Shown here one piece after another: positions 1 to 64,000 of a stretch of DNA of 64,000 nucleotides. Where the stretch lies: the NCBI GenBank assembly GCA_026391775.1, contig JAPLDK010000033.1:3404-67403 (forward strand), written 5' to 3'. The position numbers and the translations under genes are program-made. Position 1 is the stretch's first letter; the number at the start of each line of letters is the position of its first letter. The notes beneath the pieces are model-generated. The model made no database searches. It was not told the origin of the DNA and was given only the letters and a program-made list of their open reading frames with translations. This stretch comes from Bacteroidota bacterium. Its GTDB lineage: Bacteria > Bacteroidota > Bacteroidia > Bacteroidales > FEN-979.

Positions 1-2
1 GC

Positions 3-587
3 CCATACACATTTACCGATTCACGGAACAGCAAAGTGTATCATGCCTCTCTCATGGGAGGGCGTTGCTGGATGCTTGAAAACCTTAACTACGGGAGCAA
101 ACTGGACCCGGACATCCAGCCGCAAACCGACAATTGCGTTGTGGAGAAATACTGCAGCAGCGCTGATATTAATTGTACAGTCTACGGCGGATTATATCAA
201 TGGGATGAAATGATGCAGTACCGTATACCCGGCCCGGGAGAATACCTGCAGGGACTTTGTCCGCCCGAATGGCATGTTCCAACTGCTACTGAATGGCAGA
301 TGTTGATCGATGGACAGACCAATGCCGGTAATGGCATCGCAGGTGGAGATCTCAAAGACCCGAACCCTGGGTTGGGCTTTAAAGCCGTTTTGCTGGGTAT
401 CTATTACCAGAATAATGTATGGGCTTTTACGAGCGGAAACCTTAAGGCAACGATATTCTGGACTTCCACATCAGGCAGCAGCACCAGGGCTCTCACCCGG
501 GGGATGAACAGCTACAATGAAAGTATTTCGGTATATTACTCCGTACGCTCCAATGCTCTTCCCGTGCGTTGCGTCAAGGACTTCTAG
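3..587 (+). CDS. FISUMP (Fibrobacter succinogenes major paralogous) domain protein, 5' end outside window
   Basis: FTDSRN..Y, WMLENLNYG, YGGLYQWDE, GLCPPEWHVPT, terminal VRCVKD; the frame is open back to the window edge. Confidence 0.85.
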   Translation, partial: PYTFTDSRNSKVYHASLMGGRCWMLENLNYGSKLDPDIQPQTDNCVVEKYCSSADINCTVYGGLYQWDEMMQYRIPGPGEYLQGLCPPEWHVPTATEWQMLIDGQTNAGNGIAGGDLKDPNPGLGFKAVLLGIYYQNNVWAFTSGNLKATIFWTSTSGSSTRALTRGMNSYNESISVYYSVRSNALPVRCVKDF

Positions 588-1348
588 CTCCTCAGGTAGG
601 AAGCCCCGTTCATATCCACTATACAACCTGTCATATATTCGTTTCCCTCGGCGCAAAGCATAAGTACCGCCCTGGCTATCTCATCCGGCCCGGCCATACG
701 GTTCATAGGGCTCTGGCTTAGAATTTCCGCCCTGCGTTTGCCTTTCAGACAAGGTTTCGTCATATCGGTTTCCACGAAACCCGGCGCCAAAGTGTAAACA
801 GAGATACCATGAGGAGCCAGGGCCTTTGCCATGCTCTGGCCAAGTGAATTTAATCCTGCCTTGGAAGCACCGTAGGCCCAGGCATCCGGTTCGCCCCTGA
901 ATGCCCCCCTGGAAGAAATATTAACGATCTTACCACCTCCCTGTTTTATCATCTGCCTGCTGATCAGGTGGGATATAAAAGCAGGCCCGCTCAGATTGAC
1001 CCCAATAGTACGGTCCCAGTATTCTTTAAAAGCCCTGAATGACATGGAGGCCATATCTTTTTCCTCAAAAATACCTGCATTGTTTACGAGTATGTCGATT
1101 TTGCCAAACTGCTTCAGTGCAGCCGCTGCAAGCTTTTCAATATCGCCGGGCTTGCCCAGATCGGCAGGCAAACAGGCATGGCCCTGGCCCGGAAGTGCTA
1201 TAAGGAGCGATTTCGCGGCTTTATGGTTCGAATTATAATGCACTGCGACTGTCGCACCTGCAAGTGCAAACTGGCTTGCCACAGCCTTCCCTATTCCCCT
1301 GGAAGCTCCGGTTACAAGGACGATCTTTCCATCAAAACGAATTTCCAT
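584..1348 (-). CDS. SDR family NAD(P)-dependent oxidoreductase (FabG-like)
   Basis: TGASRGIG, NNAG, YGASK catalytic motif, PGFVETDM; likely start MEIRFDGK at 1348. Confidence 0.9.
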   Translation of the reverse strand: MEIRFDGKIVLVTGASRGIGKAVASQFALAGATVAVHYNSNHKAAKSLLIALPGQGHACLPADLGKPGDIEKLAAAALKQFGKIDILVNNAGIFEEKDMASMSFRAFKEYWDRTIGVNLSGPAFISHLISRQMIKQGGGKIVNISSRGAFRGEPDAWAYGASKAGLNSLGQSMAKALAPHGISVYTLAPGFVETDMTKPCLKGKRRAEILSQSPMNRMAGPDEIARAVLMLCAEGNEYMTGCIVDMNGASYLRS

Positions 1349-1488
1349 TTGAATTTTGTATTTGTTGATTTCACCCAAAATTAATTATTTTCATCACAAT
1401 CTCCCACACGAACTTCGCCATCTGCTTCATCAGGAACTTTTTTGCGGTTTTGGAAAAATAAATTATCTTCGCTTTAAATCCGCTTAAA

Positions 1489-2157
1489 ATGAAAAGAATT
1501 ATGGCTTTTCTTTTTATGCTATGTATTCTCAGCAACCCGGGACCAGCCAGGTCCCAGGGTATGATGAGGGATAGGGACGGGAATAACTATAAAACCCTGG
1601 TCCTCGCCAACAAAGTATGGATGGCCGGGAACCTGAATGTTGCACACTACCGTAATGGTGATGCAATTCCCGAAGCAAAAACAGCCGCCGAATGGGATCG
1701 TTATTGCGAGAGCCGGACCGGTTGCTGGTGCTACTATGACTTTAGCGCCATAAATGGCCGCAGATACGGTAAGTTATATAATTGGTTTGCCGTAAACGAT
1801 CCAAGGGGATTGGCTCCCAAGGGCTGGCATATCCCGGCCGATATGGAATGGCTTGTATTTACTCATATCCCCACTGAAGGAGATAAGCCAGGGAAAGGAA
1901 TGAAAAGCACCTATGGTTGGGGTAATGAGGGTGATGATTGTTGCGGCAATAACTTAACAGGATTCGATGCACTGCCCGGCGGTTCACGTGAAGTCAGTAC
2001 TTTTGAAGGCCTCAGGCTGATCGGCCACTGGTGGTGTTCGAACGAAAGCGAAGTCAATTTCGCAAGGATACGCAGCCTTGCATGCAACAGCGACGATCTG
2101 TGGCTTCACGCCTCCCTGAAACAATGCGGTAATTCGGTCAGATGCGTTAAGGACTGA
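1489..2157 (+). CDS. Secreted FISUMP domain protein
   Basis: Signal peptide, DRDGNNYKT, WMAGNLNVAHYRNGD, YGKLYNW, PKGWHIP, SVRCVKD. Confidence 0.88.
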   Translation: MKRIMAFLFMLCILSNPGPARSQGMMRDRDGNNYKTLVLANKVWMAGNLNVAHYRNGDAIPEAKTAAEWDRYCESRTGCWCYYDFSAINGRRYGKLYNWFAVNDPRGLAPKGWHIPADMEWLVFTHIPTEGDKPGKGMKSTYGWGNEGDDCCGNNLTGFDALPGGSREVSTFEGLRLIGHWWCSNESEVNFARIRSLACNSDDLWLHASLKQCGNSVRCVKD

Positions 2158-3280
2158 ACATCTTGCCGTCGCTGGGAGTCAACTCAGGCAGCTGTGAAAT
2201 CATTTTCTTCGATGGCTTGTATCGCCTCCAGAACCTGAAACGGGTCAATGAAGTATAATAAAAGAGGTCCCTGATCAAAGGAATTCGCAGTAAATAATGG
2301 TATATACGGTAAAAAACCACTAACAAGATGAATGTCAGCCCCCATCTGATAAAGGTTATAAGTACCCAGACCCAACCATTGTTTTGAGGGATATTGATAA
2401 ATGTTTCTACCCATTTCCAAAACAGGTTTAGTATGACCATGTTGATCAGCAACATGATGCCGATTATATAACCGTGAGATGTTTCAATGGCCCTCTTCGG
2501 ACAACTATTCATGCACCGCATGCAGCTTTCGCATCGGTAGGACCAGAACGGGCGTTTGTCGACGGTCAGAATGGCTTTCATCGGGCAGTTGTTTATGCAG
2601 AGTTCGCAGTTATCACAATTTTCGTTGGCGTAAAATGTTTTTGCAAGCATGAACCGCCCCATGAAAAAATACCCTATGCTTATTGGACTTACCAGGAGAT
2701 CCTGAATGATGTCGCGAAAAGCAGTATAAACTTTTTTCCCGTCAAGGATCTTTGATGCAAAAATTTGGGTAATCTTTTTGCAGTGGCCATAAATGGATTC
2801 AACCACCTTCTCTTTGACACCCGGATGAAAGGATATCCAGTTCGACGGCAGGTCAATTGACCTTAGGCCCACTATCCGGTATCCTTTAAGCAGAAGGACA
2901 ATGGCAGGGAGCCACAGGGCAATGCCGCTCAGGCCGGGTACAAACCATTTTGAAAGTTTTAATCCTGCTCTTGTATTCATGAGAAAAACCCGGTTGCCCC
3001 TTGACCTTGGAAAACGGAAAATGAAGTACATGCTTACCGGGGGGTAATTAAAACCATGCGTTGGCGATACAAAACCGATCAGGGCCTCGGGAGGAAATGG
3101 CTTGATATGTTTCCGGTCTATTGCAGCAATATCGGATAATTCAGTTGGAATACTGCGCGATTCCGCCTCTTGTGCAAACCAGGATGCCACATTCCGGGCA
3201 TTGCCTGTTCCCGAGAAATAATAAAGGATCAACTGACGAACCTTGCCGGACAAGGAATTTAGTATTAGTTTTGTTATCAA
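2147..3280 (-). CDS. EFR1-family ferredoxin (flavodoxin-like plus 2x[4Fe-4S]) with membrane segments
   Basis: YYFSGTGN N-terminal motif; CDNCELCINNCP and CESCMRCMNSCP; hydrophobic C-terminal helices; true start may be the TTG at 3253. Confidence 0.85.
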   Translation of the reverse strand: MITKLILNSLSGKVRQLILYYFSGTGNARNVASWFAQEAESRSIPTELSDIAAIDRKHIKPFPPEALIGFVSPTHGFNYPPVSMYFIFRFPRSRGNRVFLMNTRAGLKLSKWFVPGLSGIALWLPAIVLLLKGYRIVGLRSIDLPSNWISFHPGVKEKVVESIYGHCKKITQIFASKILDGKKVYTAFRDIIQDLLVSPISIGYFFMGRFMLAKTFYANENCDNCELCINNCPMKAILTVDKRPFWSYRCESCMRCMNSCPKRAIETSHGYIIGIMLLINMVILNLFWKWVETFINIPQNNGWVWVLITFIRWGLTFILLVVFYRIYHYLLRIPLIRDLFYYTSLTRFRFWRRYKPSKKMISQLPELTPSDGKMFSP

Positions 3281-3295
3281 GCAAAGATAAAAAAA

Positions 3296-3952
3296 ATGAA
3301 AACGATTTGTTTTTTTGTTCCCGCCCTGGCAGGCTTGATAATTTTCAGTGGTTGTAACAAGAAGGATACTGCCTATAATTCATCCCCGGAACCCACTTCC
3401 AGCCAATATTATGTGCTGGATATCGGGGTGAAAATTCCCAGGCCCGGTTTTACCATCTTACCCCTTAACGCCTACCAGCAGACCACCGAATATACCTGCG
3501 GACCGGCTGCAGCACTAACGCTTTTGCATTATTACGGAAGAAGCGGGGATGAAATGACCATTGCCAAGGAGATGGGAACAAGTACAACAACCGGCACCAA
3601 TCCTGAACAGATGGTTAACTGGCTCCAGAAAAACAGCTTTAAGGTTAGCTCAGGAGAAGGGGGTAGCCTTGAACTTATCCGCAGTAACCTTGAGAAAAAG
3701 ATCCCCACCCTGATTGAATGGAGCGACTGGGGCGGGCACTGGGTGCTTGCTGTAGGCTATGATACACGGAACACTGAAAATCCCATGGATGATGTCATCG
3801 TTTTCGCCGATCCTTACGACCGCCATGACGACCGTAACGACGGTATCGACTGGTTCAATGCCCAGAGGTTTTATTATATGTGGTATGACGCCCTGCTTTT
3901 CGGGAAGGTGATGAAGCGGATCTACATAACGGCAACTCCATTAACCTTGTAA
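3296..3952 (+). CDS. C39-like (papain-fold) cysteine peptidase lipoprotein
   Basis: Lipobox FSGC; QTTEYTCG (Cys), GGHWV (His), ADP (Asp). Confidence 0.8.
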   Translation: MKTICFFVPALAGLIIFSGCNKKDTAYNSSPEPTSSQYYVLDIGVKIPRPGFTILPLNAYQQTTEYTCGPAAALTLLHYYGRSGDEMTIAKEMGTSTTTGTNPEQMVNWLQKNSFKVSSGEGGSLELIRSNLEKKIPTLIEWSDWGGHWVLAVGYDTRNTENPMDDVIVFADPYDRHDDRNDGIDWFNAQRFYYMWYDALLFGKVMKRIYITATPLTL

Positions 3953-4045
3953 AGCACTATCATAAACATTAACTGAATTTCATAAATATTATGACCAGCT
4001 TGCCGAAAATGGTAAACAGAGTAGGCACATTTAAAATCCTTTAAA

Positions 4046-6328
4046 ATGATCACACCTTATTTTATTTTGATCGCAACCCTTATCGTGGTTGCCGCTATTT
4101 TTTTTCTTTGGCTGATTTTCAGCTCCCTGCTGATTGTCGGTGGACGTGAAATCAAGGTACTGGAAAGGCGGTGGTTCGGCAAGCAGATGCCCAAAGACCG
4201 TGTTTTTGCCATGAGCAACGAGATAGGAATACAAGCCAGGACCAAAGGCCCGGGATTATATTTCCTTTTTCCATTTATCTACACCAGGAAACATCAGGAT
4301 TTCACGTTTATCGGCAAAGACGAGGTAGGGCTGCTTATTTCCATGGATGGGAACCCGATACCGTCGGGAAAGATCTTTGCAAAACCCGTTGAATGTAATC
4401 TCTTCCAGGATGGAGAAGCATTTCTTCAGAACGGAGGTGAAAAAGGTTCTCAGATCCCCATCCTGCCCCCTGGTATTTACAGGATCAACTCAGTACTGTT
4501 CAATATCAGTAAGGAACAGGTAACCATCATTGGTGAGAACCAGGTGGGTATCGTTGAATCCATTGATGGCGCCCCTATTCCCGCAGGACGTATCTTCGGT
4601 AAAGTCGTCGACTGCGACCTTTTCCAGGATGGGGCTGCATTTCTTAGAAACGGGGGTGAGAAAGGCCCACAGATCAGGACCCTTCCTCCGGGTAACTATC
4701 GTATCAACACCCGTCTGTTCAAAGTGACTCCTGTTCAGATCACTGTTGTTGAAAAGGGACAGGTGGGCGTGGTCACCTCCCAGGACGGTAAACAAATCAG
4801 CGGTGGAAGGCTTCTGTCCAAAGCTGTGATTGACCACAGCAACTTCGAAGACGGGGAAGCCTTTCTGAACCATGGAGGAGAGAAAGGCCCCCAGACCTCA
4901 ATCCTTTTTCCGGGAAAATACAGGGTCAATACGGGACTTTTCAAAGTTGAGATCAGGGATACAATCGTCATCCCTGATAAAAAAATAGGGATTGTGGTGG
5001 CCCGTGACGGACAGCCCCTGCCTGAGACCGAATATGTAGCCAAACATGTTGAAGGACATAACAATTTCCAGGATGTGACTAAATTTCTTGAAAGCGGTGG
5101 TCAGCGTGGCCCCCAGTTTGACGTCCTGAAACCGGGGACCTATTATATCAATCCCATGATGTTCAGTGTGGAACTGGATGATGTAGCCGTTGTGGAACGC
5201 GGACAGGTTGCCGTGGTGGTTTCCAATGTAGGGGCTGAACCTTCCCAGGTGAGGCAGATCACCGATCCGATCGCAAAAGAGGAAAAAGAACTGAGCGATA
5301 TTACAACCGGGGATACAAAACCTTTGGATAAACGTGTGGATGTGGGATTAGAGCGTTATGTCGTGCCCAAAGGGTTCCGCGGGATCCAGCAGGAAGTGGC
5401 AGGCCCCGGGATCTACTACCTGAACCGCAGAGCCTATATCGTGTATATAGTAGATACTACAAACATCACCATCGACTGGGATGATTCCAAGGAAACCCGT
5501 TTTGATCCCTTGCGCGTGGTCTCACACGATGGTTTTTCAATTAATGTTTCTGTGAAAGTGGTGATCCGGGTACGCCCTGACCAGGCGCCATACATGGTAG
5601 CTAAGATAGGTTCCATCCAGAACCTCGTCGACCATGTGATCCATCCTATGATAGATTCCAGTTTCCGCAACCAGGCATCAGCCACTTCCGCAATGAACTT
5701 CATGCAAAACCGTCATGAAGAACAGCAGAAAGCTGAAGACCGCGCCAGGGGTGAACTGGAAAAATACCATGTGGAACTGGTCAGCGTACTCATTTGCCAG
5801 ATCCAGCTTCCGGAAGACCTTATGAAGACCCAGACCGAAAGGATCATTGCCCAGCAGCAACAGGCCATGTATACCGAACAGCAGAAAGCCCAGCAAAGCC
5901 GGATCTCTATGGAAAAGACCACGGCCGAAGCCAACAAGCAGCCCGACCTGGTGACTTCTGAGATCGATGTGAAAGTTGCCGATAACCTGAAGAAAAAAGC
6001 TATCCTTCTTGCAGAAGGCGAAGGGGAATCCACCCGCCTGAAACGTGAAGGGGAAGCCAAAGGTATCGAAGCTGTAGGCAGGGCCGAAGGGGTGGCGATC
6101 GAAGCCAGGGGCTCTGCCACCGCGGAAGCCTATGAAAAACAGAAACAGGCCATCGGTGAACAAGGTGTCATTGCTGTACAGGTCGCCGAAAAGATTGCCG
6201 GCGGAAATGTAAAAATAGTACCTGACACCCTGATAACCAGTGGTGACGACAATGGCGGGCTGGGTCAGCTGCTTGCCGGTTTCCTGAGCAAGAAAATCAC
6301 TGAGAACAAGCAACAGGGAGGAAAATAA
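4046..6328 (+). CDS. SPFH/band 7 (flotillin-like) membrane protein with tandem N-terminal repeats
   Basis: N-terminal TM, four ~73-aa repeats, SPFH core (SHDGF...SSFRN), C-terminal AE/EA-rich coiled coil. Confidence 0.85.
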   Translation: MITPYFILIATLIVVAAIFFLWLIFSSLLIVGGREIKVLERRWFGKQMPKDRVFAMSNEIGIQARTKGPGLYFLFPFIYTRKHQDFTFIGKDEVGLLISMDGNPIPSGKIFAKPVECNLFQDGEAFLQNGGEKGSQIPILPPGIYRINSVLFNISKEQVTIIGENQVGIVESIDGAPIPAGRIFGKVVDCDLFQDGAAFLRNGGEKGPQIRTLPPGNYRINTRLFKVTPVQITVVEKGQVGVVTSQDGKQISGGRLLSKAVIDHSNFEDGEAFLNHGGEKGPQTSILFPGKYRVNTGLFKVEIRDTIVIPDKKIGIVVARDGQPLPETEYVAKHVEGHNNFQDVTKFLESGGQRGPQFDVLKPGTYYINPMMFSVELDDVAVVERGQVAVVVSNVGAEPSQVRQITDPIAKEEKELSDITTGDTKPLDKRVDVGLERYVVPKGFRGIQQEVAGPGIYYLNRRAYIVYIVDTTNITIDWDDSKETRFDPLRVVSHDGFSINVSVKVVIRVRPDQAPYMVAKIGSIQNLVDHVIHPMIDSSFRNQASATSAMNFMQNRHEEQQKAEDRARGELEKYHVELVSVLICQIQLPEDLMKTQTERIIAQQQQAMYTEQQKAQQSRISMEKTTAEANKQPDLVTSEIDVKVADNLKKKAILLAEGEGESTRLKREGEAKGIEAVGRAEGVAIEARGSATAEAYEKQKQAIGEQGVIAVQVAEKIAGGNVKIVPDTLITSGDDNGGLGQLLAGFLSKKITENKQQGGK
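4298..5180 (+). repeat. Four tandem ~73-aa protein repeats within the SPFH protein
   Basis: Recurring VG(I/L/V)..S.DG.P.P.G.....V.C..FQDG.AFL.NGGEKGPQ...L.PG.YRIN..LF. Confidence 0.85.
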
Positions 6329-6360
6329 GTTGATGCTCTAAGTAATGATGAGGGCGGATG

Positions 6361-7338
6361 TTATATTTCCACCTTGAGGCCAATCCCGGCGGCAAGGGCT
6401 TTTTCATAGACCAGCTTTGCGGTTGCGGCATCCTGGATGGCCAGTCCGTTTGATTTGAACAGGGTGATCTCGGTATCGTTTTCCCTGCCGGCTTTTTTAC
6501 CGGTGATCAGTTCACCTAACTCGGCATAAAAATGCTCCTTTGGGATTTCACCGGCATTGACGGGAATTATGATATCACCGGCTTCCTTGAAACAGGCCTC
6601 GTAGGAGTCGCCTACGAATTTTGACCGTTTAACAATGGCCGTGTCGAGTTCCCTGGCGTTGGGAGTATGACTGCCGATGCCGTTTATATGGCTGCCTTCC
6701 CTGACTTTATTCCCGTCAAAAATCGGGTTTGCAGAGGAGGTCGCCGCAATCAGGATATCCGTATTCATCATCTCGTCGGCTGATGCTGCAGGGACGATCT
6801 CAAGGTTCAGTTTCGGCCCCATTTCTGCAATGAATTTTTTCACCGCTTCATTCGAAATATCATAGACCAGGGCTTTTGACAGTTTTCTGGCTTCTGTTAA
6901 GGCCCATAGCTGCATCTTTGCCTGTACCCCGGCGCCGAAGATGCCGGCAACCTGACCCTCCTGTTTCCTGGCAAGATATAGCGTTGCCACACCGCTGGCA
7001 GCGCCTGTGCGAACCGCAGTGAGATATCCGCCGTCCATAATACATATGACATTACCGGTTTCGGGATCCTGCAGCAAAACCTTGCCGATGGTGGTTGGCA
7101 GATGATGTTTTGCAGGGTTGCTCTTGTATATGGTGACGACTTTGCAGGCCAGGGCCCCCATTTGTTTCAGGTAGGCAGGCATGTATAAGGAGAGCCCATT
7201 AGGTGGTGTGATCGCCGTTCGCAGGGGAAGTATGGCGGTGCCTTCTGCGAGTTCGCGGAATGCCTGTTCAACAGCGGCCATGCAGTCTTTCATGGTCAGT
7301 ACCGAAGCGACTTCGCTTCTGTTCAGGATCAGTGTCAT
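6361..7338 (-). CDS. Ornithine cyclodeaminase / mu-crystallin family protein (possibly archaeal-type alanine dehydrogenase)
   Basis: MPAY, CKVVTIY, LTAVRTGAASGVAT, GAGVQA, FKSNGLAIQD; start MTLILNRSEV at 7338. Confidence 0.88.
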   Translation of the reverse strand: MTLILNRSEVASVLTMKDCMAAVEQAFRELAEGTAILPLRTAITPPNGLSLYMPAYLKQMGALACKVVTIYKSNPAKHHLPTTIGKVLLQDPETGNVICIMDGGYLTAVRTGAASGVATLYLARKQEGQVAGIFGAGVQAKMQLWALTEARKLSKALVYDISNEAVKKFIAEMGPKLNLEIVPAASADEMMNTDILIAATSSANPIFDGNKVREGSHINGIGSHTPNARELDTAIVKRSKFVGDSYEACFKEAGDIIIPVNAGEIPKEHFYAELGELITGKKAGRENDTEITLFKSNGLAIQDAATAKLVYEKALAAGIGLKVEI

Positions 7339-7396
7339 GGGATTTTGTTTTGATAAAGCGGGTCCTCCGCCTTTCAAAAATACAAAAAATCCGGAA

Positions 7397-8707
7397 TTAA
7401 AGAATAACCAGTTTCTGTACCCTGGCAGAAGTTCCGCATTCGATTTTCAGAACGTAGATCCCCGAAGGCAGGTTTTCAAGGTTGAGGGTGTGGGAGATGG
7501 AAAGGTCCCGGTAGTCCAGTAGTTCATGAAAGCGGGAGTTACCGGTCAGATCGGAAATCTGCACACTGACCGGGGACAACGAGGTCCCTTTCACCGAAAG
7601 TGTAAGTCTGCCGGCTGAAGGATTGGGCCAGACGGAGAATGAAAGATCTTTACCGTCTATTGAGGGAACCCTGTCGCATATCATAAAACTGATGTGTTTT
7701 ATACTGTTTACCGGTATAGTGCATGGTCCCATTCCATTTGCAGTAAGCGTAAGATTCACACTCAGGGCTGCTTTGTCGGCGGTTCCGGGGTAATAGATCG
7801 GCTGGGCGGTGGAAGGATTGCTGAATGTTCCGTCACCGGATGTCGACCAAAGTATGGAGGATGAGTTGGAGGTGGTTCCGTTCAGGGGGATCTGGGTGTC
7901 TTGCAAACAGACCGTCGTATCATTACCGGCAAAAACCGATGGAGCAGCTTGTACCGTGACAAGAACCGAATCATTCACACTGTTTACTCCGTCGCTGACA
8001 TCTGCGAAATATCTGGTAGTAACCGCTGGTGTTGCAGTTGGGCTCTGCTGGCTTGAGTTAAATCCTGGAGGATCTGATGTCCAGGCAAACGTATACGTAC
8101 CCGTGCCCCCGACGGGAATGGCATTCAACAGCGTTGAACTCCCTGAGCAGACGCTGGAAGGAGTAGCTGTGACTGCCACTCCCAGAGGTTGGCCCGCATC
8201 CTCAGTCACGGTGATAAATTCTTTTTTAGTAGTGCTTTCAGTAATGGCAAATGCACCGTAAAAATTCACGCTCCCGGTACCGGCTGCAGGGGCTATCCAG
8301 CTGAAAGTCCAGGTAGCTGTGCTGCCATTGATCTTCGAACTATGGGTACAGTATTTCGTCCCGCCAACCAGTTTGCTTCCTGAACCGGCTACAAGAGTAC
8401 CGAGCTGGGCCCCCGCAACATTCTGAGGGGAAACCTCGAAACCCTTTCCACCTGAACCCGTAAAAGACACTGTAATATTGTATGTATTTCCGGCCACATA
8501 TCCTGATCCGGGAATGTTGGTTGTAATAAATCCGGTTACGGTAGAAGCCGTTCCTCCGTGGCATGAATTAGTGCAGGTCAGGACGTCTCCCGGCGAGCCC
8601 GTTCTACCTGAAGGTGAACCGCTTGAATGGCCAAATACTGCGCTTGGACCCGCCATCCAGAACATCATCAGGAAGATCAAAATAACAGGGTAAAAAATTC
8701 TTTTCAT
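7397..8707 (-). CDS. Reeler-like / choice-of-anchor V domain protein with Ig-like segments and T9SS type A CTD
   Basis: GRTGSPGD..TC..SCH, W.FSW.AP.AGTG.V.FY, and WPNPS...GIYVLKI....VQKLVI CTD. Confidence 0.8.
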   Translation of the reverse strand: MKRIFYPVILIFLMMFWMAGPSAVFGHSSGSPSGRTGSPGDVLTCTNSCHGGTASTVTGFITTNIPGSGYVAGNTYNITVSFTGSGGKGFEVSPQNVAGAQLGTLVAGSGSKLVGGTKYCTHSSKINGSTATWTFSWIAPAAGTGSVNFYGAFAITESTTKKEFITVTEDAGQPLGVAVTATPSSVCSGSSTLLNAIPVGGTGTYTFAWTSDPPGFNSSQQSPTATPAVTTRYFADVSDGVNSVNDSVLVTVQAAPSVFAGNDTTVCLQDTQIPLNGTTSNSSSILWSTSGDGTFSNPSTAQPIYYPGTADKAALSVNLTLTANGMGPCTIPVNSIKHISFMICDRVPSIDGKDLSFSVWPNPSAGRLTLSVKGTSLSPVSVQISDLTGNSRFHELLDYRDLSISHTLNLENLPSGIYVLKIECGTSARVQKLVIL

Positions 8708-9023
8708 ACTATAAAATGGTTGTTAATAAAGAATCATGTTTTGTAAACTTAACACTCATTGAATTAAGGGATTCAAAATTATAAAGGAATTTGCATACGT
8801 TTTTATAGAAATGGTTGAGATTTCTAAAGTATGTCATTGATAAATGTCAATTAACTCACTGAAATTATGACTGTTAAATATTTAACACAAAAAAATCAAA
8901 TAGTTCCCCGGAGGATAAAATAAACTCTATTTTGAATTTTTTTGTACTTTAGTAAATTATTTTTATTTGGTCTGGTTTCAACAATATAACCAAAGTATTT
9001 TCTTCAAAATTTAATTTTTATAT

Positions 9024-10967
9024 ATGGAAAGATCCAAAGAAAGAGATTTAAGAGATCAAAATAAAGACTTTCCGCCCATGAAAATTTTTGATCACATTGA
9101 TATTGCAGACATTCCAAATGCTTTGCTGATTATAGATCCTGAAACACATACGATTCTTGATGGGAACCAACATGCAAAGGATTTATTCGGGGGTCAGGGA
9201 AAAAATCTGGCAGGATCTGACTGTCAAACGATAGTCTGTGATAATCCCGCAAATTGTCCTTTCAGGGAAAATAACTCAGTCAAATTAAGTCCATCTGAAA
9301 CTATAATCAGAAAAGACGGAAAAGATATACATGTGATCAAGTCTTTCCATGAAACAGTCCTGGATGGAAAGCGGTATATCATTGAAAACATTTATGATCT
9401 GCAATTGCTCAGGGAGGCCGAGATAGAAATTATACAACAGGAAAAGCATTTGAAAGGTATCTATGAAAACGCTACTGTGGGGATGGTCCTGTTGGACATG
9501 AATGGCAACTTTTTCCAGGTTAACAAAGCCTTCTGTGAAATGCTACAGTATTCTGAGGAAGAACTCCTTTCAAGAAAGCTTACCGTAACACATCCCGACG
9601 ATCTCGAATCCAGTGAATATATTCTGGCACAGCTCAGGTCAGGTAAGATCTCAAGGAACATCATGGAGAAACGTTATGTTCGTAAAGACGGGCAGCTCAT
9701 CTTTGTCCTCCATAATGCATCGGTCATGCGGGATCATGAAGGGAATCCGTTATATTTTCTGATCCAGGCACAGGACATAACATATTTAAAAACGGCCCTT
9801 CTCAAAGCAATGGAATCATACCAGCTGAAAACACATTTTCTTCAGAACCTCAGCCATGAAGTAAGAACACCGGCAAATGCGATTTTTGGATTCTGGGAAT
9901 TGATGAAATCACCTTCCATTACCGAATCTGAGCGGGATGAATATATGAATCACCTCCAGGGTGGGGTTGAACAGTTCATGAAGATCATCAATGATATTGT
10001 TGACATGTCAAAGATAGAAACCAGGCAGTTTGAACTTCATCATTCAGTTTTCGATGTGAATACAATGGTTTCAGAATTACACAGGGAATATCATAGGAAA
10101 TTTTATGAACTATGTACAGCCGGGGTCGATTTTACTGTCTTTATGCCCTCCGACTCCTTTGATTTAAAGCTTGAATCGGACTTTGGCAGGGTTAAGCAGA
10201 TCCTGAAAAATCTTTTGGACAACGCATTTAAATTCACCACTTTTGGCCAAATTACAATAGGCTGTCACATACTCCCTGAAAAGGAAATTATTCTTTTTGT
10301 AAAGGACAGCGGTATAGGTATCCCGAAAGAAAAGCTTAACCTGATATTTGGAAAATTCAGGCAGGGGGATGAGTCCAGTACCAGAAAATACGGAGGACTT
10401 GGACTTGGCCTCACCCTGTCAAAAGAGATTGCAGAACTTCTGGGCGGCCGCCTTTGGTTGACATCGGAATACGGAAATGGGACTTCGGTTTTTCTCGCTT
10501 TACCTTATAAAGGAAATGCCTTTGCTGTAAATACTGCTCCAATGGAAAAACAGGAGTATGATATTCCCGATCTGACTGGTAAAACAATTCTTATTGCAGA
10601 GGATGTTGATAATAATTTCCTGGTTCTTGACAGGTTTCTTGTAAAAAGCAATGCAAGGATACTGAGGGCAAGAAACGGGCTTGAGGCCATTGAAATATGC
10701 CGGAACGAGACACAAATTGACCTGGTGTTAATGGATGTACAAATGCCTGTTATAAATGGCTATGAAGCAACACGTGAGATTCTCAGGATGAAACCGGGAA
10801 TACCTGTAATTGCACAAACAGCTTATTCCGTAGATTTCGATGAGCAAAGTGCAGTAACAGCAGGATGCATTGCATACATGGTGAAGCCCCTGAATATGCA
10901 CGAAGTGTTTTCACTGGTGAGTAAATATGTAACATTACGCAACAATAACGAGTCTGTTGACCATTGA
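9024..10967 (+). CDS. PAS-domain hybrid sensor histidine kinase / response regulator
   Basis: Two PAS regions (THPDD, RKDG), SHEVRTP H-box, NLLDNAFKFT, GLGLGL, C-terminal REC (LMDVQMP). Confidence 0.92.
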   Translation: MERSKERDLRDQNKDFPPMKIFDHIDIADIPNALLIIDPETHTILDGNQHAKDLFGGQGKNLAGSDCQTIVCDNPANCPFRENNSVKLSPSETIIRKDGKDIHVIKSFHETVLDGKRYIIENIYDLQLLREAEIEIIQQEKHLKGIYENATVGMVLLDMNGNFFQVNKAFCEMLQYSEEELLSRKLTVTHPDDLESSEYILAQLRSGKISRNIMEKRYVRKDGQLIFVLHNASVMRDHEGNPLYFLIQAQDITYLKTALLKAMESYQLKTHFLQNLSHEVRTPANAIFGFWELMKSPSITESERDEYMNHLQGGVEQFMKIINDIVDMSKIETRQFELHHSVFDVNTMVSELHREYHRKFYELCTAGVDFTVFMPSDSFDLKLESDFGRVKQILKNLLDNAFKFTTFGQITIGCHILPEKEIILFVKDSGIGIPKEKLNLIFGKFRQGDESSTRKYGGLGLGLTLSKEIAELLGGRLWLTSEYGNGTSVFLALPYKGNAFAVNTAPMEKQEYDIPDLTGKTILIAEDVDNNFLVLDRFLVKSNARILRARNGLEAIEICRNETQIDLVLMDVQMPVINGYEATREILRMKPGIPVIAQTAYSVDFDEQSAVTAGCIAYMVKPLNMHEVFSLVSKYVTLRNNNESVDH

Positions 10968-11005
10968 TTTATCCTCTATTTTTCAAACCATTTAATCCTG
11001 ACACA

Positions 11006-14000
11006 ATGAAAAAAATCATTGCTTTCCTTCTTTTTATCTTCCTGGCCTCCGCTGCGATCTGCCAGGACAATCCTCTCTGGATGCGTTATTCAGCAATTTC
11101 TCCCGATGGACAAACAATCCTTTTCTGCTATAAGGGCGACATCTGGTCGGTCCCTTCTGCAGGCGGGTCAGCCGCTCCTCTTACACTCACCGATTCCTAT
11201 GAATATTCGCCGGTATGGAGCCATGACGGTAAAACCATTGCATTCGCTTCCGACCGCAACGGCAATTTCGATATTTTCGTTATGCCCGCAGCAGGAGGCG
11301 CAGCATCAAGGCTTACTTTCATTTCAAACAAGGAAGTCCCCAGCAGCTTTACTGCGAATGATAAAGATGTGATTTTTTCGGCTTACCGCCAGGATGTTTC
11401 AACAAACGCCCAGTTTCCCATTTCACTGATGAGCGAGCTCTATACCGTACCGGTTGCCGGGGGAAAAGTCTCGCTTTTGCTGCCCACGCCGGCACTCGAA
11501 GCCACACCGACATCCACAGGCGACAAAATGATATTTGAAGATATCAAAGGTTATGAGAACGAATGGCGCAAGCATCATACTTCAGCCATTGCCCGTGATA
11601 TCTGGGTTTACGACTTCAATTCGGCAAAATACAAAAAGCTTACCAGTTTCAATGGAGAGGACCGTAACCCGGTGTTTGATGCAAATGACAATGATTTCTA
11701 TTACCTGAGCGAACAAAGCGGTTCCTTTAATATATTTAAGAGTTCTCTGTCGGATCCTTCCAAAACCACCGCTATCACACATTTTTCTAAAAACCCTGTA
11801 CGTTTTCTTACCAGGTCCAAAAATAACATGCTTTGTTTTACTTATGACGGAGAGATCTATACCCTCCAGCCCGGCGGGGAACCAAAAAAAGTCAGCGTCA
11901 GGATCAATGCCGACGGCCGCAGTCCTCAGGAACGCATTACCCCGGTAAATGACGGATTCACCGAAATGAGGCTGGCCCCGAACGGAAAGGAGTTTGTATA
12001 TGTTTTCCGCGGGGAGATCTTTGTAAGCAGCGTCGATGGCGGAATTACCAAGCGAATCACCAATACACCTTACCAGGAACGCAACGTGAGCTTCAGCCCC
12101 GACGGCCGTTCACTTGTTTATGCAGCGGAAGTCAATGGCAGCTGGGATGTTTATACAACTTCCATTGTACGAAAAGAGGAACCCTATTTCTATGCCTCAA
12201 CCGTTTTGAAGGCGGAACCGCTTGTTGCTACCGCTGCTGAGGAATTCCAACCCGAATATTCCCCCGATGGCAAGGAAGTGGCTTACCTTGAGAACAGGGT
12301 AGCGCTCAATGTCATCAACCTGGCAAGTAAAACGACCCGGATGATCATGCCGGCCAATGTGAATTACTCCTATGCCGACGGGGACCAGTACTATCAATGG
12401 TCGCCCGACAGCAAATGGTTCCTGGTGCAGTTCTCATATCCCGAACGGATCTTCACTCCCGAAGTTGGCCTTGTTTCCGCCGACGGCAAGGGCGAGATCC
12501 ACAACCTGACCCTTAGCGGTTATAATGATTATTATCCAAAGTGGTCGGTCGATGGCAAGATGTTCATTTGGGGAAGCGACCGCGACGGCACACGCGACCA
12601 GGGAGGCAACCTCTCAAGCGATGATGTATTTGCCATGTTCCTTACCAAAGCTGCCTTCGAGAGGTTCAAACTTTCAAAAGAGGAGCTTGCCCTGGTAAAA
12701 GAACAGGAAGAAAAGGCCGAAAAGGAGAAAAAGAAATCCGATGAAAAGGCAAAATCCAAAACTGACAAGAAAGCAAAAACCGATACCGCTGCAAAGGATT
12801 CTGCAAAGGTAAAGGTGGTTATCGACTGGGAAAACCTCACTGAGCGTAAGGCCAAACTCACCGTTCACACTTCGCCGGCCAGCGACTGGTTGCTTTCGAA
12901 GGACTGCGAAAAGCTCTATTACCTTACCAGTTTTGAGAAGGATAATGACCTCTGGATGACCGATCTGAGAGCCAAAGAAACCAAGCTGTTTGCAAAGATC
13001 GGGGCTAAAAGTGCTAACATACAGCTTTCTTCGGATGGTAAATTTATTTTAATGATGGCTGATGGCAAACCCATGAAGATAGACGCCGAGAGCGGCAAAG
13101 CAGAACCCCTGAAAACCTCGGGCGAGATGCTTATCAAACCTGCCGATGAACGTTCCTATATCTTCGACCATGCCTGGAGGCAGTTCAAGGAAAAGTTCTA
13201 TGTAGTGGATATGCAGGGCGTCGACTGGGATTATTATTACAAGGTCTATAAGAAGTTCCTGCCCTATGTTAATAACAATTATGATTTTGCAGAAATGCTG
13301 AGCGAGATGCTGGGCGAGATGAATGCCTCACATACCGGATGCGGCTACCGTTCAGGGAAGCCGAACACCGACCAGACCGCCGACCTCGGGCTTTTCTACG
13401 ATTACGATTACAAGGGCAAGGGATTAAAGATATCCGAAGTCATTGAAGGCGGACCGCTTGATAAGGCCATATCGAAAGTTAAAGCGGGAAATGTTATTGA
13501 AAAACTCGATGGAATTGTGCTCAACGACACCATGGATTTTTACAGTCTCCTGAACCGTAAAACCGGCAAGTTAACCCTGCTTTCGGTGTATAATCCTTCA
13601 ACCGGCGACCGCTGGGAGGAAAGCGTAAAACCCATCAGCATAGGCGAAGCCAACGAACTGCTGTACAAACGTTGGGTGAAGAACCGCCGTGCCGAAGTGG
13701 AGCAGCTTTCCGGCGGAAAGATCGGCTATGTTCACGTACGTTCCATGGATGATGCCAGTATGAGGGTGGTTTTTGAGGAAGCCCTTGGTCGCAATTTTGA
13801 AAAGAAAGCACTGATAGTTGATACCCGCTTCAACGGGGGCGGTAATATTCATGAACAGCTTTCCGATTTCCTGAGTGGTAAAAAATACATCGATATTATT
13901 CCCCACGGGCAGTATATCGGTTCCGAGCCATATGACAAATGGGTGAAGCCGTCTATCGTGATCATTGGCGAAAGCAATTACTCCGATGCTCACTTGTTCC

Positions 14001-14260
14001 CCGTTGCCTATAAGCTGAAGAACATAGGGAAGACACTTGGAATGCCTGTTCCGGGCACAGGTACTTTCGTATGGTGGGAAAGCCAGATCGATCCTACCCT
14101 TGTTTTTGGTATTCCTATGGGCGGATGGCGCATGCCCGATGGCAAATTCTGTGAAAACAACCAGCTGGAACCGGATATCAGGATTGCAAACGACCCTGGC
14201 ATTCTCTCATCGGGCCACGATCAGCAGATCGAGGCTGCGGTGACGGAGCTGATGAAATAA
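11006..14260 (+). CDS. S41 family tricorn-like protease with PD40/beta-propeller and PDZ domains
   Basis: SPDG/WSxDG propeller repeats, ASHTG, DTRFNGGGN, ESNYSDAH; start MKKIIAF at 11006. Confidence 0.92.
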   Translation: MKKIIAFLLFIFLASAAICQDNPLWMRYSAISPDGQTILFCYKGDIWSVPSAGGSAAPLTLTDSYEYSPVWSHDGKTIAFASDRNGNFDIFVMPAAGGAASRLTFISNKEVPSSFTANDKDVIFSAYRQDVSTNAQFPISLMSELYTVPVAGGKVSLLLPTPALEATPTSTGDKMIFEDIKGYENEWRKHHTSAIARDIWVYDFNSAKYKKLTSFNGEDRNPVFDANDNDFYYLSEQSGSFNIFKSSLSDPSKTTAITHFSKNPVRFLTRSKNNMLCFTYDGEIYTLQPGGEPKKVSVRINADGRSPQERITPVNDGFTEMRLAPNGKEFVYVFRGEIFVSSVDGGITKRITNTPYQERNVSFSPDGRSLVYAAEVNGSWDVYTTSIVRKEEPYFYASTVLKAEPLVATAAEEFQPEYSPDGKEVAYLENRVALNVINLASKTTRMIMPANVNYSYADGDQYYQWSPDSKWFLVQFSYPERIFTPEVGLVSADGKGEIHNLTLSGYNDYYPKWSVDGKMFIWGSDRDGTRDQGGNLSSDDVFAMFLTKAAFERFKLSKEELALVKEQEEKAEKEKKKSDEKAKSKTDKKAKTDTAAKDSAKVKVVIDWENLTERKAKLTVHTSPASDWLLSKDCEKLYYLTSFEKDNDLWMTDLRAKETKLFAKIGAKSANIQLSSDGKFILMMADGKPMKIDAESGKAEPLKTSGEMLIKPADERSYIFDHAWRQFKEKFYVVDMQGVDWDYYYKVYKKFLPYVNNNYDFAEMLSEMLGEMNASHTGCGYRSGKPNTDQTADLGLFYDYDYKGKGLKISEVIEGGPLDKAISKVKAGNVIEKLDGIVLNDTMDFYSLLNRKTGKLTLLSVYNPSTGDRWEESVKPISIGEANELLYKRWVKNRRAEVEQLSGGKIGYVHVRSMDDASMRVVFEEALGRNFEKKALIVDTRFNGGGNIHEQLSDFLSGKKYIDIIPHGQYIGSEPYDKWVKPSIVIIGESNYSDAHLFPVAYKLKNIGKTLGMPVPGTGTFVWWESQIDPTLVFGIPMGGWRMPDGKFCENNQLEPDIRIANDPGILSSGHDQQIEAAVTELMK

Positions 14261-14297
14261 ATTCATTTACAATACCTTAGCAAAATTATTTTTCACA

Positions 14298-14429
14298 TTG
14301 TATAAATATTCAACACATGTTGAATATTTATACAACACTTATAATAGTACTGATATTCATTCTATTATAAGATTTACATGAAGTCAGTGTATGTTTTTTC
14401 AACACTTTGTTTCGTTTATTTTTTCAACA
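14298..14429. promoter_or_regulatory. Four putative enhancer (UAS) sites, (T/C)GT-N11-ACA with a TTCAACA half-site; the first two form a perfect 18-bp inverted repeat
   Basis: 14299-14315 TGTATAAATATTCAACA, 14318-14334 TGTTGAATATTTATACA, 14388-14404 TGTATGTTTTTTCAACA, 14413-14429 CGTTTATTTTTTCAACA. Confidence 0.65.
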
Positions 14430-14480
14430 CCACATTTTTAATCATTTGAATTTCTTATACTTAGAACGTATTTTTAGCTT

Positions 14481-14495
14481 TGGCATCATTATTGC
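14481..14495 (+). promoter_or_regulatory. Sigma54 (-24/-12) promoter
   Basis: TGGCATCATTATTGC gives GG-N10-GC and matches TGGCAC-N5-TTGC; 38 nt upstream of ATG 14534; a sigma54 activator is encoded in the same locus. Confidence 0.8.
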
Positions 14496-14533
14496 CTAAT
14501 AATGTATAGACATAAATAAGAAATCTTAAAATA

Positions 14534-16225
14534 ATGAAAACCAAAATCTTCACCCTGGTTTGTTTAATACTTTTTTTCTATTGCAACAATCTCAGCAGTA
14601 AAGAAGCAAACAATAAAACCAATTCCGCATCGGGTACAACAAATGTTTACAGCAGTCCCAGGTTATATGACATTGCAAACAAATGGGCGGGAGAATATGC
14701 CCTTTCAAATCCCGGCCAGATCGTTAAGGTTATAAAAACCGAAGAATCAGGGATTGCATCCATTATTAATAAAGGGGATAACATATGCTTTGTTACGAAA
14801 GAAGTTATAGCCTCGGATAAACAGGGACCGGTCTTCCAGGTGGTTGTCGGCAGGGAAATCATTGTTCCCGTAATCAGCCCGAAAAATCCGTTTCTTAAAG
14901 AAATATACGAGAAAGGTATTTCCCGTACAGCCCTGGCCACGAGCCTTGGAACTCCGGGAAAAATGAAATGGGGGACTCTGCTGAACAATAGCCAGAAAAC
15001 CCCTGTAAGATATATTATCCTCGATGATGATTTTATAAAAGCAGGAGTTTCCGGTTTTTTCCATTCTGACCAGGTCTGTATGGAGAGAATAAAAAGTGAA
15101 AACCGGCAAGCTCTGATCTCAGCGGTGCAGAACGACCCTTATGCTATCGGTTTTTGCCGGATGACCGATATTCTCAACTCAAACACATCAACCTTTGCCG
15201 GGAACCTCCTGCTGATGCCAATCGACAAGAATGGCAATGGAAAGATGGATTATATGGAGAAGATCTATGATAATTTCCAGGATTTCTCAAGGGGGGTCTG
15301 GATCGGGAAATACCCGAAAGCCCTGACCAATACTGTTTATTGCATTTCCAAAACTCAACCGTCCGGCAAACCGGAGATCGCTTTCCTCAACTGGATTCTT
15401 ACATCCGGCCAGGCCTTAATGCCGGCAAACGGGTATTCCGATCTGGTAAGCAACGAAAGACAATCACAGCTCTATAAGCTCAACGAACCTCAATATATTG
15501 CCGAAGCTCCTGAAGAAACCAATTCCCTGTGGAAAATTACAATCACAATTCTGGCATTTGTGCTCCTTATCAGTTTCATGCTCGATATTGTGATTAACAG
15601 GTTCAGGACCGGCAATTCAAAGGCAACAGGAATATTGCAGGAAAGGACAGAAGGATTTGGCCAAAGAAATGTGATCGTTCCAAAAGGACTTTATTTTGAC
15701 AAGTCCCATACCTGGGCATTCATGGAACAGGACGGGATGGTCAAAATCGGTATCGATGATTTTCTGCAGCATGTCACCGGCCCTATCACCAGCATCGGGA
15801 TGAAAAGCCCCGGGGTAAGGATCAACAAAGGTGACCAGCTTTGCATCCTTATTCAAAAAGGGAAACATTTGATTGTTCATTCCCCCGTCTCAGGGATTAT
15901 CAGGGAATTTAACCCCGTCTTATCTTCCAATTCATCCGTGATCAACAACTCACCATACTCCGGGGGATGGGTTTACAGGCTGGAGCCCAGCAACTGGTCG
16001 AGGGAAATTGAATTTTTATCAATGGCCGATAAATATAAAGCCTGGTTAAGCAGTGAATTTACACGACTCAGGGATTTTCTGGCCTCTTCATTCCAGGCAG
16101 ATGCTCCCGGGTACGCCCGGCTCACTCTCCAGGATGGCGGTATTCTGAAAGACAATATCCTGGCAGATCTCGGCCCAGAAATATGGGAAGATTTCCAAAC
16201 AAAATTCATCGATACGGTCCGATAA
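14534..16225 (+). CDS. PstS-like periplasmic binding domain, TM helix and glycine cleavage H-like cytoplasmic domain (fusion protein)
   Basis: KWAGEY, IVPVISPKNP, AVQNDPYAIGF, PIDKNGNGKMD, GKYP (PBP-like); TM ITITILAFVLLISFML; LYFDKSHTWA, KIGIDDF, SPVSG, INNSPYSGGW (GcvH-like). Confidence 0.8.
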   Translation: MKTKIFTLVCLILFFYCNNLSSKEANNKTNSASGTTNVYSSPRLYDIANKWAGEYALSNPGQIVKVIKTEESGIASIINKGDNICFVTKEVIASDKQGPVFQVVVGREIIVPVISPKNPFLKEIYEKGISRTALATSLGTPGKMKWGTLLNNSQKTPVRYIILDDDFIKAGVSGFFHSDQVCMERIKSENRQALISAVQNDPYAIGFCRMTDILNSNTSTFAGNLLLMPIDKNGNGKMDYMEKIYDNFQDFSRGVWIGKYPKALTNTVYCISKTQPSGKPEIAFLNWILTSGQALMPANGYSDLVSNERQSQLYKLNEPQYIAEAPEETNSLWKITITILAFVLLISFMLDIVINRFRTGNSKATGILQERTEGFGQRNVIVPKGLYFDKSHTWAFMEQDGMVKIGIDDFLQHVTGPITSIGMKSPGVRINKGDQLCILIQKGKHLIVHSPVSGIIREFNPVLSSNSSVINNSPYSGGWVYRLEPSNWSREIEFLSMADKYKAWLSSEFTRLRDFLASSFQADAPGYARLTLQDGGILKDNILADLGPEIWEDFQTKFIDTVR

Positions 16226-16245
16226 ACTTTCCGTTTCGTGTTTGT

Positions 16246-16278
16246 AAAAAAACTGGTGTCAGATCGCCGGTTTTTTTT
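16246..16278 (+). terminator. Probable intrinsic terminator between the fusion gene and the kinase
   Basis: A7-CTGGTG / TCAGAT loop / CGCCGG-T8; the G-U pairs form only on the + strand. Confidence 0.55.
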
Positions 16279-16300
16279 ATATTGCAGAGAAAATCAACAT

Positions 16301-17953
16301 ATGGATAAGAATAGTACGATAAAGTCAATTTTCAGAAAGTACGTACAATTCCGTTCATCTATATACAGCCGGGTTGTTTTTGTCATCTTTGTTTCTTCCG
16401 TTTTACTTTTTGTTTCATTCAGCATCATTTTCCGTTCGGTAAACGAACAATACCTGAATACCGTGATCCGCCAGAATGGCAATAACATCGGTTCCATTGT
16501 CGGCGGGTCACTTTATCATTCCATGCTCGAGAATGACAAAAGCACCCTGCAGAACACCTTGGATATAATAAATACCATGCCGGGCATCGATGAGGTCAAT
16601 ATGTACGACAGCAAGGACAACCTGGTGTATACATCCATTCCTTCCGATACAAACAATTATCACAGCAACCCCAATTGCATCAGCTGCCACAACAATCTTA
16701 AAACCATGTTTCCCGGGAAAGGGAAACATTACAAGATCATCGATGCCGACAACTATTGCAGGATGACCTACAAGGATAATAAAAGCCGGCACCTGCTGAT
16801 CAAATTGCCGATTCTTAACGAGAAATCCTGTTACGAGAGTTCCTGTCACGCACACCCGGCCAGGGACGAGGTACTTGGTTCCCTTATCATAAAAATCCCC
16901 CTTGCCGACCTTGACGCAGCCATACAGAAATCATCGACCGAATTTTTCCTGCTGGCCATCCTTACTACCTTGATCCTGGTTGGGGTTCTGATAATATTTA
17001 CCCGGCAAAGAATTAAAAAACCCTTAAATGCTTTGGTAAAAGCCAGCACCGCCGTTGCTCAAGGCGATACCAGCACACGGCTCGAGATCAAGCCCAACCA
17101 GCTCGAAGACATGAAGATGGTTTCCCAGGCTTTCAACGAAATGCTTGATAACCTGCAGGCCGCCACAAACGAACTGGAAAACTGGTCCCAGCAGCTGGAA
17201 TATAAAGTAAGGAAGAAATCGGAAGAATTAAGCGCCGCCCAGAATGAGATGATCCATATCGAACGGCTTGCTTCCTTGGGGAAATTGTCATCCTCGGTGG
17301 CTCATGAAATCAACAACCCCTTATCGGGGATCCTCATCTATGCAAAGCTTATTTATAAACAACTCAGCAACCCCGAATTATATGCAAGCAAGCGGGAGTC
17401 CATGCTGAAACATTTAAAACTGATCGAGAACGAAGCGAAGCGCTGCGGTGATATTGTAAAAGGCCTTCTTGAGTTTTCGAAAAAAGACCAGGAGGATTTC
17501 GAACCCAGGCATTTACATGAGATCCTGCTGGAAACCTATGAACTGATGACCCATCCCATTAAAATTGCAAATATTCATTTTTATACCGATTTCCTTGCAA
17601 CCTCCGACCTGATCTATTGCAGCCCAAACCAGATCAAGCAGGCCTGTATAGCCATACTGGTAAATTCAAGCGAGGCAGTGCATGAGAACGGGGAAATAAT
17701 CATCCGGACACTTAATCCAAATGAAGAAACCCTGAGATTCGAGATCATTGACAATGGCATCGGGATCTCTGCGGAAGACATCCCCCATATTTTCGAACCT
17801 TTCTTCTCGACCAAGCAAAAAGCCAGCGGGATCGGCCTCGGGCTGGCGATTGTCCACGGAATCGTACAAAGCCATAACGGCAAAATACAGGTGAAATCCG
17901 AGCCGGGAAACGGAACTGCCTTTTCAATAACATTACCCCTGATCAGAAATTAA
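16301..17953 (+). CDS. Sensor histidine kinase with periplasmic CxxCH motif, HAMP, HisKA and HATPase
   Basis: Two TMs, CISCH and CYESSCH in the periplasmic loop, VAHEINNPL H-box, FEPFFSTK..GIGLGL; start MDKNST at 16301. Confidence 0.9.
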   Translation: MDKNSTIKSIFRKYVQFRSSIYSRVVFVIFVSSVLLFVSFSIIFRSVNEQYLNTVIRQNGNNIGSIVGGSLYHSMLENDKSTLQNTLDIINTMPGIDEVNMYDSKDNLVYTSIPSDTNNYHSNPNCISCHNNLKTMFPGKGKHYKIIDADNYCRMTYKDNKSRHLLIKLPILNEKSCYESSCHAHPARDEVLGSLIIKIPLADLDAAIQKSSTEFFLLAILTTLILVGVLIIFTRQRIKKPLNALVKASTAVAQGDTSTRLEIKPNQLEDMKMVSQAFNEMLDNLQAATNELENWSQQLEYKVRKKSEELSAAQNEMIHIERLASLGKLSSSVAHEINNPLSGILIYAKLIYKQLSNPELYASKRESMLKHLKLIENEAKRCGDIVKGLLEFSKKDQEDFEPRHLHEILLETYELMTHPIKIANIHFYTDFLATSDLIYCSPNQIKQACIAILVNSSEAVHENGEIIIRTLNPNEETLRFEIIDNGIGISAEDIPHIFEPFFSTKQKASGIGLGLAIVHGIVQSHNGKIQVKSEPGNGTAFSITLPLIRN

Positions 17954-17965
17954 GATAAAGAAATA

Positions 17966-19303
17966 ATGGCCAGAAAAATTTCAATTTTAGTCGTTGATGA
18001 TGAAGAATCGGTAAGAGATTCATTAAGCAACTGGTTTATTGAAGACGGCTACCGGGTGGAGTGTGCCGAAAATGCGAGGAAAGCTCTGCTTCTCATCGAA
18101 TCCTCCTATTTTGACATCATCCTTGCAGATATCAAGATGCCCGGCATGGACGGGCTGGAGATGCTGAGGCGGATCAAATCACTGAGAAACGATGCCATCG
18201 TGATCGTGATGACAGCCTTCGCTTCGGTCAATACGGCAGTCATGGCCCTGAAGGACGGGGCTTTTGATTATGTTACAAAACCATTTGATCCCGATGACCT
18301 TTCCCATCTGATACGGAATGCTTCAAAACAGATCCTCCTGGCCCAGGAGAACGAAACCCTTAGAAACAAAGTTGTTTCCCTGGAAAGTGTCGAAGACCTG
18401 ATCGGGAACAGCGAGGCCATGAAAAAGGTTCTCAAGCAGGTAGAGAGTGTTGCACAGTCAAATTCTTCCGTCATTATCACAGGTGAAAGTGGTACCGGGA
18501 AAGAATTGATAGCCAGGGCGATTCATGCGAATTCCTCCCGGAAATACTATCCCCTGGTGAGCGTGCATTGCGGCGCCCTTACCGAAAGCCTGCTCGAAAG
18601 CGAGTTGTTCGGCCATGAGAAAGGAGCATTCACCGGTGCGATGTATAACCGGAAAGGCAGGTTTGAGATGGCCGACAGCGGTACCATCTTCCTGGATGAG
18701 ATTGCCACCATTTCCCCCAAGATGCAGATCGAACTCCTGAGGGTCCTCGAAACAAAATCCTTCGTGAGGGTTGGCGGGAACAAAGAAACTTCTTCAGACT
18801 TCCGGGTCATTTGCGCAACCAACCGGGACCTGAAGAGCATGGTCGAACAGGGTTCCTTCAGGGAGGATCTCTATTACCGCCTGAATGTTGTGAACATTAA
18901 CGTGCCTCCCCTGCGCGAAAGGGTTGAGGACATCCCCCTTCTGGTCGATTACTTCATAAAAAAATACTGCACTACGATGAACAAGCCGCCCATCAATATA
19001 GATGACGCGGCAATGCAAAGGATGGAGGAATATCCCTTTCCCGGGAATATACGTGAGCTTGAAAACATGATCGAAAGGGCTATCGTAATCGGAAACGGGA
19101 AGAAAATCACCTTAAAGGACCTGCCCCTGGGTAAGGATATGATCGATAATTCAATAGAAAGCCTGGATGATTTCGAAAAAACCTTCATCCTCCAAATCCT
19201 TAATAAATACAGCTGGAATATCACACGCACGGCCAAGGCATTGAAAGTCGACAGGGTGACGCTTTACAACAAGATCAAAAAATATGATCTGAAGCCTGAT
19301 TAA
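17966..19303 (+). CDS. Sigma54-dependent response regulator (NtrC/AtoC family)
   Basis: REC (ADIKMP), GESGTGKE, ESELFGHEKGAFTGA, FLDEI, Fis-type HTH. Confidence 0.95.
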   Translation: MARKISILVVDDEESVRDSLSNWFIEDGYRVECAENARKALLLIESSYFDIILADIKMPGMDGLEMLRRIKSLRNDAIVIVMTAFASVNTAVMALKDGAFDYVTKPFDPDDLSHLIRNASKQILLAQENETLRNKVVSLESVEDLIGNSEAMKKVLKQVESVAQSNSSVIITGESGTGKELIARAIHANSSRKYYPLVSVHCGALTESLLESELFGHEKGAFTGAMYNRKGRFEMADSGTIFLDEIATISPKMQIELLRVLETKSFVRVGGNKETSSDFRVICATNRDLKSMVEQGSFREDLYYRLNVVNINVPPLRERVEDIPLLVDYFIKKYCTTMNKPPINIDDAAMQRMEEYPFPGNIRELENMIERAIVIGNGKKITLKDLPLGKDMIDNSIESLDDFEKTFILQILNKYSWNITRTAKALKVDRVTLYNKIKKYDLKPD

Positions 19304-19371
19304 TGAGAAGTCCGTTTTGGTCAATACCCTGATTACCCTTAACTGAAGTATTTTTAATTCATGTTTTCCGG

Positions 19372-19926
19372 ATGGCTCAACAAAATATCACATTGATCTC
19401 TTACGGGTATTTCGGGAAACAATTTCTTGAGAAGATCGCAGAGGCAGTAAAACAGGAATATAAATTTCCTGTGAATTTCAAAGAATCCCATTTGGACCTA
19501 AGTGAATTTTTCGACCCGGGAAGAAGGCAGTATAACGGGAATAAATTATTGCATGCGGTTGAGGCCATATCCAGGCCGGAGGCATTGAAAACCGTGGGAT
19601 TATTCAGCGTTGATCTTTTTATCCCTATCCTGACTTATATTTTCGGGCAGGCTCTTTTGAACGGACGTACCGGAATTGTCTCACTCTACCGCTTAAGTAA
19701 TGAACGTTACGGGATAGAAGCCGATGACAAACTGCTCCTGGAAAGGTTTACCAAGGAAGTTATTCACGAATTGGGCCATACCTTCGGATTGATCCATTGT
19801 ATGGCTCCAAGCTGCGTTATGAGGTCCAGTACTTATGTTGAAGACATCGATCAGAAAAACCAGAATCTCTGCCACCATTGCCGGGAACAACTATCCACGG
19901 TAATACCTGATCAGATTATTGGTTGA
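19372..19926 (+). CDS. Archaemetzincin (M54) zinc metallopeptidase
   Basis: [19 protein letters not shown] Met-turn, C..C Cys4 zinc site. Confidence 0.9.
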
Positions 19927-22242
19927 ACTGTCATGATCGGGCTGCTTCCGCCTGTTCTGCAATTCGGGGATGATCTTCATGGCCAGGATTTTTCCCAGTT
20001 CCACTCCCATTTGGTCGAAGGGATTGATCCCCCATATTACGCCCTGGGTATAAACGGCATGTTCATACATCGCAACCAGCTTGCCCAGTATCCCGGGCGT
20101 GAGCTTATCCATGAAGAATGTTGAAGACGGCCGGTTTCCTTCGAAAACCTTATGGGGCACAAGATGATCGGGAACACCTTCTTTTTTTACTTCGTCTGCG
20201 GATTTTCCGAATGCGAGGGCCTCACCCTGCGCGATCATATTTGCCATCAGGTAGTCCTGATGAAGCGGAAGCGGGTTTAATGAAGTTCTGAATCCCAGGA
20301 AATCACAGGGAATAATGGAAGTTCCCTGGTGGATCAGCTGATAAAACGAATGTTGTCCGTTAGTTCCCGGTTCCCCCCAGTAAACCGCTCCGGTCTGGTA
20401 ATTGGTTTTCGTCCCGTCCAGGGTGACATGTTTCCCGTTGCTTTCCATCGTCAGCTGCTGCAGATAGGCCGGGAAGCGGCTTAGATAGTTATCATAGGGT
20501 AAAACAGCCTGGGTCATTGCCCCGAAGAAATCAACATACCACACACCAAGCAGTCCCATGATCACCGGGATGTTCTTGTCAAACGGCACAGTCCGGAAGT
20601 GTTCGTCCATCTGGTGAAAGCCATCCAGCATCAGATAAAAATTATCAGGACCAATGGCAATCATGGTTGATAAGCCGATAGCGGAATCCAAGGAATACCT
20701 TCCGCCCACCCAGTCCCAGAAACCAAACATGTTACGGGTGTCAATCCCGAATGCGCTTACTTCTTTTTCGTTGGTAGAGACAGCCACAAAGTGGCGTGCA
20801 ACAGCCTGTTCATTAACAAGTTTATCCAACAGCCATTTTCTTGCTGTACGGGCATTGGTCATTGTTTCCAGGGTAGTAAAGGTCTTTGAGGAGACAATGA
20901 ACAGGGTTTCTTCAGGCAGCAAATCCCTGACGGCCTCTGCGAAATCATTTCCATCGATGTTGGATACAAAACGGAAAGTAATATCCCTCTGAGCATAAAA
21001 CTTCAATGCCTCGTAAGCCATCACCGGCCCAAGATCCGATCCTCCGATGCCAATATTCACTATATTCCTGATGATTTTACCGTTATGACCTTTCCATTCA
21101 CCATACCGTATGGCAGTTGCAAATTCAGCCATCTTTTCAAGGACTTCATGCACATCAGGAACCACATTATGGCCATCAACCATGATAATCGCTCCCTTTG
21201 GCGCCCTTAAGGCAGTATGCAGCACCGCTCTGTTTTCGGTGATATTGATTTTTTTTCCTGAAAACATGGCTTCGATTTTCTCGCTTAAACCTCTTTCCCC
21301 GGCCAGCTGTAAAAGCAGGTTCAGGGTTTTGGCTGTAATGCGGTGTTTTGAAAAGTCAAAATATATCCCCAGCTCCTCTAAACTAAACCGTTCTGCACGG
21401 TTTGAATCCTCGCTGAACATGGATCTCAGGGATATGTTTTTTATCTCCTGAAAGTGCTTCTCCAGTAACTTCCAGGCGGGTGATTCAGTTAATTGGTTTT
21501 TCATTTTTAGTATACATTTTAATTTGAATGCCGATTTCTGATCAAGCAGCCAGACCAGTTCCCCGTTTTCGGGCCTTACAAGGGCTGCAGGCAGATGATC
21601 CCAACCACTTAGCTGGTTTATAATCCGGGCAACCTTTGAGGCCTTGGCTTCTCCGCTTGCAAGAATTACAACTGTTTTTGCATTGTTGATGATTTTCCCG
21701 CATGCAGTGATCCGTTTCTGCTTCGTTTCCGGATGTTCCGTGACTTCAAAAAATTTATCACTGTGGAAGAGATCGATGTTAGCTGGAAAAATGGAAGCAG
21801 TATGACCGTCTTCGCCAAGCCCAAGCATCAGGAGATCAGCCCGGGGAATCCCATTATATTGATTCACATGCCTGGCGAATAGTTCAGAGTACTTTACGGC
21901 TTCTGCGGCAGGGTCTTGTTCTCCATGGATCCTGAATATATTGGCTGAAGGGATAGGAACATGCTCCAGCAGGTTCTCGCTGGCCATCCTGAAGTTGCTG
22001 TCCTCCGATTCAGGCCCGACACAACGTTCATCTCCCCAGAAAACCTTAACTTTATTCCAGTCAATACTGTCTCTGCAGCATAAAACAATTTCCCTGAAAA
22101 TTTTTTTTGGCGTGGTTCCTCCTGATAATACCCATGAGAATTTTTGGTCACGGGGTGTTTCCCTGACGCAAAGTTCAAGAATTGAAGCAAAATATTGCGC
22201 TAATTCATCAAGAGTTTCAACTATTTTTATTGTAGTCCCCAT
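19891..22242 (-). CDS. pgi: In-frame 6-phosphogluconolactonase (Pgl, about aa 1-246) and glucose-6-phosphate isomerase (Pgi, from Met at 21504)
   Basis: [25 protein letters not shown] (Pgl); [41 protein letters not shown] (Pgi); no stop between the parts. Confidence 0.88.
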
Positions 22243-22244
22243 TC

Positions 22245-23765
22245 TTATAATTCGCAGTAAATACCGTCATCAGCCAGGTTTTTACAAGGGTACCGCCAGG
22301 TCATCTCCTTACCTTCAATCAGATCGTCGGCTTGTTCAGGTCCCCAGGTTCCTGCCGGATACCCATACAGAGGAACTTCATGCTCGTTTTTCCATGCTTC
22401 AATTACAGGGGCAAGAAATTTCCATGCTTCGAGCAACTCTTCGGTCCTTGCAAACAAGGTAGCATCCCCGTTTATCGAATCAAAGATCAGCCTTTCATAA
22501 GCCGACGGGATTCTTTGATTTGAAAGATCTTTGTAGTGAAAATCCATATTAACATTCTGGACCTCAAAGCCGGCGCCAGGCGTTTTCATCCCGAATTTCA
22601 AAAGGATTCCTTCATCAGGCTGGATTCTAATAACCAGCTGATTCCAAGCCTGACGGTACCCGTGGCCCGAGAACAGAAAATGCGGGGTTGGTTTGAAATG
22701 GATTACAACCTCGGTTACGCGGGTTGGCATCCGTTTGCCGGTGCGGATATAAAACGGAACTCCACCCCAGCGCCAGTTGTCAATATAAAACTTTAATGCC
22801 GCAAAAGTCTCTGTGAGGGAGTCCGGGTCAACACCTTCTTCCTCCCGGTAGCCTTTTATGGCTTTGCCCTTAACCGTCGAGGATACGTATTGCCCTCGAA
22901 TGGCGGAATTTCTCACATCTTCTCTTCGTATAGGCCTTAATGACTGTAAAACTTTTAATATTTCATTTCGTATGGCGGAAGGGTCCAGGGACGACGGCGG
23001 CTCCATGGCTGTGAGGGCGGCCACCTGCAACAAATGATTCTGAACCATATCACGCAGTGAACCTGAGCTGTCGAAGTACCCGCCCCGCTTCTCAACCCCT
23101 ATGCTTTCCGCAGAAGTAATTTCAACATGATGTATATAATTCCTGTTCCACAAGGGTTCGAACATTCCGTTTGAAAATCTTGTGACCAGAAGATTCTGAA
23201 CAGTTTCTTTGCCTAAGTAGTGGTCGATCCTGAACAACTGGCCCTCATCCCAGTCATTCAGCAACAGGTTTTTAAGTTTTATGGCAGATTCAAGATCATA
23301 GCCAAATGGTTTTTCGATGATCAGCCGTTTCCAGCCATCGTCCTGCTGATGAAGGCCCACAGCCGCAAGATGTCGGGGGATTATGCCATACAAACTGGGA
23401 GGGGTTGACATATAAAAAACGGTATTTCCCCCTATCTGGAATTGGCTCCGCAACGTATCAAGCTCCTGCTTTAGTGTAAAATATGCTGAAACGTTATCGA
23501 ACTGAATGGCCGTATAATGAAGTTTTGCTGTGAATTCGTCAATTCCTGAAGCATCATCAATTTCCTTAAATTCATTGATGGCCGATTTCATTCCTTCCCT
23601 GAAATCCTCAGTTGTGATCATAGAACGGGAAACACCAAGAAGGATGAACCTTTCCGGCAATAATTTCTGGATATAGAGTGAGTATAAAGCGGGGATCAGC
23701 TTTCTTTTAGTTAAATCGCCGGAAGCTCCGAAGATGACATAGATAAGGCTATCGGTACTACTCAT
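22245..23765 (-). CDS. zwf: Glucose-6-phosphate 1-dehydrogenase
   Basis: [29 protein letters not shown]. Confidence 0.96.
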
Positions 23766-23769
23766 TTTG

Positions 23770-24672
23770 TTACTCTTTTATTTTGACGGCATGGCCACCG
23801 AACTGGTTCCGGAGCGCTGCAAGCATCTTCATGGCAAAGGATTCCTTCTGCCGCGACTGGAAGCGGTTATACAGGGAAGCTGTGATTACATGGGCAGGTA
23901 CGTCAAAATCAATAGCCGTTTGCACAGTCCAGCGTCCTTCCCCGCTATCCTGAACAAAATCTTCCAGGTAATCCAGTTTGGGATCTGCCTTAAGGGCATC
24001 CACAGCCAGTTCCAGCAGCCATGACCGAACAACGCTTCCATATTGCCAGGCATCGGCGATTTTTGGCAAATCCAGGTCAAATGGAGTTTTTTCAAGGATC
24101 TCAAACCCCTCGGCAAATGACTGCATCATTCCATATTCAATCCCGTTATGGACCATCTTCACCAGGTGGCCGGTGCCGGATATCCCGCAATAAACATATC
24201 CATGTTCGGGAGCCAGGGATTTGAACAAGGGTTCAGCATATTTCGCTGCTTCCCTGTTTCCCCCGTACATCAGGCAGTATCCGTTTTTCAGCCCCCAAAC
24301 TCCGCCGCTTGTGCCGCAATCAATGTAATGGACGCCATGTAAAGCCGCTCTTCCGGCGCGGGCCTGTGTATCCCTCCAGTAAGAGTTTCCCCCGTCGATA
24401 ATGATATCCTCTTTGTTTAATAAGGTCAGAAGCAGATCAAGGTTATCGTCCACAGGTTTACCGGCAGGGACCATCATCCAGACGATTTTACGCCCGGGAA
24501 GTTTTTCGGTCAGGTCTTTTACAGAGGTGGCACCGATGGCACCCTTTTTGGAAATTTCATCAACGGTTGCGAGCGTCCTGTTCCATACCACTATTTCATG
24601 ATGATCGTTTAATAAGCGCCGGACCATATTAAAGCCCATCTTTCCTAGTCCGATAAACCCGATTCTCATCAT
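23770..24672 (-). CDS. gnd: 6-phosphogluconate dehydrogenase (decarboxylating), short form
   Basis: GLGKMG, IDGGN, TSGGVWG, KMVHNGIEYG, RNQFGGH. Confidence 0.94.
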   Translation of the reverse strand: MMRIGFIGLGKMGFNMVRRLLNDHHEIVVWNRTLATVDEISKKGAIGATSVKDLTEKLPGRKIVWMMVPAGKPVDDNLDLLLTLLNKEDIIIDGGNSYWRDTQARAGRAALHGVHYIDCGTSGGVWGLKNGYCLMYGGNREAAKYAEPLFKSLAPEHGYVYCGISGTGHLVKMVHNGIEYGMMQSFAEGFEILEKTPFDLDLPKIADAWQYGSVVRSWLLELAVDALKADPKLDYLEDFVQDSGEGRWTVQTAIDFDVPAHVITASLYNRFQSRQKESFAMKMLAALRNQFGGHAVKIKE

Positions 24673-24739
24673 TGGTTTTTTGATTTTAAAATGTTAATAT
24701 CATAAAGACAATCTTCAAATCTACAAAATATTGGTCATT

Positions 24740-24772
24740 AAAAAGCCCCGCGAAAATCACGAGGCTTTTTTT
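24740..24772 (-). terminator. Intrinsic terminator downstream of the ars operon
   Basis: Minus strand AAAAAAAGCCTCGTGATTTTCGCGGGGCTTTTT. Confidence 0.7.
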
Positions 24773-24918
24773 AACATTCTCTACGTGTTGGCTTGGCTTG
24801 TAGCCTTTGTGGCTTCAGAAGTCACAGTTTACGAAGAATAAGCTAAAAGTCAATTGTATGAGTCCTCGGTGCCCAATATCCTGCATCCTGTATCCTCTAT
24901 CCCGTACCCTACAGGAAA

Positions 24919-25965
24919 TTACACCGAAACTTTAAAATACTTCACTTTGAATCTTAACGCCACATTCACCAGGGCGATCAGCACCGGCACCTCCACCAAA
25001 GGACCGATGACAGCTGCAAAGGCTTCACCTGAATTTATCCCGAAAACAGCAATGGCAACGGCAATAGCCAGCTCGAAATTGTTGCTTGCCGCTGTAAACG
25101 AAAGTGTCGCTGACTGTTCGTATGTTGCTCCAACCCTTTTACCCATCCAGAACGATACCAGGAACATGATCACAAAGTAAATGCATAAAGGAATAGCAAT
25201 GAGAATGACATCCAGGGGGATCCTGATAATGTATTCCCCTTTGAGCGAAAACATCACGAGTATGGTGAAAAGCAAGGCTAAGAGGGTAAGCGGACTGATT
25301 TTCGGAATAAATTTCGTATGATACCACTCCTTGCTTTTTATCCTTATAAGGATGAATCTCGTGAGAAATCCCGCCAGGAAAGGTATCCCAAGATATATGA
25401 AAACACTTTTGGCAATTTGTAATATAGTGATATTCTCAACGATGCTGTTCGTAGGAAGCCCGAACCATGCAGGGAAAACAGCAATGAAAAGCCAGGCATA
25501 TAATGAAAAAAACAAGACCTGGAAGATGGAATTGAAAGCCACAAGCCCGGCACAATATTCGGTATCGCCTTTAGCCAGTTCGTTCCATACGATTACCATG
25601 GCAATGCATCGGGCAAGGCCGATCAGGATCAGCCCGTACATATAGTCTATGTTAAATTGCAGGAAAATAATGGCCAGGAGAAACATAAGCACCGGCCCTA
25701 TCAGCCAGTTCTGGACTAATGACAACCCTAATACCCTGGTGTTTTTAAACACATCGCCCAACTCCTCATATTTAACTTTGGCCAGGGGAGGATACATCAT
25801 CACGATGAGTCCGATGGCAATAGGGATATTGGTCGTTCCCGACGACATGGAGTTCCAGAAGCCGGCAATACCTGGATAAAGCCATCCCCAAAAAACACCA
25901 ATAGCCATAGCCAGAAAGATCCATAAGGTCAGATAACGGTCTAAAAATTTCAGTCTTGTTTTCAT
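24919..25965 (-). CDS. acr3: ACR3 family arsenite efflux transporter
   Basis: [46 protein letters not shown]. Confidence 0.95.
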
Positions 25966-25969
25966 ATTG

Positions 25970-26398
25970 TCAAATTTTCAGGTCATTATAAAACTGCATA
26001 AATCTTGCCCTGATCTCATCCCTCACCCTGCGGTAAACCGCCATCACCTCATCCGCAGTCCCCACAGCATCTGCAGGATCGTCAAAGCCGATATGCAAAC
26101 GATGTCTAACATTCCCGATAAATACTGGGCAAATTTCTTTGGCCCCGTCACAAACCGTGATCACATAATCAAATGGCTCGGCAACAAAAAGATCGACATT
26201 TTTAGGTTTGTTTTCAGAGATATCAATCCCCGCTTCTTTCATGGCTGCCACTGCATTGGGGTTGGGCCGTAATGCAGGTTTTGTTCCTGCTGAATATACT
26301 TCAAGCCCGGGATCAAAGGATCTCAAAAATCCTTCCGCCATCTGGCTGCGGCAGGAGTTTCCGGTACAGAGGATCAGGATTTTCATAATTGAATTCAA
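25970..26398 (-). CDS. arsC: Arsenate reductase, LMW-PTP / thioredoxin-coupled type
   Basis: [18 protein letters not shown]....CP, FDDP. Confidence 0.93.
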
Positions 26399-26414
26399 GG
26401 TTATGAATAAAACA

Positions 26415-28133
26415 TTAATTCCGATTACTCCATTTGATCAGGGCAGCATGATTGTTTGACAACTGTTTTACTCTTTCAATCCATCTTAATTCGTGCATTG
26501 CTTTCTCCCTGAGAAATGGATTTTTTGTCTCAATCATTGAAAAACAGGCATTCACTACCCACCATTTATTATGAATTCCGGCACGTTGCAAGTCTTTCTG
26601 CAACCTTTCAGCTTCAAATACCGGTGTCGCTTCCGGCAGGGTCACAATAACAACCTCGGTTTCCTGAGGATTACGCAATCTCGGTAACAGATTCCGAACG
26701 GCTTCAGAACTGTCACCCTGGGTTCGCTGTACTTCGCGATGGTAACTTTCCGTTGCATCAAGCAATAACAATGTATGTCCTGTGGGAGCAGTATCAATAA
26801 CGACAATCTCCTGGCCGGCTTTTTCCACAATCCGGGCAAATGCTTTAAAAACAGCTATCTCCTGGGTACATGGGGAGCGTAAATCTTCTTCAATGTATTC
26901 CATATCAGAGGCTGAAATTGCTCCTGCCATTTTAGACCGGACCTCATTTTTATACTCTTCCAATACTTCGGTTTCATCTATTTTGCTGACACTAATTCCA
27001 GAATCAATTGCGTCATCATAGTTTAAATGATTAGCAGGATCTGTTGTTGTTAAATGAACTTTCGAACCTCTTTTGGCTAAACCTATTGCTATTTTAGTAG
27101 CTAAGGTAGTTTTCCCAACACCTCCTTTACCCATAACAAATACAACCCTTTTACCTGTATGGTAAAGGTCATCAATGAGATCTTCTGCCGTCAATTCATT
27201 AGTTAATAGTCTATAACCAGAATCCTTGTCAGTAAGCACATCCTCATACAGCATCCTTCGTATATTACCGATATTTGAAAGATTATATGAACGCATAGGC
27301 ACTGTAAATAAAGGGTACTTTCTCAGAGAATCAGGAATTTGTAATAAAGCCTCCTGTTGATTTTCATGAAGTTGTTTTGAAACCATATCCGATTCATCCA
27401 CATCCTGGAGGATGGCGTTGATAACAAGAATCTGGTTTTTAATTCCCAATTCCCGGAGCTCAGAAGATGAACGTGCTGCCTCCAGGAGCGGAGATATCTC
27501 AGGCCTGCTGACCAATATCAAATTTGTTTCCTTCTCATTAGCTAAAGTCTGAACCGCTTGTTTATAAATTTCCTTTCTTTGCTCGAGCCCCGACAGCTGA
27601 CCTAAACAGGAAGCTCCATGTGTACTTTCACTTATAAATGTACTCCAGGCCGATGGCAATTGTAACATTCTTAATGCATGACCGGTTGGAGCTGTATCGA
27701 AAATAATATGGTCATATTGATCATGCTTTACGGGGTCGGTTATAAAGTCAGAAAATTCGTTGAAGGCTGCGATCTCAACGGTACATGAACCCGATAATTG
27801 CTCTTCCATGTTTTGAATGACACTTATTGGAAGTTTTCCGCGGAATGGGCCTACAACGCTTTCTTTATATACAGCGGCAGCCTCTTCCGGATCAAGATTA
27901 ACAACAGTCAATCCGGGAACTTCCAGAATTTGCACACCTTCACCATTTAGTGGTTGGTTGAATACGTCTTGCAGGTTCGATGCAGGATCAGTGCTGATGA
28001 GTAATATCTTTTTCCCTGAATCGGCCAAACCAATTGCCGTTGAACAGGCAAGCGAAGTCTTGCCAACTCCACCTTTCCCGGTAAAGAACAAATATTTTGT
28101 TACTGCTGTTTCAGATACGTTAAATGGTTTCAT
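26415..28133 (-). CDS. arsA: Arsenical pump-driving ATPase
   Basis: Two GKGGVGKT P-loops, two DTAPTGH motifs, SGSCT and SPCT. Confidence 0.95.
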   Translation of the reverse strand: MKPFNVSETAVTKYLFFTGKGGVGKTSLACSTAIGLADSGKKILLISTDPASNLQDVFNQPLNGEGVQILEVPGLTVVNLDPEEAAAVYKESVVGPFRGKLPISVIQNMEEQLSGSCTVEIAAFNEFSDFITDPVKHDQYDHIIFDTAPTGHALRMLQLPSAWSTFISESTHGASCLGQLSGLEQRKEIYKQAVQTLANEKETNLILVSRPEISPLLEAARSSSELRELGIKNQILVINAILQDVDESDMVSKQLHENQQEALLQIPDSLRKYPLFTVPMRSYNLSNIGNIRRMLYEDVLTDKDSGYRLLTNELTAEDLIDDLYHTGKRVVFVMGKGGVGKTTLATKIAIGLAKRGSKVHLTTTDPANHLNYDDAIDSGISVSKIDETEVLEEYKNEVRSKMAGAISASDMEYIEEDLRSPCTQEIAVFKAFARIVEKAGQEIVVIDTAPTGHTLLLLDATESYHREVQRTQGDSSEAVRNLLPRLRNPQETEVVIVTLPEATPVFEAERLQKDLQRAGIHNKWWVVNACFSMIETKNPFLREKAMHELRWIERVKQLSNNHAALIKWSNRN

Positions 28134-28147
28134 TTTCTTCCCGGATT

Positions 28148-28477
28148 TCAGGATACCTGAGGAATGAATTCAAGATTAACCCCTGTCCATTCGGTGAGCT
28201 GTTCATTGGTAGGATACTTTTTGGCAACTTCCAGTTTGCCATCCACAAGCGTTATCGGAAGGGCATCGGCACCATTCTCCTGTAGAAATTTGTTCACTAC
28301 TGAGTTATCGACATAAAGCTGAGGTACATCCCGTAAATTATGACGCATAATCTCCACATCTTTACGTTTAAGCGCTTCAACTGCCGCTGCAATTCTCATT
28401 AAATCAGGATTAATATTGGGGCCGCATAATCCCGTAGGACAACACAGAGCCGGGTCAAAAATTTCGATCTTCTTCAT
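28148..28477 (-). CDS. arsD: Arsenic metallochaperone
   Basis: FDPALCCPTGLCG, LPITLVDG, YPT. Confidence 0.93.
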   Translation of the reverse strand: MKKIEIFDPALCCPTGLCGPNINPDLMRIAAAVEALKRKDVEIMRHNLRDVPQLYVDNSVVNKFLQENGADALPITLVDGKLEVAKKYPTNEQLTEWTGVNLEFIPQVS

Positions 28478-28503
28478 GATCTGTTTTTGTTTATGATTCG
28501 TTA

Positions 28504-28519
28504 TTCGTAGAAAAACGAA
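28504..28519. promoter_or_regulatory. Putative ArsR operator upstream of arsD
   Basis: TTCGT-AGAAAA-ACGAA, nearly identical to the palindrome upstream of arsR. Confidence 0.65.
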
Positions 28520-28556
28520 GTATTAAGATAAAAAATTCATTTTATGATATTCATGG

Positions 28557-29255
28557 TCATAAAAAGAAAATGAGGATGTAATAGATCCCAACCAGAATAA
28601 ATAAGACCGCTACCACCCTGCGAAACCAGAGTTCAAACACTTTGATCCGGTTGTAAAGCTTCCCAACATTTCCCACGGCATAAGCCAGGAGCCAGGCAAA
28701 AATGATCACAGGCAAGCCGGTGGCAAACGCAAAAACCACGGGGAGGTACAAACCTGTCGGACTGGCTATTGTAATAGGGATCAGCATGGCGAAATAAAGG
28801 ACCCCGCTGTATGGGCAGAAGGCCATTGCAAAGATAATTCCTAGTATCAGTGTACCCCGGTAGCTTCGCTTGCTGTGCTCGCCCATCTTTTCAGCCAGCC
28901 CGGAAAAACCGGGGAACCTGATCTTAATAACGTCCAGCATGAAAAGCCCGATCAGTATAAGCAGGGGGCCCAGCAGCTTTTCGCCCCAGCCCTGGAACAG
29001 CAGGCTGACTTTCATCTTGCTGGCACCGAAATAAAGTATCACTCCCAGCCCGGTGTACGAAATCGCCCTTCCCAGCGTATATACAAGTCCTTTAATAAAT
29101 ACTCGCCGCCGGTTCTCAATATCCCGGCTGATAAACCCTATGGCTGAAATATTAGTGGCCAGCGGACAGGGGCTGATGGCAGTCATCAAACCCAGGATAA
29201 AGGCCGTGAGCGTAGCATACTGTGAATTCTCTAAAATCGCCTGAAGATATTGCAT
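28557..29255 (-). CDS. ArsG-like / CcdA-DsbD-type membrane protein
   Basis: ISPCPLATN and AFCPYS TM cysteines, multi-TM, located in the ars operon. Confidence 0.8.
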   Translation of the reverse strand: MQYLQAILENSQYATLTAFILGLMTAISPCPLATNISAIGFISRDIENRRRVFIKGLVYTLGRAISYTGLGVILYFGASKMKVSLLFQGWGEKLLGPLLILIGLFMLDVIKIRFPGFSGLAEKMGEHSKRSYRGTLILGIIFAMAFCPYSGVLYFAMLIPITIASPTGLYLPVVFAFATGLPVIIFAWLLAYAVGNVGKLYNRIKVFELWFRRVVAVLFILVGIYYILIFFL

Positions 29256-29279
29256 AATTTTCGCTATCTCGCTATTTCG

Positions 29280-29675
29280 CTATTTAATCAGGCTGTCTAC
29301 TGCCTTTTTGATCTCAGCTGTAAGCTTTTCCTGACTATCATTGGCATACAGGAATCCCTTATCGGTAAGGTTGATTTTCTTGTCGCCGCAGATCACGATC
29401 AGGGTCTGGCCGTCAATACTGTATTTTTTACCCAGGGCCTCCCCTGATTTCTCGTCAAGATTAACACTCTGAAAACTTATCTCTCCCTTCTTCAGCTTCT
29501 CGGGATACAGCGTCTCCACTGATTTTTTAGACACATTCTCCACATTCTGGCAGGTAGTGCATCTCCTTGTAAAATGAAAATAATACACTTCAATTTTTCC
29601 GCCGGCAGGTGGATTTATGGCAAACATAGCTGTACAGCTTAGGATTGCCAGGAACAACAAAAGACTTTTATTCAT
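29280..29675 (-). CDS. ArsF-like periplasmic thioredoxin-fold protein
   Basis: Signal peptide, VYYFHFTRRCTTC. Confidence 0.75.
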   Translation of the reverse strand: MNKSLLLFLAILSCTAMFAINPPAGGKIEVYYFHFTRRCTTCQNVENVSKKSVETLYPEKLKKGEISFQSVNLDEKSGEALGKKYSIDGQTLIVICGDKKINLTDKGFLYANDSQEKLTAEIKKAVDSLIK

Positions 29676-29685
29676 GGTAATGGGT

Positions 29686-29919
29686 TTAAGCGGTTAATAT
29701 TTTTTTGATTTCGTCTGCGGATGGCACCCGCCCTTTGACAACCACCTTTTCGTCAACGACAAGGGCCGGAGTTGACATGACCCCGTATTTCATGATCTCC
29801 AGGATGTCTTCAACCTTTGTGATGCTGGCGTTGATTCCGTTTTTTTCCACGACTTCGCGTGTGATTTTGTCGAGGGACTTGCACTTAGCACATCCCGTAC
29901 CCAGGATCTTTATTTCCAT
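29686..29919 (-). CDS. Small redox-active disulfide protein (thioredoxin family)
   Basis: IKILGTGCAKC, YGVMSTPALVVD, GRVP. Confidence 0.88.
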   Translation of the reverse strand: MEIKILGTGCAKCKSLDKITREVVEKNGINASITKVEDILEIMKYGVMSTPALVVDEKVVVKGRVPSADEIKKILTA

Positions 29920-29929
29920 TATATCAGTT

Positions 29930-30262
29930 TTAACATGTATCTCCTGAAAATACCTTACGCTCATAAAACCTGTGAAACAGCTCCCCGGCTTCTTCCCAGT
30001 TCTTTTGGTTGATGCAGTATTTTATATAGGGCGGATTGATCTCTCCCTGGATCAGGCCGGCCTTTTTCAACTCCTTCAAATGTTCCGACAAGGTGGAGCG
30101 TGCAATAGGAAGCTCCTCTGCCATGTCCCCGCTGTAACAGCATTTCCCGATGCTCCCGGCAAGAAAATCAAGTATGAATATCCTTACCGGATGCGCCATT
30201 GCTTTTGAATACAGCGCCATCTTTTCCTGGGACTCAGTCGCAAACTTCTTTTTTGATGTCAT
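29930..30262 (-). CDS. arsR: ArsR/SmtB family repressor
   Basis: KAMAHPVR, KCC, STLSEHLKELKKAGLI, YCIN. Confidence 0.9.
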   Translation of the reverse strand: MTSKKKFATESQEKMALYSKAMAHPVRIFILDFLAGSIGKCCYSGDMAEELPIARSTLSEHLKELKKAGLIQGEINPPYIKYCINQKNWEEAGELFHRFYERKVFSGDTC

Positions 30263-30273
30263 TGCATTTAGTA

Positions 30274-30291
30274 TTTCGTAGAATAACGAAA
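30274..30291. promoter_or_regulatory. Putative ArsR operator upstream of arsR
   Basis: TTTCGT-AGAATA-ACGAAA inverted repeat 12 nt upstream of the start codon. Confidence 0.7.
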
Positions 30292-30392
30292 CGAAATTAC
30301 GGATTTTTTAGAATCTCATCAAGGAAATGCCAAAAAAATCATGAATATTCAGTCTGGATAACTGATTTATAAAACTGGATGAACCCTCCTGG

Positions 30393-30887
30393 TTATACGT
30401 ATCGGTATTGATTACCGCACGATTCCAGCGATTCAACCAGTTCGGCCATTAATGCAAGAAGCCTTTTTGATTTTGCCTTGCCCAGGCGTTTTTCAAATTC
30501 GGCCGTCATCTGTTTGTTTGCTTCCCATATTTTCATCAGCGCATCCGCTCCTTTGTCGGTAAGTGAAATAATGTTGCAGCGGCTGTCCTGCTCGTTGTGA
30601 GCAATGGTGATTAGTTCATGTTTCAGCATTTCCTGTACAAGCTTGCTCATGGCCTGCTTTGAGACTTTTGCCCGTCGTGCCATCCCGCTGTTTGAAACCC
30701 CTTCAAGCCCTATCGTGAACAACAGGTGGATATGGCTTGGCCCCATATGCTGCAATCCCAGCCTGGGCAAAAGCCCGTCGTCCCATACCACGAGGTAACG
30801 GTATAAGAAATAAATTTGTCGTCCGAAACTTTCTTCTTTGGAAGGCATTTTTGCGACTACTTTTTTTCTGACTGATTTTGAGAGCAT
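30393..30887 (-). CDS. MarR family transcriptional regulator
   Basis: SKQAMSKLV HTH, D.R...I.LT.KG wing; divergent from the efflux operon. Confidence 0.88.
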   Translation of the reverse strand: MLSKSVRKKVVAKMPSKEESFGRQIYFLYRYLVVWDDGLLPRLGLQHMGPSHIHLLFTIGLEGVSNSGMARRAKVSKQAMSKLVQEMLKHELITIAHNEQDSRCNIISLTDKGADALMKIWEANKQMTAEFEKRLGKAKSKRLLALMAELVESLESCGNQYRYV

Positions 30888-30908
30888 TGAAAAATAATAT
30901 AAAAATTT

Positions 30909-30948
30909 TAGTCAACCTGATTGTCTATATTTCGTCAACTTAGTTTAC
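30909..30948. promoter_or_regulatory. Two imperfect palindromes, candidate MarR operators
   Basis: TAGTCAA-CCTGA-TTGTCTA and GTCAAC-TTA-GTTTAC in the divergent intergenic region. Confidence 0.45.
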
Positions 30949-30976
30949 TTTTACAAAAATATAAAAAACTATTTAC

Positions 30977-32026
30977 ATGGACACTGAATCCAAAAAAGAA
31001 CAGAAAGCAGGAAAAAAAATATTGCCCCGGATTATTATAGGCACCGTTGTTCTCATCGGCCTGATCTATCTTTCAAAAGAGGTCTGGTTTGCCATTCATC
31101 ACGAAGAAACCGACAATGCACAGGTTGAGATGAGGCTTGTACCCATCCTGTCCAGGGTTTCCGGTTATGTGGATAAGATCTATGTGGACGACTATATGAA
31201 TGTCACCAAAGGGCAGTTGCTGATGCTTGTTGACTCCACAGAGCTGGAGCTGCAGCTGCAGGAAATGCAGGCCGATTTTAACCAGTCCCTGAGTGATATC
31301 GAGAATGCAAAAGCATCGCTTACAAATGCGGATGCATCGCTTGCTTCCGCCAGGGCAAACCTTGAGGTGCTCAGGACAAGGCAGACCAAAGCAACGAACG
31401 ACCTGAACCGGGATAAAAAACTGTTCGAAGGCAATGCCATCACCAAACGGCAGATAGACGACACCCAGTCAAACTCAGATGTTATCACCAAGCAACTGGA
31501 GTCAAGCCAGATGGATATTAAGGTCGCTGAAACGCGTATGGAAGTCCAGAGGTCTCTTGTTGGCAAGGCGCAAGCCCAGGCCGATATTAAAAAAGCACGC
31601 ATTGACCAGCAAAAGCTGAAACTTTCCTATTGCCGCATTTATGCCATTGCCGACGGAAAACTCGGTAAGAGGAATATCGACCAGGGGCAGTTCATCCAGG
31701 CGGGCACACCCCTCTTTACCATTGTAAACAATCAGAGTCAATGGGTGGTGGCCAATTTCAAGGAAAACCAGGTAAGGAACATCCATGTAGGGCAGATCGT
31801 AAAAATCAAAATCGACGGTTATCCTAAACTAAACGTCCAGGGAAAAGTAGTCTCCCTTTCGGAAGCAACCGGGGCCAGGTTTTCACTTCTCCCACCCGAC
31901 AATGCCACAGGGAATTTTGTGAAAGTGACTCAGCGCATCCCTGTTCGCATTGAGATCATTGATGCGGAAAAATACAAAGATGTGCTCAGGGCCGGGATGA
32001 GCGTGGTTGTTTCTGTTCCTATCTGA
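30977..32026 (+). CDS. HlyD/EmrA family efflux adaptor
   Basis: ETDNAQV, ANFKE, FSLLPPDNATGNFVKVTQRIPV. Confidence 0.93.
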   Translation: MDTESKKEQKAGKKILPRIIIGTVVLIGLIYLSKEVWFAIHHEETDNAQVEMRLVPILSRVSGYVDKIYVDDYMNVTKGQLLMLVDSTELELQLQEMQADFNQSLSDIENAKASLTNADASLASARANLEVLRTRQTKATNDLNRDKKLFEGNAITKRQIDDTQSNSDVITKQLESSQMDIKVAETRMEVQRSLVGKAQAQADIKKARIDQQKLKLSYCRIYAIADGKLGKRNIDQGQFIQAGTPLFTIVNNQSQWVVANFKENQVRNIHVGQIVKIKIDGYPKLNVQGKVVSLSEATGARFSLLPPDNATGNFVKVTQRIPVRIEIIDAEKYKDVLRAGMSVVVSVPI

Positions 32027-32034
32027 TCGCGCCG

Positions 32035-33597
32035 ATGCAATCCCTCACCAGAATAGCGAAGATCATCATCGCACTTACCACCATCTCCGCGGCCATTATG
32101 GAGCTGATCGACACTTCCATTGTGAATGTCGCTCTGAACCAGATGGCCGGAAACCTTGGCGCCTCCATCGAGGACATTGCCTGGGTGATCACGTCTTATG
32201 CGATCGCCAATGTGATCATAATCCCGATGACCGGTTTTCTTGCGGCCTATTTCGGCAGGCGCCGCTATTATATGGCATCGATAGTCATTTTTACCATCGC
32301 TTCTGTTTTCTGCGGAATGTCAACCTCGCTATGGCAGATCGTTCTGTGGAGGTTTGTACAGGGCCTTGGCGGAGGCGGGCTTCTTTCAACGTCCCAGTCC
32401 ATTCTTTTCGAGACCTTCCCCGGTAAACAAAGGGGACTTGCCGCTGCCTTGTTCGGCATGGGTATTGTGCTCGGTCCTACACTCGGCCCTACCGTTGGAG
32501 GCTTGATCATCGACAGTTATTCATGGCCGCTGATTTTCTACATCAATGTGCCTTTCGGAATTATCGCAAGTATCCTCACCTACCGCTTTCTCCCCAGGGG
32601 ATTCGATATCTCGGTGAAACCAAGGATAGACTGGTCCGGTATTTTCCTGCTTACTATCGGAATCGGCGCCCTGCAATACGTGCTTGAAAGAGGGGAGCAT
32701 GAAGACTGGTACGATTCAAGACTGATCATCTGGCTTACCGTTATTGCAGTAATAAGCCTGGTTACTTTTATATGGTGGGAGCTGAAGCAAAAGGAACCTG
32801 TGGTCAACCTGCGCATATTAAAGGACTGGAACCTGTCCTTAACCACCCTGCTTACCTTCATCGTCGGATTTATTTTGTTTACCTCTGTGTTCGTTTTCCC
32901 GCTGATGTTGCAAAGGGTACTGGGTTATACAGCTTATGAAACAGGGCTTACCCTACTTCCCGCCTCCCTGCTGTCGCTGATCATGATGCCATTCATCGGT
33001 AGGGCCCTTCAGGCAGGTACCCCGCCGAAAGTCTTTGTAACCCTTGGTTTTATTACCTTTATGGGCTTCGGGATCTTAATGTCCCGGGCCGATCTGAATG
33101 TTTCTTCCGGCTTTTTCGCGCTGCCGCTGATGATCAGGGGCGCCGGGCTGGCCTGCCTTATGGTGCCTTTGAATGCTATGGCTGTCGCCGGATTACAGCC
33201 CCGGGACATCCCACAGGGGGTGGCTTTGAATAATATGATGCGTCAGCTTGGCGGTTCTTTCGGAATTGCCATCATCAACAATTATATAGCGCATAGGGTG
33301 GCGGTTCACCGCATCGACCTCATCAGCAATATTTATAACGGCGGACAACAGTTTACCGAACGTTACAACCAGATTTATCAGGGTTTACAAGCAAAACTCC
33401 CGTTTGCGGCCAACCTGCAGCAGCAAACCTACCAGGTGATTGAAGGTTCTGTTATGAAGCAAACCTTTATGCTGAGCTATCTCGACGCATTCCTGTATGC
33501 AACCCTGTTCATCCTCATTGCCTTTCCCCTGATCCTTTTTACCCGTAATAAACGGATTAGTGGTGAACAGGTGGCGGCGGCGGAAGAAGCGCATTAG
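32035..33597 (+). CDS. DHA2 (EmrB/QacA) MFS efflux permease
   Basis: DTSIVNVAL, WVITSY, GPTLGPTVGG, RQLGGSFG. Confidence 0.93.
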   Translation: MQSLTRIAKIIIALTTISAAIMELIDTSIVNVALNQMAGNLGASIEDIAWVITSYAIANVIIIPMTGFLAAYFGRRRYYMASIVIFTIASVFCGMSTSLWQIVLWRFVQGLGGGGLLSTSQSILFETFPGKQRGLAAALFGMGIVLGPTLGPTVGGLIIDSYSWPLIFYINVPFGIIASILTYRFLPRGFDISVKPRIDWSGIFLLTIGIGALQYVLERGEHEDWYDSRLIIWLTVIAVISLVTFIWWELKQKEPVVNLRILKDWNLSLTTLLTFIVGFILFTSVFVFPLMLQRVLGYTAYETGLTLLPASLLSLIMMPFIGRALQAGTPPKVFVTLGFITFMGFGILMSRADLNVSSGFFALPLMIRGAGLACLMVPLNAMAVAGLQPRDIPQGVALNNMMRQLGGSFGIAIINNYIAHRVAVHRIDLISNIYNGGQQFTERYNQIYQGLQAKLPFAANLQQQTYQVIEGSVMKQTFMLSYLDAFLYATLFILIAFPLILFTRNKRISGEQVAAAEEAH

Positions 33598-33618
33598 AAT
33601 ATTGAATATTAACATTGA

Positions 33619-34950
33619 ATGAAGAAGTTTAATCAATTGCATCGTATGAAAATTCTGCTATCAGTAATCGCAATTTTCCTTTTAGGGAATAGTTTAGCGG
33701 CTCAGGAAATCCCGGTACCGTCAATGCTGAAACAACTTGTGGGGCAGTCGTTTCAGAAATACCCTAAGGTGGGTGAGATGAACGACCTGGTAAGGATGAG
33801 CGAAGTGAAAGTAAACCTGGGGAAAGCCGGGTATTGGCCGGTAGCTGGCGCCGATGTATCCTACCGCAGGATGTACCCTACACCTGCGATCCAGATTCCT
33901 GTGGGGCAGGGACAGGTCGAATCATTCAATATACAGCCGGCAAACAATTATAACGCCTCCGTAAGTATTGCCCAGCCGATACTTGATCTGCGGACACCCG
34001 CCACAGTAAACAAGGCAAAAAGCGAGCTTGAAACATCAAAGGATAACCTTAATGGATTTAAAATCCAGCTTGCATACCAGGTTGCCCAGATCTATTATTC
34101 CATCATTTTTCTTAACAAAAGCCTGTTTGTGCAAAATGAACAGATAAATCTCCTTCAATCCACATTGCAACAGATCGACGTAAAGGTGAAAAATGGCGAT
34201 GCGCTTAACTATGACCTGGTTTCAACCCAGGTAAAATATACCAATGCCGAAAATTTTTTTACCGATCTGGTCACCCAGCTCAACAAGCAATATAATTTGC
34301 TTGGGATGCTCACAGGAAGCAATGGTACAGGCTATCTCAGCGATACTGTCGTTAACCAGTCCACATTCAGAATTGCGACCGATTCAATCTTCAGCCTGGC
34401 TTTTCAGAACAATCCTGACATCAGGATTGCAGGGGATAAGATCAACTCGGCCGGTTGGGATATTGTTTCGGCCAACCGGTTGAGAATGCCGCTTCTGAAC
34501 CTGCAGGCCGGGCTGGGTTATAAAAACGGGTTCATGCCCGAAATAGATGCCGTGACCTTCAACTATGCTGTGGGTGTGGGCTTAACTATCCCTATTCTTT
34601 CGGCTTCCCGCCCGGGCCTGCAAAAGAAACTTGCAACAATAAACCTCAATGCATCCAAACTGGCCCTGGAATCCCAGAAAGTAAGCCTGAACAAAGACCT
34701 GTTGAATTCCCTGGAGGACATTCAGAAAAACCGGAAAAAACTTTCCAGCGCCGATACCCTCATCAGCCAGGCCCAGCTGGCTATGGATCTTGCCGCCGAC
34801 CGTTACAAGTACGGCGTTATCACCAACCTTGACCTGCTCACATCCATCACCAATTATAAGGATGCCCAGCTGAGCCGCCTGCAATACGAATACAATCTGC
34901 TTTTGTCCAGGATGGAACTATGCCGCCTGGCCGGGATCAGATGGTGGTAA
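33619..34950 (+). CDS. TolC family outer membrane efflux protein
   Basis: OEP repeats, RYKYGVIT..DLL, third gene of the efflux operon. Confidence 0.88.
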   Translation: MKKFNQLHRMKILLSVIAIFLLGNSLAAQEIPVPSMLKQLVGQSFQKYPKVGEMNDLVRMSEVKVNLGKAGYWPVAGADVSYRRMYPTPAIQIPVGQGQVESFNIQPANNYNASVSIAQPILDLRTPATVNKAKSELETSKDNLNGFKIQLAYQVAQIYYSIIFLNKSLFVQNEQINLLQSTLQQIDVKVKNGDALNYDLVSTQVKYTNAENFFTDLVTQLNKQYNLLGMLTGSNGTGYLSDTVVNQSTFRIATDSIFSLAFQNNPDIRIAGDKINSAGWDIVSANRLRMPLLNLQAGLGYKNGFMPEIDAVTFNYAVGVGLTIPILSASRPGLQKKLATINLNASKLALESQKVSLNKDLLNSLEDIQKNRKKLSSADTLISQAQLAMDLAADRYKYGVITNLDLLTSITNYKDAQLSRLQYEYNLLLSRMELCRLAGIRWW

Positions 34951-35016
34951 AATAAAAGGGTACTTTAAAAACTAAGATATCCCAGCAATCCTAAAAGTCC
35001 GGATAATTTATTAAAA

Positions 35017-35046
35017 AAGGATGTCTCAAAAATATGGGACATCCTT
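35017..35046. terminator. Hairpin between convergent genes
   Basis: AAGGATGTCTCA-AAAATA-TGGGACATCCTT. Confidence 0.55.
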
Positions 35047-35085
35047 CTTAAATAATAGGAATTATTACGCTTGTTTCAGACCGGT

Positions 35086-35397
35086 TTATCCCCACTTATG
35101 TACAGCTGCTCCGATAGCCGGACCACCTTTTGCAAGATCCTCCGGTGTCATCACCGGGAGGAAATCAACATCAGCTCCCAGCCATAAAAAGAACGGTTCT
35201 GCGATCGCAGGGATTTCTGAGGCATCGTTGATATTTAAAACGATATACGCCCCTCTGTGTCCGCAAATTGTTGTGAAATAAGCAGCTTCTGCTTTTATAT
35301 CACCAAGCAGTTCATGCATTTTTTGTCCGAACTGAGGATCACTTATGGCCTTATTCCCTTGTTCAAGGCACATCTTTACCTTCATTATATATTTCAT
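35086..35397 (-). CDS. Small conserved protein (DUF3303/GYD-like ferredoxin-fold)
   Basis: EAAYFT...G.RG, IPAIAEPFF...GA.V...PVMT.EDL. Confidence 0.6.
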   Translation of the reverse strand: MKYIMKVKMCLEQGNKAISDPQFGQKMHELLGDIKAEAAYFTTICGHRGAYIVLNINDASEIPAIAEPFFLWLGADVDFLPVMTPEDLAKGGPAIGAAVHKWG

Positions 35398-35734
35398 GTT
35401 AATTCTCCTTTTTTATGTTTACTCTTAGCCTTGTTTCATTTATTCTCACAAGGCAATAATTTAATTATCATGCAAATATAATATGGATTTGGTCTAAATT
35501 AACATTTTTGATACTTTATTTAAAAATCTTTGTATAATCTTTATTATTTATAACTACGATCTATATAATTGGTGAATAAGTTTAATTGTAATTTACTATT
35601 GGGATTCTTTTTTCTTCTATGCTTTATTCCCCGTGAAACCTTTGCTATTAATGCGGTGAAGAACATTGTCGTGTTTTTTCCATCTAATCACTTTAGGGGT
35701 TAGATAGCAGGGGTCGTCCAATGGATGGCTGTTG

Positions 35735-36634
35735 TTATTTAGCATCCTTTACCTCAACAACCTCATACATGTCTTTGCCATCCTGTTTTACCGGCTGGTA
35801 ATAAGTTTCCCCGACTTTCACATAGGTTACTTCGCCGATTTTTACTTCTTTTCCTCCTTCCGGCAGCTTTTCTACTACCGAACCCGCAGTTGGGGCGACA
35901 ACTGTATACCCCTGGCCTGATTTCACATAATAGGTACCCCCGTAATAATAATTGTTTGTGGTTTCGTTGATGACTACTGTTTGGGAACCCGGCGGAAGGG
36001 TAACTATGGTTGCTCCGACAGGGGCTGGCACAACGGTATAACCACTGCTGCTGGCCACATAATAAACCCCCTGGTCATAATGATATTGCTGGCTTGCAAC
36101 GGTCACAATGATTGCAGTGGCCGCCATAGTAGCAATGAAGAAGCCTACAGGATGCCATACCGGTCCCCAGCGATAGGGCGTATATGGATGATAAGCGTAA
36201 GGATGGTAACAATAGTAAGCATGCCCGCCATAAGCATATGGAGGCCGCGGATATGGCCTTGGATTCGCCACTACAACCGTGCTTTTATTCACATTGACAT
36301 TAACATTCTTGCTGTTGTCAACATTCACATTTTTCTTGCTGTTGTCAATATTTACATTATTCCCGCTGACGTTGGTTTTATCCCCGCCAGAGACTTTTGT
36401 TTCGCCTGTTTGTTTTGTTCCGGTATTATTTGTTCCTGCATTACTTCTTCCATCAGGCTTTGATGCAGGAGCATGTCCCTGTCCGCCTGCCGGTTTTGCT
36501 GCAGGAGTACGACCCTGGCCCCCTGCCTTACGCTCACCGGCCCTCTGTGCCTGAACAGATAATGATATCAGAAAAACCAGCAAACTTATCAGCAGGCCGG
36601 TCCTGTACAACCTTGATTCAACTCTCTTTTTCAT
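35735..36634 (-). CDS. Secreted low-complexity protein with DUF6515-like C-terminus
   Basis: Signal peptide, Gly/Asn-rich linker, YHYDQGVYY, Y.VV.AP.G..V..LP repeats. Confidence 0.7.
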   Translation of the reverse strand: MKKRVESRLYRTGLLISLLVFLISLSVQAQRAGERKAGGQGRTPAAKPAGGQGHAPASKPDGRSNAGTNNTGTKQTGETKVSGGDKTNVSGNNVNIDNSKKNVNVDNSKNVNVNVNKSTVVVANPRPYPRPPYAYGGHAYYCYHPYAYHPYTPYRWGPVWHPVGFFIATMAATAIIVTVASQQYHYDQGVYYVASSSGYTVVPAPVGATIVTLPPGSQTVVINETTNNYYYGGTYYVKSGQGYTVVAPTAGSVVEKLPEGGKEVKIGEVTYVKVGETYYQPVKQDGKDMYEVVEVKDAK

Positions 36635-37001
36635 AATTCAGTTTTTATCGTTTACTATAATAATCGGTTCTTTATAAAACGAATAGGTAAATTTACAGAA
36701 ACAAATTTAAACCTTCACAGGAAAAATAATTTCCAAAATAATTGAGGGATATCTTCACGCTGAAATGAAATTTGATATAATTTATGCCAAACCGCTTAGA
36801 GAAAGGCTTGCAGGATTAATCTCTCCAATGCCGGTCATGGTAATTTTACCCAATTAACCCACTACTGGAGTTCTTCGGAGACATCCGCCACCAATGCAAG
36901 GCTGGTGGATTTCTGGTCAGGTTCCAGGGAGGACTGGAATAAAAGCAACAACACGTATTACGTACGCGCTGCCAGGGCGTTCTGATATACTGATAACCGG
37001 C

Positions 37002-38045
37002 TTACTTCTTAATTATCTTTTTAAACTCAAATGACATTCCATTGTCAAGTTGTATTACATAAACCCCCGGAGAAAAACTTCCTGTTTGTATAAGGGTTTT
37101 TTCTGTCACTGTCCCCTTGAAAACAACCTGACCCCTTGAATTCAGGATATCAAAACCTGTTTCTTCTTTGTTTCCGTGTGTTTCAATGGTTAATTCATTT
37201 GTCACGGGATTCGGGTACACTTTTATTGAGGTGTTGCTTTCGGCTGATGTTACCCCCGTAAGGTCAACATTGATAGTGTTTGAGGTATCTGAAATGCAAT
37301 CCAAAATTGTTACAATCACATAATAAGCACCGTTTTGAGTTACATCATAGGTTTGATTCGTTGCTCCGTTTATCAAACCGGTCTGATCATACCATTGATT
37401 ACCCGCTGGGGCATCTGAACTTAAAATATGCCCGTTTTGTGTAATTGATGGTGTGGGCGGTTTGGAAGGCGGGGAAACTGATAACGTATTTGTATGTGTC
37501 CATGTATGATTACCATCAGAACGAACCCAGTCATACGTTGCTATCTTATATCCCTCTCCGTACCATGGATCCATATAATATATGTTATTCCCTGATATTC
37601 CATGCCCTACCACAAAATGCCCGCCTCCCGAAGTCCATCCCCAGCGGATAATGAAAACCCTGTTCAGTTGAATATAGTAGGTTATGTCGGAAAGTGTCAG
37701 GTATGACCCATAACCATCATTGGAAATATTTGCAAAGTGGATCAATATATCCTGGATACTGCCGGGGTAGCCCCAGTTATAGTTCCAATAGTTACACCCG
37801 ACGTTCGGATTAACGCAACAATCAGTGCTTCCGAAACTATGCCATGTTGCAACCGTACGTGTATATTCTGCAATGTCGCATTGAGCGGTAGTGGTACAAT
37901 AATAATCTAAAGCGCAAGCAGAAACACCGGCCCAACACCATTGATTCTGTTCCTGGGTTATTTCAGGAACATTCAATACCTGTCCTTTCAATTGAACGTG
38001 TACAATGAAAGTCAGTAATAATACAATACCTGCTATTTTTTTCAT
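37002..38045 (-). CDS. Papain-fold cysteine peptidase (C39/C70-like) with T9SS type A CTD
   Basis: QEQNQWCWAG, GGGHFVV, YMDPW; VYPNPV...GVYVI CTD. Confidence 0.85.
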   Translation of the reverse strand: MKKIAGIVLLLTFIVHVQLKGQVLNVPEITQEQNQWCWAGVSACALDYYCTTTAQCDIAEYTRTVATWHSFGSTDCCVNPNVGCNYWNYNWGYPGSIQDILIHFANISNDGYGSYLTLSDITYYIQLNRVFIIRWGWTSGGGHFVVGHGISGNNIYYMDPWYGEGYKIATYDWVRSDGNHTWTHTNTLSVSPPSKPPTPSITQNGHILSSDAPAGNQWYDQTGLINGATNQTYDVTQNGAYYVIVTILDCISDTSNTINVDLTGVTSAESNTSIKVYPNPVTNELTIETHGNKEETGFDILNSRGQVVFKGTVTEKTLIQTGSFSPGVYVIQLDNGMSFEFKKIIKK

Positions 38046-38047
38046 GG

Positions 38048-38668
38048 CTATTTATTTTTTATCATGTTAAAAATATCATGTAAATCAAACAACTTGTCTT
38101 TAGAGCCTTGTATGGGAATAAACTTTACTTGATTTCCTGATGATGCTTCTATCAGATAATCCGATCTGAGTTCATAAACCCTGAGTAATCCGCAGGTATG
38201 ATCCGATTTTTTGGCAAACAATTCCCTGGCGAGTACCCTTGCCCCAAAATCAGTGAGTGTATATTCTTCATTTACTTTAATGATGGTCAGCAAAGCACGG
38301 TACTCCTTATCAACTACAACAGGAACCCTCCATGTCGAAGTAAATACAATATTCGAGTCTTTGAGAGTGTAGACTCTAACAGGTGTATCAAACGTGATTT
38401 TTTGTAATTCCTCCCGGCTATTAAAACCATAATTCGCTAAACTGTTTCCTGGTATAGTTTCAATAAATGAATTGATTTGATTTTCCGTAATCTTTAGAAT
38501 GGAACCCGCTTCAGGATCCTGGGAAAGGGGTTTGAAAATGTTTCGGGCATCGCCTGCATGGGATAAGGCGGTTGTGGCAGTTTTATAGTCCTGTGAAAAA
38601 GCCATAGAATTTACAATTAATGCCACAATAAAAGTTAAAAAGAAAAATTTGATTTTTTTCATAGCCAT
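38048..38668 (-). CDS. Secreted protein, possible stand-alone protease propeptide or inhibitor
   Basis: Signal peptide MAMKKIKFF..AFS; its stop is 2 nt from the protease start. Confidence 0.65.
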   Translation of the reverse strand: MAMKKIKFFFLTFIVALIVNSMAFSQDYKTATTALSHAGDARNIFKPLSQDPEAGSILKITENQINSFIETIPGNSLANYGFNSREELQKITFDTPVRVYTLKDSNIVFTSTWRVPVVVDKEYRALLTIIKVNEEYTLTDFGARVLARELFAKKSDHTCGLLRVYELRSDYLIEASSGNQVKFIPIQGSKDKLFDLHDIFNMIKNK

Positions 38669-38717
38669 TTGATTTACATTAATAGTTAAAGTTAATATGA
38701 CTCTCTTGCCATTGTAA

Positions 38718-40622
38718 TCAGTTGCCAGTAAGGGTAAAACTGAAAATTGTTCCCTTCCCGGGCTCGCTTTGGGCACTGATTGTGCCACCATGTTTTACAA
38801 TAATACGTTTAACTGTTGCAAGACCGATGCCACTGCCTTTGAAATGTTCATCGGTGTGCAACCGCTGGAAAGGAGTGAACAACTTCCCGGCCTGTCCCAT
38901 ATCAAAACCAACGCCATTGTCCCGGATAAAAATAAACTTCCTGTTTTCAGTTAATTCGCTTCCGATGATAATTTCCGGATTTTCAACTTTACTGCTGTAT
39001 TTCCATGCATTATCGATAAGATTCTGAAGTGCAATATGAAGCAGCCGGAAATCGGCCTGAACTATAATGTTCTCTTCTATCCTGCAGGTATAGGTCTTTC
39101 CCGGATAAGTCAGTTTTAAATCCTCACAAATTTTTGCAGCCATATCACTCAGGTGGCAGGGCGCCCTGGTGACAGTCTGACGTGTGATCCTCGATAATGT
39201 AAGCAGGTCCTCGATAAGCCGGTTCATCAGCCCGGTTGATTCAGTAATATGTTTGAGTAGGTCTTTACCTGTGACATCAAGCAATATTTCATAATCATCC
39301 CTTAGGAACATGCACAAACTTTCGATCCTGCGCACAGGAGCCCTCAGATCGTGGGAAACCGAATAGGAGAATGCTTCCAGCTCCTGGTTGGTCGATTCCA
39401 GTTCTCCAAGAACCCTGGTAATTTCCTCCTTTTGCTCCTGGACCAGCAGGTAAGCTTTTCTCTGTCTTCGGCGGCTGTTGATAATAACAAACACGGCAAT
39501 GACCAGGATAATGATACCGAAAATCGCGCCAAAAATGATCACCATCTGCTGCCTGTTGTGCAATTTCAGCAATTCTACCTGCTTCTCCTTTAATTCCTCC
39601 TCATTTTTCCAGCTCAGAACCGAAGCTTTGCTTACAATCTGGGCCCCGTAAACACTGTCATAATCGATAAAGGCGGCGTTGAGATAACCGAGGGCCATGT
39701 CATTACGGCCCTTAGCTTTGTAAATATCCGACAATAACCTGTTGGCAGTGTAACTCTGGATCAGATAACCCAGTTCACACGAGACCTTAAGCCCTTCCAG
39801 AGCAAAAACCTCGGCTTCCCTGAGATATTGATTACGAAGAGAACCTGCATCCTGGCTTTGCCGTAACCTTATTCTGCCCAGTGTAGTGGAATTTTCTGCA
39901 ACCATCCGGGTTGATCCTATGGCCTGGAAATATTCCAGCCCGGTCCTGATCAATGCATAAGCAGTATCCACCCTCGACTGTGCCATATACATATAACCAA
40001 ACCTGTTGTTGACTATCATGATCTCCCCGCCCAGGTGATTTTCCTTGCTCATTTGCAGGTGGATCTGCATGTATTTCCCTGCCGAATCAAACTGGTCCAG
40101 GTTACGGTAATTGTTCCCGAGAGTCCCGTAGTTCCTGGCTTTCCATAAAATATCCCTGTTATAAGGCAATAAGGCAGTTGCTTTGCGCATATACTCTGCC
40201 GTAATCCCTTTGTCAAGATCTTTGTAGAGATAGGCAAGCATAAGGTAAGTGGCACAAAGGTGGTTGTTCTCCTTAAGGCTTTCGAAGATCGCCTCTGCCT
40301 TCAGAGCATGATCTATTGACTCTGGAAGCCTTGATAAAATATGATAAATAAACGTGAGGGAATAATGTGCCAGCCCTTGCCCGTACTGAAAATTTATCTT
40401 TTCGGCAAGCTGCAGGGCATCCAGTCCTGGGTTCAAAGCCTCCCTTGGATTGATATTCCGAAGTTCATAGCAAACTGTTGTGAGTATCTTTACTTTGTCG
40501 GTATCCTCTTTCATTCCGGGCAATTCTGCAATGAGTGAATCGATCAGCGGCCTGCCAACTTTTTGAGCATGGGTAAGCTGAAAAATTACCAAAGCCAGAA
40601 GGGTGAGTATGAGGTTCCTCAT
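38718..40622 (-). CDS. TPR-like periplasmic sensor histidine kinase
   Basis: Helical repeats, TM, FSYSVSHDLRAP, NAWKY, GSGIGLA. Confidence 0.9.
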   Translation of the reverse strand: MRNLILTLLALVIFQLTHAQKVGRPLIDSLIAELPGMKEDTDKVKILTTVCYELRNINPREALNPGLDALQLAEKINFQYGQGLAHYSLTFIYHILSRLPESIDHALKAEAIFESLKENNHLCATYLMLAYLYKDLDKGITAEYMRKATALLPYNRDILWKARNYGTLGNNYRNLDQFDSAGKYMQIHLQMSKENHLGGEIMIVNNRFGYMYMAQSRVDTAYALIRTGLEYFQAIGSTRMVAENSTTLGRIRLRQSQDAGSLRNQYLREAEVFALEGLKVSCELGYLIQSYTANRLLSDIYKAKGRNDMALGYLNAAFIDYDSVYGAQIVSKASVLSWKNEEELKEKQVELLKLHNRQQMVIIFGAIFGIIILVIAVFVIINSRRRQRKAYLLVQEQKEEITRVLGELESTNQELEAFSYSVSHDLRAPVRRIESLCMFLRDDYEILLDVTGKDLLKHITESTGLMNRLIEDLLTLSRITRQTVTRAPCHLSDMAAKICEDLKLTYPGKTYTCRIEENIIVQADFRLLHIALQNLIDNAWKYSSKVENPEIIIGSELTENRKFIFIRDNGVGFDMGQAGKLFTPFQRLHTDEHFKGSGIGLATVKRIIVKHGGTISAQSEPGKGTIFSFTLTGN

Positions 40623-40757
40623 AGCAAAAACAATTTTGCCTGCTATACAAATGTAAGGAATAATTCATCAAAAAACACTATTCCGGAAAAGCAAATATGT
40701 GTAATTTAGCTGTATATTTGCATATTAAGGTACCTGATTATATTATATCAAAGGATC

Positions 40758-41510
40758 ATGTCTTCACAAAATGGAATTAATACATTCACAGCAATCATTG
40801 TTGATGATGAGCTTCATGGAAGGGAAAATCTTAAGAAGATCATTGAAACGTATTGCCCGGAGGTTGAAATCCTGGGCCTGGCCGAATCAGTTGTAAAGGC
40901 TAAGGAACTTGTAAGCGTTCTTAAGCCCGATGCCGTATTCCTTGATATCAATATGCCCGTACTCGACGGGTTTGACTTTCTTGCAGAGTACGATGAGCGG
41001 AATTTTTTGGTAGTATTTGTCAGTGCCCACGAGGAATTTGGGATCAATGCCGTGAAAGCCGGCGCAGCAGATTATATCCTAAAGCCCATAAATATCAAGG
41101 AGCTTAAACAGACTGTTAAAAAACTTCTGTTAATTCTGAATAAGTCCATAAAAGTTGAGACTTCCCATGATATTGAAAAACTAGTTATCCCTGCCTCTCA
41201 TGGATTTAATGTAATTGTTATTGATGAGGTAATACGTCTTGAAGCAGATGGATGTTATACAACCATTGTAATTAAAGGTGGAAAGAATACGGTTGTTTCC
41301 CGAACATTAAAAGATTTCGAGGATACCCTGCCAAAGGATAGATTTTTCAGAATTCACAAATCACATCTGATCAATCTGAAATATATTAAAGACTATTCAA
41401 ACCTCAGCGGAAATCTTGTTACGATGACAGATGGCAGCAGTGTTGAATTATCCCGCAGGAAAGCACCGGAGTTTATACAAAAAATCAAATCAGTGCTGAA
41501 GTCAGTTTGA
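40758..41510 (+). CDS. LytTR family response regulator
   Basis: FLDINMP REC; FFRIHKSHLINL, SRRK LytTR domain. Confidence 0.93.
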   Translation: MSSQNGINTFTAIIVDDELHGRENLKKIIETYCPEVEILGLAESVVKAKELVSVLKPDAVFLDINMPVLDGFDFLAEYDERNFLVVFVSAHEEFGINAVKAGAADYILKPINIKELKQTVKKLLLILNKSIKVETSHDIEKLVIPASHGFNVIVIDEVIRLEADGCYTTIVIKGGKNTVVSRTLKDFEDTLPKDRFFRIHKSHLINLKYIKDYSNLSGNLVTMTDGSSVELSRRKAPEFIQKIKSVLKSV

Positions 41511-41512
41511 AC

Positions 41513-44503
41513 ATGCCTTTAAAAAAACTTATACTTGCAATAATCCTCAGTCTCCCCTTTGCAGCACTTCATCCGCAAACACCTTCATATTATCATTATA
41601 CCACAACAGACGGACTGGCTTCCTCAACGGTGTACAGTATAATCCAGGCCAGAGATGGTTTTATCTGGTTTGCCACGATAAATGGAATAAGTAAGTTTGA
41701 CGGAAAACGATTCACAACGTTCAGAACGAATGACGGTCTTAATTCGAATTCGATTATTTCTCTGGTGGAAGGACATAATGGTGAATTATATTTCGGGAAT
41801 TATGAAAAAGGAATAAATGTTTTAAGAAATGGGCGGATCGAAAACTATTGCAATGAAATTGACGGGAAAAGTTTTGCTACGTCTTATTTATTACTTGTCC
41901 CTGAGGGAAAAGATGAGCAAAAAATATTCGCTTATCGCACTCATGGGGTTATCAATTCTATCAGTGAAAAAAAACATGAGAGACTAAAAACTCATGGTAT
42001 CCAAACATCCCCCATTTATATAAACAGATTAGAGATATTAGCGAATAATGAAATTCTGGCTTTAACTCCAACCGGCCTGTACAGTTTCAAAAAGACCAGG
42101 TTAATAAAAATCCGGATTAAAAAGCTGCCTGACACAGAAGTTTTTTGTCTTGCCAATAGTTGCGACGGCAGCTATTATATTGGTACAAGGGGCATGATAT
42201 ACAGAATAAAAAAAGATCAGGTAATTGGAAGGTATAAAATACCCTTAGCCGGTAACAATGATGTTTGCAATATGCTAATTGACAGGCATAATAACATCTG
42301 GTTTTCAGTAATGAATAAAGGGTTCTATTTAATTCCTCACGATTCGGAAAATATAAGTGATATCGGAGTTAAAATGGGGTTGGAGAATACTCTTGTAACC
42401 AATTTCATGGAAGATAATGAAGGAAATATTTGGGTAAGTACCTATGGCAAAGGCGTGTTTTGTTTGAATAACCTGTATCTGAAAAGCTATAATGAAAAGG
42501 ACGGATTGAGCAATAACAGTATTTATTCAATTGAGAAAGACAATTCGGGCAAATTACTGATAGGGACTTTTAACGGTCTGAATATTTTAGAAAACGGAAA
42601 GTTCAGCAATATCAAAAACAATTCGACAAAAACATTAACGGAATATATCTACAATATTAAAAAATCGGGTAATGAATTTTATATAAGCGGTGCATTTGGT
42701 GAAACCGGGGTTAAAAAAACTTCATACAAAGGTATAATCCTTAATCTTTTCGACCGGCCGTCATTCTGTAAAACATCTCATGATCTTTATTTGTTTGGAG
42801 GATCAGGGAATTACATTCTGGTTCAACAATCACTTGATTATAAACCCTCGGAAACATGCCATTTATATATCTTTGGAGATAGCCTGAATATAAATCGCAT
42901 TAACGAAATTTTTGAAGATTCGGAAAATAACATCTGGATAGCAACAGGCCTGGGTTTATGCAAAATCACCAAGGCATCTGACTCCTGTAAAGAATGGAAG
43001 AAATCATTTTTCCCCTCTGACCCGGTTCTGAATTCAAGAATCAATGCAATCTGCCAGGATAATAAAAAAAATATCTGGTTCGCTGGTGAAAAGGGAATAG
43101 CCAGCTATAACCCGGGAAATGATTCGGTTAAAACCTATACAAGTTTTAATGGGTATGATTTATCTTCAGCTACTTCTCTTATATCGGATAACAGGAACAG
43201 GATCTGGATCGGGAGTATGAATGGACTGTATCTGTTTGACAGGAGTTCTATCAGATATCTTAACCGTTTAACCGGGCTCCCTTCCGATGAAATCCTGTCA
43301 CTTTATTATGACAGCAAAATAAACTTTCTATATGTCGGGACCAGCAATGGAATTTCTTTCCTGGATGTAAATTTATTCGACAGCTATTCTCCTTCTCCAC
43401 CAAAGGTGAAAATTATCGACATTAAAGCTGGAGATTCGGTTTACACAAGCTATAATAATTTAGTTTTTGAGCCCGAACAACATGATGTATATATCGACTT
43501 CAAGGCATTAAACTTTTCTTCATCAGGCTCAGTAAAGTACGAATATAAATTAAATGATGATTGGACGGAAACCGGGTATGATTTCCTGAATTTCATCTCG
43601 TTGAAGAACGGACTTTACACTCTGCAGATCAGGGCTAAAATTCAAAATACCAGCTGGGGTGAACCATACATCCTCAGCTTTCGGATCCTGCCCCGCTTTG
43701 TTGAAACGATCTGGTTTGATCTCCTGATCATCGTAGTTTTTATACTCATTACTTTTTCTTTTGTAACATGGCGTCAGATAAGAAATAACGACAAAATGCG
43801 CAAGGAATTAGAACTGACTGAAAGGTTCAACAAGCTTGAGCATCAAGCCTTATCTGCAATGATGAACCCGCACTTTATTTCCAACTCACTTAATTCGGTG
43901 CAATATCTTATCAACAGCGGTAAATATGAAGAGGCCAATGATTACATTGCAATGATTGCCAAATTGATGCGGAAAAATCTTGATACAGCCGGAAGCGGAT
44001 TTATTCTCTTATCGGAAGAAATTATACGCCTGAAGCTTTATCTCGATCTTGAGAAGCTGAGATTTCAGGAGAGTTTCTCATATGAGATTATTACCGGGAC
44101 AGATGTTGATACAGGTTCAGTCATGATACCGAACATGATCATCCAGCCATTTATGGAAAATTCAATCTGGCACGGCATCATCAATTCAGGCAATAAAGGC
44201 CTTCTCACTGTTTCATTCACTTTTGAAGACGTGGAAATTGATACTGTTGTCAGCCGGTCATTGATTATTAAGGTTACAGATAATGGTATAGGAATTATAG
44301 AAGCAAAGAAGAATAAAAAGGAAGATCATATTTCAAAAGGGATACAAATTATTGAAGAGCGGCTCAGATTGTTGAGCACAAAAATGCAGCTTCCACAGCC
44401 CATCATGTTTGAAGATCTAAGCAGCCAGGATAACGATGCTCAGGGAACAGAAGTAATTATTTCCCTCCCTCCTCCGCTTTATAAAATTTCAATTCCGGGA
44501 TAA
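41513..44503 (+). CDS. LytS-type histidine kinase with two-component regulator propeller and Y_Y_Y domain
   Basis: DGL.S/N repeats, GNIW, MNPHFISNSLNS, IQPFMENSIWHG. Confidence 0.9.
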   Translation: MPLKKLILAIILSLPFAALHPQTPSYYHYTTTDGLASSTVYSIIQARDGFIWFATINGISKFDGKRFTTFRTNDGLNSNSIISLVEGHNGELYFGNYEKGINVLRNGRIENYCNEIDGKSFATSYLLLVPEGKDEQKIFAYRTHGVINSISEKKHERLKTHGIQTSPIYINRLEILANNEILALTPTGLYSFKKTRLIKIRIKKLPDTEVFCLANSCDGSYYIGTRGMIYRIKKDQVIGRYKIPLAGNNDVCNMLIDRHNNIWFSVMNKGFYLIPHDSENISDIGVKMGLENTLVTNFMEDNEGNIWVSTYGKGVFCLNNLYLKSYNEKDGLSNNSIYSIEKDNSGKLLIGTFNGLNILENGKFSNIKNNSTKTLTEYIYNIKKSGNEFYISGAFGETGVKKTSYKGIILNLFDRPSFCKTSHDLYLFGGSGNYILVQQSLDYKPSETCHLYIFGDSLNINRINEIFEDSENNIWIATGLGLCKITKASDSCKEWKKSFFPSDPVLNSRINAICQDNKKNIWFAGEKGIASYNPGNDSVKTYTSFNGYDLSSATSLISDNRNRIWIGSMNGLYLFDRSSIRYLNRLTGLPSDEILSLYYDSKINFLYVGTSNGISFLDVNLFDSYSPSPPKVKIIDIKAGDSVYTSYNNLVFEPEQHDVYIDFKALNFSSSGSVKYEYKLNDDWTETGYDFLNFISLKNGLYTLQIRAKIQNTSWGEPYILSFRILPRFVETIWFDLLIIVVFILITFSFVTWRQIRNNDKMRKELELTERFNKLEHQALSAMMNPHFISNSLNSVQYLINSGKYEEANDYIAMIAKLMRKNLDTAGSGFILLSEEIIRLKLYLDLEKLRFQESFSYEIITGTDVDTGSVMIPNMIIQPFMENSIWHGIINSGNKGLLTVSFTFEDVEIDTVVSRSLIIKVTDNGIGIIEAKKNKKEDHISKGIQIIEERLRLLSTKMQLPQPIMFEDLSSQDNDAQGTEVIISLPPPLYKISIPG

Positions 44504-44520
44504 GATACTCTGTCTTCTTT

Positions 44521-44613
44521 TACCAGTAAATCAGTTTTATATACCGTTAAATGAACAACACCTACCGCAGGTCTATCTGGTATTGTGCTGGCATAGCATT
44601 GTCAGTATTTTTG
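44521..44613 (+). promoter_or_regulatory. LytTR-type triple direct repeat (21-bp period) plus Bacteroidota -33/-7 promoter
   Basis: TACCAGT 44521, TACCGTT 44542, TACCGCA 44563; TATTG 44581; TATTTTTG 44606. Confidence 0.65.
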
Positions 44614-44638
44614 GCTAAAATTCAAGTATAATCTTGAA

Positions 44639-45238
44639 ATGAAGAACTTAATGATCATATTGACCTTAATGACATCATTCATTATTAGTTGTAATATGAC
44701 TTTTTTGAATCACAAAGACTATAAGATCAAGTTAAAGGATTTTGAATGGAATATAAAAATTGAAGGACAGTGCGGCGAGATCTACGTAAAAGGATCAAAC
44801 TTTATTTGCGGTAGAAACTATGACTCAACCTTCATCGAGATATCCTCAACCAATGGCGCTATTTTGGACACTTTACATCCTTATACGGTTGAGAAAGAAA
44901 GGGAGTGTACGATTCTTGACAAGGCAAGTGAATATAAAAACGGCTATTCATTACATAATGTTCCTGTTGACAAAGAGAAATATTTAAAAGTTACTTTGAA
45001 AGTATTCGACCGGCAATACCGTGGCGACGACGAAACATATTACCTGATCATTACCACCCTTACAAATCAAGAGTTTACAATTCTTTTCAGCCGTAAACAA
45101 TTTCCTTCGATCGATGATATTACCTATTTTAAGGACGGCAAGTTTATAATGACTTATAATGGGGAAGCTGGCTACGACCAGCATAAATATTCAATCCATA
45201 TTGGATTGTTTGACCTGGAGAAAATAATCAAAGAATGA
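44639..45238 (+). CDS. Hypothetical lipoprotein
   Basis: Lipobox IISC; no recognised domain. Confidence 0.7.
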   Translation: MKNLMIILTLMTSFIISCNMTFLNHKDYKIKLKDFEWNIKIEGQCGEIYVKGSNFICGRNYDSTFIEISSTNGAILDTLHPYTVEKERECTILDKASEYKNGYSLHNVPVDKEKYLKVTLKVFDRQYRGDDETYYLIITTLTNQEFTILFSRKQFPSIDDITYFKDGKFIMTYNGEAGYDQHKYSIHIGLFDLEKIIKE

Positions 45239-46824
45239 GAAAAATAAAGATTGTACTGATCGTGCTGATGTTTGTCTTTTACGGATATGGTTTTTCTCAG
45301 TCTCAACAAACTGAACAAAACATGAAAACAAAAATTAGTCAGGAAGAGCGAATTGCAGTTCTTGAAAAGCGGATTGCAGATGCCGGGGATGATTTTGTCT
45401 CACTGACAACAGCGGAATATGATCTCCTGCTTTCACAAGCTGTCGGTGACATTGAAGGGTTTGAGCCGCTCGCTACGATAATGGGGGGAATTATGGTTGG
45501 TTATGGATTTCCCGACGGACCAAAAATTTATAAAACCGACATACAAACCATTTTCCCAAACATTCCCAACATTAGTGAGGGAGAAGTGTTTGTAATTTTT
45601 GATCATGTGAAAGGCAGCAATGGCCTTGATTATCTTGACCGGGAAAGCAATACTGAAATAAAGGCGGATAGCAGCTACCCGGAGAATGACTTTACTCAAC
45701 TTAAACTTTACATCAAGGCTGCCGGTTCGAAATCGTATTTGTTTGGAAGCCGGTATGTTAATTTACGGGATCCTTCTGACAGTATTACGGTTCGGGTTCT
45801 TGGAGCTCTCGGCGGAGAAGTCGTGCTTGGGGCAGTCTCAGGAAAAGTTGTCATGGAACTTCCGACAAACATTACCGGTCTTACATTAGCGAAAGAAGAT
45901 ATCGGTATCGAGAAATCATTTGCCGGGGGATTGATCACCCTGAAAGAAATCACGGACGACAAGATTTCCTTTCAGTTTAAAGGTGATCGCAGGATGATAT
46001 ATTCATGGAATGCATATGATAATGCAAATGCGATCCTTGAAATAAAGGATGTTCTTATAAAAGATGAACTTCATACCTTATATGCCGAGAACCCAAAGTC
46101 AATGAAAATTTACCAATCAGAAGTTGTCCGCAAGGAATATCCCTTTGCTTTCGGCAACGAGGATCAAACTGCCCCAAAGGAAGCTTCTCCTGCATGGCCG
46201 GAGAAGATTTCTCCTGCAACGCCAATTGTTTACCTCGAAAACAATGATCCGATTGCAATAGCCATTAAAGGACGGGCATTAACTGATCTCAAACAGTCAG
46301 TAAATAAAGCAGACCCGGAGTCTCCTGAAAATAAATTAATTGCCGCGCAAGTGGCAGCATGGCCCCTGGACAAGCAAAATCAATTGCATGAAGCATTTGA
46401 AAAATCAATCAATGATTATCCGGTTCAGACACATTTAAATGTTAAGATATTCAACGCCGGGACTTTTTTCATGGTTTTCAGTGATTTTGGAAAGATGGAT
46501 CAGAAAAAGATGGCAGAGGAGTATGATATTCGCGTTCAAAGCCTCGGCGGGGATAACTATACAGCCGAGTTTTGGGAAGATTCAGAAACACATGCTCTGG
46601 CTGTTGCAAATAACACGAATGTTGAAGCCATAGAAGTTGTGAAAGAACTTATCAGGTTATCCAGTGGTAAGGAGTCTGTTTCTGATGAAGATGGCATTAA
46701 AACCACTAAAATGGTGGCTTTGCGATATACAAAAATGATGGCTTTGCTTTATACCTTAGAAAAGGATGGCTCGGTTTCTTTTCACGACCCGTTTCAGCCG
46801 ATGATGGATTTTATCAAACAATAA
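45235..46824 (+). CDS. Hypothetical secreted protein; C-terminal domain shared with 49607..50665
   Basis: Signal peptide; C-terminal ~200 aa align with the end of the WG-repeat protein. Confidence 0.75.
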   Translation: MRKIKIVLIVLMFVFYGYGFSQSQQTEQNMKTKISQEERIAVLEKRIADAGDDFVSLTTAEYDLLLSQAVGDIEGFEPLATIMGGIMVGYGFPDGPKIYKTDIQTIFPNIPNISEGEVFVIFDHVKGSNGLDYLDRESNTEIKADSSYPENDFTQLKLYIKAAGSKSYLFGSRYVNLRDPSDSITVRVLGALGGEVVLGAVSGKVVMELPTNITGLTLAKEDIGIEKSFAGGLITLKEITDDKISFQFKGDRRMIYSWNAYDNANAILEIKDVLIKDELHTLYAENPKSMKIYQSEVVRKEYPFAFGNEDQTAPKEASPAWPEKISPATPIVYLENNDPIAIAIKGRALTDLKQSVNKADPESPENKLIAAQVAAWPLDKQNQLHEAFEKSINDYPVQTHLNVKIFNAGTFFMVFSDFGKMDQKKMAEEYDIRVQSLGGDNYTAEFWEDSETHALAVANNTNVEAIEVVKELIRLSSGKESVSDEDGIKTTKMVALRYTKMMALLYTLEKDGSVSFHDPFQPMMDFIKQ

Positions 46825-46836
46825 TGAATCCCGGTC

Positions 46837-48060
46837 ATGACGATAAATTGGGTTGGGGGGATGTTGAGCGTACTTGTGCTGGGCTTGCTTTTGCTTGCCG
46901 GATTTATGTTGCAAAATTCTGTTCGTTTGCTGATTACTGGTAAAAGAGTTGAAGGCGTTGTCGTTGGAATGGATACGTCTTCACGCTTATCCGGCTCATC
47001 AACAGATACTCCATTAAAATCGCCAATGGTTGAATTTTCAGTATCAACCGGAGAACGGATCAGGGTCAGCGGCCGGTCTTATTCCGAGTCACCATCAATT
47101 CGTGTGGGAGACCTGGTCACCGTAGCATACAGCCCTTCAAATCCCCGGAATGCACAGTTGCTCCTATGGAGTGATTTCCCTCTCGTTCCGGCTGGTTTTG
47201 TCCTTGGCTTTATTGCTATTATATTATTAATATGGGTATCGGGTATACTCATATCGGGGAACTCGAAAATGGATGATCCCTTCCATCTTTTGCCTGCCCT
47301 TATTTCTCACTTTCGTCTGAATCCTGTTCGCTTTCCAGCCCTTTTTATCTTATCTATAGCTATTCCTGCGTGCGGACTCGGGACGTATTTAACTTTAAAG
47401 ACAGCAATCGGGCTTCGTTCCGAGGGCATCAGGGCAACCGGCCATGTAGTCGGATCCCAAAGAGTGACGTCTTCCCTGAGCGATGGCAGTACAGGAAGCG
47501 GTGTGTTTCCTATGATCACTTTTAAAGATGCATCCGGCGCACCACACATAATCCGCAGATCGCTGGCTAAACCCTTGTCCCGGCTTAAACCAGGCGATGA
47601 GGTAGAGGTCATTTATCCTGCACGTCACCCTGAGCAGGGTGTTGTGAACACCTGGGACGAGTTTTGGCCGCCTCCTCTCTTTTTTGGATTTATGATGCTC
47701 GCGTTTATTATTATATTTCGTATTGTGTTCAGCAGAGCCAGCGTCACCTCAAACAGTAATCCGGGAAGTGAGAAGAAACTGAGGAAATCCGGCGTCCAGG
47801 CTGTTGCGACGGTGATTGAAGCGAATGTTAACACTCACTTACTCCATTATAGGATCGATAAGGAGACGGAAATGCCTGCGGCAAAGTCAAATGATTTTAT
47901 AACGCTTGAGATCAGTCTTTCGGATTGGGAACCATCGCAATCCGAAGCGTTAATTATTAAAGACAATCTTGCCCCGGCCTTCGAAAAGCTCATGACCGGG
48001 ATCATGAACCTGCCCAAACCACTTCCCAAGCTTATTCAAGGCATCGATTGGAATGATTGA
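46837..48060 (+). CDS. Membrane protein with two DUF3592-like domains
   Basis: Twice G.VVG...P.(V/I).F...G...GD.V.V.Y...P..A flanked by TMs. Confidence 0.75.
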   Translation: MTINWVGGMLSVLVLGLLLLAGFMLQNSVRLLITGKRVEGVVVGMDTSSRLSGSSTDTPLKSPMVEFSVSTGERIRVSGRSYSESPSIRVGDLVTVAYSPSNPRNAQLLLWSDFPLVPAGFVLGFIAIILLIWVSGILISGNSKMDDPFHLLPALISHFRLNPVRFPALFILSIAIPACGLGTYLTLKTAIGLRSEGIRATGHVVGSQRVTSSLSDGSTGSGVFPMITFKDASGAPHIIRRSLAKPLSRLKPGDEVEVIYPARHPEQGVVNTWDEFWPPPLFFGFMMLAFIIIFRIVFSRASVTSNSNPGSEKKLRKSGVQAVATVIEANVNTHLLHYRIDKETEMPAAKSNDFITLEISLSDWEPSQSEALIIKDNLAPAFEKLMTGIMNLPKPLPKLIQGIDWND

Positions 48061-48197
48061 AGGGAACTCGGAGTCAATCTGGGTCTCAATAAAGGATCTG
48101 AAGATGATAGTAAATTTTGGGAAAAGTTTCGGGTATTCAGAGCCAGGTATAAAAGCATAAAATAGAAAATTTTCAACGGCGACGATTTGAAATCAAT

Positions 48198-48530
48198 ATG
48201 GAAAAGATAATGTTGTTTTATTTGGAAAGACCGGATATTAAAATATCCATGCAAATCTATTTTACTGAGAAAGGACAACTATACTTTGATGGCTATGATA
48301 TTGGTAAAACTGTTGATGATTTGTGGGGAGATTCTGATTATGAGTATGTTTATACAATAGAACCAGGGGAGGTAAATAAGTTCTACCAACTATTTAACAT
48401 ACAAAACGGAGATAAATCTGTTCTTTTACGGGAAATTAAAAACCGCTTCAGTGTAAATGAAGCATATACATTGTTTGGGGAATTTATGCGTGTGAATAAT
48501 ATCAGTTTCAGCAGGTTCTCATATACCTGA
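48198..48530 (+). CDS. Hypothetical protein
   Basis: 110-aa ORF with a GYDIG...WGDSDYEY motif; function unknown. Confidence 0.6.
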   Translation: MEKIMLFYLERPDIKISMQIYFTEKGQLYFDGYDIGKTVDDLWGDSDYEYVYTIEPGEVNKFYQLFNIQNGDKSVLLREIKNRFSVNEAYTLFGEFMRVNNISFSRFSYT

Positions 48531-48543
48531 TTTTCACCTCCCC

Positions 48544-48594
48544 TGCCGTTTAACTGTTATTCCCTACCATTCAACAAATAACATATACTGCAAA
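48544..48594 (+). promoter_or_regulatory. Second LytTR-type triple repeat, core promoter apparently missing
   Basis: TGCCGTT 48544, TACCATT 48565, TACTGCA 48586 (21-bp period). Confidence 0.55.
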
Positions 48595-48612
48595 ACTGAT
48601 AAGTCAAAGCAA

Positions 48613-49020
48613 CTTTACCAGTGGAATGAAATGATGCAATATACTACCACAGAAGGAACGCAGGGGATTTGCCCGGGTGGCTGGCATTTGCCGACTGATG
48701 CCCACTGGTCGGGGCTAACGAGTTCCCTGGCCGGTCAAAGTGTTGCAGGTGGAAAAATGAAGGAGACCGGACATGCACATTGGACTGCTCCAAACACAGG
48801 AGCTTCCAACAGCAGCGGATTTAAAGCTCTTCCGGGCGGAGCCAAAAACTATATAGGCGGCACATTCGGAGATCTTACTAACATTGGTTTTTTCTGGTCA
48901 TCATCACAGAACTTCTCAACCTCCTCATGGGTCCGGCAGTTGGGTTATAATACCGCAGCCGCGGACCGCATAGATTATATGAAGACTTTTGGTTTTTCAG
49001 TCCGTTGCATCCGGAACTGA
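48613..49020 (+). pseudogene. 5'-truncated FISUMP domain gene
   Basis: Begins mid-domain at LYQWNEMMQY, then QGICPGGWHLPT...FSVRCIRN; lacks the signal peptide and WM..NL part. Confidence 0.7.
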
Positions 49021-49102
49021 CCTTCCCTAAATAACCATACACAGATTCAAACCAGAACATATTCGTTCCAGCAGCACTTTTTACCATTAACAGCATAAAA
49101 CC

Positions 49103-49610
49103 ATGAAGAAAAAAAACATAATTCTTATAGCATTGTTCCTTTCTTGTTACTGTTTGGGAGCACAAGCCCAATGGCTTCAGGATACCAGGCTAACCAATGA
49201 TAATTCAGGTTCCTGGACTTACGGCAATACCCCGTCTGATAACAATGTGTGGTGTGTTGCTGCGACCGGTAGCGATGTGCATGTGGTTTGGTACGATTAC
49301 CGGAATGATTTGGGCATGGGAGAGATATACTATAAAAAATCGGCAGATGGAGGTGTGAATTGGGGATCAGATATCAGACTTACCAACAACCATCGGCTAT
49401 GTAATACCCCAGACAAGTTCAGTAAAAATAAGTGTTTATAATTTCCTCGGTGAGGAGATACGGGTATTGGTCAATGAAGAAAAAGCTCAGGGAACTTATG
49501 AATTGGTTTTCTATGCAAAAGGAATGGCGAACGAAACTTATTACTTTACAATCAGGACTGGAAATTTCGTCCAAAGTAAAAAGATGATAATATTAAGATG
49601 GACCGTATGA
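49103..49610 (+). pseudogene. BNR/Asp-box T9SS protein with a large internal deletion
   Basis: Signal peptide plus VHVVW, IYYKKSADGGVNW, joined out of frame near 49385 to a T9SS CTD (PTTIGYVIP...VYNFLGEEI...KKMIILR). Confidence 0.75.
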
Positions 49611-50665
49611 AAAACCTGGTTATTGACCATATTATAATACGACAACAAACAATCTGCTTCATAATCCTTTTGCTTCTTATCAGTAGTCTGACGAACCAGG
49701 GGCAAACAATCGTGAAGAAAGACTTCCTTGTTGCGTTCAATGATACTATCAAAGGTGGCTATGGTTATAAAGATCATAACGGGACAGTGGTTATCCCGAT
49801 AGGAAAATACCCTATGGTTTTCTCCGACACCTTCAGGACTTATGCAATTGTGGCCAGCCCTGAAAAAGGTTTTGTTACCATTAACCGCCAGGAACAAGTT
49901 TTATATGAAGTATTTCCTTATGACAATGGCCCTGATTATATATCTGACGGGCTTTTCAGGATAATAGCAAACAAGAAAATCGGGTTTGCCGATTCAGCAA
50001 CGGGTAAGGTTATGATTATTCCTCAATTCGATTGCGCCCGGCCTTTTGAAAACGGCCTGGCTGAAGTCAGCACAAACTGTAAGTCCCAGGTATACGGAGA
50101 TAATGCTACATGGATAAGCGACAACTGGTACTATATCGACAAAACAGGAAGGAAAATTGACAAGCCCGATACGAATATGAAGCAAAAAGAATCTGTTGCC
50201 GCCCCGGACTCCGTAAAGCCGGTATACCTGGACCATAATGATACAATATATATAACAATTTATAAACGTGTGGCAGTGGACCTCAGACAAAAAGTCGACA
50301 CGGGATCAATTGAGAATAAACTCTTTGCGGCTAAAATGAGTGCATTGACTCCCGAACAGCAAAATCAATTGGAGCCAATATTCGTAAAATCAATAACCGA
50401 GTATGCAGCTAAGACTCATTTCGAGGCATGGACACTTATGATGAATTTTAACAACTTGGCGAGAAAAGATGTAAAAGACATTGCAGATAAGTATGAAATC
50501 CGTGTTCAAAACCTGGGTGACGAATGCTACGCTGCGGAATTTTGGGAAGCCCTTGAGCAGGGGGGCTACAATAAAGTAATGGCTTTGCTTTACGTCAGGG
50601 AAAAGGACGGCTCGTTTACGTTTCACGACCCATACCAGGCGGTGATTGATTTTTTAAACCAGTAA
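49607..50665 (+). CDS. WG-repeat protein fused to the uncharacterised shared C-terminal domain
   Basis: YGYKD..G.VVIP, DNGPDY.SDGLFRI, KIGFAD, PFENGLA; C-terminus like that of the 45235 ORF. Confidence 0.8.
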   Translation: MKNLVIDHIIIRQQTICFIILLLLISSLTNQGQTIVKKDFLVAFNDTIKGGYGYKDHNGTVVIPIGKYPMVFSDTFRTYAIVASPEKGFVTINRQEQVLYEVFPYDNGPDYISDGLFRIIANKKIGFADSATGKVMIIPQFDCARPFENGLAEVSTNCKSQVYGDNATWISDNWYYIDKTGRKIDKPDTNMKQKESVAAPDSVKPVYLDHNDTIYITIYKRVAVDLRQKVDTGSIENKLFAAKMSALTPEQQNQLEPIFVKSITEYAAKTHFEAWTLMMNFNNLARKDVKDIADKYEIRVQNLGDECYAAEFWEALEQGGYNKVMALLYVREKDGSFTFHDPYQAVIDFLNQ

Positions 50666-50740
50666 CCCTGCCATAGGCATTCCAGATCATTGTCAAGGGA
50701 GCCCCTACCCTGTTTTAAGGGTTTATTCTATTTCTCAGCA

Positions 50741-50833
50741 CGCCGTTGATCAAAGAATTCATACCGTTAAAAAAACAACATATACCGATTACAGGTCCTC
50801 TATTGCAACAACATCGTTTTACAAATATGTTTG
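50741..50833 (+). promoter_or_regulatory. Third LytTR-type triple repeat plus -33/-7 promoter
   Basis: CGCCGTT 50741, TACCGTT 50762, TACCGAT 50783; TATTG 50801; TATGTTTG 50826; spacing identical to the 44521 copy. Confidence 0.68.
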
Positions 50834-50834
50834 T

Positions 50835-51122
50835 GTGTTTCTCCAAAAAAGCAAATTGAAAAAATTAGAAAGGTTTAAGAGTTTTTTTACAAAAAAGCAT
50901 TCTGAACCATTGCCTCTTTTAATTATAAAGAAGAATGCCGATGATGCCAATGTGAAAGAATACAATTCCATTGAGGAAGCTATCGAAGACCTGGAAATGG
51001 ATCCTAATGTTTCGGCTGATAAAATAGAAAAACTACGATCTGCTTTTAAAAGTCTGAAGAACAAAAGTGCAATCCGGATCAGGAATGGAGAACTTATAAA
51101 TAGTGAGAAATCAAAGAAATAA
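50835..51122 (+). CDS. Small hypothetical protein (start probably downstream, e.g. TTG 50856)
   Basis: ORF directly behind the predicted promoter; no recognised domain. Confidence 0.5.
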   Translation: MFLQKSKLKKLERFKSFFTKKHSEPLPLLIIKKNADDANVKEYNSIEEAIEDLEMDPNVSADKIEKLRSAFKSLKNKSAIRIRNGELINSEKSKK

Positions 51123-51175
51123 AGAGTCACTGCGAATTAACTGCCAAACATTATAAACTTTTATTTGAAACAAGT

Positions 51176-51454
51176 ATGAAAAGTATAATTACAATATTCG
51201 GAGTGTTATTGATGGCTTCAGGAGTTTTTGCCCAGGCGCCGGAGAAACTGAGTTACCAGTCGGTGATCAGGAACTGATAAATTCGAAACCCTGAGTTATC
51301 GTCTTTATGATTTTACGGGAGGCAATTACTAAACCAAAAAGTCAGCAGTACAGAAACAAGCATACCAATGGGTAGCCTTTCTTCTGCCATTTATTATTTG
51401 AAAGTAATCGATAATTCAACAGAATTAAAAACTTTCAAAATCATTAAAAATTAA
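51176..51454 (+). pseudogene. Joined remnants: signal peptide plus QAPEKLSYQSVIRN start, and a frameshifted T9SS CTD
   Basis: 33-aa ORF 51176-51277, then LSYRLYDFTG / RQLLNQK...AIYYLKV...KTFKIIKN with a frameshift near 51320. Confidence 0.7.
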
Positions 51455-51458
51455 AACC

Positions 51459-54400
51459 ATGAAAAAAATACTTATCCTCATTGCAGTTTTGTTTACAGCC
51501 TGTTTTACCCAGGCACAGGTGAATGGATTTACACTTACCGATCCTTCTTATCCTGCAACACACAATTTAGGTACTTCCTTCCCATTAAATATATCGTTTA
51601 ATTGGACAACTGCTACCAAAAGTGATACTGTAAAAATTCAGTACAATGCTGCTTTAGTAAGTTATGATCCTAGTTGTTCAACGGCTTTACCCGCTTGCAT
51701 GATCATAACGAACAGTGGCCCCCAGCTTACTATCACCATGAGCAATTTATCGGCCTGCACAAACACAGGCGCCATAAGTTTTAATGTGTGTTTTAGATTC
51801 AACTGCCCCGATTCTTGTACAGGTGTAACAAAACCGGCAATTTTTACAGGCGTAAATACAGATAATTTAGGTACAACTCAAAATGCTAACTGCACCGCAA
51901 ATGGTATTTTAAATAACCTTTTTTCACTTACCCATAGTTTTTATTCGTTCAACATAATGACTGCGGAAGTGACTTTTAGGGTATGGTTTAATAATCCGGA
52001 TTGTTTTTATATTAAAAATCCAAGTTTTGACATTGCACTTTCCCCTTCATTAGGTCTGATAACATCGGTTTATGGTGCCAATTATACTTATACACTTTCA
52101 GGAAATGTAATTACACCTAATATAACTGCCTTTAACCAAAATTCGAATGATTATTTCTTTTATGTGGTAAAGCTTGACTCGTGTAATACAGGGCGTGGGC
52201 AAACGCTTACAAGCAATGTAACTTTTAAAGGAACAAACTGCAGTGTAGCAAACAGTATTATAAAAGGGCCTGTGCCTGCAGCCTATACAATACCAGCGGT
52301 GGCTGTTGCCAATTCAGGTATTTCTGTTTCAAATATGACTGCGACATCATCATCTTTTTCTTATACTATTAACAATACAGGCAATACACCGGTAAATTTA
52401 ATAGCTACCAATTTTTTACCACTGGTGCATTTAAAAAGCTTATCTGATCCAACTCCATCCAATACAGTATTACAAAACACGACCCAAGCCGGACTTGGTG
52501 GCAGTATTACATATTATGATTGTACTCTTTCACCCACAGGCCCTTTTCCTTTAACAGGCAACGGAGCTACCAATGGAAGTGCTCCGGCAACCAATACAAC
52601 AAAGTTTAATCATACTGTAAATAATTTATTACCCGGACAATCGGTTAGTCTGTCTCTATATTACGACTTAACTTCATCATGCAATGGAGCCGCAGGAAAT
52701 CCGCCTTATAAAGACAGTTTGGCCATTTCCTTTGATTGTGACGCCGGCCCGGTGGGTGGCTGTGTACCTTGTGACGGGGGTGGAAATGCAAGCGGGGTTG
52801 TTATTTACAATCCGCAACCGGATATAGGTTGTACACAAAATCAATATATTCCGGGTTGCAAAAACGTTGGAGATACCATCGGTTTATGTTATGAATTTAA
52901 AAACTCCGGTGACGCTGCTTTAATTGGTGGGATATTCAACGTGCAATTACCGGTATGGTTACAGGCCGATATTTCCAGCATAGTTTATACCGGCTTTTCT
53001 CCTGATCCTACCATTATACCTTCAACAAATCTCAAATTTAATTTACCAAATATACCTTCCGGCATCAGTACTTATAAAATTTGTTTTAAAGCTGTTGTTC
53101 AAAGTGGTGCAGTTGGCGGATCAAATGGTTATTGGTCTATTGTTTCCGGAGGTAATTTAATTAATCAGCAATTAGTTTGTTATACCTCTCTTAATATTTG
53201 TGCATTTGCAGCAATAGGTATAGATAAAAAAGTAAAAGGGAGTTTGAACGGAAGCTATGCGAATAGCGGCACTGGTAAACCCAATACACCTGTGGATTAT
53301 GAAATTACAATACGTAATACGGGTACCATTGCTGTTGACAGTTTGGTTGTAATTGACAGAATTCCGGCAACAGGGAACCTGACTATTTTAGGCAGCCCGG
53401 GCTCAATAGCTGTAAGCGACCAGTTTAATATGCAGATGCTTACTGCACCCATAAACAGTAATTATACTGCTTCATATACCGCTACTCAAAATATATGTAC
53501 AACTTGGCCAGGTACCGGCACTCCCTGCAATGCCGGCGTATGGGGTGCATCAGTTGCAGATGGAGGAGTTAAATTTGATTTTAATCCAACTTACACTTTA
53601 GCACCCGGGGGCACTTATACGTTTACATTCAGAACACAAATACCGGCCGGAACTGCCGATGGATTGATTGATTGTAACACAGCCGGGTTTATTGCAAAAT
53701 CAACCACAGGCGGATATACAATTAACCCGGTAGAAACAAATCCGGTTTGTATCCAGGTGGTTAATGATACTTGTAACCATTTATGTAATTCTGATTTCGA
53801 GGATAAGCAACTCGTGGCCCCCGGCAGCCAGGGCATTTTTAACGAAGACTCCGTCTCATGCTGGAAAACCACAGCTACTGACCATATGATTGAAGTCTGG
53901 GGTAACGGTTTCAATGGCGTACCTTCTTATTCGGGTAATCAGTTCATTGAATTAAATGCCAATATGGTGGGAACACTTTATCAAACATTTACAGCCACCC
54001 CCGGAACTACTGTTACTATTTCTTTTGCTCACCGGGGGCGTGTAGGGTATACAAACCAGATGAGTGTAGCAATAGAACCAGCTCCTATTGGCAGTGGGGC
54101 AGCTATCGTTTTAGAAACAGACACTGCCAGTATTTCCGCCTGGACAATGCACACTGTAACCTATACATTTCCCGGTTCCGGTTCTTCCTATGTGCTGAGT
54201 TTTATTTCTCTCCCTGTGGGGGGTACTTCAGCAGGCGGGAATTTCCTGGATGCGATTTCTGTTGATTGTCATACAGATATCTGCAGCAAAACAGATGCAA
54301 GAATAACCAGACTGCCCCAGGGTGAATGTTGTTTTCAGGTTGATATCTCCAACACATACCGGCCGGATTATTTTACCGGAATTTCTATTACTTCCGATAA

Positions 54401-56015
54401 TTTGACCCTGGCTAACGTTTCATCCGATAATCCCTGGAGTACTATCACTTATCAATCTCCTACCCAGGTGGTTTTTACGAAAAATCCTCCTTATAACGGC
54501 ATTCCTTTGGATACAGCTGGATTTCAGACTCTGGGTGTTATTTGTTTTGCGGGTAGCGGCGTTAACCACATTAATGTTGATTTCATTGGCAATCCTCCCA
54601 AGTATGACACGGTTTGCAGGAAAACACTGACTCTTGAAGGTTGCAGTATTCCGGTCGACACCAACTGTGTTGCCGTTCTTGATCTGAAAGCCGAATGTGA
54701 TACAGGCGCTGTTAAAATGAAGTTCAGAATAAGAAACAATTCCAGTTTTACAGTCCGGGGATTAACGCTGTATTCTCAAACCCCCGATGTAAGCCCTTCT
54801 CCCAAATTTATAGGGATCCCGGATCTGTTACCAGGTCAAACCTCTGCCTATATTGAAACCGCACTGATGGTTTCCAATAATGCAACCAATGCATGCTTTT
54901 TCTTTGCAGCATGCGATCAGTATACAAAACCGGGGCCCACAGGTCCATTTCCAAGCTGGTGTTGCATGGACAGTATACGCTATTGTGTCGATATTCCACA
55001 CTGCGATCCATGTGATGGTATAACGTTTACAGCAACAAAGAATGATCCCGTCAAATGTTGTTATAATCTTACACTTAAAAGTAATTACTACAACGCCAAC
55101 ATAGAATACCTTGAGTTTACCGGACTTGGAGGCACCCAGTTTGCGATCTTCACCGGATGGAATATAATCCCTCCAGTGAGCAGCAGCCATATTAAGATCA
55201 AAGCGCCGGGAGGAGGTATCCCACCGGGGACATACCCTGATTTTGCTTCCTTCTGCCTTACCGGCACTTCAACTTCACCTCATATGATATTGATCAACAG
55301 TATCGATGCAAAGGGAGTTCACTTATGCACCGATACGCTGAAGTTTGATTCCTGTCAAATGGTTACCCCGACCTGCGCCAATATTATCAATGATTCGCTT
55401 TACTGTTCAGGGGGGAAGATCAAATATACATTTTACGTGAAAAACAATGCACCTTTTACGCTGTACCAGATTGACTACAGGACAACCGATATAAGTGTGG
55501 TCCTGGATTCAAATTACACTCAGCCTCACCCTCCGATTGCCCCTGGAGTCACCGGAGGGCCCTTTACGGTTACCATTGTTTCGGCAGGTAAAACCCTTGA
55601 CAGATTTTGCATGTATCTCACAGGCCATAATGGAATTTACGATTCCATAACAGGTCAGGCCGCAACTGAGTGCTGCACCGACTCTCTGGGGGGAATCTGC
55701 CTGCCTATGATCAAATGCGGAGGTACTGATTCTACCTGCTGCGCTTTTGAGAATATGACGATTCCCAACGGGATTACTCCTAACGAAGATGGAAAAAATG
55801 ATGCATTTATAATTCTGAATTCAACATGTTGCAGTTATATCTCCATAAAAGTATTTAACCGATGGGGCAATATGGAATATCAAAACGATGATTACAAAAA
55901 CGACTGGAAGGGAGTAAATAATGGCGGCCAGAAGTTAGTGCAGGGAACCTATTTCGTTCTGCTTGAGCTTCCGAACGGTAATAAAAAAGGTATCTATGTT
56001 GATATCCGATATTAA
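51459..56015 (+). CDS. Large Cys-rich surface protein with DUF11-like and carbohydrate-binding-like domains and T9SS type B (gliding motility-associated) CTD
   Basis: YEITIRNTG...DRIP; NSDFE...IEVW...FIELNAN...GNFLD; IPNGITPNEDGKND...FNRWG...GTYF. Confidence 0.88.
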   Translation: MKKILILIAVLFTACFTQAQVNGFTLTDPSYPATHNLGTSFPLNISFNWTTATKSDTVKIQYNAALVSYDPSCSTALPACMIITNSGPQLTITMSNLSACTNTGAISFNVCFRFNCPDSCTGVTKPAIFTGVNTDNLGTTQNANCTANGILNNLFSLTHSFYSFNIMTAEVTFRVWFNNPDCFYIKNPSFDIALSPSLGLITSVYGANYTYTLSGNVITPNITAFNQNSNDYFFYVVKLDSCNTGRGQTLTSNVTFKGTNCSVANSIIKGPVPAAYTIPAVAVANSGISVSNMTATSSSFSYTINNTGNTPVNLIATNFLPLVHLKSLSDPTPSNTVLQNTTQAGLGGSITYYDCTLSPTGPFPLTGNGATNGSAPATNTTKFNHTVNNLLPGQSVSLSLYYDLTSSCNGAAGNPPYKDSLAISFDCDAGPVGGCVPCDGGGNASGVVIYNPQPDIGCTQNQYIPGCKNVGDTIGLCYEFKNSGDAALIGGIFNVQLPVWLQADISSIVYTGFSPDPTIIPSTNLKFNLPNIPSGISTYKICFKAVVQSGAVGGSNGYWSIVSGGNLINQQLVCYTSLNICAFAAIGIDKKVKGSLNGSYANSGTGKPNTPVDYEITIRNTGTIAVDSLVVIDRIPATGNLTILGSPGSIAVSDQFNMQMLTAPINSNYTASYTATQNICTTWPGTGTPCNAGVWGASVADGGVKFDFNPTYTLAPGGTYTFTFRTQIPAGTADGLIDCNTAGFIAKSTTGGYTINPVETNPVCIQVVNDTCNHLCNSDFEDKQLVAPGSQGIFNEDSVSCWKTTATDHMIEVWGNGFNGVPSYSGNQFIELNANMVGTLYQTFTATPGTTVTISFAHRGRVGYTNQMSVAIEPAPIGSGAAIVLETDTASISAWTMHTVTYTFPGSGSSYVLSFISLPVGGTSAGGNFLDAISVDCHTDICSKTDARITRLPQGECCFQVDISNTYRPDYFTGISITSDNLTLANVSSDNPWSTITYQSPTQVVFTKNPPYNGIPLDTAGFQTLGVICFAGSGVNHINVDFIGNPPKYDTVCRKTLTLEGCSIPVDTNCVAVLDLKAECDTGAVKMKFRIRNNSSFTVRGLTLYSQTPDVSPSPKFIGIPDLLPGQTSAYIETALMVSNNATNACFFFAACDQYTKPGPTGPFPSWCCMDSIRYCVDIPHCDPCDGITFTATKNDPVKCCYNLTLKSNYYNANIEYLEFTGLGGTQFAIFTGWNIIPPVSSSHIKIKAPGGGIPPGTYPDFASFCLTGTSTSPHMILINSIDAKGVHLCTDTLKFDSCQMVTPTCANIINDSLYCSGGKIKYTFYVKNNAPFTLYQIDYRTTDISVVLDSNYTQPHPPIAPGVTGGPFTVTIVSAGKTLDRFCMYLTGHNGIYDSITGQAATECCTDSLGGICLPMIKCGGTDSTCCAFENMTIPNGITPNEDGKNDAFIILNSTCCSYISIKVFNRWGNMEYQNDDYKNDWKGVNNGGQKLVQGTYFVLLELPNGNKKGIYVDIRY

Positions 56016-56033
56016 ATAATTAAATTCTGAAAA

Positions 56034-56939
56034 ATGAAAAAGTTTATCATACTGGCAATAATGTGTTCTTCACTGTTTGCGAAAGCCCAGCAGGAACCTC
56101 AGTATACACTGAACCAGTTTAACAGTAACCTGGAGATTAACCCGGCATATGCAGGTGCAAATGACGATGCAAGTCTCAGTCTCAGGTACCGCAAACAATG
56201 GGTAGGTTTTACCGGCTCCCCATCTACCCTCTGTTTTAATGGCGAAAGTAAAATCATTAAACAGCGGCTTGCATTAGGTCTTACCATTGTTGGTGACTGG
56301 ATTGGAATAACACAAAGTACGTATGCCGATCTTAGCGTAGCATCACACCTGCGCCTGGGCGCAAAGGGGACCCTCTCCGTCGGGATTAAGCTTGGCGTGC
56401 AGTTCCTGAAGTCTGATTTTTCGAAGTTGTCGAATGTCGACCTCACCGACCCTCTCTATAATACCAATGCAAGTGTATTCATACCCTATGCAGGGTTCGG
56501 GGCGCTTTTCTATACACGGAAATTATATATCGGGTTTGCTGTTCCACAGGTAGTGTCGTTTGAAAATGTAGCTCCCCAATCCAAGATCATCAAACCTCAC
56601 TTTTTTCTGTATGGGGGTTACAGGGTTATTCTTAACAGCGATTTTGAACTCCGGCCTGCCCTTTTGTGCAAATATGTGACTGCGGCGCCTTTTGAAGCCG
56701 ATATTGCCATTGATGCATGGTTCAAAGGTATGGTTGGTGTGGGGGTTTCGTACCGCACTTCTGATGCAGTAAATTTTATGATCAAAGGAAGACTCGGAAA
56801 TTTTTATCTCGGTTATTCTTACGATATGACAGTCTCCGGCCTGAGACCATACAATTCAGGTACACATGAGATCTATCTTGGATTTGAATTCGGTAAAAAA
56901 GGCAATCCCGACAGGAAACAGAATAACCGGTATTTTTAA
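56034..56939 (+). CDS. PorP/SprF family T9SS membrane protein
   Basis: QQEPQYT, INPAYAG, YRKQWVG, GYSYD, GTHEI. Confidence 0.92.
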   Translation: MKKFIILAIMCSSLFAKAQQEPQYTLNQFNSNLEINPAYAGANDDASLSLRYRKQWVGFTGSPSTLCFNGESKIIKQRLALGLTIVGDWIGITQSTYADLSVASHLRLGAKGTLSVGIKLGVQFLKSDFSKLSNVDLTDPLYNTNASVFIPYAGFGALFYTRKLYIGFAVPQVVSFENVAPQSKIIKPHFFLYGGYRVILNSDFELRPALLCKYVTAAPFEADIAIDAWFKGMVGVGVSYRTSDAVNFMIKGRLGNFYLGYSYDMTVSGLRPYNSGTHEIYLGFEFGKKGNPDRKQNNRYF

Positions 56940-56950
56940 TAATCACAGTG

Positions 56951-59122
56951 ATGAAAAAATTGATAATAATACTGTTCTGCTTGTGTAACATTACTTTGTT
57001 TGCACAGAAATCACAGGCAGATAAGAAGTTCAAATTATATGAGTACAGCGATGCAATCCTGTTGTACAAAGAATACCTGGAAAAATCTCCCGCAGATTAT
57101 GAAGCAACCAGGAACCTTGCTTTATCATACAAGTACACCAATAATATTACAGGTTCAATAGAAACCTACCAATCCTTAGTAAAATTAAAACAAGCAGTTC
57201 CTGATGACTGGTACGAACTGGTCCAGCTTTTAAGGATAAACGGAAATTTGGCAGACGCAAAGCTGTATGCTTTACAATATCAACAGAAAAACACAGGGGA
57301 AAAGGCTCAAACCCTGCTCAAATCAATTGATATGTATGACGAGCTGATGTCGGGAAAGGACAACTATAATGTTATTAATAAAACTGAACAATACCACCAG
57401 TCTGTTTTTTCTCCTGTTTATTACCAGGGAGGGCTTATGTTAACAGCTGAAAATCCGGAAGGTTCCAAAAACGAATGGACAGGCAGGGGTTATACAAAGT
57501 TATTCCTTACAGATTTCAATTGCAGTAAACTGGTTCCCGTTGCGTCTGAACTCATGTCTAAATATAATGATGGCCCTGCAGCTCTGTCAAGCGATGGAAT
57601 GACAATGTACTTTACAACCATTAATAAAAAATCAATACAGGAACAGGATGTAAATACCAGTAAACTGCAAATCTCGGCAGCTGTACTCAAAGATAACAGA
57701 TGGCAACCGGCAGAATTGTTCAGATTCAATAACAACAGTTATAATGTCGCCCACCCAACATTAAGAAGTGACGGGAATATGTTGGTATTTACCTCCGACA
57801 AACCCGGAGGGCATGGAGGAATGGATTTGTATTACTGTTCAAAGCAACCCGACAACACATGGTCTGAACCAATCAATATTACCATATTAAACACATCCGG
57901 GAATGAAATTTTTCCTTCCTTCGATGCCTCCGGAAATCTGTATTATTCATCCAATGGCTTGCCTGGCTTAGGTGGACTGGATCTGTTTATTTCGAAAAAC
58001 GAAGGCAGCAGCTTTACAGCCCCCGCAAATCTGAAAGCCCCTATCAATTCCAGTTATGATGATTTTTCATTAGCGACAAACAATAATCTGGAAAGTGGTT
58101 TTATATCTACAAACAGGTTTGGCTCTCCCGAAATAGATGATATAGCATACTTTTCAAAAAAAGCAAAGGAGGTTCTGAAACCTGCCGTTAAACCTATTGT
58201 AAAAATAACCGTGTTGGATAAATATACCGCCACCCCATTGCCCTATGTCTCAGTTACTGTTAAGGACGACAAAAAGAATATCGTTTTCCAGGGGATGACC
58301 GATCCAAATGGCATATTGATGGTAGAAGAACTGCCGGCCGATAATTACAGGGTCCAGGGCATACTGAATGAGGTAACAACTACTATTGCATCTATAGGGA
58401 AAGAAGAATTTACCAAAGAGTTAATAGAAAAGACCATCACACACAATGATCCGAGATTTACCTTATCGGGGATTGCCACAAACGCCAGCAACGACCAGCC
58501 TGTTGCAGGGGTAACGGTAACATGTGAAAATACGGTCCTGAATAAAACCAATAGCAGGATAACAACTGCCGATGGAAAATTCTTCTTTCAGTTGGAACAG
58601 GCTAGTGATTTTAAAGTACATGGTGAACTGCAGGGATGGTTGAGCAGTGAAGCGTTCTATGCAACAACTAAAGGACTGGACCGGAGCAAGGACCTATATG
58701 TAAAGATAAAACTTAGCATGCAGCAACCTGCTGCAAACGAGGTCATCAGGTTAGATAAAATCTACTATGATTATGATAAATGTGATATTAAACCCAGAGC
58801 GGCGGAGGAATTGGACAGGCTTGTCAAGCTTATGAATGATTTTCCAGATATGAAAATAGAATTATCCTCCCATACCGACAGCAGGGGTAGCAATGCATAT
58901 AATCAGAAGCTTTCCCAATGCAGGGCTGATGCAGCTGTAAAATACATTCTGGGAAAAGGAATATTAAAAAGCCGGATTACTGCAGTTGGTTATGGTGAAT
59001 CCAGGCTTGTAAATGGCTGTTCCGATGGTGTGAATTGCACTGAAAAACAACATCAGGAAAACAGGAGAACGGAATTCAAAATTGTCTCTTGTCCTTCATG
59101 CCCTGCGATTGAGAAACAGTAA
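56951..59122 (+). CDS. OmpA family protein with TPR, PD40 and carboxypeptidase-like domains (PorE-like)
   Basis: FTSD.PGG.GG.DLY, IYYDYDK, SHTDSRG, LSQ.RA, GYGE, NRRTEF. Confidence 0.92.
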   Translation: MKKLIIILFCLCNITLFAQKSQADKKFKLYEYSDAILLYKEYLEKSPADYEATRNLALSYKYTNNITGSIETYQSLVKLKQAVPDDWYELVQLLRINGNLADAKLYALQYQQKNTGEKAQTLLKSIDMYDELMSGKDNYNVINKTEQYHQSVFSPVYYQGGLMLTAENPEGSKNEWTGRGYTKLFLTDFNCSKLVPVASELMSKYNDGPAALSSDGMTMYFTTINKKSIQEQDVNTSKLQISAAVLKDNRWQPAELFRFNNNSYNVAHPTLRSDGNMLVFTSDKPGGHGGMDLYYCSKQPDNTWSEPINITILNTSGNEIFPSFDASGNLYYSSNGLPGLGGLDLFISKNEGSSFTAPANLKAPINSSYDDFSLATNNNLESGFISTNRFGSPEIDDIAYFSKKAKEVLKPAVKPIVKITVLDKYTATPLPYVSVTVKDDKKNIVFQGMTDPNGILMVEELPADNYRVQGILNEVTTTIASIGKEEFTKELIEKTITHNDPRFTLSGIATNASNDQPVAGVTVTCENTVLNKTNSRITTADGKFFFQLEQASDFKVHGELQGWLSSEAFYATTKGLDRSKDLYVKIKLSMQQPAANEVIRLDKIYYDYDKCDIKPRAAEELDRLVKLMNDFPDMKIELSSHTDSRGSNAYNQKLSQCRADAAVKYILGKGILKSRITAVGYGESRLVNGCSDGVNCTEKQHQENRRTEFKIVSCPSCPAIEKQ

Positions 59123-59157
59123 ACATTGTCACTATAGAAGCTTGGACATAACCAGCT

Positions 59158-59691
59158 TCATGCTCCTTTATCACCAACGAATTGGTCCTCCTTGTTCTTA
59201 AAAAGAACGTTGAAGGTTGTAAGGCTGCCGTAAATTCTTGTAATGTACTGCTGAAGCTCCACTTTCTCCTCATCGGTTAATACGCTGGCATTGATCTTCT
59301 GTTCCAGTACCCTGATGCGGTCGCGAACCATTACAATCTTATGGAAAAACACCTCTATAGGAACTTCCTTCTCTTTAAGGATCCTGTCGCCGGGAACCAT
59401 TACAAGTTTACCTCCTGTCCACTTCCCGCCTAAAGGGACAGTTTCCTGCACATCGCTGAACTGCCGCAGCACCCGGATAAGGCTTTTCTCAAGTTTTTCG
59501 TATGTGGCAAGATCTGAAGCCGTTTCAACGGCTTCAATAATTTCAAGCCCTTCAAAACTACGGTTGATCAGGCGGATACCTATATCAATGAATGAAATTT
59601 CATATGCATCAGATCGGATCTGGATGATCACACCTTTCCCGAATTGGGGGTGTTTTACTCTTGAGCCAACGCCCGGTATAATTTCTGACAT
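59158..59691 (-). CDS. Conserved hypothetical protein
   Basis: GSRVKHPQFGKG N-terminus; FFHKIVMVRDRIRVLEQ...YGSLTTFN C-terminus. Confidence 0.75.
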   Translation of the reverse strand: MSEIIPGVGSRVKHPQFGKGVIIQIRSDAYEISFIDIGIRLINRSFEGLEIIEAVETASDLATYEKLEKSLIRVLRQFSDVQETVPLGGKWTGGKLVMVPGDRILKEKEVPIEVFFHKIVMVRDRIRVLEQKINASVLTDEEKVELQQYITRIYGSLTTFNVLFKNKEDQFVGDKGA

Positions 59692-59784
59692 GATGGATGA
59701 TTTTAAGAAAACCCTGAATAGTATTACCTATAAAAGTACAGTAAAAATAACACTTCTGAAGCCCGGAAAGTGGAAATGCAAATC

Positions 59785-60768
59785 CTATTTCGAAGAAGGT
59801 GTCCAGAGAGTCATTTGATGCTTCACAGTTGCCTGGGTTTTCAGGTACGCAAATATCGCTTCCAGATCTGTGGTATCCAACCCCGCATACATGGTCCATG
59901 GCATGACCGTCACCATATCTGCATTTTCCAAAACGGGTGGGCTGAAGGTCGAAAGATTAAAGGCCTTAAATCGTGCTACGAAACGTTGTTTTGTCCAGGT
60001 ACCTATGCCGGTTTCTTTGTCGGGAGTAATATTCGAAGCCAGAATTGTCCCCGTTGGCATTTTAAACTCCCTGCCCCCTGCAAACACCATTTTTTCATCC
60101 AATTTATTCTTTACAAAAGGAGTATGACAATCCTTACAAGCTGCAATGGAAACAAGGTATTTACCATAACTGGCAGTGTCACTTTTTGGCGGGATTACTA
60201 TCGGCTCTGCAGGTCCCGGGAATGTATGCATGATAATATTCACCGGGAAATCCGCTTTTGAAGCAGAAGGTTGGGAAGCAATCGACGGCAGGGTACGGAT
60301 ATACGCAATTATTGCGTAAGCATCTTCGGTGCTCAGATTCCGGTAGTATTGATAAGGCATGATTGGAAATAAGGGTTTGTTCCCTTTGCCAACACCATTT
60401 ACAATTGCACGGAAAATTTCACCATCTGACCAGTCGGAAAGTTTAAAAGGAGTGATGTTTGTTGAATAGAAATCACCGGGAAGGCCCATTTCATGACTAA
60501 ACTTTTCACCGCCTTTTCCTTCGGTCCCGGTTATCAAGGGGCCCGAAAATCTGGACCAGTCGCGCGTGGAATGACAATCCACACAAACAGTCACGTGATT
60601 TGCAAGGTATTTTCCGCGTTCGATTCGTTCAAGAGTTAATTCCACCTTCAGAACAGGTATGGGTACCCTGGGAAGAATGAAATATATATAACCGATCCAC
60701 AATAGCAGGATCAGTATTAACGCCAGAAAGGCAAAGCCTGTAATTTGGATTATCTTATGCATTTTCAT
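59785..60768 (-). CDS. Membrane-anchored diheme cytochrome c
   Basis: RGKYL..CVDCH, YGKYL..CKDCH, two NITP motifs, MP(Y/W) axial Met; start MKMHKII at 60768. Confidence 0.9.
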   Translation of the reverse strand: MKMHKIIQITGFAFLALILILLLWIGYIYFILPRVPIPVLKVELTLERIERGKYLANHVTVCVDCHSTRDWSRFSGPLITGTEGKGGEKFSHEMGLPGDFYSTNITPFKLSDWSDGEIFRAIVNGVGKGNKPLFPIMPYQYYRNLSTEDAYAIIAYIRTLPSIASQPSASKADFPVNIIMHTFPGPAEPIVIPPKSDTASYGKYLVSIAACKDCHTPFVKNKLDEKMVFAGGREFKMPTGTILASNITPDKETGIGTWTKQRFVARFKAFNLSTFSPPVLENADMVTVMPWTMYAGLDTTDLEAIFAYLKTQATVKHQMTLWTPSSK

Positions 60769-60994
60769 GGTCTGATCTGTTTTAGATTTGATTTGTTGAT
60801 GTTTATTAAGGCTGCGATAATAATGGGAAAGGCCCTGGACATGTTTTTCCCGCAAAAATATCATAAAAATGCATAGTAGTTCCGGGCGCCCTAATTTTCG
60901 ATAAGCCCGTTCGGTAAAGCTTGCAATGAACCGGCTGATTTTGCTTAGCTTTGAAAACTGATTGGTTTCATTTTTTTAAAATTTTCCTGGCAAT

Positions 60995-61618
60995 ATGGAG
61001 CATGTAACAGAGTTTCTCAAAGTTTTGCTTAATTCTGAAAACCTGATCCACTATGGCGGGCTGTTACTGCTGCTGCTAATCATTTTCGTTGAGACGGGCT
61101 TGTTTTTCGGGTTTATCTTCCCGGGCGATGCCCTTCTGGTTACTGCAGGGATATTCTGCGGTTCGACGGATCTCTCCGTCAATATATACCTGCTGGTGAT
61201 TACCGTTGCCCTGGCTGCCATTGCCGGGAACGCTACTGGTTTTGCGACCGGGAAATATTTCGGAAAACGGCTTTTCCAGAAGAACGATAGCTTTTTTTTC
61301 AAACAACGGCACCTGGAGAAGGCGAAGTCCTACTACGACAAACATGGAGGACTTGCGCTTATTGGCGGGCGCTTCATCCCGGTTGTCCGTACTTTTGTGC
61401 CGATACTTGCCGGGGCGATCGAGATGAACTTCTGGCGGTTTAACCTTCTGAATGTGGCCGGGGCCCTCCTCTGGTCGGGAACCCTTATTCCTCTGGGTTA
61501 TCTGCTTGGCCGGCAGATCCCCAATTCCGTCGATTACATCGAATATATTGTCCTCGGGATTACTGTCATCACCATGACCATCCTGATCCATGGCACTATC
61601 CGGCTCAGGAAAAAGTGA
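60995..61618 (+). CDS. DedA family membrane protein
   Basis: IFVETG, FPGDALL, GRFIPVVRTFVP..AG. Confidence 0.93.
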   Translation: MEHVTEFLKVLLNSENLIHYGGLLLLLLIIFVETGLFFGFIFPGDALLVTAGIFCGSTDLSVNIYLLVITVALAAIAGNATGFATGKYFGKRLFQKNDSFFFKQRHLEKAKSYYDKHGGLALIGGRFIPVVRTFVPILAGAIEMNFWRFNLLNVAGALLWSGTLIPLGYLLGRQIPNSVDYIEYIVLGITVITMTILIHGTIRLRKK

Positions 61619-61641
61619 AAATCCTTTTATTAAAATGATTG

Positions 61642-62180
61642 ATGAACTTTATTCCAGATGCAAATGATAGTAGTATGGTCAGTAATACTTTTCAGGACGC
61701 AGGCGCCCTATAAGATTATATGGGCCATGCACCCCTTGATTATGATGCCCGGGACAATATTTCTATCGTTAACCTTGGATACTGGAATGGGCTAAACTCT
61801 TTTTCCAAAGGCCATTTGTCCCTTTCTAATCAAGCGCTTTGCCAATTAGTATGTCAAAACGCCGGGTCGCGATAAAAAATATGTCGGCAACGGATCTGCA
61901 ATTTGCCGATAATTCCATTGACAAAATGATCAGTACCGAAGCAGCCTTTCATTTTGATTCAAGGATTGATTTCTTCCGGGAAGTCTACCGGACCTTGAAG
62001 CCCGGTGGTATTTTATCGCTGGCAGATATGGTATATAATCAGCCCAGGAATATGTTGGAGAAAATCATTTCACATCCATTCAATCTTGTAATTAACCGTA
62101 AAATCAGCTGGGTATTTTCAACTATTGGTTTCCTTGTTTATCCCTGGGAATATATGTACCTGGTAGCAAAAAAACCATAA
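61642..62180 (+). pseudogene. Degraded SAM-dependent methyltransferase
   Basis: In-frame TAA at 61711; NLGYW motif; frame break near 61870 where the SAM motif I should be; retains EAAFHF, LKPGG. Confidence 0.65.
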
Positions 62181-62192
62181 AAGCAGATAGTG

Positions 62193-64000
62193 CTAGAGAA
62201 ACTTCTGAATTATCTCCAGGAGTTTCTCCAGCCTGATCGGTTTAGGGATATAATCATCGAAACCTGAATCTAGCGCATTTTTTTCGTCCCCACTCATGGC
62301 AAACGCTGTGACTGCGATTATTGGCAGATCGTTCCTGAAGGATTTGATTTCATTCATTGCTTCCATTCCGCTCAGTTCAGGCATTTTCATGTCCATCAAC
62401 ACTAAAGATATTTCAGGATGTTTTCTGCTACATTCTATTGCTTCTTTTCCATTTGCTGCCCGGATGATTCTGATACCGGCTTTTTTCAATAATATTTCAA
62501 GCAATAAATAATTGGATTCATCATCCTCAGCAACCAGAATGACAGGATTTTGAACATTAGGGATATCCTTTTTTTTCTTTTTCGACTCAGTCACCATTAA
62601 TTCCACCTTCTTATATGGAAAAGTAAAGCGAAATTCGGAACCGGCACCTTTTTCTGATTGCAACCTGATTTCACCTCCAAGTAACTCTACCAGTCCGCGG
62701 GCAATAGACAAACCAAGTCCGCTGCCGTCATAAGTTCTTGTAAACGATGTTTCCTCCTGTATAAAGTGATCAAATATGCGGGGTTGGATCTCTTTACTGA
62801 TGCCTATGCCCGTGTCTTTGATAAAAAATTCCAATCCGGAGGTTTTTTTGGCATAACCAAAGGAGATTTGACCCTTTCGGGTAAATTTCACAGCATTATC
62901 AAGCAAATGTGATATTATTTTTGAAAGTATTTCAGCATCGGAATTTAAAATTAGTGGTGGTTTTTGTTCAGGTGTTTTCAAAAACAATTCAAGGCCCTTG
63001 ACAAGGCAAATGGGCTTGAACTGATCCAATAATGCATGCAAAAGATGTTGCAGATCAAAAGGTTTATATTGTATAGCCATAGTCCCTGATACGATCATGG
63101 AGATATCCATATAACTTGTCATGGTCTTTAGCAACCGCGCACTGCTCATTTTGATCAGCGTAGAATACTGGTTTTTTTCCTGATCCGACAGATCAGATTG
63201 GGAAATCAGTTCGCTGAAACCCAAAATTCCATTTAGCGGAGTTCGAACTTCATACGAAATATTGTTAATAAATGCTGTTTTCAGGCGGTCGCTTGCTTCC
63301 ACCCGGATTTTAGCTGACATCAATTCTTCAGCAGCATTTTTTCGTTCCGTGATATCAGAGACTATTCCTACGGCATGCCATAGTTCTTTTATTTTAACAG
63401 CCGACAGCTTGAGGGAAACATAAATCCTGGCTCCGTTTTTCCGGATTGCTTCCAGTTCCAGGATTCTGCCGACTGCTTCCCCTTCTCCGGATTGGCGGAA
63501 AGTGTCGAAATTTGTATAAAAAGCCTCATGATACTCCGATGGAGCTATTAGTTCATGCAAATTTTTTCCCTGAGCTTCCTTCTCAGTAAAACCAAAGATT
63601 TTTTCAGCAGCCGGATTCCAGAACGAGATAAGACCATCATTGTCGATCATGATAATGGCATCACCCACAGCCATGGTTATAGTTTGTAATCTGGATTCAC
63701 TCTCCTGTAAAGCCAATATGGCTTTTCGTTGTTCCGACAAGGCAATTTTCTTTTGTAATGCTTCCTTGACTGCAAAGGGCAAGCGGATCAGATTTTCCTT
63801 GATTACATAATTGGTGGCACCCGAACGCATACACTCCACAGCTACTTCTTCACTGATGGAACCTGTTAATATGATAACGGGGATAGCCGGATTAAACGTG
63901 ATCGTTAATAACAATGCCTCCATCCCGGTAAAGTCAGGCATCATGAAATCGGAAATGACTAAATCGGGTTTAAACTCTTGCAGCGCTTCTTTAAACGCCT
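62193..64000 (-). CDS. REC-PAS-HisKA-HATPase-REC hybrid kinase, 5' end outside window
   Basis: Frame open to the edge (PDLVISDF), WNPAAEKIFG PAS, SYEVRTPLN, DNAVKFT, GSGLGL, LMDMKMP. Confidence 0.9.
   Translation of the reverse strand, partial: AFKEALQEFKPDLVISDFMMPDFTGMEALLLTITFNPAIPVIILTGSISEEVAVECMRSGATNYVIKENLIRLPFAVKEALQKKIALSEQRKAILALQESESRLQTITMAVGDAIIMIDNDGLISFWNPAAEKIFGFTEKEAQGKNLHELIAPSEYHEAFYTNFDTFRQSGEGEAVGRILELEAIRKNGARIYVSLKLSAVKIKELWHAVGIVSDITERKNAAEELMSAKIRVEASDRLKTAFINNISYEVRTPLNGILGFSELISQSDLSDQEKNQYSTLIKMSSARLLKTMTSYMDISMIVSGTMAIQYKPFDLQHLLHALLDQFKPICLVKGLELFLKTPEQKPPLILNSDAEILSKIISHLLDNAVKFTRKGQISFGYAKKTSGLEFFIKDTGIGISKEIQPRIFDHFIQEETSFTRTYDGSGLGLSIARGLVELLGGEIRLQSEKGAGSEFRFTFPYKKVELMVTESKKKKKDIPNVQNPVILVAEDDESNYLLLEILLKKAGIRIIRAANGKEAIECSRKHPEISLVLMDMKMPELSGMEAMNEIKSFRNDLPIIAVTAFAMSGDEKNALDSGFDDYIPKPIRLEKLLEIIQKFL

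Follow-up and report, generated by a model that had tools for sequence, protein, structure and literature searches.

Four genes encoding a membrane-anchored fusion protein, a sensor kinase, a sigma-54 activator and an archaemetzincin lie together in a Bacteroidota genome, which raises the question of whether they form a signalling module of their own or belong to a larger one. The window analysed here is a stretch of 64,000 nucleotides, in which the original prediction had placed four co-directional genes behind a -24/-12 promoter with four upstream sites at 14298-19926. The ORFs, the promoter and the sites were relocated at the same coordinates, and ORF calls, Pfam/NCBIfam matches and motif searches confirm the arrangement (Table 1). 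All four ORFs are intact and on the plus strand. The fusion joins a PstS-like domain, a transmembrane (TM) segment and a GcvH-like domain; it is followed by a kinase with CxxCH and Cx4CH motifs, an NtrC-type activator and an M54 archaemetzincin. The true start of the kinase is probably the ATG and not the GTG at which the ORF opens. A terminator-like hairpin sets the fusion gene apart from the regulator genes, and a similar hairpin with compensatory changes in the stem is present at 34 of 63 loci.

Table 1. Features of the locus in window coordinates
Feature	Position	Strand	Details
Activator (bEBP) site 1, TGT-N11-ACA	14299..14315	+	left arm of 18-nt perfect palindrome
Activator site 2, TGT-N11-ACA	14318..14334	+	
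Activator site 3, TGT-N11-ACA	14388..14404	+	
Activator site 4, degenerate CGT-N11-ACA	14413..14429	+	
Sigma-54 type -24/-12 promoter, TGGCAT-N5-TTGC (TGGCATCATTATTGC)	14481..14495	+	
Fusion protein gene	14534..16225	+	563 aa
Fusion protein, layout			signal/anchor; periplasmic PstS-fold domain ~34-316; TM helix 332-358
Fusion protein, C-terminal half			cytoplasmic GcvH-fold domain 387-485; helix 498-519; tail LTLQDGGILKD 529-539; terminal helix 548-562
Terminator/attenuator-like hairpin, fusion gene/kinase gap	16246..16278	+	A7, CTGGTG, loop, CGCCGG, T8
Sensor histidine kinase gene	16301..17953	+	550 aa from ATG 16301; ORF opens at GTG 16238
Kinase, layout			TM1, Cache/PAS-like periplasmic domain with CISCH and CYESSCH, TM2, HAMP, HisKA, HATPase_c
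NtrC-type sigma-54 activator gene	17966..19303	+	REC, AAA+ with GAFTGA, HTH_8
Archaemetzincin (peptidase M54) gene	19372..19926	+	184 aa, CHHC, cytoplasmic

The bare -24/-12 pattern is weak evidence, as the window holds two matches where 0.86 are expected, a number that 24 of 100 shuffles also attain. The promoter is strongly supported because of phylogenetic footprinting: GG[CT]A-N6-[TC]TG[ACG] occurs no more than 150 nt ahead of the start of the fusion gene at 73 of 78 related loci, against 0.35 expected from shuffles. The -12 element is TTGA in 66 of the 73 motif-bearing relatives, in contrast to the canonical TTGC. With the GG/GC spacing, the conservation upstream of the target gene and rpoN in the same genome (contig C59), the element has, as far as sequence can tell, the marks of a sigma-54 dependent promoter. 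Relatives have the candidate activator sites at the same offsets, about -235, -216, -146 and -121 relative to the ATG, with at least two sites at 74 of the 78 loci and at least three at 60, and their family consensus is GTGTTGAA-w4-TTCAACAC. Many relatives carry a full TGT-N11-ACA at the offset of site 4 (about -121). Site 1 has the top PWM score genome-wide and the three best matches in the genome all lie at the fusion promoter; the PWM was trained partly on the window's own sites, so that only the absence of a second cluster is informative, and none was found by the scan of this genome (90.7% complete). The proposed feedback loop, in which the activator induces the fusion gene, fits a genome whose sole site cluster found is at that promoter.

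Relatives of the fusion are encoded by 532 species genomes, of which the best 80 loci were fetched. Gene order was counted at the 57 of these with at least 7 kb of downstream DNA, and the 23 with less were dropped. Among these loci from the best 80 of 532, the fusion, kinase, activator and M54 genes stand in this order at 54 of 57, which bears out the co-occurrence expected of them. The four genes as a self-contained unit fare differently: 48 of the 57 loci have a seven-gene form, with a Tat-exported HmcB/HybA-like FeS protein, an HmcC/NrfD-like membrane protein and a second GcvH-like protein encoded inside the operon, in the gap between fusion and kinase. A further six have the four-gene form and three carry the redox genes with incomplete regulators; in those three genomes and that of locus L018 the activator-M54 pair is located elsewhere (four of four). 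No other conserved neighbour gene is common to more than nine loci. The FeS protein of the full cassette, which carries a Tat signal, is matched by HmcB (E 8e-90) and HybA, and its membrane protein by HmcC (E 4e-122) and HybB; both score under the equivalog cut-offs (301 vs 420 and 408 vs 550). Their counterparts are HmcB/HmcC of Desulfovibrio Hmc and HybA/HybB of E. coli hydrogenase 2. Unlike those complexes, the cassette has no multiheme cytochrome, hydrogenase or molybdoenzyme partner, and the kinase appears to be the sole heme-c protein that it encodes. The role of this pair relative to the kinase hemes is a matter of pure inference.

The pair, and with it an HmcBC/HybAB (NrfCD-type) quinone module, is absent from the window. 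The FeS/NrfD/GcvH-like trio was not found in the window or in its genome (90.7% complete); an NrfD-like gene was found neither in that genome nor in seven other four-gene genomes, and three of three positive controls matched. The tree, a quick search with SH-aLRT support only, requires at least five independent changes of form. On this tree the trio was lost at least five times in the family, and by comparison of the loci the window's four genes are a deletion derivative of the seven-gene cassette and not the unit itself. Among short-form lineages dN/dS is 0.10-0.16 for the fusion, with 0.147 for the least saturated pair (L001-L002, dS 0.75), and 0.07-0.11 for M54; dS is saturated for most of these pairs, and the near-identical pair L002-L004 (dN/dS about 0.30 at dS 0.03-0.05) is excluded from the ranges. 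By these ratios the fusion is still under purifying selection in the lineages without the redox genes.

The cassette extends across the phylum. An M54 orthologue is present in 28 genomes of a 300-genome phylum sample, and an activator orthologue (45-60% identity) adjoins M54 at 28 of the 29 M54 loci fetched from this sample, the window's own excluded. The distant regions read GcvHL-FeS-NrfD-GcvHL-HK-bEBP-M54, and a single distant locus, L115, combines a pair of GcvH-like genes with kinase-activator-M54 and lacks FeS/NrfD. In the cassettes of other classes the kinase, activator and M54 are retained and each GcvH-like protein has a C-terminal "DGG" tail; the PstS-like domain is absent. On this distribution the domain is a Bacteroidia-specific addition; being absent from the cassette in other classes, it cannot be an ancestral co-sensor. 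A literature search found no described system with this combination of parts, in agreement with the original prediction, and the seven-gene cassette is undescribed.

The activator has the build of NtrC-type bEBPs, a REC domain (Response_reg, 7.7e-31), an AAA+ domain (Sigma54_activat, 2e-71) with GAFTGA in the translation and a C-terminal HTH (HTH_8, 3.4e-11). The best NCBIfam scores of the kinase are with AtoS/ZraS and those of the activator with AtoC/ZraR, all far under the equivalog cut-offs (AtoS 198 vs 646; AtoC 481 vs 714). NtrB/NtrC-type systems such as ZraPSR share the HAMP-HisKA-HATPase kinase, the REC-AAA+-HTH_8 activator with GAFTGA, upstream TGT-N11-ACA sites, a -24/-12 promoter and a target operon adjoining the regulators. 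The present system departs from the ZraPSR type in a sensor that bears two c-heme motifs, in its targets, which are GcvH-like membrane proteins and the HmcBC-like pair, and in a protease gene with a fixed place 3′ of the activator. All 61 kinase orthologues examined have both CxxCH and Cx4CH, and no variation is seen among 30 sequences at C126, C129, H130, C153, M155, C177, C182, H183 and H185. The sensor part is modelled with moderate confidence (pLDDT 70.8) as a Cache/PAS-like fold near the WalK Cache/PAS domain and the heme-c sensor GSU0935, whose structure 3b42 is the second Foldseek match (E 6.5e-5; identity 18%). Motifs and model are consistent with the c-type hemes predicted for the kinase. 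No Pfam match to DUF3365, the heme-Cache family, was obtained for the kinase at E <= 0.01. The genome (90.7% complete) has a CcmF-like gene, and ResB was not found in it. As described in PMC12889525, the Geobacter GSU0582/GSU0935 PAS-type and sCache_heme (DUF3365) sensors share with the modelled kinase an extracytoplasmic Cache/PAS-like fold bearing a covalent-heme motif in an insertion; in contrast to their one motif, the kinase has two, CxxCH and Cx4CH.

The protease is a member of the archaemetzincins by family model (NCBIfam 'archmetzin' NF033823, 164.8 bits against a cut-off of 145; Peptidase_M54 in Pfam) and by the signature HEXXHXXGXXHC-X4-CXM...CXXC. H132, E133, H136, G139, H142, C143, C148, M150, C167 and C170 are invariant in 35 sequences. 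The spacer from the Met-turn to CXXC is 16 residues here and 17 in the consensus given in PMC3427221, according to which very little is known of the biological importance of the family. The window's M54 shares its signature, size and cytoplasmic location with AmzA/AfAmzA and AMZ1/2. In contrast to these, its gene has a fixed place in the operon, 3′ of that for the sigma-54 activator, and the DGG tail of the GcvH-like proteins is predicted to be its specific partner. The predicted complex of fusion and M54 has an ipSAE, a measure of model confidence, of 0.66 (runs 0.67/0.66/0.65) against 0.25 for the best control; in a calibration that is only rough for own, unpaired alignments such as those used here, 58 out of 80 solved complexes attain the ipSAE mark, as do 2 out of 110 mismatched pairs. 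The runs agree in at least 93% of contacts, with partner pLDDT of at least 88. In the model, tail residues 529-539 and helix residues 507-520 of the fusion are placed in the HExxHxxGxxH catalytic cleft, which contacts them through M54 residues 84-98, 129, 132-133, 136, 141-142, 144 and 151-155. Contact of the GcvH-like domain with the protease had been suggested, and it is predicted here by way of the tail and helix and not of the barrel. The metzincin cleft may accept many extended peptides. All 81 fusions carry the motif Q[DEN]GG, as do 58 of the 60 second GcvH-like proteins, and x-DGG occurs in 17 of 17 distant GcvH-like proteins. The phylum sample has 21 genomes with a tail-bearing match of full length, each of which is among the 28 with M54, and the fusion is the only credible ORF with a DGG tail in the window's genome.

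The locus is probably the reduced four-gene form of a conserved, self-regulating Bacteroidota cassette, in which a heme-c sensor acts through the activator on the sigma-54 promoter and M54 acts on the tail. The full order would be a TM-anchored GcvH-like protein, an HmcB/HybA-like 4Fe-4S protein, an HmcC/NrfD-like quinone-interacting protein, a second GcvH-like protein, the heme-c kinase, the activator and M54. The Cache/PAS-like periplasmic domain of the kinase would hold two c-type hemes and report the periplasmic redox state or a gas ligand. The kinase would then phosphorylate the REC-AAA+-HTH activator, as is established for the family. Bound to the four TGT-N11-ACA sites, which lie 67-181 nt ahead of the -24/-12 element, the activator would open the structural-gene promoter, as the conservation of the sites suggests. 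Owing to the hairpin 3′ of the structural genes, only part of the transcripts may reach kinase-activator-M54, resulting in autoregulation. M54 is predicted to bind, and probably cuts, the C-terminal x-DGG tail common to all GcvH-like proteins of the cassette. With the trio deleted, the window's lineage would be left with the sensor, the activator, the protease and a single membrane protein that bears the tail.

ZraP is an induced envelope protein that feeds back on the kinase ZraS, and TorT is an accessory co-receptor of the kinase TorS. By analogy, the four genes could be a self-contained module whose kinase uses the fusion as an accessory co-receptor; the activator would induce the fusion in a feedback loop, and M54 would be only a passenger. 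The repeated origin of the four-gene form, the purifying selection on the fusion without redox genes, the similar content of L115 and the single enhancer cluster at the fusion promoter are all consistent with such a module. It is nevertheless unlikely: the HmcBC-like pair and the second GcvH-like gene lie inside the operon at most loci, the PstS domain is missing in other classes, and a passenger is hard to reconcile with an M54 gene that stands 3′ of the activator at 54 of 57 related loci and at 28 of 29 distant ones and with its model-supported binding of the tail.

The reduced cassette is also preferred over a reading of the GcvH-like domains as lipoylated swinging-arm carriers, akin to LbpA, the lipoate-binding proteins of sHdr systems, which would make the cassette a quinone-linked dihydrolipoyl or sulfur-relay redox enzyme. 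This we regard as improbable. The GcvH-like domain (Pfam GCV_H, residues 386-506, E 4.5e-22) is modelled as a barrel-sandwich fold close to the E. coli H-protein (TM 0.91, rmsd 1.6 A), K444 is invariant in 74 Bacteroidia sequences, the genome encodes an LplA-like ligase and the full cassette supplies HmcBC-like partners. However, the lipoyl lysine of E. coli GcvH pairs with K444 in one HMM alignment and with G443 in ungapped alignments, and a lysine at this position is not conserved in the same-cassette proteins of other classes. The NCBIfam GcvH scores are far under the cut-offs, no lipA was found in the genome (90.7% complete), and the FeS partner is predicted to be periplasmic by its Tat signal whereas the positive-inside rule puts the GcvH-like domains in the cytoplasm. 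The barrel-sandwich fold is common to the GcvH-like proteins of TIGR03077 ('not_gcvH') and NF045810 ('GcvH-related protein' of Desulfovibrionia), with TM 0.9 to solved H-proteins. In contrast to H protein and these families, the fusion is membrane-anchored, with a C-terminal extension of about 75 residues carrying a conserved helix and the DGG tail, lacks a lipoyl lysine conserved family-wide and scores under every cut-off of the GcvH-type NCBIfam models (TIGR00527 61.7 vs 115.85; NF002270 73.7 vs 117). A true gcvH is encoded separately, on another contig of the genome.

The PstS-like domain, with a weak family match at residues 2-303, is predicted to have the PstS fold, and residues 34-316 are structurally closest to phosphate-binding proteins (4jwo, E 1.4e-13; 1twy, TM 0.74). 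A phosphate- or oxyanion-responsive system with a Pho-like regulon, in which this domain binds phosphate or a similar anion, is very improbable, since the domain is a lineage-specific addition that scores 21.6 bits with TIGR02136 (cut-off 206.6), the sensor part of the kinase bears heme motifs and is not PhoR-like, and no pst or pho genes are among the conserved neighbours. Equally improbable is a functionless remnant on its way out after the redox-gene deletion, for although the trio was not found in the genome and site 4 is degenerate here, the ORFs are intact, the family-invariant residues of the fusion, the kinase sensor and M54 are kept, the dN/dS ranges are low (L002-L004 aside), the reduced form persists in at least five independent lineages and two exact 151-nt contigs of the fusion gene in a metatranscriptome library give a weak hint of expression, DNA carry-over being possible.

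Within the reduced cassette favoured here, the GcvH-like proteins would be dedicated substrates or partners of M54 if it binds or cuts their shared tail. We tentatively propose that the archaemetzincin may be a dedicated processing protease, or a tail-locking partner, of a new, membrane-anchored GcvH-like family, cutting at or next to the universal DGG as a proteolytic step within a heme-c based sigma-54 circuit for redox or gas sensing, with an HmcBC-type quinone module also under its control. If true, archaemetzincins would gain their first physiological substrate and their first pathway, and the orphan AMZ proteins of archaea and animals a lead to follow.

The four genes of the window encode a fusion protein, a heme-motif kinase, an NtrC-type sigma-54 activator and an archaemetzincin (M54), and are a reduced form of a seven-gene cassette. 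At least 1991 homologues share the architecture of the fusion, all from Bacteroidota metagenome bins where named, and its relatives are encoded in 532 species genomes. In the best 80 of these 532 loci (L001-L080), searched by tblastn with the window's proteins, the order fusion, kinase, activator, M54 is kept almost everywhere, and the four genes thus co-occur in other genomes. The gap between the fusion and kinase genes is about 3 kb in most of the 80 loci and holds three genes, encoding an HmcB-like iron-sulfur protein, an HmcC-like membrane protein of the NrfD family and a second GcvH-like protein. Counted over the 57 loci with at least 7 kb of downstream sequence (the other 23 are too short and were left out), 48 have seven genes and 6 have four, and in 3 the redox genes go with an incomplete set of regulators. 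The original prediction of a four-gene module was right that the genes are real and travel together; the module it described is the reduced form, since 48 of 57 loci carry seven. Activator and M54 occur together elsewhere in the genome in all four cases concerned, the three loci with incomplete regulators and L018. All-against-all clustering of flanking ORFs yields no other conserved neighbour common to more than nine loci, and the cassette is therefore self-contained. The kinase gene is tandemly duplicated in L057 and L063, the latter also carrying a second, partial M54 copy.

Features of the cassette and its surroundings, with window positions where they apply
Feature	Position	Strand or orientation	Description
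Further histidine kinase ORF	9024-10967	+	647 aa; 5' of a tricorn-type protease gene
Upstream repeats	14299, 14318, 14388, 14413		four, 17 nt each; exact TGT-N11-ACA at the first three, degenerate at 14413
Promoter motif	14481-14495		TGGCATCATTATTGC; -24/-12 type
Fusion ORF	14534-16225	co-directional with the other three	563 aa; Pfam GCV_H at residues 386-506, E 4.5e-22; weak PstS-family match at residues 2-303
Fusion model, N-terminal and middle parts	residues 34-316; 332-358; 387-485		PstS-type fold; TM helix; GcvH barrel
Fusion model, C-terminal parts	residues 498-519; 548-562		helix, then a low-confidence conserved segment; last helix
DKNGNGK-DY-E loop	15224-15259 (fusion residues 231-242)		in the PstS-fold domain; nearly invariant
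Terminator-like hairpin	16246-16278		between fusion stop (16225) and probable kinase start; A7-CTGGTG-loop-CGCCGG-T8; -14.7 kcal/mol, z -2.8
Kinase ORF	16238-17953	co-directional	HAMP-HisKA-HATPase; CISCH and CYESSCH in N-terminal part; probable start ATG 16301
Activator ORF	17966-19303	co-directional	REC, sigma-54 AAA+ (GAFTGA), HTH_8
M54 ORF	19372-19926	co-directional	NCBIfam archaemetzincin model, 164.8 bits (cut-off 145)
pgl-pgi fusion ORF	19891-22242	-	783 aa; 6-phosphogluconolactonase (Glucosamine_iso)/phosphoglucose isomerase; followed by zwf, gnd
Other exact TGGCA-N6-TTGC match	38818-38832	-
Inner gene 1 (in relatives)			286 aa; Tat signal, 4Fe-4S; HmcB E 8e-90, HybA E 6e-66, both under equivalog cut-offs
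Inner gene 2 (in relatives)			408 aa; NrfD-family membrane protein; HmcC E 4e-122, HybB E 1e-74, under cut-offs
Inner gene 3 (in relatives)			240 aa; TM-anchored second GcvH-like protein; 36% identity to fusion C-terminal half, tail included

Within the window the ORFs, domains, promoter motif and repeats all bear out the earlier description of four co-directional genes behind a sigma-54 promoter with four upstream sites. A tricorn-type protease gene lies upstream of the cluster, and the further kinase beyond it clusters with the cassette kinase through the catalytic core only. On the 3' side stands a convergent pgl-pgi/zwf/gnd cluster. The end of its pgl-pgi ORF shares 36 nt with the end of the M54 gene, and 9 related loci have this neighbour too.

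Loss of the inner trio is recurrent. Searches of the window's genome (3.19 Mb in 80 contigs, 90.7% complete) and of 7 other four-gene genomes did not recover the NrfD-like gene, and three of three seven-gene controls were positive. On a quick maximum-likelihood tree built from 73 fusion proteins, at least five changes between long and short forms are required. Among short-form lineages dN/dS is 0.10-0.16 for the fusion and 0.07-0.11 for M54, ranges that exclude L002-L004, a near-identical pair with about 0.30 at dS 0.03-0.05; the best pair, L001-L002, gives 0.147 for the fusion at dS 0.75, dS being saturated in most pairs. The repeated changes and the low ratios together indicate that the reduced form is maintained and not decaying. 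In L020 a short NrfD-like remnant, 67 nt 3' of the fusion gene and before the kinase gene, looks like a deletion scar.

The cassette extends beyond Bacteroidia. Across 300 high-quality genomes sampled evenly over the phylum, M54 orthologues with 31-56% identity occur in 28 genomes of other classes, and an activator orthologue (45-60% identity) adjoins M54 in 28 of the 29 loci retrieved from the sample, the window's own left out; the order differs in L097, L110 and L111. Sixteen other-class regions read GcvH-like, FeS, NrfD, GcvH-like, kinase, activator, M54. Their first GcvH-like protein consists of TM helix, GcvH-like domain and tail only, so the PstS-fold domain is a Bacteroidia addition to an older cassette. 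One locus, L115, has two GcvH-like genes and the regulatory trio without FeS and NrfD genes. The trio stands alone in five loci, and all five genomes have an NrfD-family match elsewhere (three strong, at 55-63% identity, and one at 40%; two cases are explained by contig ends). In L113, L115, L118, L123 and L126-L128 an N-terminal C-x13-C-x5-C-x2-C motif, possibly a metal or FeS site, replaces the TM helix of the second GcvH-like protein. Searching a protein atlas with fusion residues 375-563 gave no matches other than GCV_H clusters 170-215 aa long (scores 0.89-0.93) from Thermodesulfobacteriota and Acidobacteriota, which serve as leads only.

The bare promoter pattern has 2 matches in the window against 0.86 expected, which is not significant in one window; the question of chance is settled by the relatives, in which motif and sites are conserved. 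Among the 78 loci with sufficient upstream DNA, the window not included, 73 have a -24/-12-like motif no more than 150 nt from the start codon, where shuffles predict 0.35. At -12, TTGA stands in 66 of these 73 and TTGC in only 3; the window itself also has TTGC. The TGT-N11-ACA sites sit at fixed offsets of about -235, -216, -146 and -121, with at least two in 74 and at least three in 60 of the 78 loci, and their consensus is the palindrome GTGTTGAA-w4-TTCAACAC. The window's genome has rpoN. A whole-genome scan with a matrix of these sites places the three top matches at the fusion promoter and finds no second cluster of activator-type sites in the genome (90.7% complete); because sites of the window itself went into the matrix, the informative part of this result is the lack of a second cluster. 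The fourth best match, a single good site on another contig (C13:10300, PWM 18.7), precedes a paralogous sigma-54 activator gene (39% identity, C13:10394-11764) by about 90 nt.

We read the hairpin before the kinase gene as an attenuator between structural and regulatory genes. Of 63 loci among L001-L080, 34 have a similar hairpin ahead of the kinase gene, with compensatory stem changes (CCGGTG/CACCGG, CTGTTG/CAACAG, CTGGCG/CGCCAG). The window's hairpin also argues against GTG 16238 as the kinase start. A conserved TTTTTTTT(G/A)TA follows the hairpin in related loci. A sigma-70 and terminator consensus scan of 14000-20300 gave counts not above shuffles and missed this hairpin. A second sigma-54 promoter hidden in the region of its T-run was rejected on spacing. 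As for transcripts, one of three metatranscriptome runs, from a lake sample in whose DNA run the locus occurs, contains two exact 151-nt contigs of the 5' part of the fusion gene (14562-14712 and 14688-14838), a weak hint of expression. The runs also gave one diverged contig that belongs to the activator gene of a different organism, and no RNA coverage over the remainder of the stretch, an absence without weight.

The kinase keeps both CxxCH and Cx4CH in all 61 orthologues, and C126, C129, H130, C153, M155, C177, C182, H183 and H185 (counted from ATG 16301) are invariant in 30 sequences. Its modelled sensor (pLDDT 70.8) comprises a long helix and a sheet of five strands, the motifs lying in insertions, and is nearest to the WalK extracellular Cache/PAS domain and the Geobacter heme-c sensor GSU0935. 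Heme-c Cache domains (DUF3365) form a large group with NO-sensor properties, according to the accessible part of a 2026 description (PMC12889525). In contrast to these, the cassette kinase has two motifs and lacks a Pfam match to DUF3365. A CcmF-like gene is present in the window's genome; ResB (PF05140) was not found in it (90.7% complete).

The fusion model (pLDDT 76.2, from a 74-sequence alignment) resembles phosphate-binding proteins in its PstS-type part (Foldseek: 4jwo, E 1.4e-13; 1twy, TM 0.74) and H-proteins in its GcvH-like part (3a8i, TM 0.91, rmsd 1.6 A), the latter predicted to be cytoplasmic by the positive-inside rule. The conserved loop of the PstS-fold domain has what we take to be the spacing of an EF-hand Ca2+ loop (D1, N3, N5, G6, D9, E12). 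Within Bacteroidia K444 (IQKGK) is invariant, and one HMM alignment matches it to the lipoyl lysine of E. coli; ungapped alignments put the lysine on G443. Besides a true gcvH, the window's genome contains an LplA-like gene, and lipA (TIGR00510) was not found in it (90.7% complete). The reading as lipoyl carriers was downgraded once the GcvH-like proteins of other classes showed no conserved lysine at this position. With the lysine ambiguous and unconserved and lipA not found, lipoylation does not define these proteins, and both cassette GcvH-like proteins are probably not lipoyl carriers.

Archaemetzincins are found in archaea, bacteria and animals. Their biological importance is called very little known in the abstract of PMC3427221, and among the papers that a literature search listed, none addresses an operon role in bacteria; DUF6775 is a structural relative (PMC13325395, whose accessible part is not about M54 function). 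In 35 cassette M54 sequences the catalytic HExxHxxGxxH, the Met-turn and four cysteines are invariant. A complex of M54 with fusion residues 375-563, predicted from alignments of 35 and 70 rows respectively, reaches an ipSAE of 0.66 (runs 0.67, 0.66 and 0.65) against 0.25 for the best control, with contact agreement between runs of at least 93% and partner pLDDT of at least 88. Among solved complexes 58 of 80 attain the ipSAE mark, and among mismatched pairs 2 of 110, a calibration only roughly valid with own alignments. M54 contributes residues 84-98 (the strand bordering the cleft), H132, E133, H136, 141-142, 144 and 151-155, and the fusion contributes 529-539 (LTLQDGGILKD, with Q533, G535 and G536 invariant) and helix 507-520. 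In this model the tail's most conserved segment adopts a substrate-like pose, which supports M54 binding of the fusion tail. A contact with the protease had been proposed for the GcvH-like domain; the predicted complex favours the partnership and moves the contact outside the barrel (residues 387-485).

The tail is as conserved as this pairing would lead one to expect. All 81 fusions carry Q[DEN]GG, as do 58 of the 60 second GcvH-like proteins, the other two being truncated ORF calls; an aligned x-DGG occurs in 17 of 17 distant-class GcvH-like proteins. Of the 300 sampled genomes, 21 have a full-length match that includes the tail, and every one of them belongs to the 28 with M54; true GcvH, without the tail, cross-matches in 282. 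This co-occurrence would fit a link between M54 and tail, as a pattern and not a test, kin not being independent. The only credible DGG-tailed ORF in the window's genome is the fusion. Another GcvH-like architecture, in ORFs of about 390-480 aa, matches in the barrel and not in the tail; it occurs in families in which no M54 orthologue was found (sample genomes G051, G067, G107, G115, G131, G151, G159, G183, G195, G203, G234, G235 and others). That DGG-tailed GcvH-like proteins are the dedicated substrate of this archaemetzincin is a tentative idea, possible and on balance somewhat unlikely.

In the proposed working, the di-heme kinase would read a periplasmic redox or gas signal and the activator would then open the sigma-54 promoter, yielding GcvH-like membrane proteins with the tail and, where the cassette is complete, a quinone-linked module of HmcBC type. 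As no other cytochrome is encoded in the cassette, this module may exchange electrons with the kinase hemes. M54 would act on the DGG tails. In the window's lineage the PstS-GcvH-like protein would be the sole remaining output, which fits a closed sensory loop. The regulatory logic is shared with known NtrC-type systems. Literature searches for this combination of parts found no description, and broader ones listed nothing relevant, in agreement with the initial statement that no characterised system of such composition was known; the composition appears new and the logic of a known kind.

What sets the cassette apart is the combination of a kinase with two invariant periplasmic c-heme motifs, an HmcBC/HybAB-type module that has no catalytic partner in the cassette except the kinase, two GcvH-like proteins and M54. 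Lineages that have repeatedly and cleanly lost just the three inner genes provide natural "mutants" for dissecting the dependence among the parts. An M54 gene is fixed in a conserved operon across several classes of the phylum, with a concrete candidate substrate that can be tested, and the cultured relatives Draconibacterium and Mariniphaga among the loci make such tests feasible.

Follow-up and report, generated by a model that had tools for sequence, protein, structure and literature searches.

What is the role of a membrane protein that joins a periplasmic domain with the fold of PstS to a cytoplasmic domain with the fold of the H-protein (GcvH)? We report on such a protein, P0001, encoded in a 64,000-nucleotide stretch of a Bacteroidota genome (the window). 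A reading of this DNA made from the sequence alone had taken it for two housekeeping folds repurposed into a one-piece receptor with a protein-interaction output. Our analysis supports part of this idea in that both folds are real, the residues that define their housekeeping functions are lost and the family is conserved, while P0001 is at most a putative receptor. The interaction output is backed by a controlled complex model, and the modelled partner is the product of a neighbouring archaemetzincin gene, which that reading had not named.

P0001, its operon and its promoter

P0001 begins with a short hydrophobic signal-type segment (hydropathy scan), and basic residues lie on the C-terminal, cytoplasmic side of its TM helix; the ORF and the domain layout, with one internal TM segment by hydropathy, are as the sequence-only reading had given them (Table 1). 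That reading had allowed for an assembly chimera and had proposed a search for the same architecture elsewhere. The search returned 1991 relatives at E≤1e-3 (8000 candidates scored), the length being 553-590 aa for all but one of the 120 relatives listed, and a relative is encoded in 467 of 487 pattern-matched stretches of species genomes. These 467 species genomes, and a DNA contig from an independent study that bridges the 3' junction (stop codon and kinase start) with 0 differences, rule out a chimera. Among the papers listed by a literature search, none describes P0001 or its operon. P0001 is a conserved, unstudied Bacteroidota membrane protein.

Table 1. Features of the P0001 locus (positions in the window; residues of P0001).
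Feature	Residues	Position	Strand	Basis or remark
36-bp perfect palindrome with TTCAACA / TGTTGAA inverted pair		14299..14334	+	
Two direct TTCAACA copies		14398-14404 and 14423-14429	+	approximately 55-85 nt upstream of promoter
Sigma-54-type -24/-12 promoter, TGGCAT-N5-TTGC		14481..14496	+	38 nt before ATG
Gene for P0001, 563 aa		14534..16225	+	signal peptide / PstS-fold / TM / H-protein-fold / tail
Periplasmic PstS-fold domain	24-325	14603..15508	+	predicted model, Foldseek, profile vs PDB
EF-hand-like (DxNxNG-type) loop	231-242	15224..15259	+	conservation
Single TM helix	333-356	15530..15601	+	Kyte-Doolittle scan; ends approximate
H-protein (GcvH) fold domain	386-506	15689..16051	+	Pfam, PDB sequence match, model
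Hairpin tip K442-G443-K444	442-444	15857..15865	+	alignment to E. coli GcvH
Conserved C-terminal tail	507-563	16052..16222	+	conservation, model
Sensor histidine kinase		16238..17953	+	Pfam HAMP, HisKA, HATPase; TM segments
NtrC-type response regulator		17966..19303	+	receiver, sigma-54 AAA+, Fis-type HTH; Pfam, NCBIfam
Archaemetzincin (M54) zinc protease, 184 aa		19372..19926	+	PF07998; HExxHxxGxxH and four Cys

The P0001 gene is the first of an operon and is followed by the genes for the kinase, the activator and the archaemetzincin. This context (haem-motif kinase, sigma-54 activator and archaemetzincin, mostly together with NrfC/NrfD and a second tethered GcvH-like protein) was missing from the sequence-only reading. 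The kinase is built of TM1, a periplasmic domain of approximately 165 aa with CxxCH and CxxxxCH, TM2, HAMP, HisKA and HATPase, and its translation probably begins at the ATG at 16301. All 51 orthologues that could be evaluated have residues C147, C150, H151, C174, C198, C203, H204 and H206 (the other 10 of 61 rows were left out of this count because a stop codon further upstream had ended the ORF extension), and from these motifs we infer that the kinase attaches haem. No Pfam family matched its periplasmic domain at E≤0.01. The regulator matches Sigma54_activat with E 2e-71 and is 76-95% identical across loci; kinase and regulator are nearest to the AtoS/ZraS and AtoC/ZraR models, respectively, and not to PhoR/PhoB.

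A scan of the window for the sigma-54 consensus gave 25 matches against 32 expected, i.e. not above chance, and the site in front of P0001 is credible because of its conservation across loci alone: 53 of 59 loci have TGGCAY-N5-TTG[AC] in the 150 nt before the start of the P0001 orthologue, the background being 0.005 per 150 nt. Nine of the 11 loci printed have one promoter motif each; of the remaining two, one has none and one has a second copy. With a receiver-AAA+-HTH activator and a -24/-12 promoter, the locus is predicted from sequence to be a sigma-54-dependent two-component operon, and since its gene comes first behind the conserved promoter, P0001 is no less a target of the signalling than an input to it. 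Further upstream, the palindrome is a putative enhancer at which the activator would bind, and a role as a hairpin after the upstream gene is also conceivable. The TGTTGA/TTCAACA block is kept in nine close relatives (alignment A4), and the first direct TTCAACA copy is invariant in the same alignment. By a crude half-site count, this promoter is the only one among 45 promoter-like motifs in the genome to have at least two such half-sites upstream. Of the listed data sets that contain the stretch, none is recorded as RNA. Two 151-nt contigs from an RNA library, which came from the same sample as one of the DNA-contig sources, match 14562-14838, in the 5' part of the gene, with 0 differences; they are a hint of transcription, not proof, as RNA libraries can contain DNA. 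RNA-library matches in the regulator gene were assigned to other organisms (2-6 differences in 28-51 nt).

The C-terminal tail and the neighbouring archaemetzincin

The extra tail with LQDGG and WEDFQ, as noticed in the sequence-only reading, is present and highly conserved. It consists of a helix (residues 507-520), a loop (R529-K539) in which Q533-D534-G535-G536 are invariant, and a terminal helix that contains W551, F554 and Q555. Archaemetzincins occur from archaea to humans, and the protein encoded downstream of the regulator is a member of this family with 164.8 bits for NF033823 (cut-off 145), HExxHxxGxxH, the Met-turn and four Cys; H132, E133, H136, H142, C143, C148, M150, C167 and C170 are invariant among 39 sequences. 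In 51 of 59 loci the gene that follows the regulator is that of the protease; the remaining eight loci end before this point.

Three models of the P0001 cytoplasmic part in complex with archaemetzincin gave ipSAE values of 0.76, 0.70 and 0.73 (median 0.73), and the best of three for the controls was 0.00. In the calibration, 58 of 80 solved complexes and 2 of 110 mismatched pairs scored at or above the mark; unlike the calibration, our run used its own alignments and riding zinc ions, and the score is a model confidence, not a measurement. The runs have at least 89% of their contacts in common, with partner pLDDT at least 87, and this pass is unlikely to be a remembered complex because the solved archaemetzincins are single-protein entries. 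On P0001, the predicted interface comprises tail residues 507-520 and 529-539. In the model the LQDGG loop lies antiparallel on the protease edge strand, over the HExxH zinc site (partner residues 165-170 against protease residues 96-90), and the lowest-error pairs are those of L532 and D534 with H132, E133, H136 and H142. Antiparallel binding is the substrate mode according to Graef et al. 2012 (PMC3427221). This structural paper describes archaemetzincin biology as little known at that time, gives no known natural substrate for the family and reports the solved enzymes to be inactive on standard substrates (PMC3427221). New here is the complex model, which places the invariant tail loop over the predicted active site. 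The model does not account for the invariant G443-K444 or for the terminal helix (W551, F554, Q555), which are outside the predicted interface.

Among the matches listed (150 of 240 match rows), 27 of 301 genomes of the phylum have a tail-bearing match and 26 of these 27 also have M54. In 19 of these 26 genomes the two genes share a contig and are at most 10 kb apart, and in the other seven they are on different contigs or 81 kb apart; 24 of 50 M54-bearing genomes, again among the matches listed, are without a tail-bearing protein. These counts overstate the link since kin are not independent. No longer protein with a fused M54 domain was detected at E≤1e-5 among 1162 candidates, which is weak evidence.

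We give roughly even odds (about 0.5) to the reading that P0001 is a tethered accessory or target protein of the sigma-54 two-component operon, and that its tail is a substrate or pseudo-substrate of archaemetzincin. As modelled, tail helix 507-520 and LQDGG loop 529-539 would dock into the protease as a substrate would. Specifically, the kinase would use its haems to sense a redox cue in the periplasm, phosphorylation of the activator would lead to expression of the operon, and the tethered H-fold protein would present its tail to the protease, with cleavage near L532-G536; alternatively, D534 might serve to keep the protease in a latent state at the membrane. Depending on its own state, the periplasmic domain, with a ligand other than phosphate, may modulate this tail-protease step, and the outcome would be a proteolytic step at the membrane that either feeds back on the response or executes it. 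A further-reaching version, which we put forward as tentative, is that an archaemetzincin has in the H-fold protein the natural partner that has long been sought, the LQDGG loop being cleaved or acting as an aspartate-type latency plug in a new signalling step. If this is true, the periplasmic domain and a haem-sensing sigma-54 system would control one specific proteolysis at the inner membrane face, and the H-protein fold would be a protease-presenting scaffold and not a cofactor carrier. P0001, a conserved operon-mate with an invariant loop modelled into the active site of archaemetzincin, is a concrete candidate for bench work on this protease family.

Cassette forms, lost housekeeping residues and other possible roles

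Across the 62 loci in which the P0001 gene and the kinase gene are both present (54 full, 7 reduced and 1 partial), gene order is conserved. The genera represented at loci of this operon include Draconibacterium and Mariniphaga (Prolixibacteraceae). In the full loci, NrfC, NrfD and a small TM-GcvH paralogue, which has the same cytoplasmic module without the periplasmic domain, are encoded between P0001 and the kinase. Public MAG records list the small paralogue as 'glycine cleavage system protein H', probably a misannotation. All reduced forms keep the genes for P0001, kinase, regulator and protease, and in a quick SH-aLRT tree they are spread over three or more clades, each with support of its own. 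The window locus is one of these seven, a form that arose at least three times, and a search of this genome (90.7% complete) detected neither the cassette-type NrfD nor the small paralogue. NrfC/NrfD and the small paralogue are an optional add-on that this genome has lost, and the four-gene reduced form represents a minimal set of tethered H-fold protein, kinase, activator and protease.

The immediate proximity of the P0001 and kinase genes, kept even where the intervening genes are lost (7 reduced loci; gap 12-75 nt here), would also suit a classical binding-protein co-sensor, in which a small ligand would bind to the periplasmic domain, this domain would be in contact with the periplasmic haem domain of the kinase, and the cytoplasmic part would be just an anchor or dimeriser. 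The periplasmic fold is indeed that of ligand-binding proteins, and precedents are TorT/TorS, LuxP/LuxQ and ChvE/VirA. The cytoplasmic module, however, is more conserved than the periplasmic domain (mean column identity 66% vs 57%), and in 54 loci the same module is borne by a paralogue that has no periplasmic domain; we give this role about one chance in four. It is compatible with the tail-protease reading, as the two are not exclusive.

Given the position of NrfC, NrfD and the small paralogue in 54 of 62 loci and the lack of cassette-type NrfD and paralogue in this 90.7% complete genome, P0001 might instead be a structural subunit of the NrfC/NrfD membrane module that persists here as a decaying leftover without function. 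This we consider improbable: the ORF is intact with every family-invariant residue kept, the promoter is intact, reduced loci have been maintained in three or more separate clades and are also present in independent samples, and the identical RNA-library contigs argue weakly in the same direction.

As to the two folds, the sequence-only reading had described a GcvH-like domain lacking the lipoyl motif, and a PBP-like domain with a DKNGNGKMD loop and without the Ser/Thr/Arg segments of PstS, in a window free of pstCAB, gcvT and gcvP. These observations stand, except that the loop is not a special feature of P0001. Pfam GCV_H (PF01597) matches residues 386-506 with E 4.5e-22, the domain matches E. 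coli GcvH (3a8i) with E 8.8e-17, and its model superposes on the pea H-protein 1dxm with Z 17.1 and rmsd 1.6 Å over 131 residues (VIA-align). In the HMMER alignment to 3a8i neither lysine is on the canonical lipoyl column; G443 of Q-K-G-K is there instead, in a hairpin turn modelled between strands 435-441 and 444-449. Both G443 and K444 are invariant in the P0001 family and K442 is variable. The domain thus has the GcvH fold without the lipoyl lysine, and its scores of 73.7 for NF002270 (cut-off 117) and 61.7 for TIGR00527 (cut-off 115.85) are below those of an equivalog, in contrast to the canonical gcvH elsewhere in the genome, which has an EAVKT motif and scores above the cut-offs (165.8 and 144.4, respectively). 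By its sequence, the domain is an H-protein-fold domain without lysine at the lipoylation position. In the ESM Atlas just generic GCV_H clusters were seen (170-215 aa, other phyla, scores 0.88-0.92), which are leads only.

A complete H-protein fold and an invariant lysine one residue after the canonical column could be taken to indicate a lipoylated or otherwise acylated carrier, with K444 or K442 as swinging arm in membrane redox or one-carbon chemistry. We regard this as very improbable, as the canonical column is an invariant Gly, both equivalog scores are far too low, a canonical gcvH is present elsewhere and, in lipoyl domains, a shift of the lysine by a single residue is enough to prevent lipoylation. 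The lack of gcvT and gcvP domains among the 48 window ORFs of at least 110 aa that were scanned argues in the same direction; domains of pstCAB were likewise absent from these ORFs.

For the periplasmic domain (model pLDDT 85.4), Foldseek ranks the solved PstS-type proteins closest, with 4jwo on top (E 4.6e-14, TMq 0.63), 4n13, a PstS protein (TMq 0.63), and 4pqj, 4omb, 1twy and 1a54 (12-16% identity for 4jwo and these four), in keeping with a class II binding-protein fold of the PstS type. P0001 is 25% identical over 325 aa to the PstS encoded in the same genome, where a pstS-pstC-pstA set is present on another contig (C60). Alignments to solved PstS (profile) and to this own-genome pstS both show that all three anion-binding segments are replaced, Arg included. 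Specifically, GSDT of PstS is aligned with SSPD in the first segment, the second, G-S-rich segment with an acidic or variable stretch, and the anion-binding Arg with V/I/L (R of FTRSD in the own-genome pstS against L162 of ILDDD). PstS membership fails on the family score, the anion segments and the pstCAB neighbourhood, and as judged from the alignments the domain is PstS-derived and has lost its phosphate site.

The loop D231-K-N-G-N-G-K-M-D-Y-M-E242 is real and conserved: across 41 sequences, D231, N233, N235 and E242 do not vary, and the conservation of G236 and D239 is 90% or more. EF-hand-like loops have oxygen-bearing residues at positions 1, 3, 5, 9 and 12 and Gly at 6; D231, N233, N235, G236, D239 and E242 match this pattern, flanking helices being absent from the domain model, and the loop is probably a structural Ca2+ site. 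It is inherited, because the own-genome pstS, which adjoins pstC/pstA, already has it. A phosphate sensor that reports to the two-component system, as the closest solved folds and the identity to the own-genome pstS might suggest, is hardly plausible given the replaced anion segments, the lost Arg with acidic E70-E71 and D163-D165 in place, the weak TIGR02136 match (E 1e-4, 21.6 bits vs cut-off 206.6) and a kinase and regulator of AtoS/ZraS and AtoC/ZraR type, not PhoR/PhoB.

Comparison with known systems

With P0001 and its relatives, anaerobic Bacteroidota, hundreds of species among them, have put the PstS and GcvH folds to a use other than transport or the carrying of a cofactor. With GcvH (PF01597, TIGR00527) it has the complete H-protein fold in common; unlike GcvH, it has Gly in the lipoyl-lysine column, a membrane tether, an extra conserved tail of 57 residues and no gcvT or gcvP context, and its domain is below all GcvH-type cut-offs, including those of the non-lipoylated look-alikes TIGR03077 'not_gcvH' and NF045810 'GcvH-related protein'. 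With PstS / PBP_like_2 (PF12849, TIGR02136) it shares the two-lobe fold and, with the own-genome pstS, the PID-x-NGNGK-x-D loop and the FL-x-W-x-LT-x-GQ motif. Unlike PstS, it has replaced anion-binding segments, a score far under the family cut-off and no transporter partner, and its periplasmic domain is tethered by the TM helix to a cytoplasmic domain.

The neighbouring protease keeps HExxHxxGxxH, the Met-turn and the four Cys of the archaemetzincins (MEROPS M54; AmzA 2x7m, AfAmzA 3zvs/4axq), with a spacer between Met and the last Cys pair of 16 residues, not 17 as in the solved enzymes, and it differs from these in that its gene shares a bacterial operon with that of a candidate partner. 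TorT/TorS, LuxP/LuxQ and ChvE/VirA likewise have a binding-protein fold encoded beside a kinase with a periplasmic sensor domain, but these co-sensors are soluble and without a cytoplasmic part. Finally, ZraP-ZraS-ZraR and PspA-PspF are sigma-54 systems in which a target-gene accessory protein feeds back on the sensor. As in these, a sigma-54 promoter precedes the gene for an envelope-located accessory protein, and the kinase and regulator models nearest to ours include ZraS and ZraR; P0001 differs in being encoded in the same operon, in its unrelated architecture, in the protease that belongs to the set and in the haem-c motifs of the kinase.

Architecture and conservation of the fusion protein

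The layout of the fusion protein was assigned from a hydropathy scan, which gave a single internal transmembrane (TM) segment followed by basic residues. Pfam matched GCV_H in the cytoplasmic part (E 4.5e-22) and the sole NCBIfam find over residues 2-303 was a weak match to the PstS family TIGR02136 (21.6 bits versus a cut-off of 206.6). Searched against 5.8 billion proteins, the fusion had 1991 matches with E ≤1e-3 among 8000 scored candidates, and 119 of the 120 relatives among the matches listed are 553-590 aa long with PF01597, many also having PF12849. Moreover, 467 of 487 pattern-matched stretches in one-genome-per-species contigs encode a relative (nearly all of the best 80 of the 467 are labelled Bacteroidota), and a 700-nt DNA contig from a study other than that of the probable source sample matches the window with 0 differences, spanning the fusion stop codon and the beginning of the following gene. 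Hence the fusion is a protein family and not an assembly chimera, the outcome that would have undone the sequence-only reading.

Features of the window (nucleotide positions) and of the fusion protein (residues)
Feature	Position	Strand	Remarks
Fib_succ_major (Fibrobacter succinogenes major domain) proteins	36-584; 1489-2154; 48631-49017		three in the 64-kb window
Tricorn-like protease	10964-14260	+	1098 aa; just 5' of the fusion; PD40 repeats, Tricorn_C1, Peptidase_S41
Sigma-54-type promoter	14481-14496	+	TGGCAT-N5-TTGC; 38 nt 5' of the fusion ATG
Fusion ORF	14534..16225	+	563 residues; begins with signal peptide
Periplasmic domain	residues 24-325		PstS fold
TM helix	residues ~333-356		
Cytoplasmic domain	residues 366-563		GCV_H match at 386-506
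Tail	57 residues past the fold		helix 507-520; loop Q533-D534-G535-G536 invariant; terminal helix with W551, F554, Q555
Independent-study contig match	15844-16542		700 nt
Archaemetzincin	19372..19926	+	184 aa
Fusion of 6-phosphogluconolactonase (Glucosamine_iso domain) and phosphoglucose isomerase	19891-24672	-	783 aa; then glucose-6-phosphate dehydrogenase and a short 6-phosphogluconate dehydrogenase: compact oxidative pentose-phosphate operon
Arsenic-resistance-type gene string	24922-30262	-	SBF/Acr3-type carrier, low-molecular-weight phosphatase (ArsC-like), ArsA ATPase, DsbD_2-type membrane protein, unassigned 131-aa ORF, ArsR-type regulator
Typical T9SS cargo set	51459-59119	+	1518-aa protein with CHU_C type IX secretion signal, then PorP/SprF-family and OmpA/PD40 proteins

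The model of the periplasmic domain, built on 41 sequences (pLDDT 85.4), has solved phosphate-binding proteins of the PstS type as its nearest structures (4jwo, E 4.6e-14, TMq 0.63; next 4pqj, 4omb, 1twy and E. coli PstS; identity 12-16%). As the sequence-only reading had it, the usual phosphate-binding segments are not evident. Specifically, in the profile alignment SSPD lies under the GSDT segment of solved PstS proteins, the G-S-rich second segment faces an acidic or variable stretch, and the arginine column is V/I/L in the fusion family. The genome has a pstS-like gene of its own on another contig, with pstC directly after it (258.9 bits versus a cut-off of 196.45) and pstA; this pstS is 25% identical to the periplasmic domain over 325 residues (E 5e-34), and L162 of the fusion's ILDDD aligns with the arginine of its FTRSD, and TEESGI with its GGAGKG. 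Phosphate is an unlikely ligand. The EF-hand-like loop is real and conserved (D231, N233, N235 and E242 invariant, G236 and D239 ≥90%) but not special to the fusion: the genome's own pstS has the same PID-x-NGNGK-x-D loop, which was thus inherited from a Bacteroidota PstS lineage. Most simply it would be a structural calcium site, as its DxDxDG-type sequence pattern suggests.

The cytoplasmic model (pLDDT 74.7) superimposes on pea H-protein with Z 17.1 and rmsd 1.6 Å over 131 residues. The absence of a lipoyl motif is borne out, since invariant G443 occupies the lipoyl-lysine column when the sequence is aligned with E. coli GcvH, and the fused domain fails both GcvH equivalog cut-offs; the genome's own gcvH product (126 aa, EAVKT) is above both. 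In the hairpin K444 is likewise invariant and K442 varies across the family, K442-G443 forming a two-residue turn in the model. Judged by these alignments, both housekeeping sites, that for phosphate and that for lipoyl, have been lost.

The operon, its promoter and its reduced form

Downstream of the fusion gene lie three genes on the same strand, encoding a histidine kinase, an NtrC-type sigma-54 activator and an archaemetzincin (M54; NF033823, 164.8 bits versus a cut-off of 145). Fusion and kinase genes are both present in 62 of 80 loci, 59 of these 62 also having the regulator; the protease gene comes next in 51 of the 59, and the remaining 8 loci end before that point. Two TM segments of the kinase flank a periplasmic domain of ~165 residues; CxxCH, CxxxxCH and further Cys/His are kept in all 51 evaluable orthologues (61 rows, 10 dropped because ORF extension failed), from which we infer that the kinase may bind haem. 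Its mechanical start (GTG 16238) is likely too early, ATG at 16301 being the probable start; in ten orthologues a stop codon interrupts the corresponding upstream stretch. Two loci from other species (L055, 11683-15081; L063, 11609-14933) each have a tandem pair of haem-motif kinases, 62-64% identical to the window kinase, flanked by the small GcvH paralogue on one side and the regulator on the other. The nearest relatives (L002, L003 and L004) share the upstream tricorn-like protease gene, more distant loci do not, and it is therefore probably outside the operon.

Motifs of the promoter type number 25 in the window versus 32 expected, so that a single match means little. In 53 of 59 loci the 150 nt preceding the orthologous start contain TGGCAY-N5-TTG[AC], for which the background is 0.005 per 150 nt; nine of 11 loci inspected have exactly one motif, one has none and one has a second. 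TTCAACA/TGTTGA repeats upstream of the promoter are kept among nine close relatives and, by a crude half-site test, only the fusion promoter among 45 promoter-like motifs in the genome has at least two upstream half-sites. With a conserved promoter motif and conserved upstream repeats, the predicted operon looks self-regulated, with the fusion gene as its first product.

In locus L003 from another species, the 2.9 kb between fusion gene and kinase hold three genes, encoding a Tat-signal four-cluster ferredoxin of NrfC/HybA type, an NrfD-family membrane protein, and a 242-aa protein in which a TM helix precedes a GcvH fold with the G-K hairpin and QDGG tail, both as in the fusion. Public records name this small paralogue 'glycine cleavage system protein H' and the fusion 'hypothetical protein'; literature searches found no paper describing the fusion protein or operon. 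All three intervening genes are present in 54 of 62 informative loci and none in seven; the remaining locus, L020, has a 237-nt NrfD remnant between fusion gene and kinase, which looks like a deletion scar. (L020 is titled an uncultured Eubacteriales MAG, yet nests inside Bacteroidota on the tree; the bin label is probably wrong.) The window has the reduced form, and L003 queries did not find the cassette NrfD or small paralogue elsewhere in the 90.7%-complete genome, which has three other, distant NrfD-family genes. A quick SH-aLRT tree splits the reduced loci among at least three clades, each with its own support (the window with L001, L002, L004 and L005; L041; L038 with L062), L020 being a fourth case. 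The recurrent reduced form marks a four-gene core, always retained: tethered H-fold protein, kinase, regulator and protease.

Predicted docking of the tail into the archaemetzincin

The window's own pair of fusion cytoplasmic module and archaemetzincin was modelled with two zinc ions, using alignments of 39 and 41 sequences. The ipSAE values were 0.76, 0.70 and 0.73 (median 0.73; best of three controls 0.00); among solved complexes 58 of 80 pass the ipSAE mark, as do 2 of 110 mismatched pairs, counts that hold only roughly here because the modelling used custom alignments and a riding metal. The runs have ≥89% of their contacts in common, with partner pLDDT ≥87. The modelled interface comprises protease residues 84-98, H132, E133, H136, I141-H142 and 152-155 and fusion residues 507-520 and 529-539; in the lowest-error pairs L532 and D534 face the zinc ligands and the catalytic glutamate. 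As the solved archaemetzincin entries each contain one protein, a remembered complex is an unlikely source of the high score. In the model's numbering, fusion-module residues 165-170 lie along protease residues 96 to 90, antiparallel to the edge strand, the mode of substrate binding according to Graef et al. (PMC3427221). The controlled model supports a docked tail that would act as substrate or pseudo-substrate of the archaemetzincin.

An M54 match is present in 50 of 301 phylum genomes. Among the matches listed, at least 27 genomes have a match reaching the tail (cytoplasmic-module match with query end ≥186), 26 of these 27 also having M54, and 19 of the 26 carry both within 10 kb on a single contig; 24 M54-bearing genomes have no tail protein among the matches listed. 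The tail-match counts come from 150 of 240 match rows, and related genomes cannot be treated as independent. One family group includes many genomes with ~390-aa ORFs whose GcvH-like match extends only to about module position 150-180, and so lack the full tail (e.g. G185:C2:350284-350805 and G149:C17:158603-159055, phylum genomes and contigs); they may represent another architecture of the same fold.

We propose a scheme in which the haem kinase would sense redox, the operon would switch itself on and the periplasmic domain would modulate presentation of the tail to the protease. A possible role of the fusion as co-sensor, contacting the kinase, would be compatible with this scheme. Finally, PMC3427221 describes the solved archaemetzincins as inactive on standard substrates, and proposes stringent specificity or missing activating factors.
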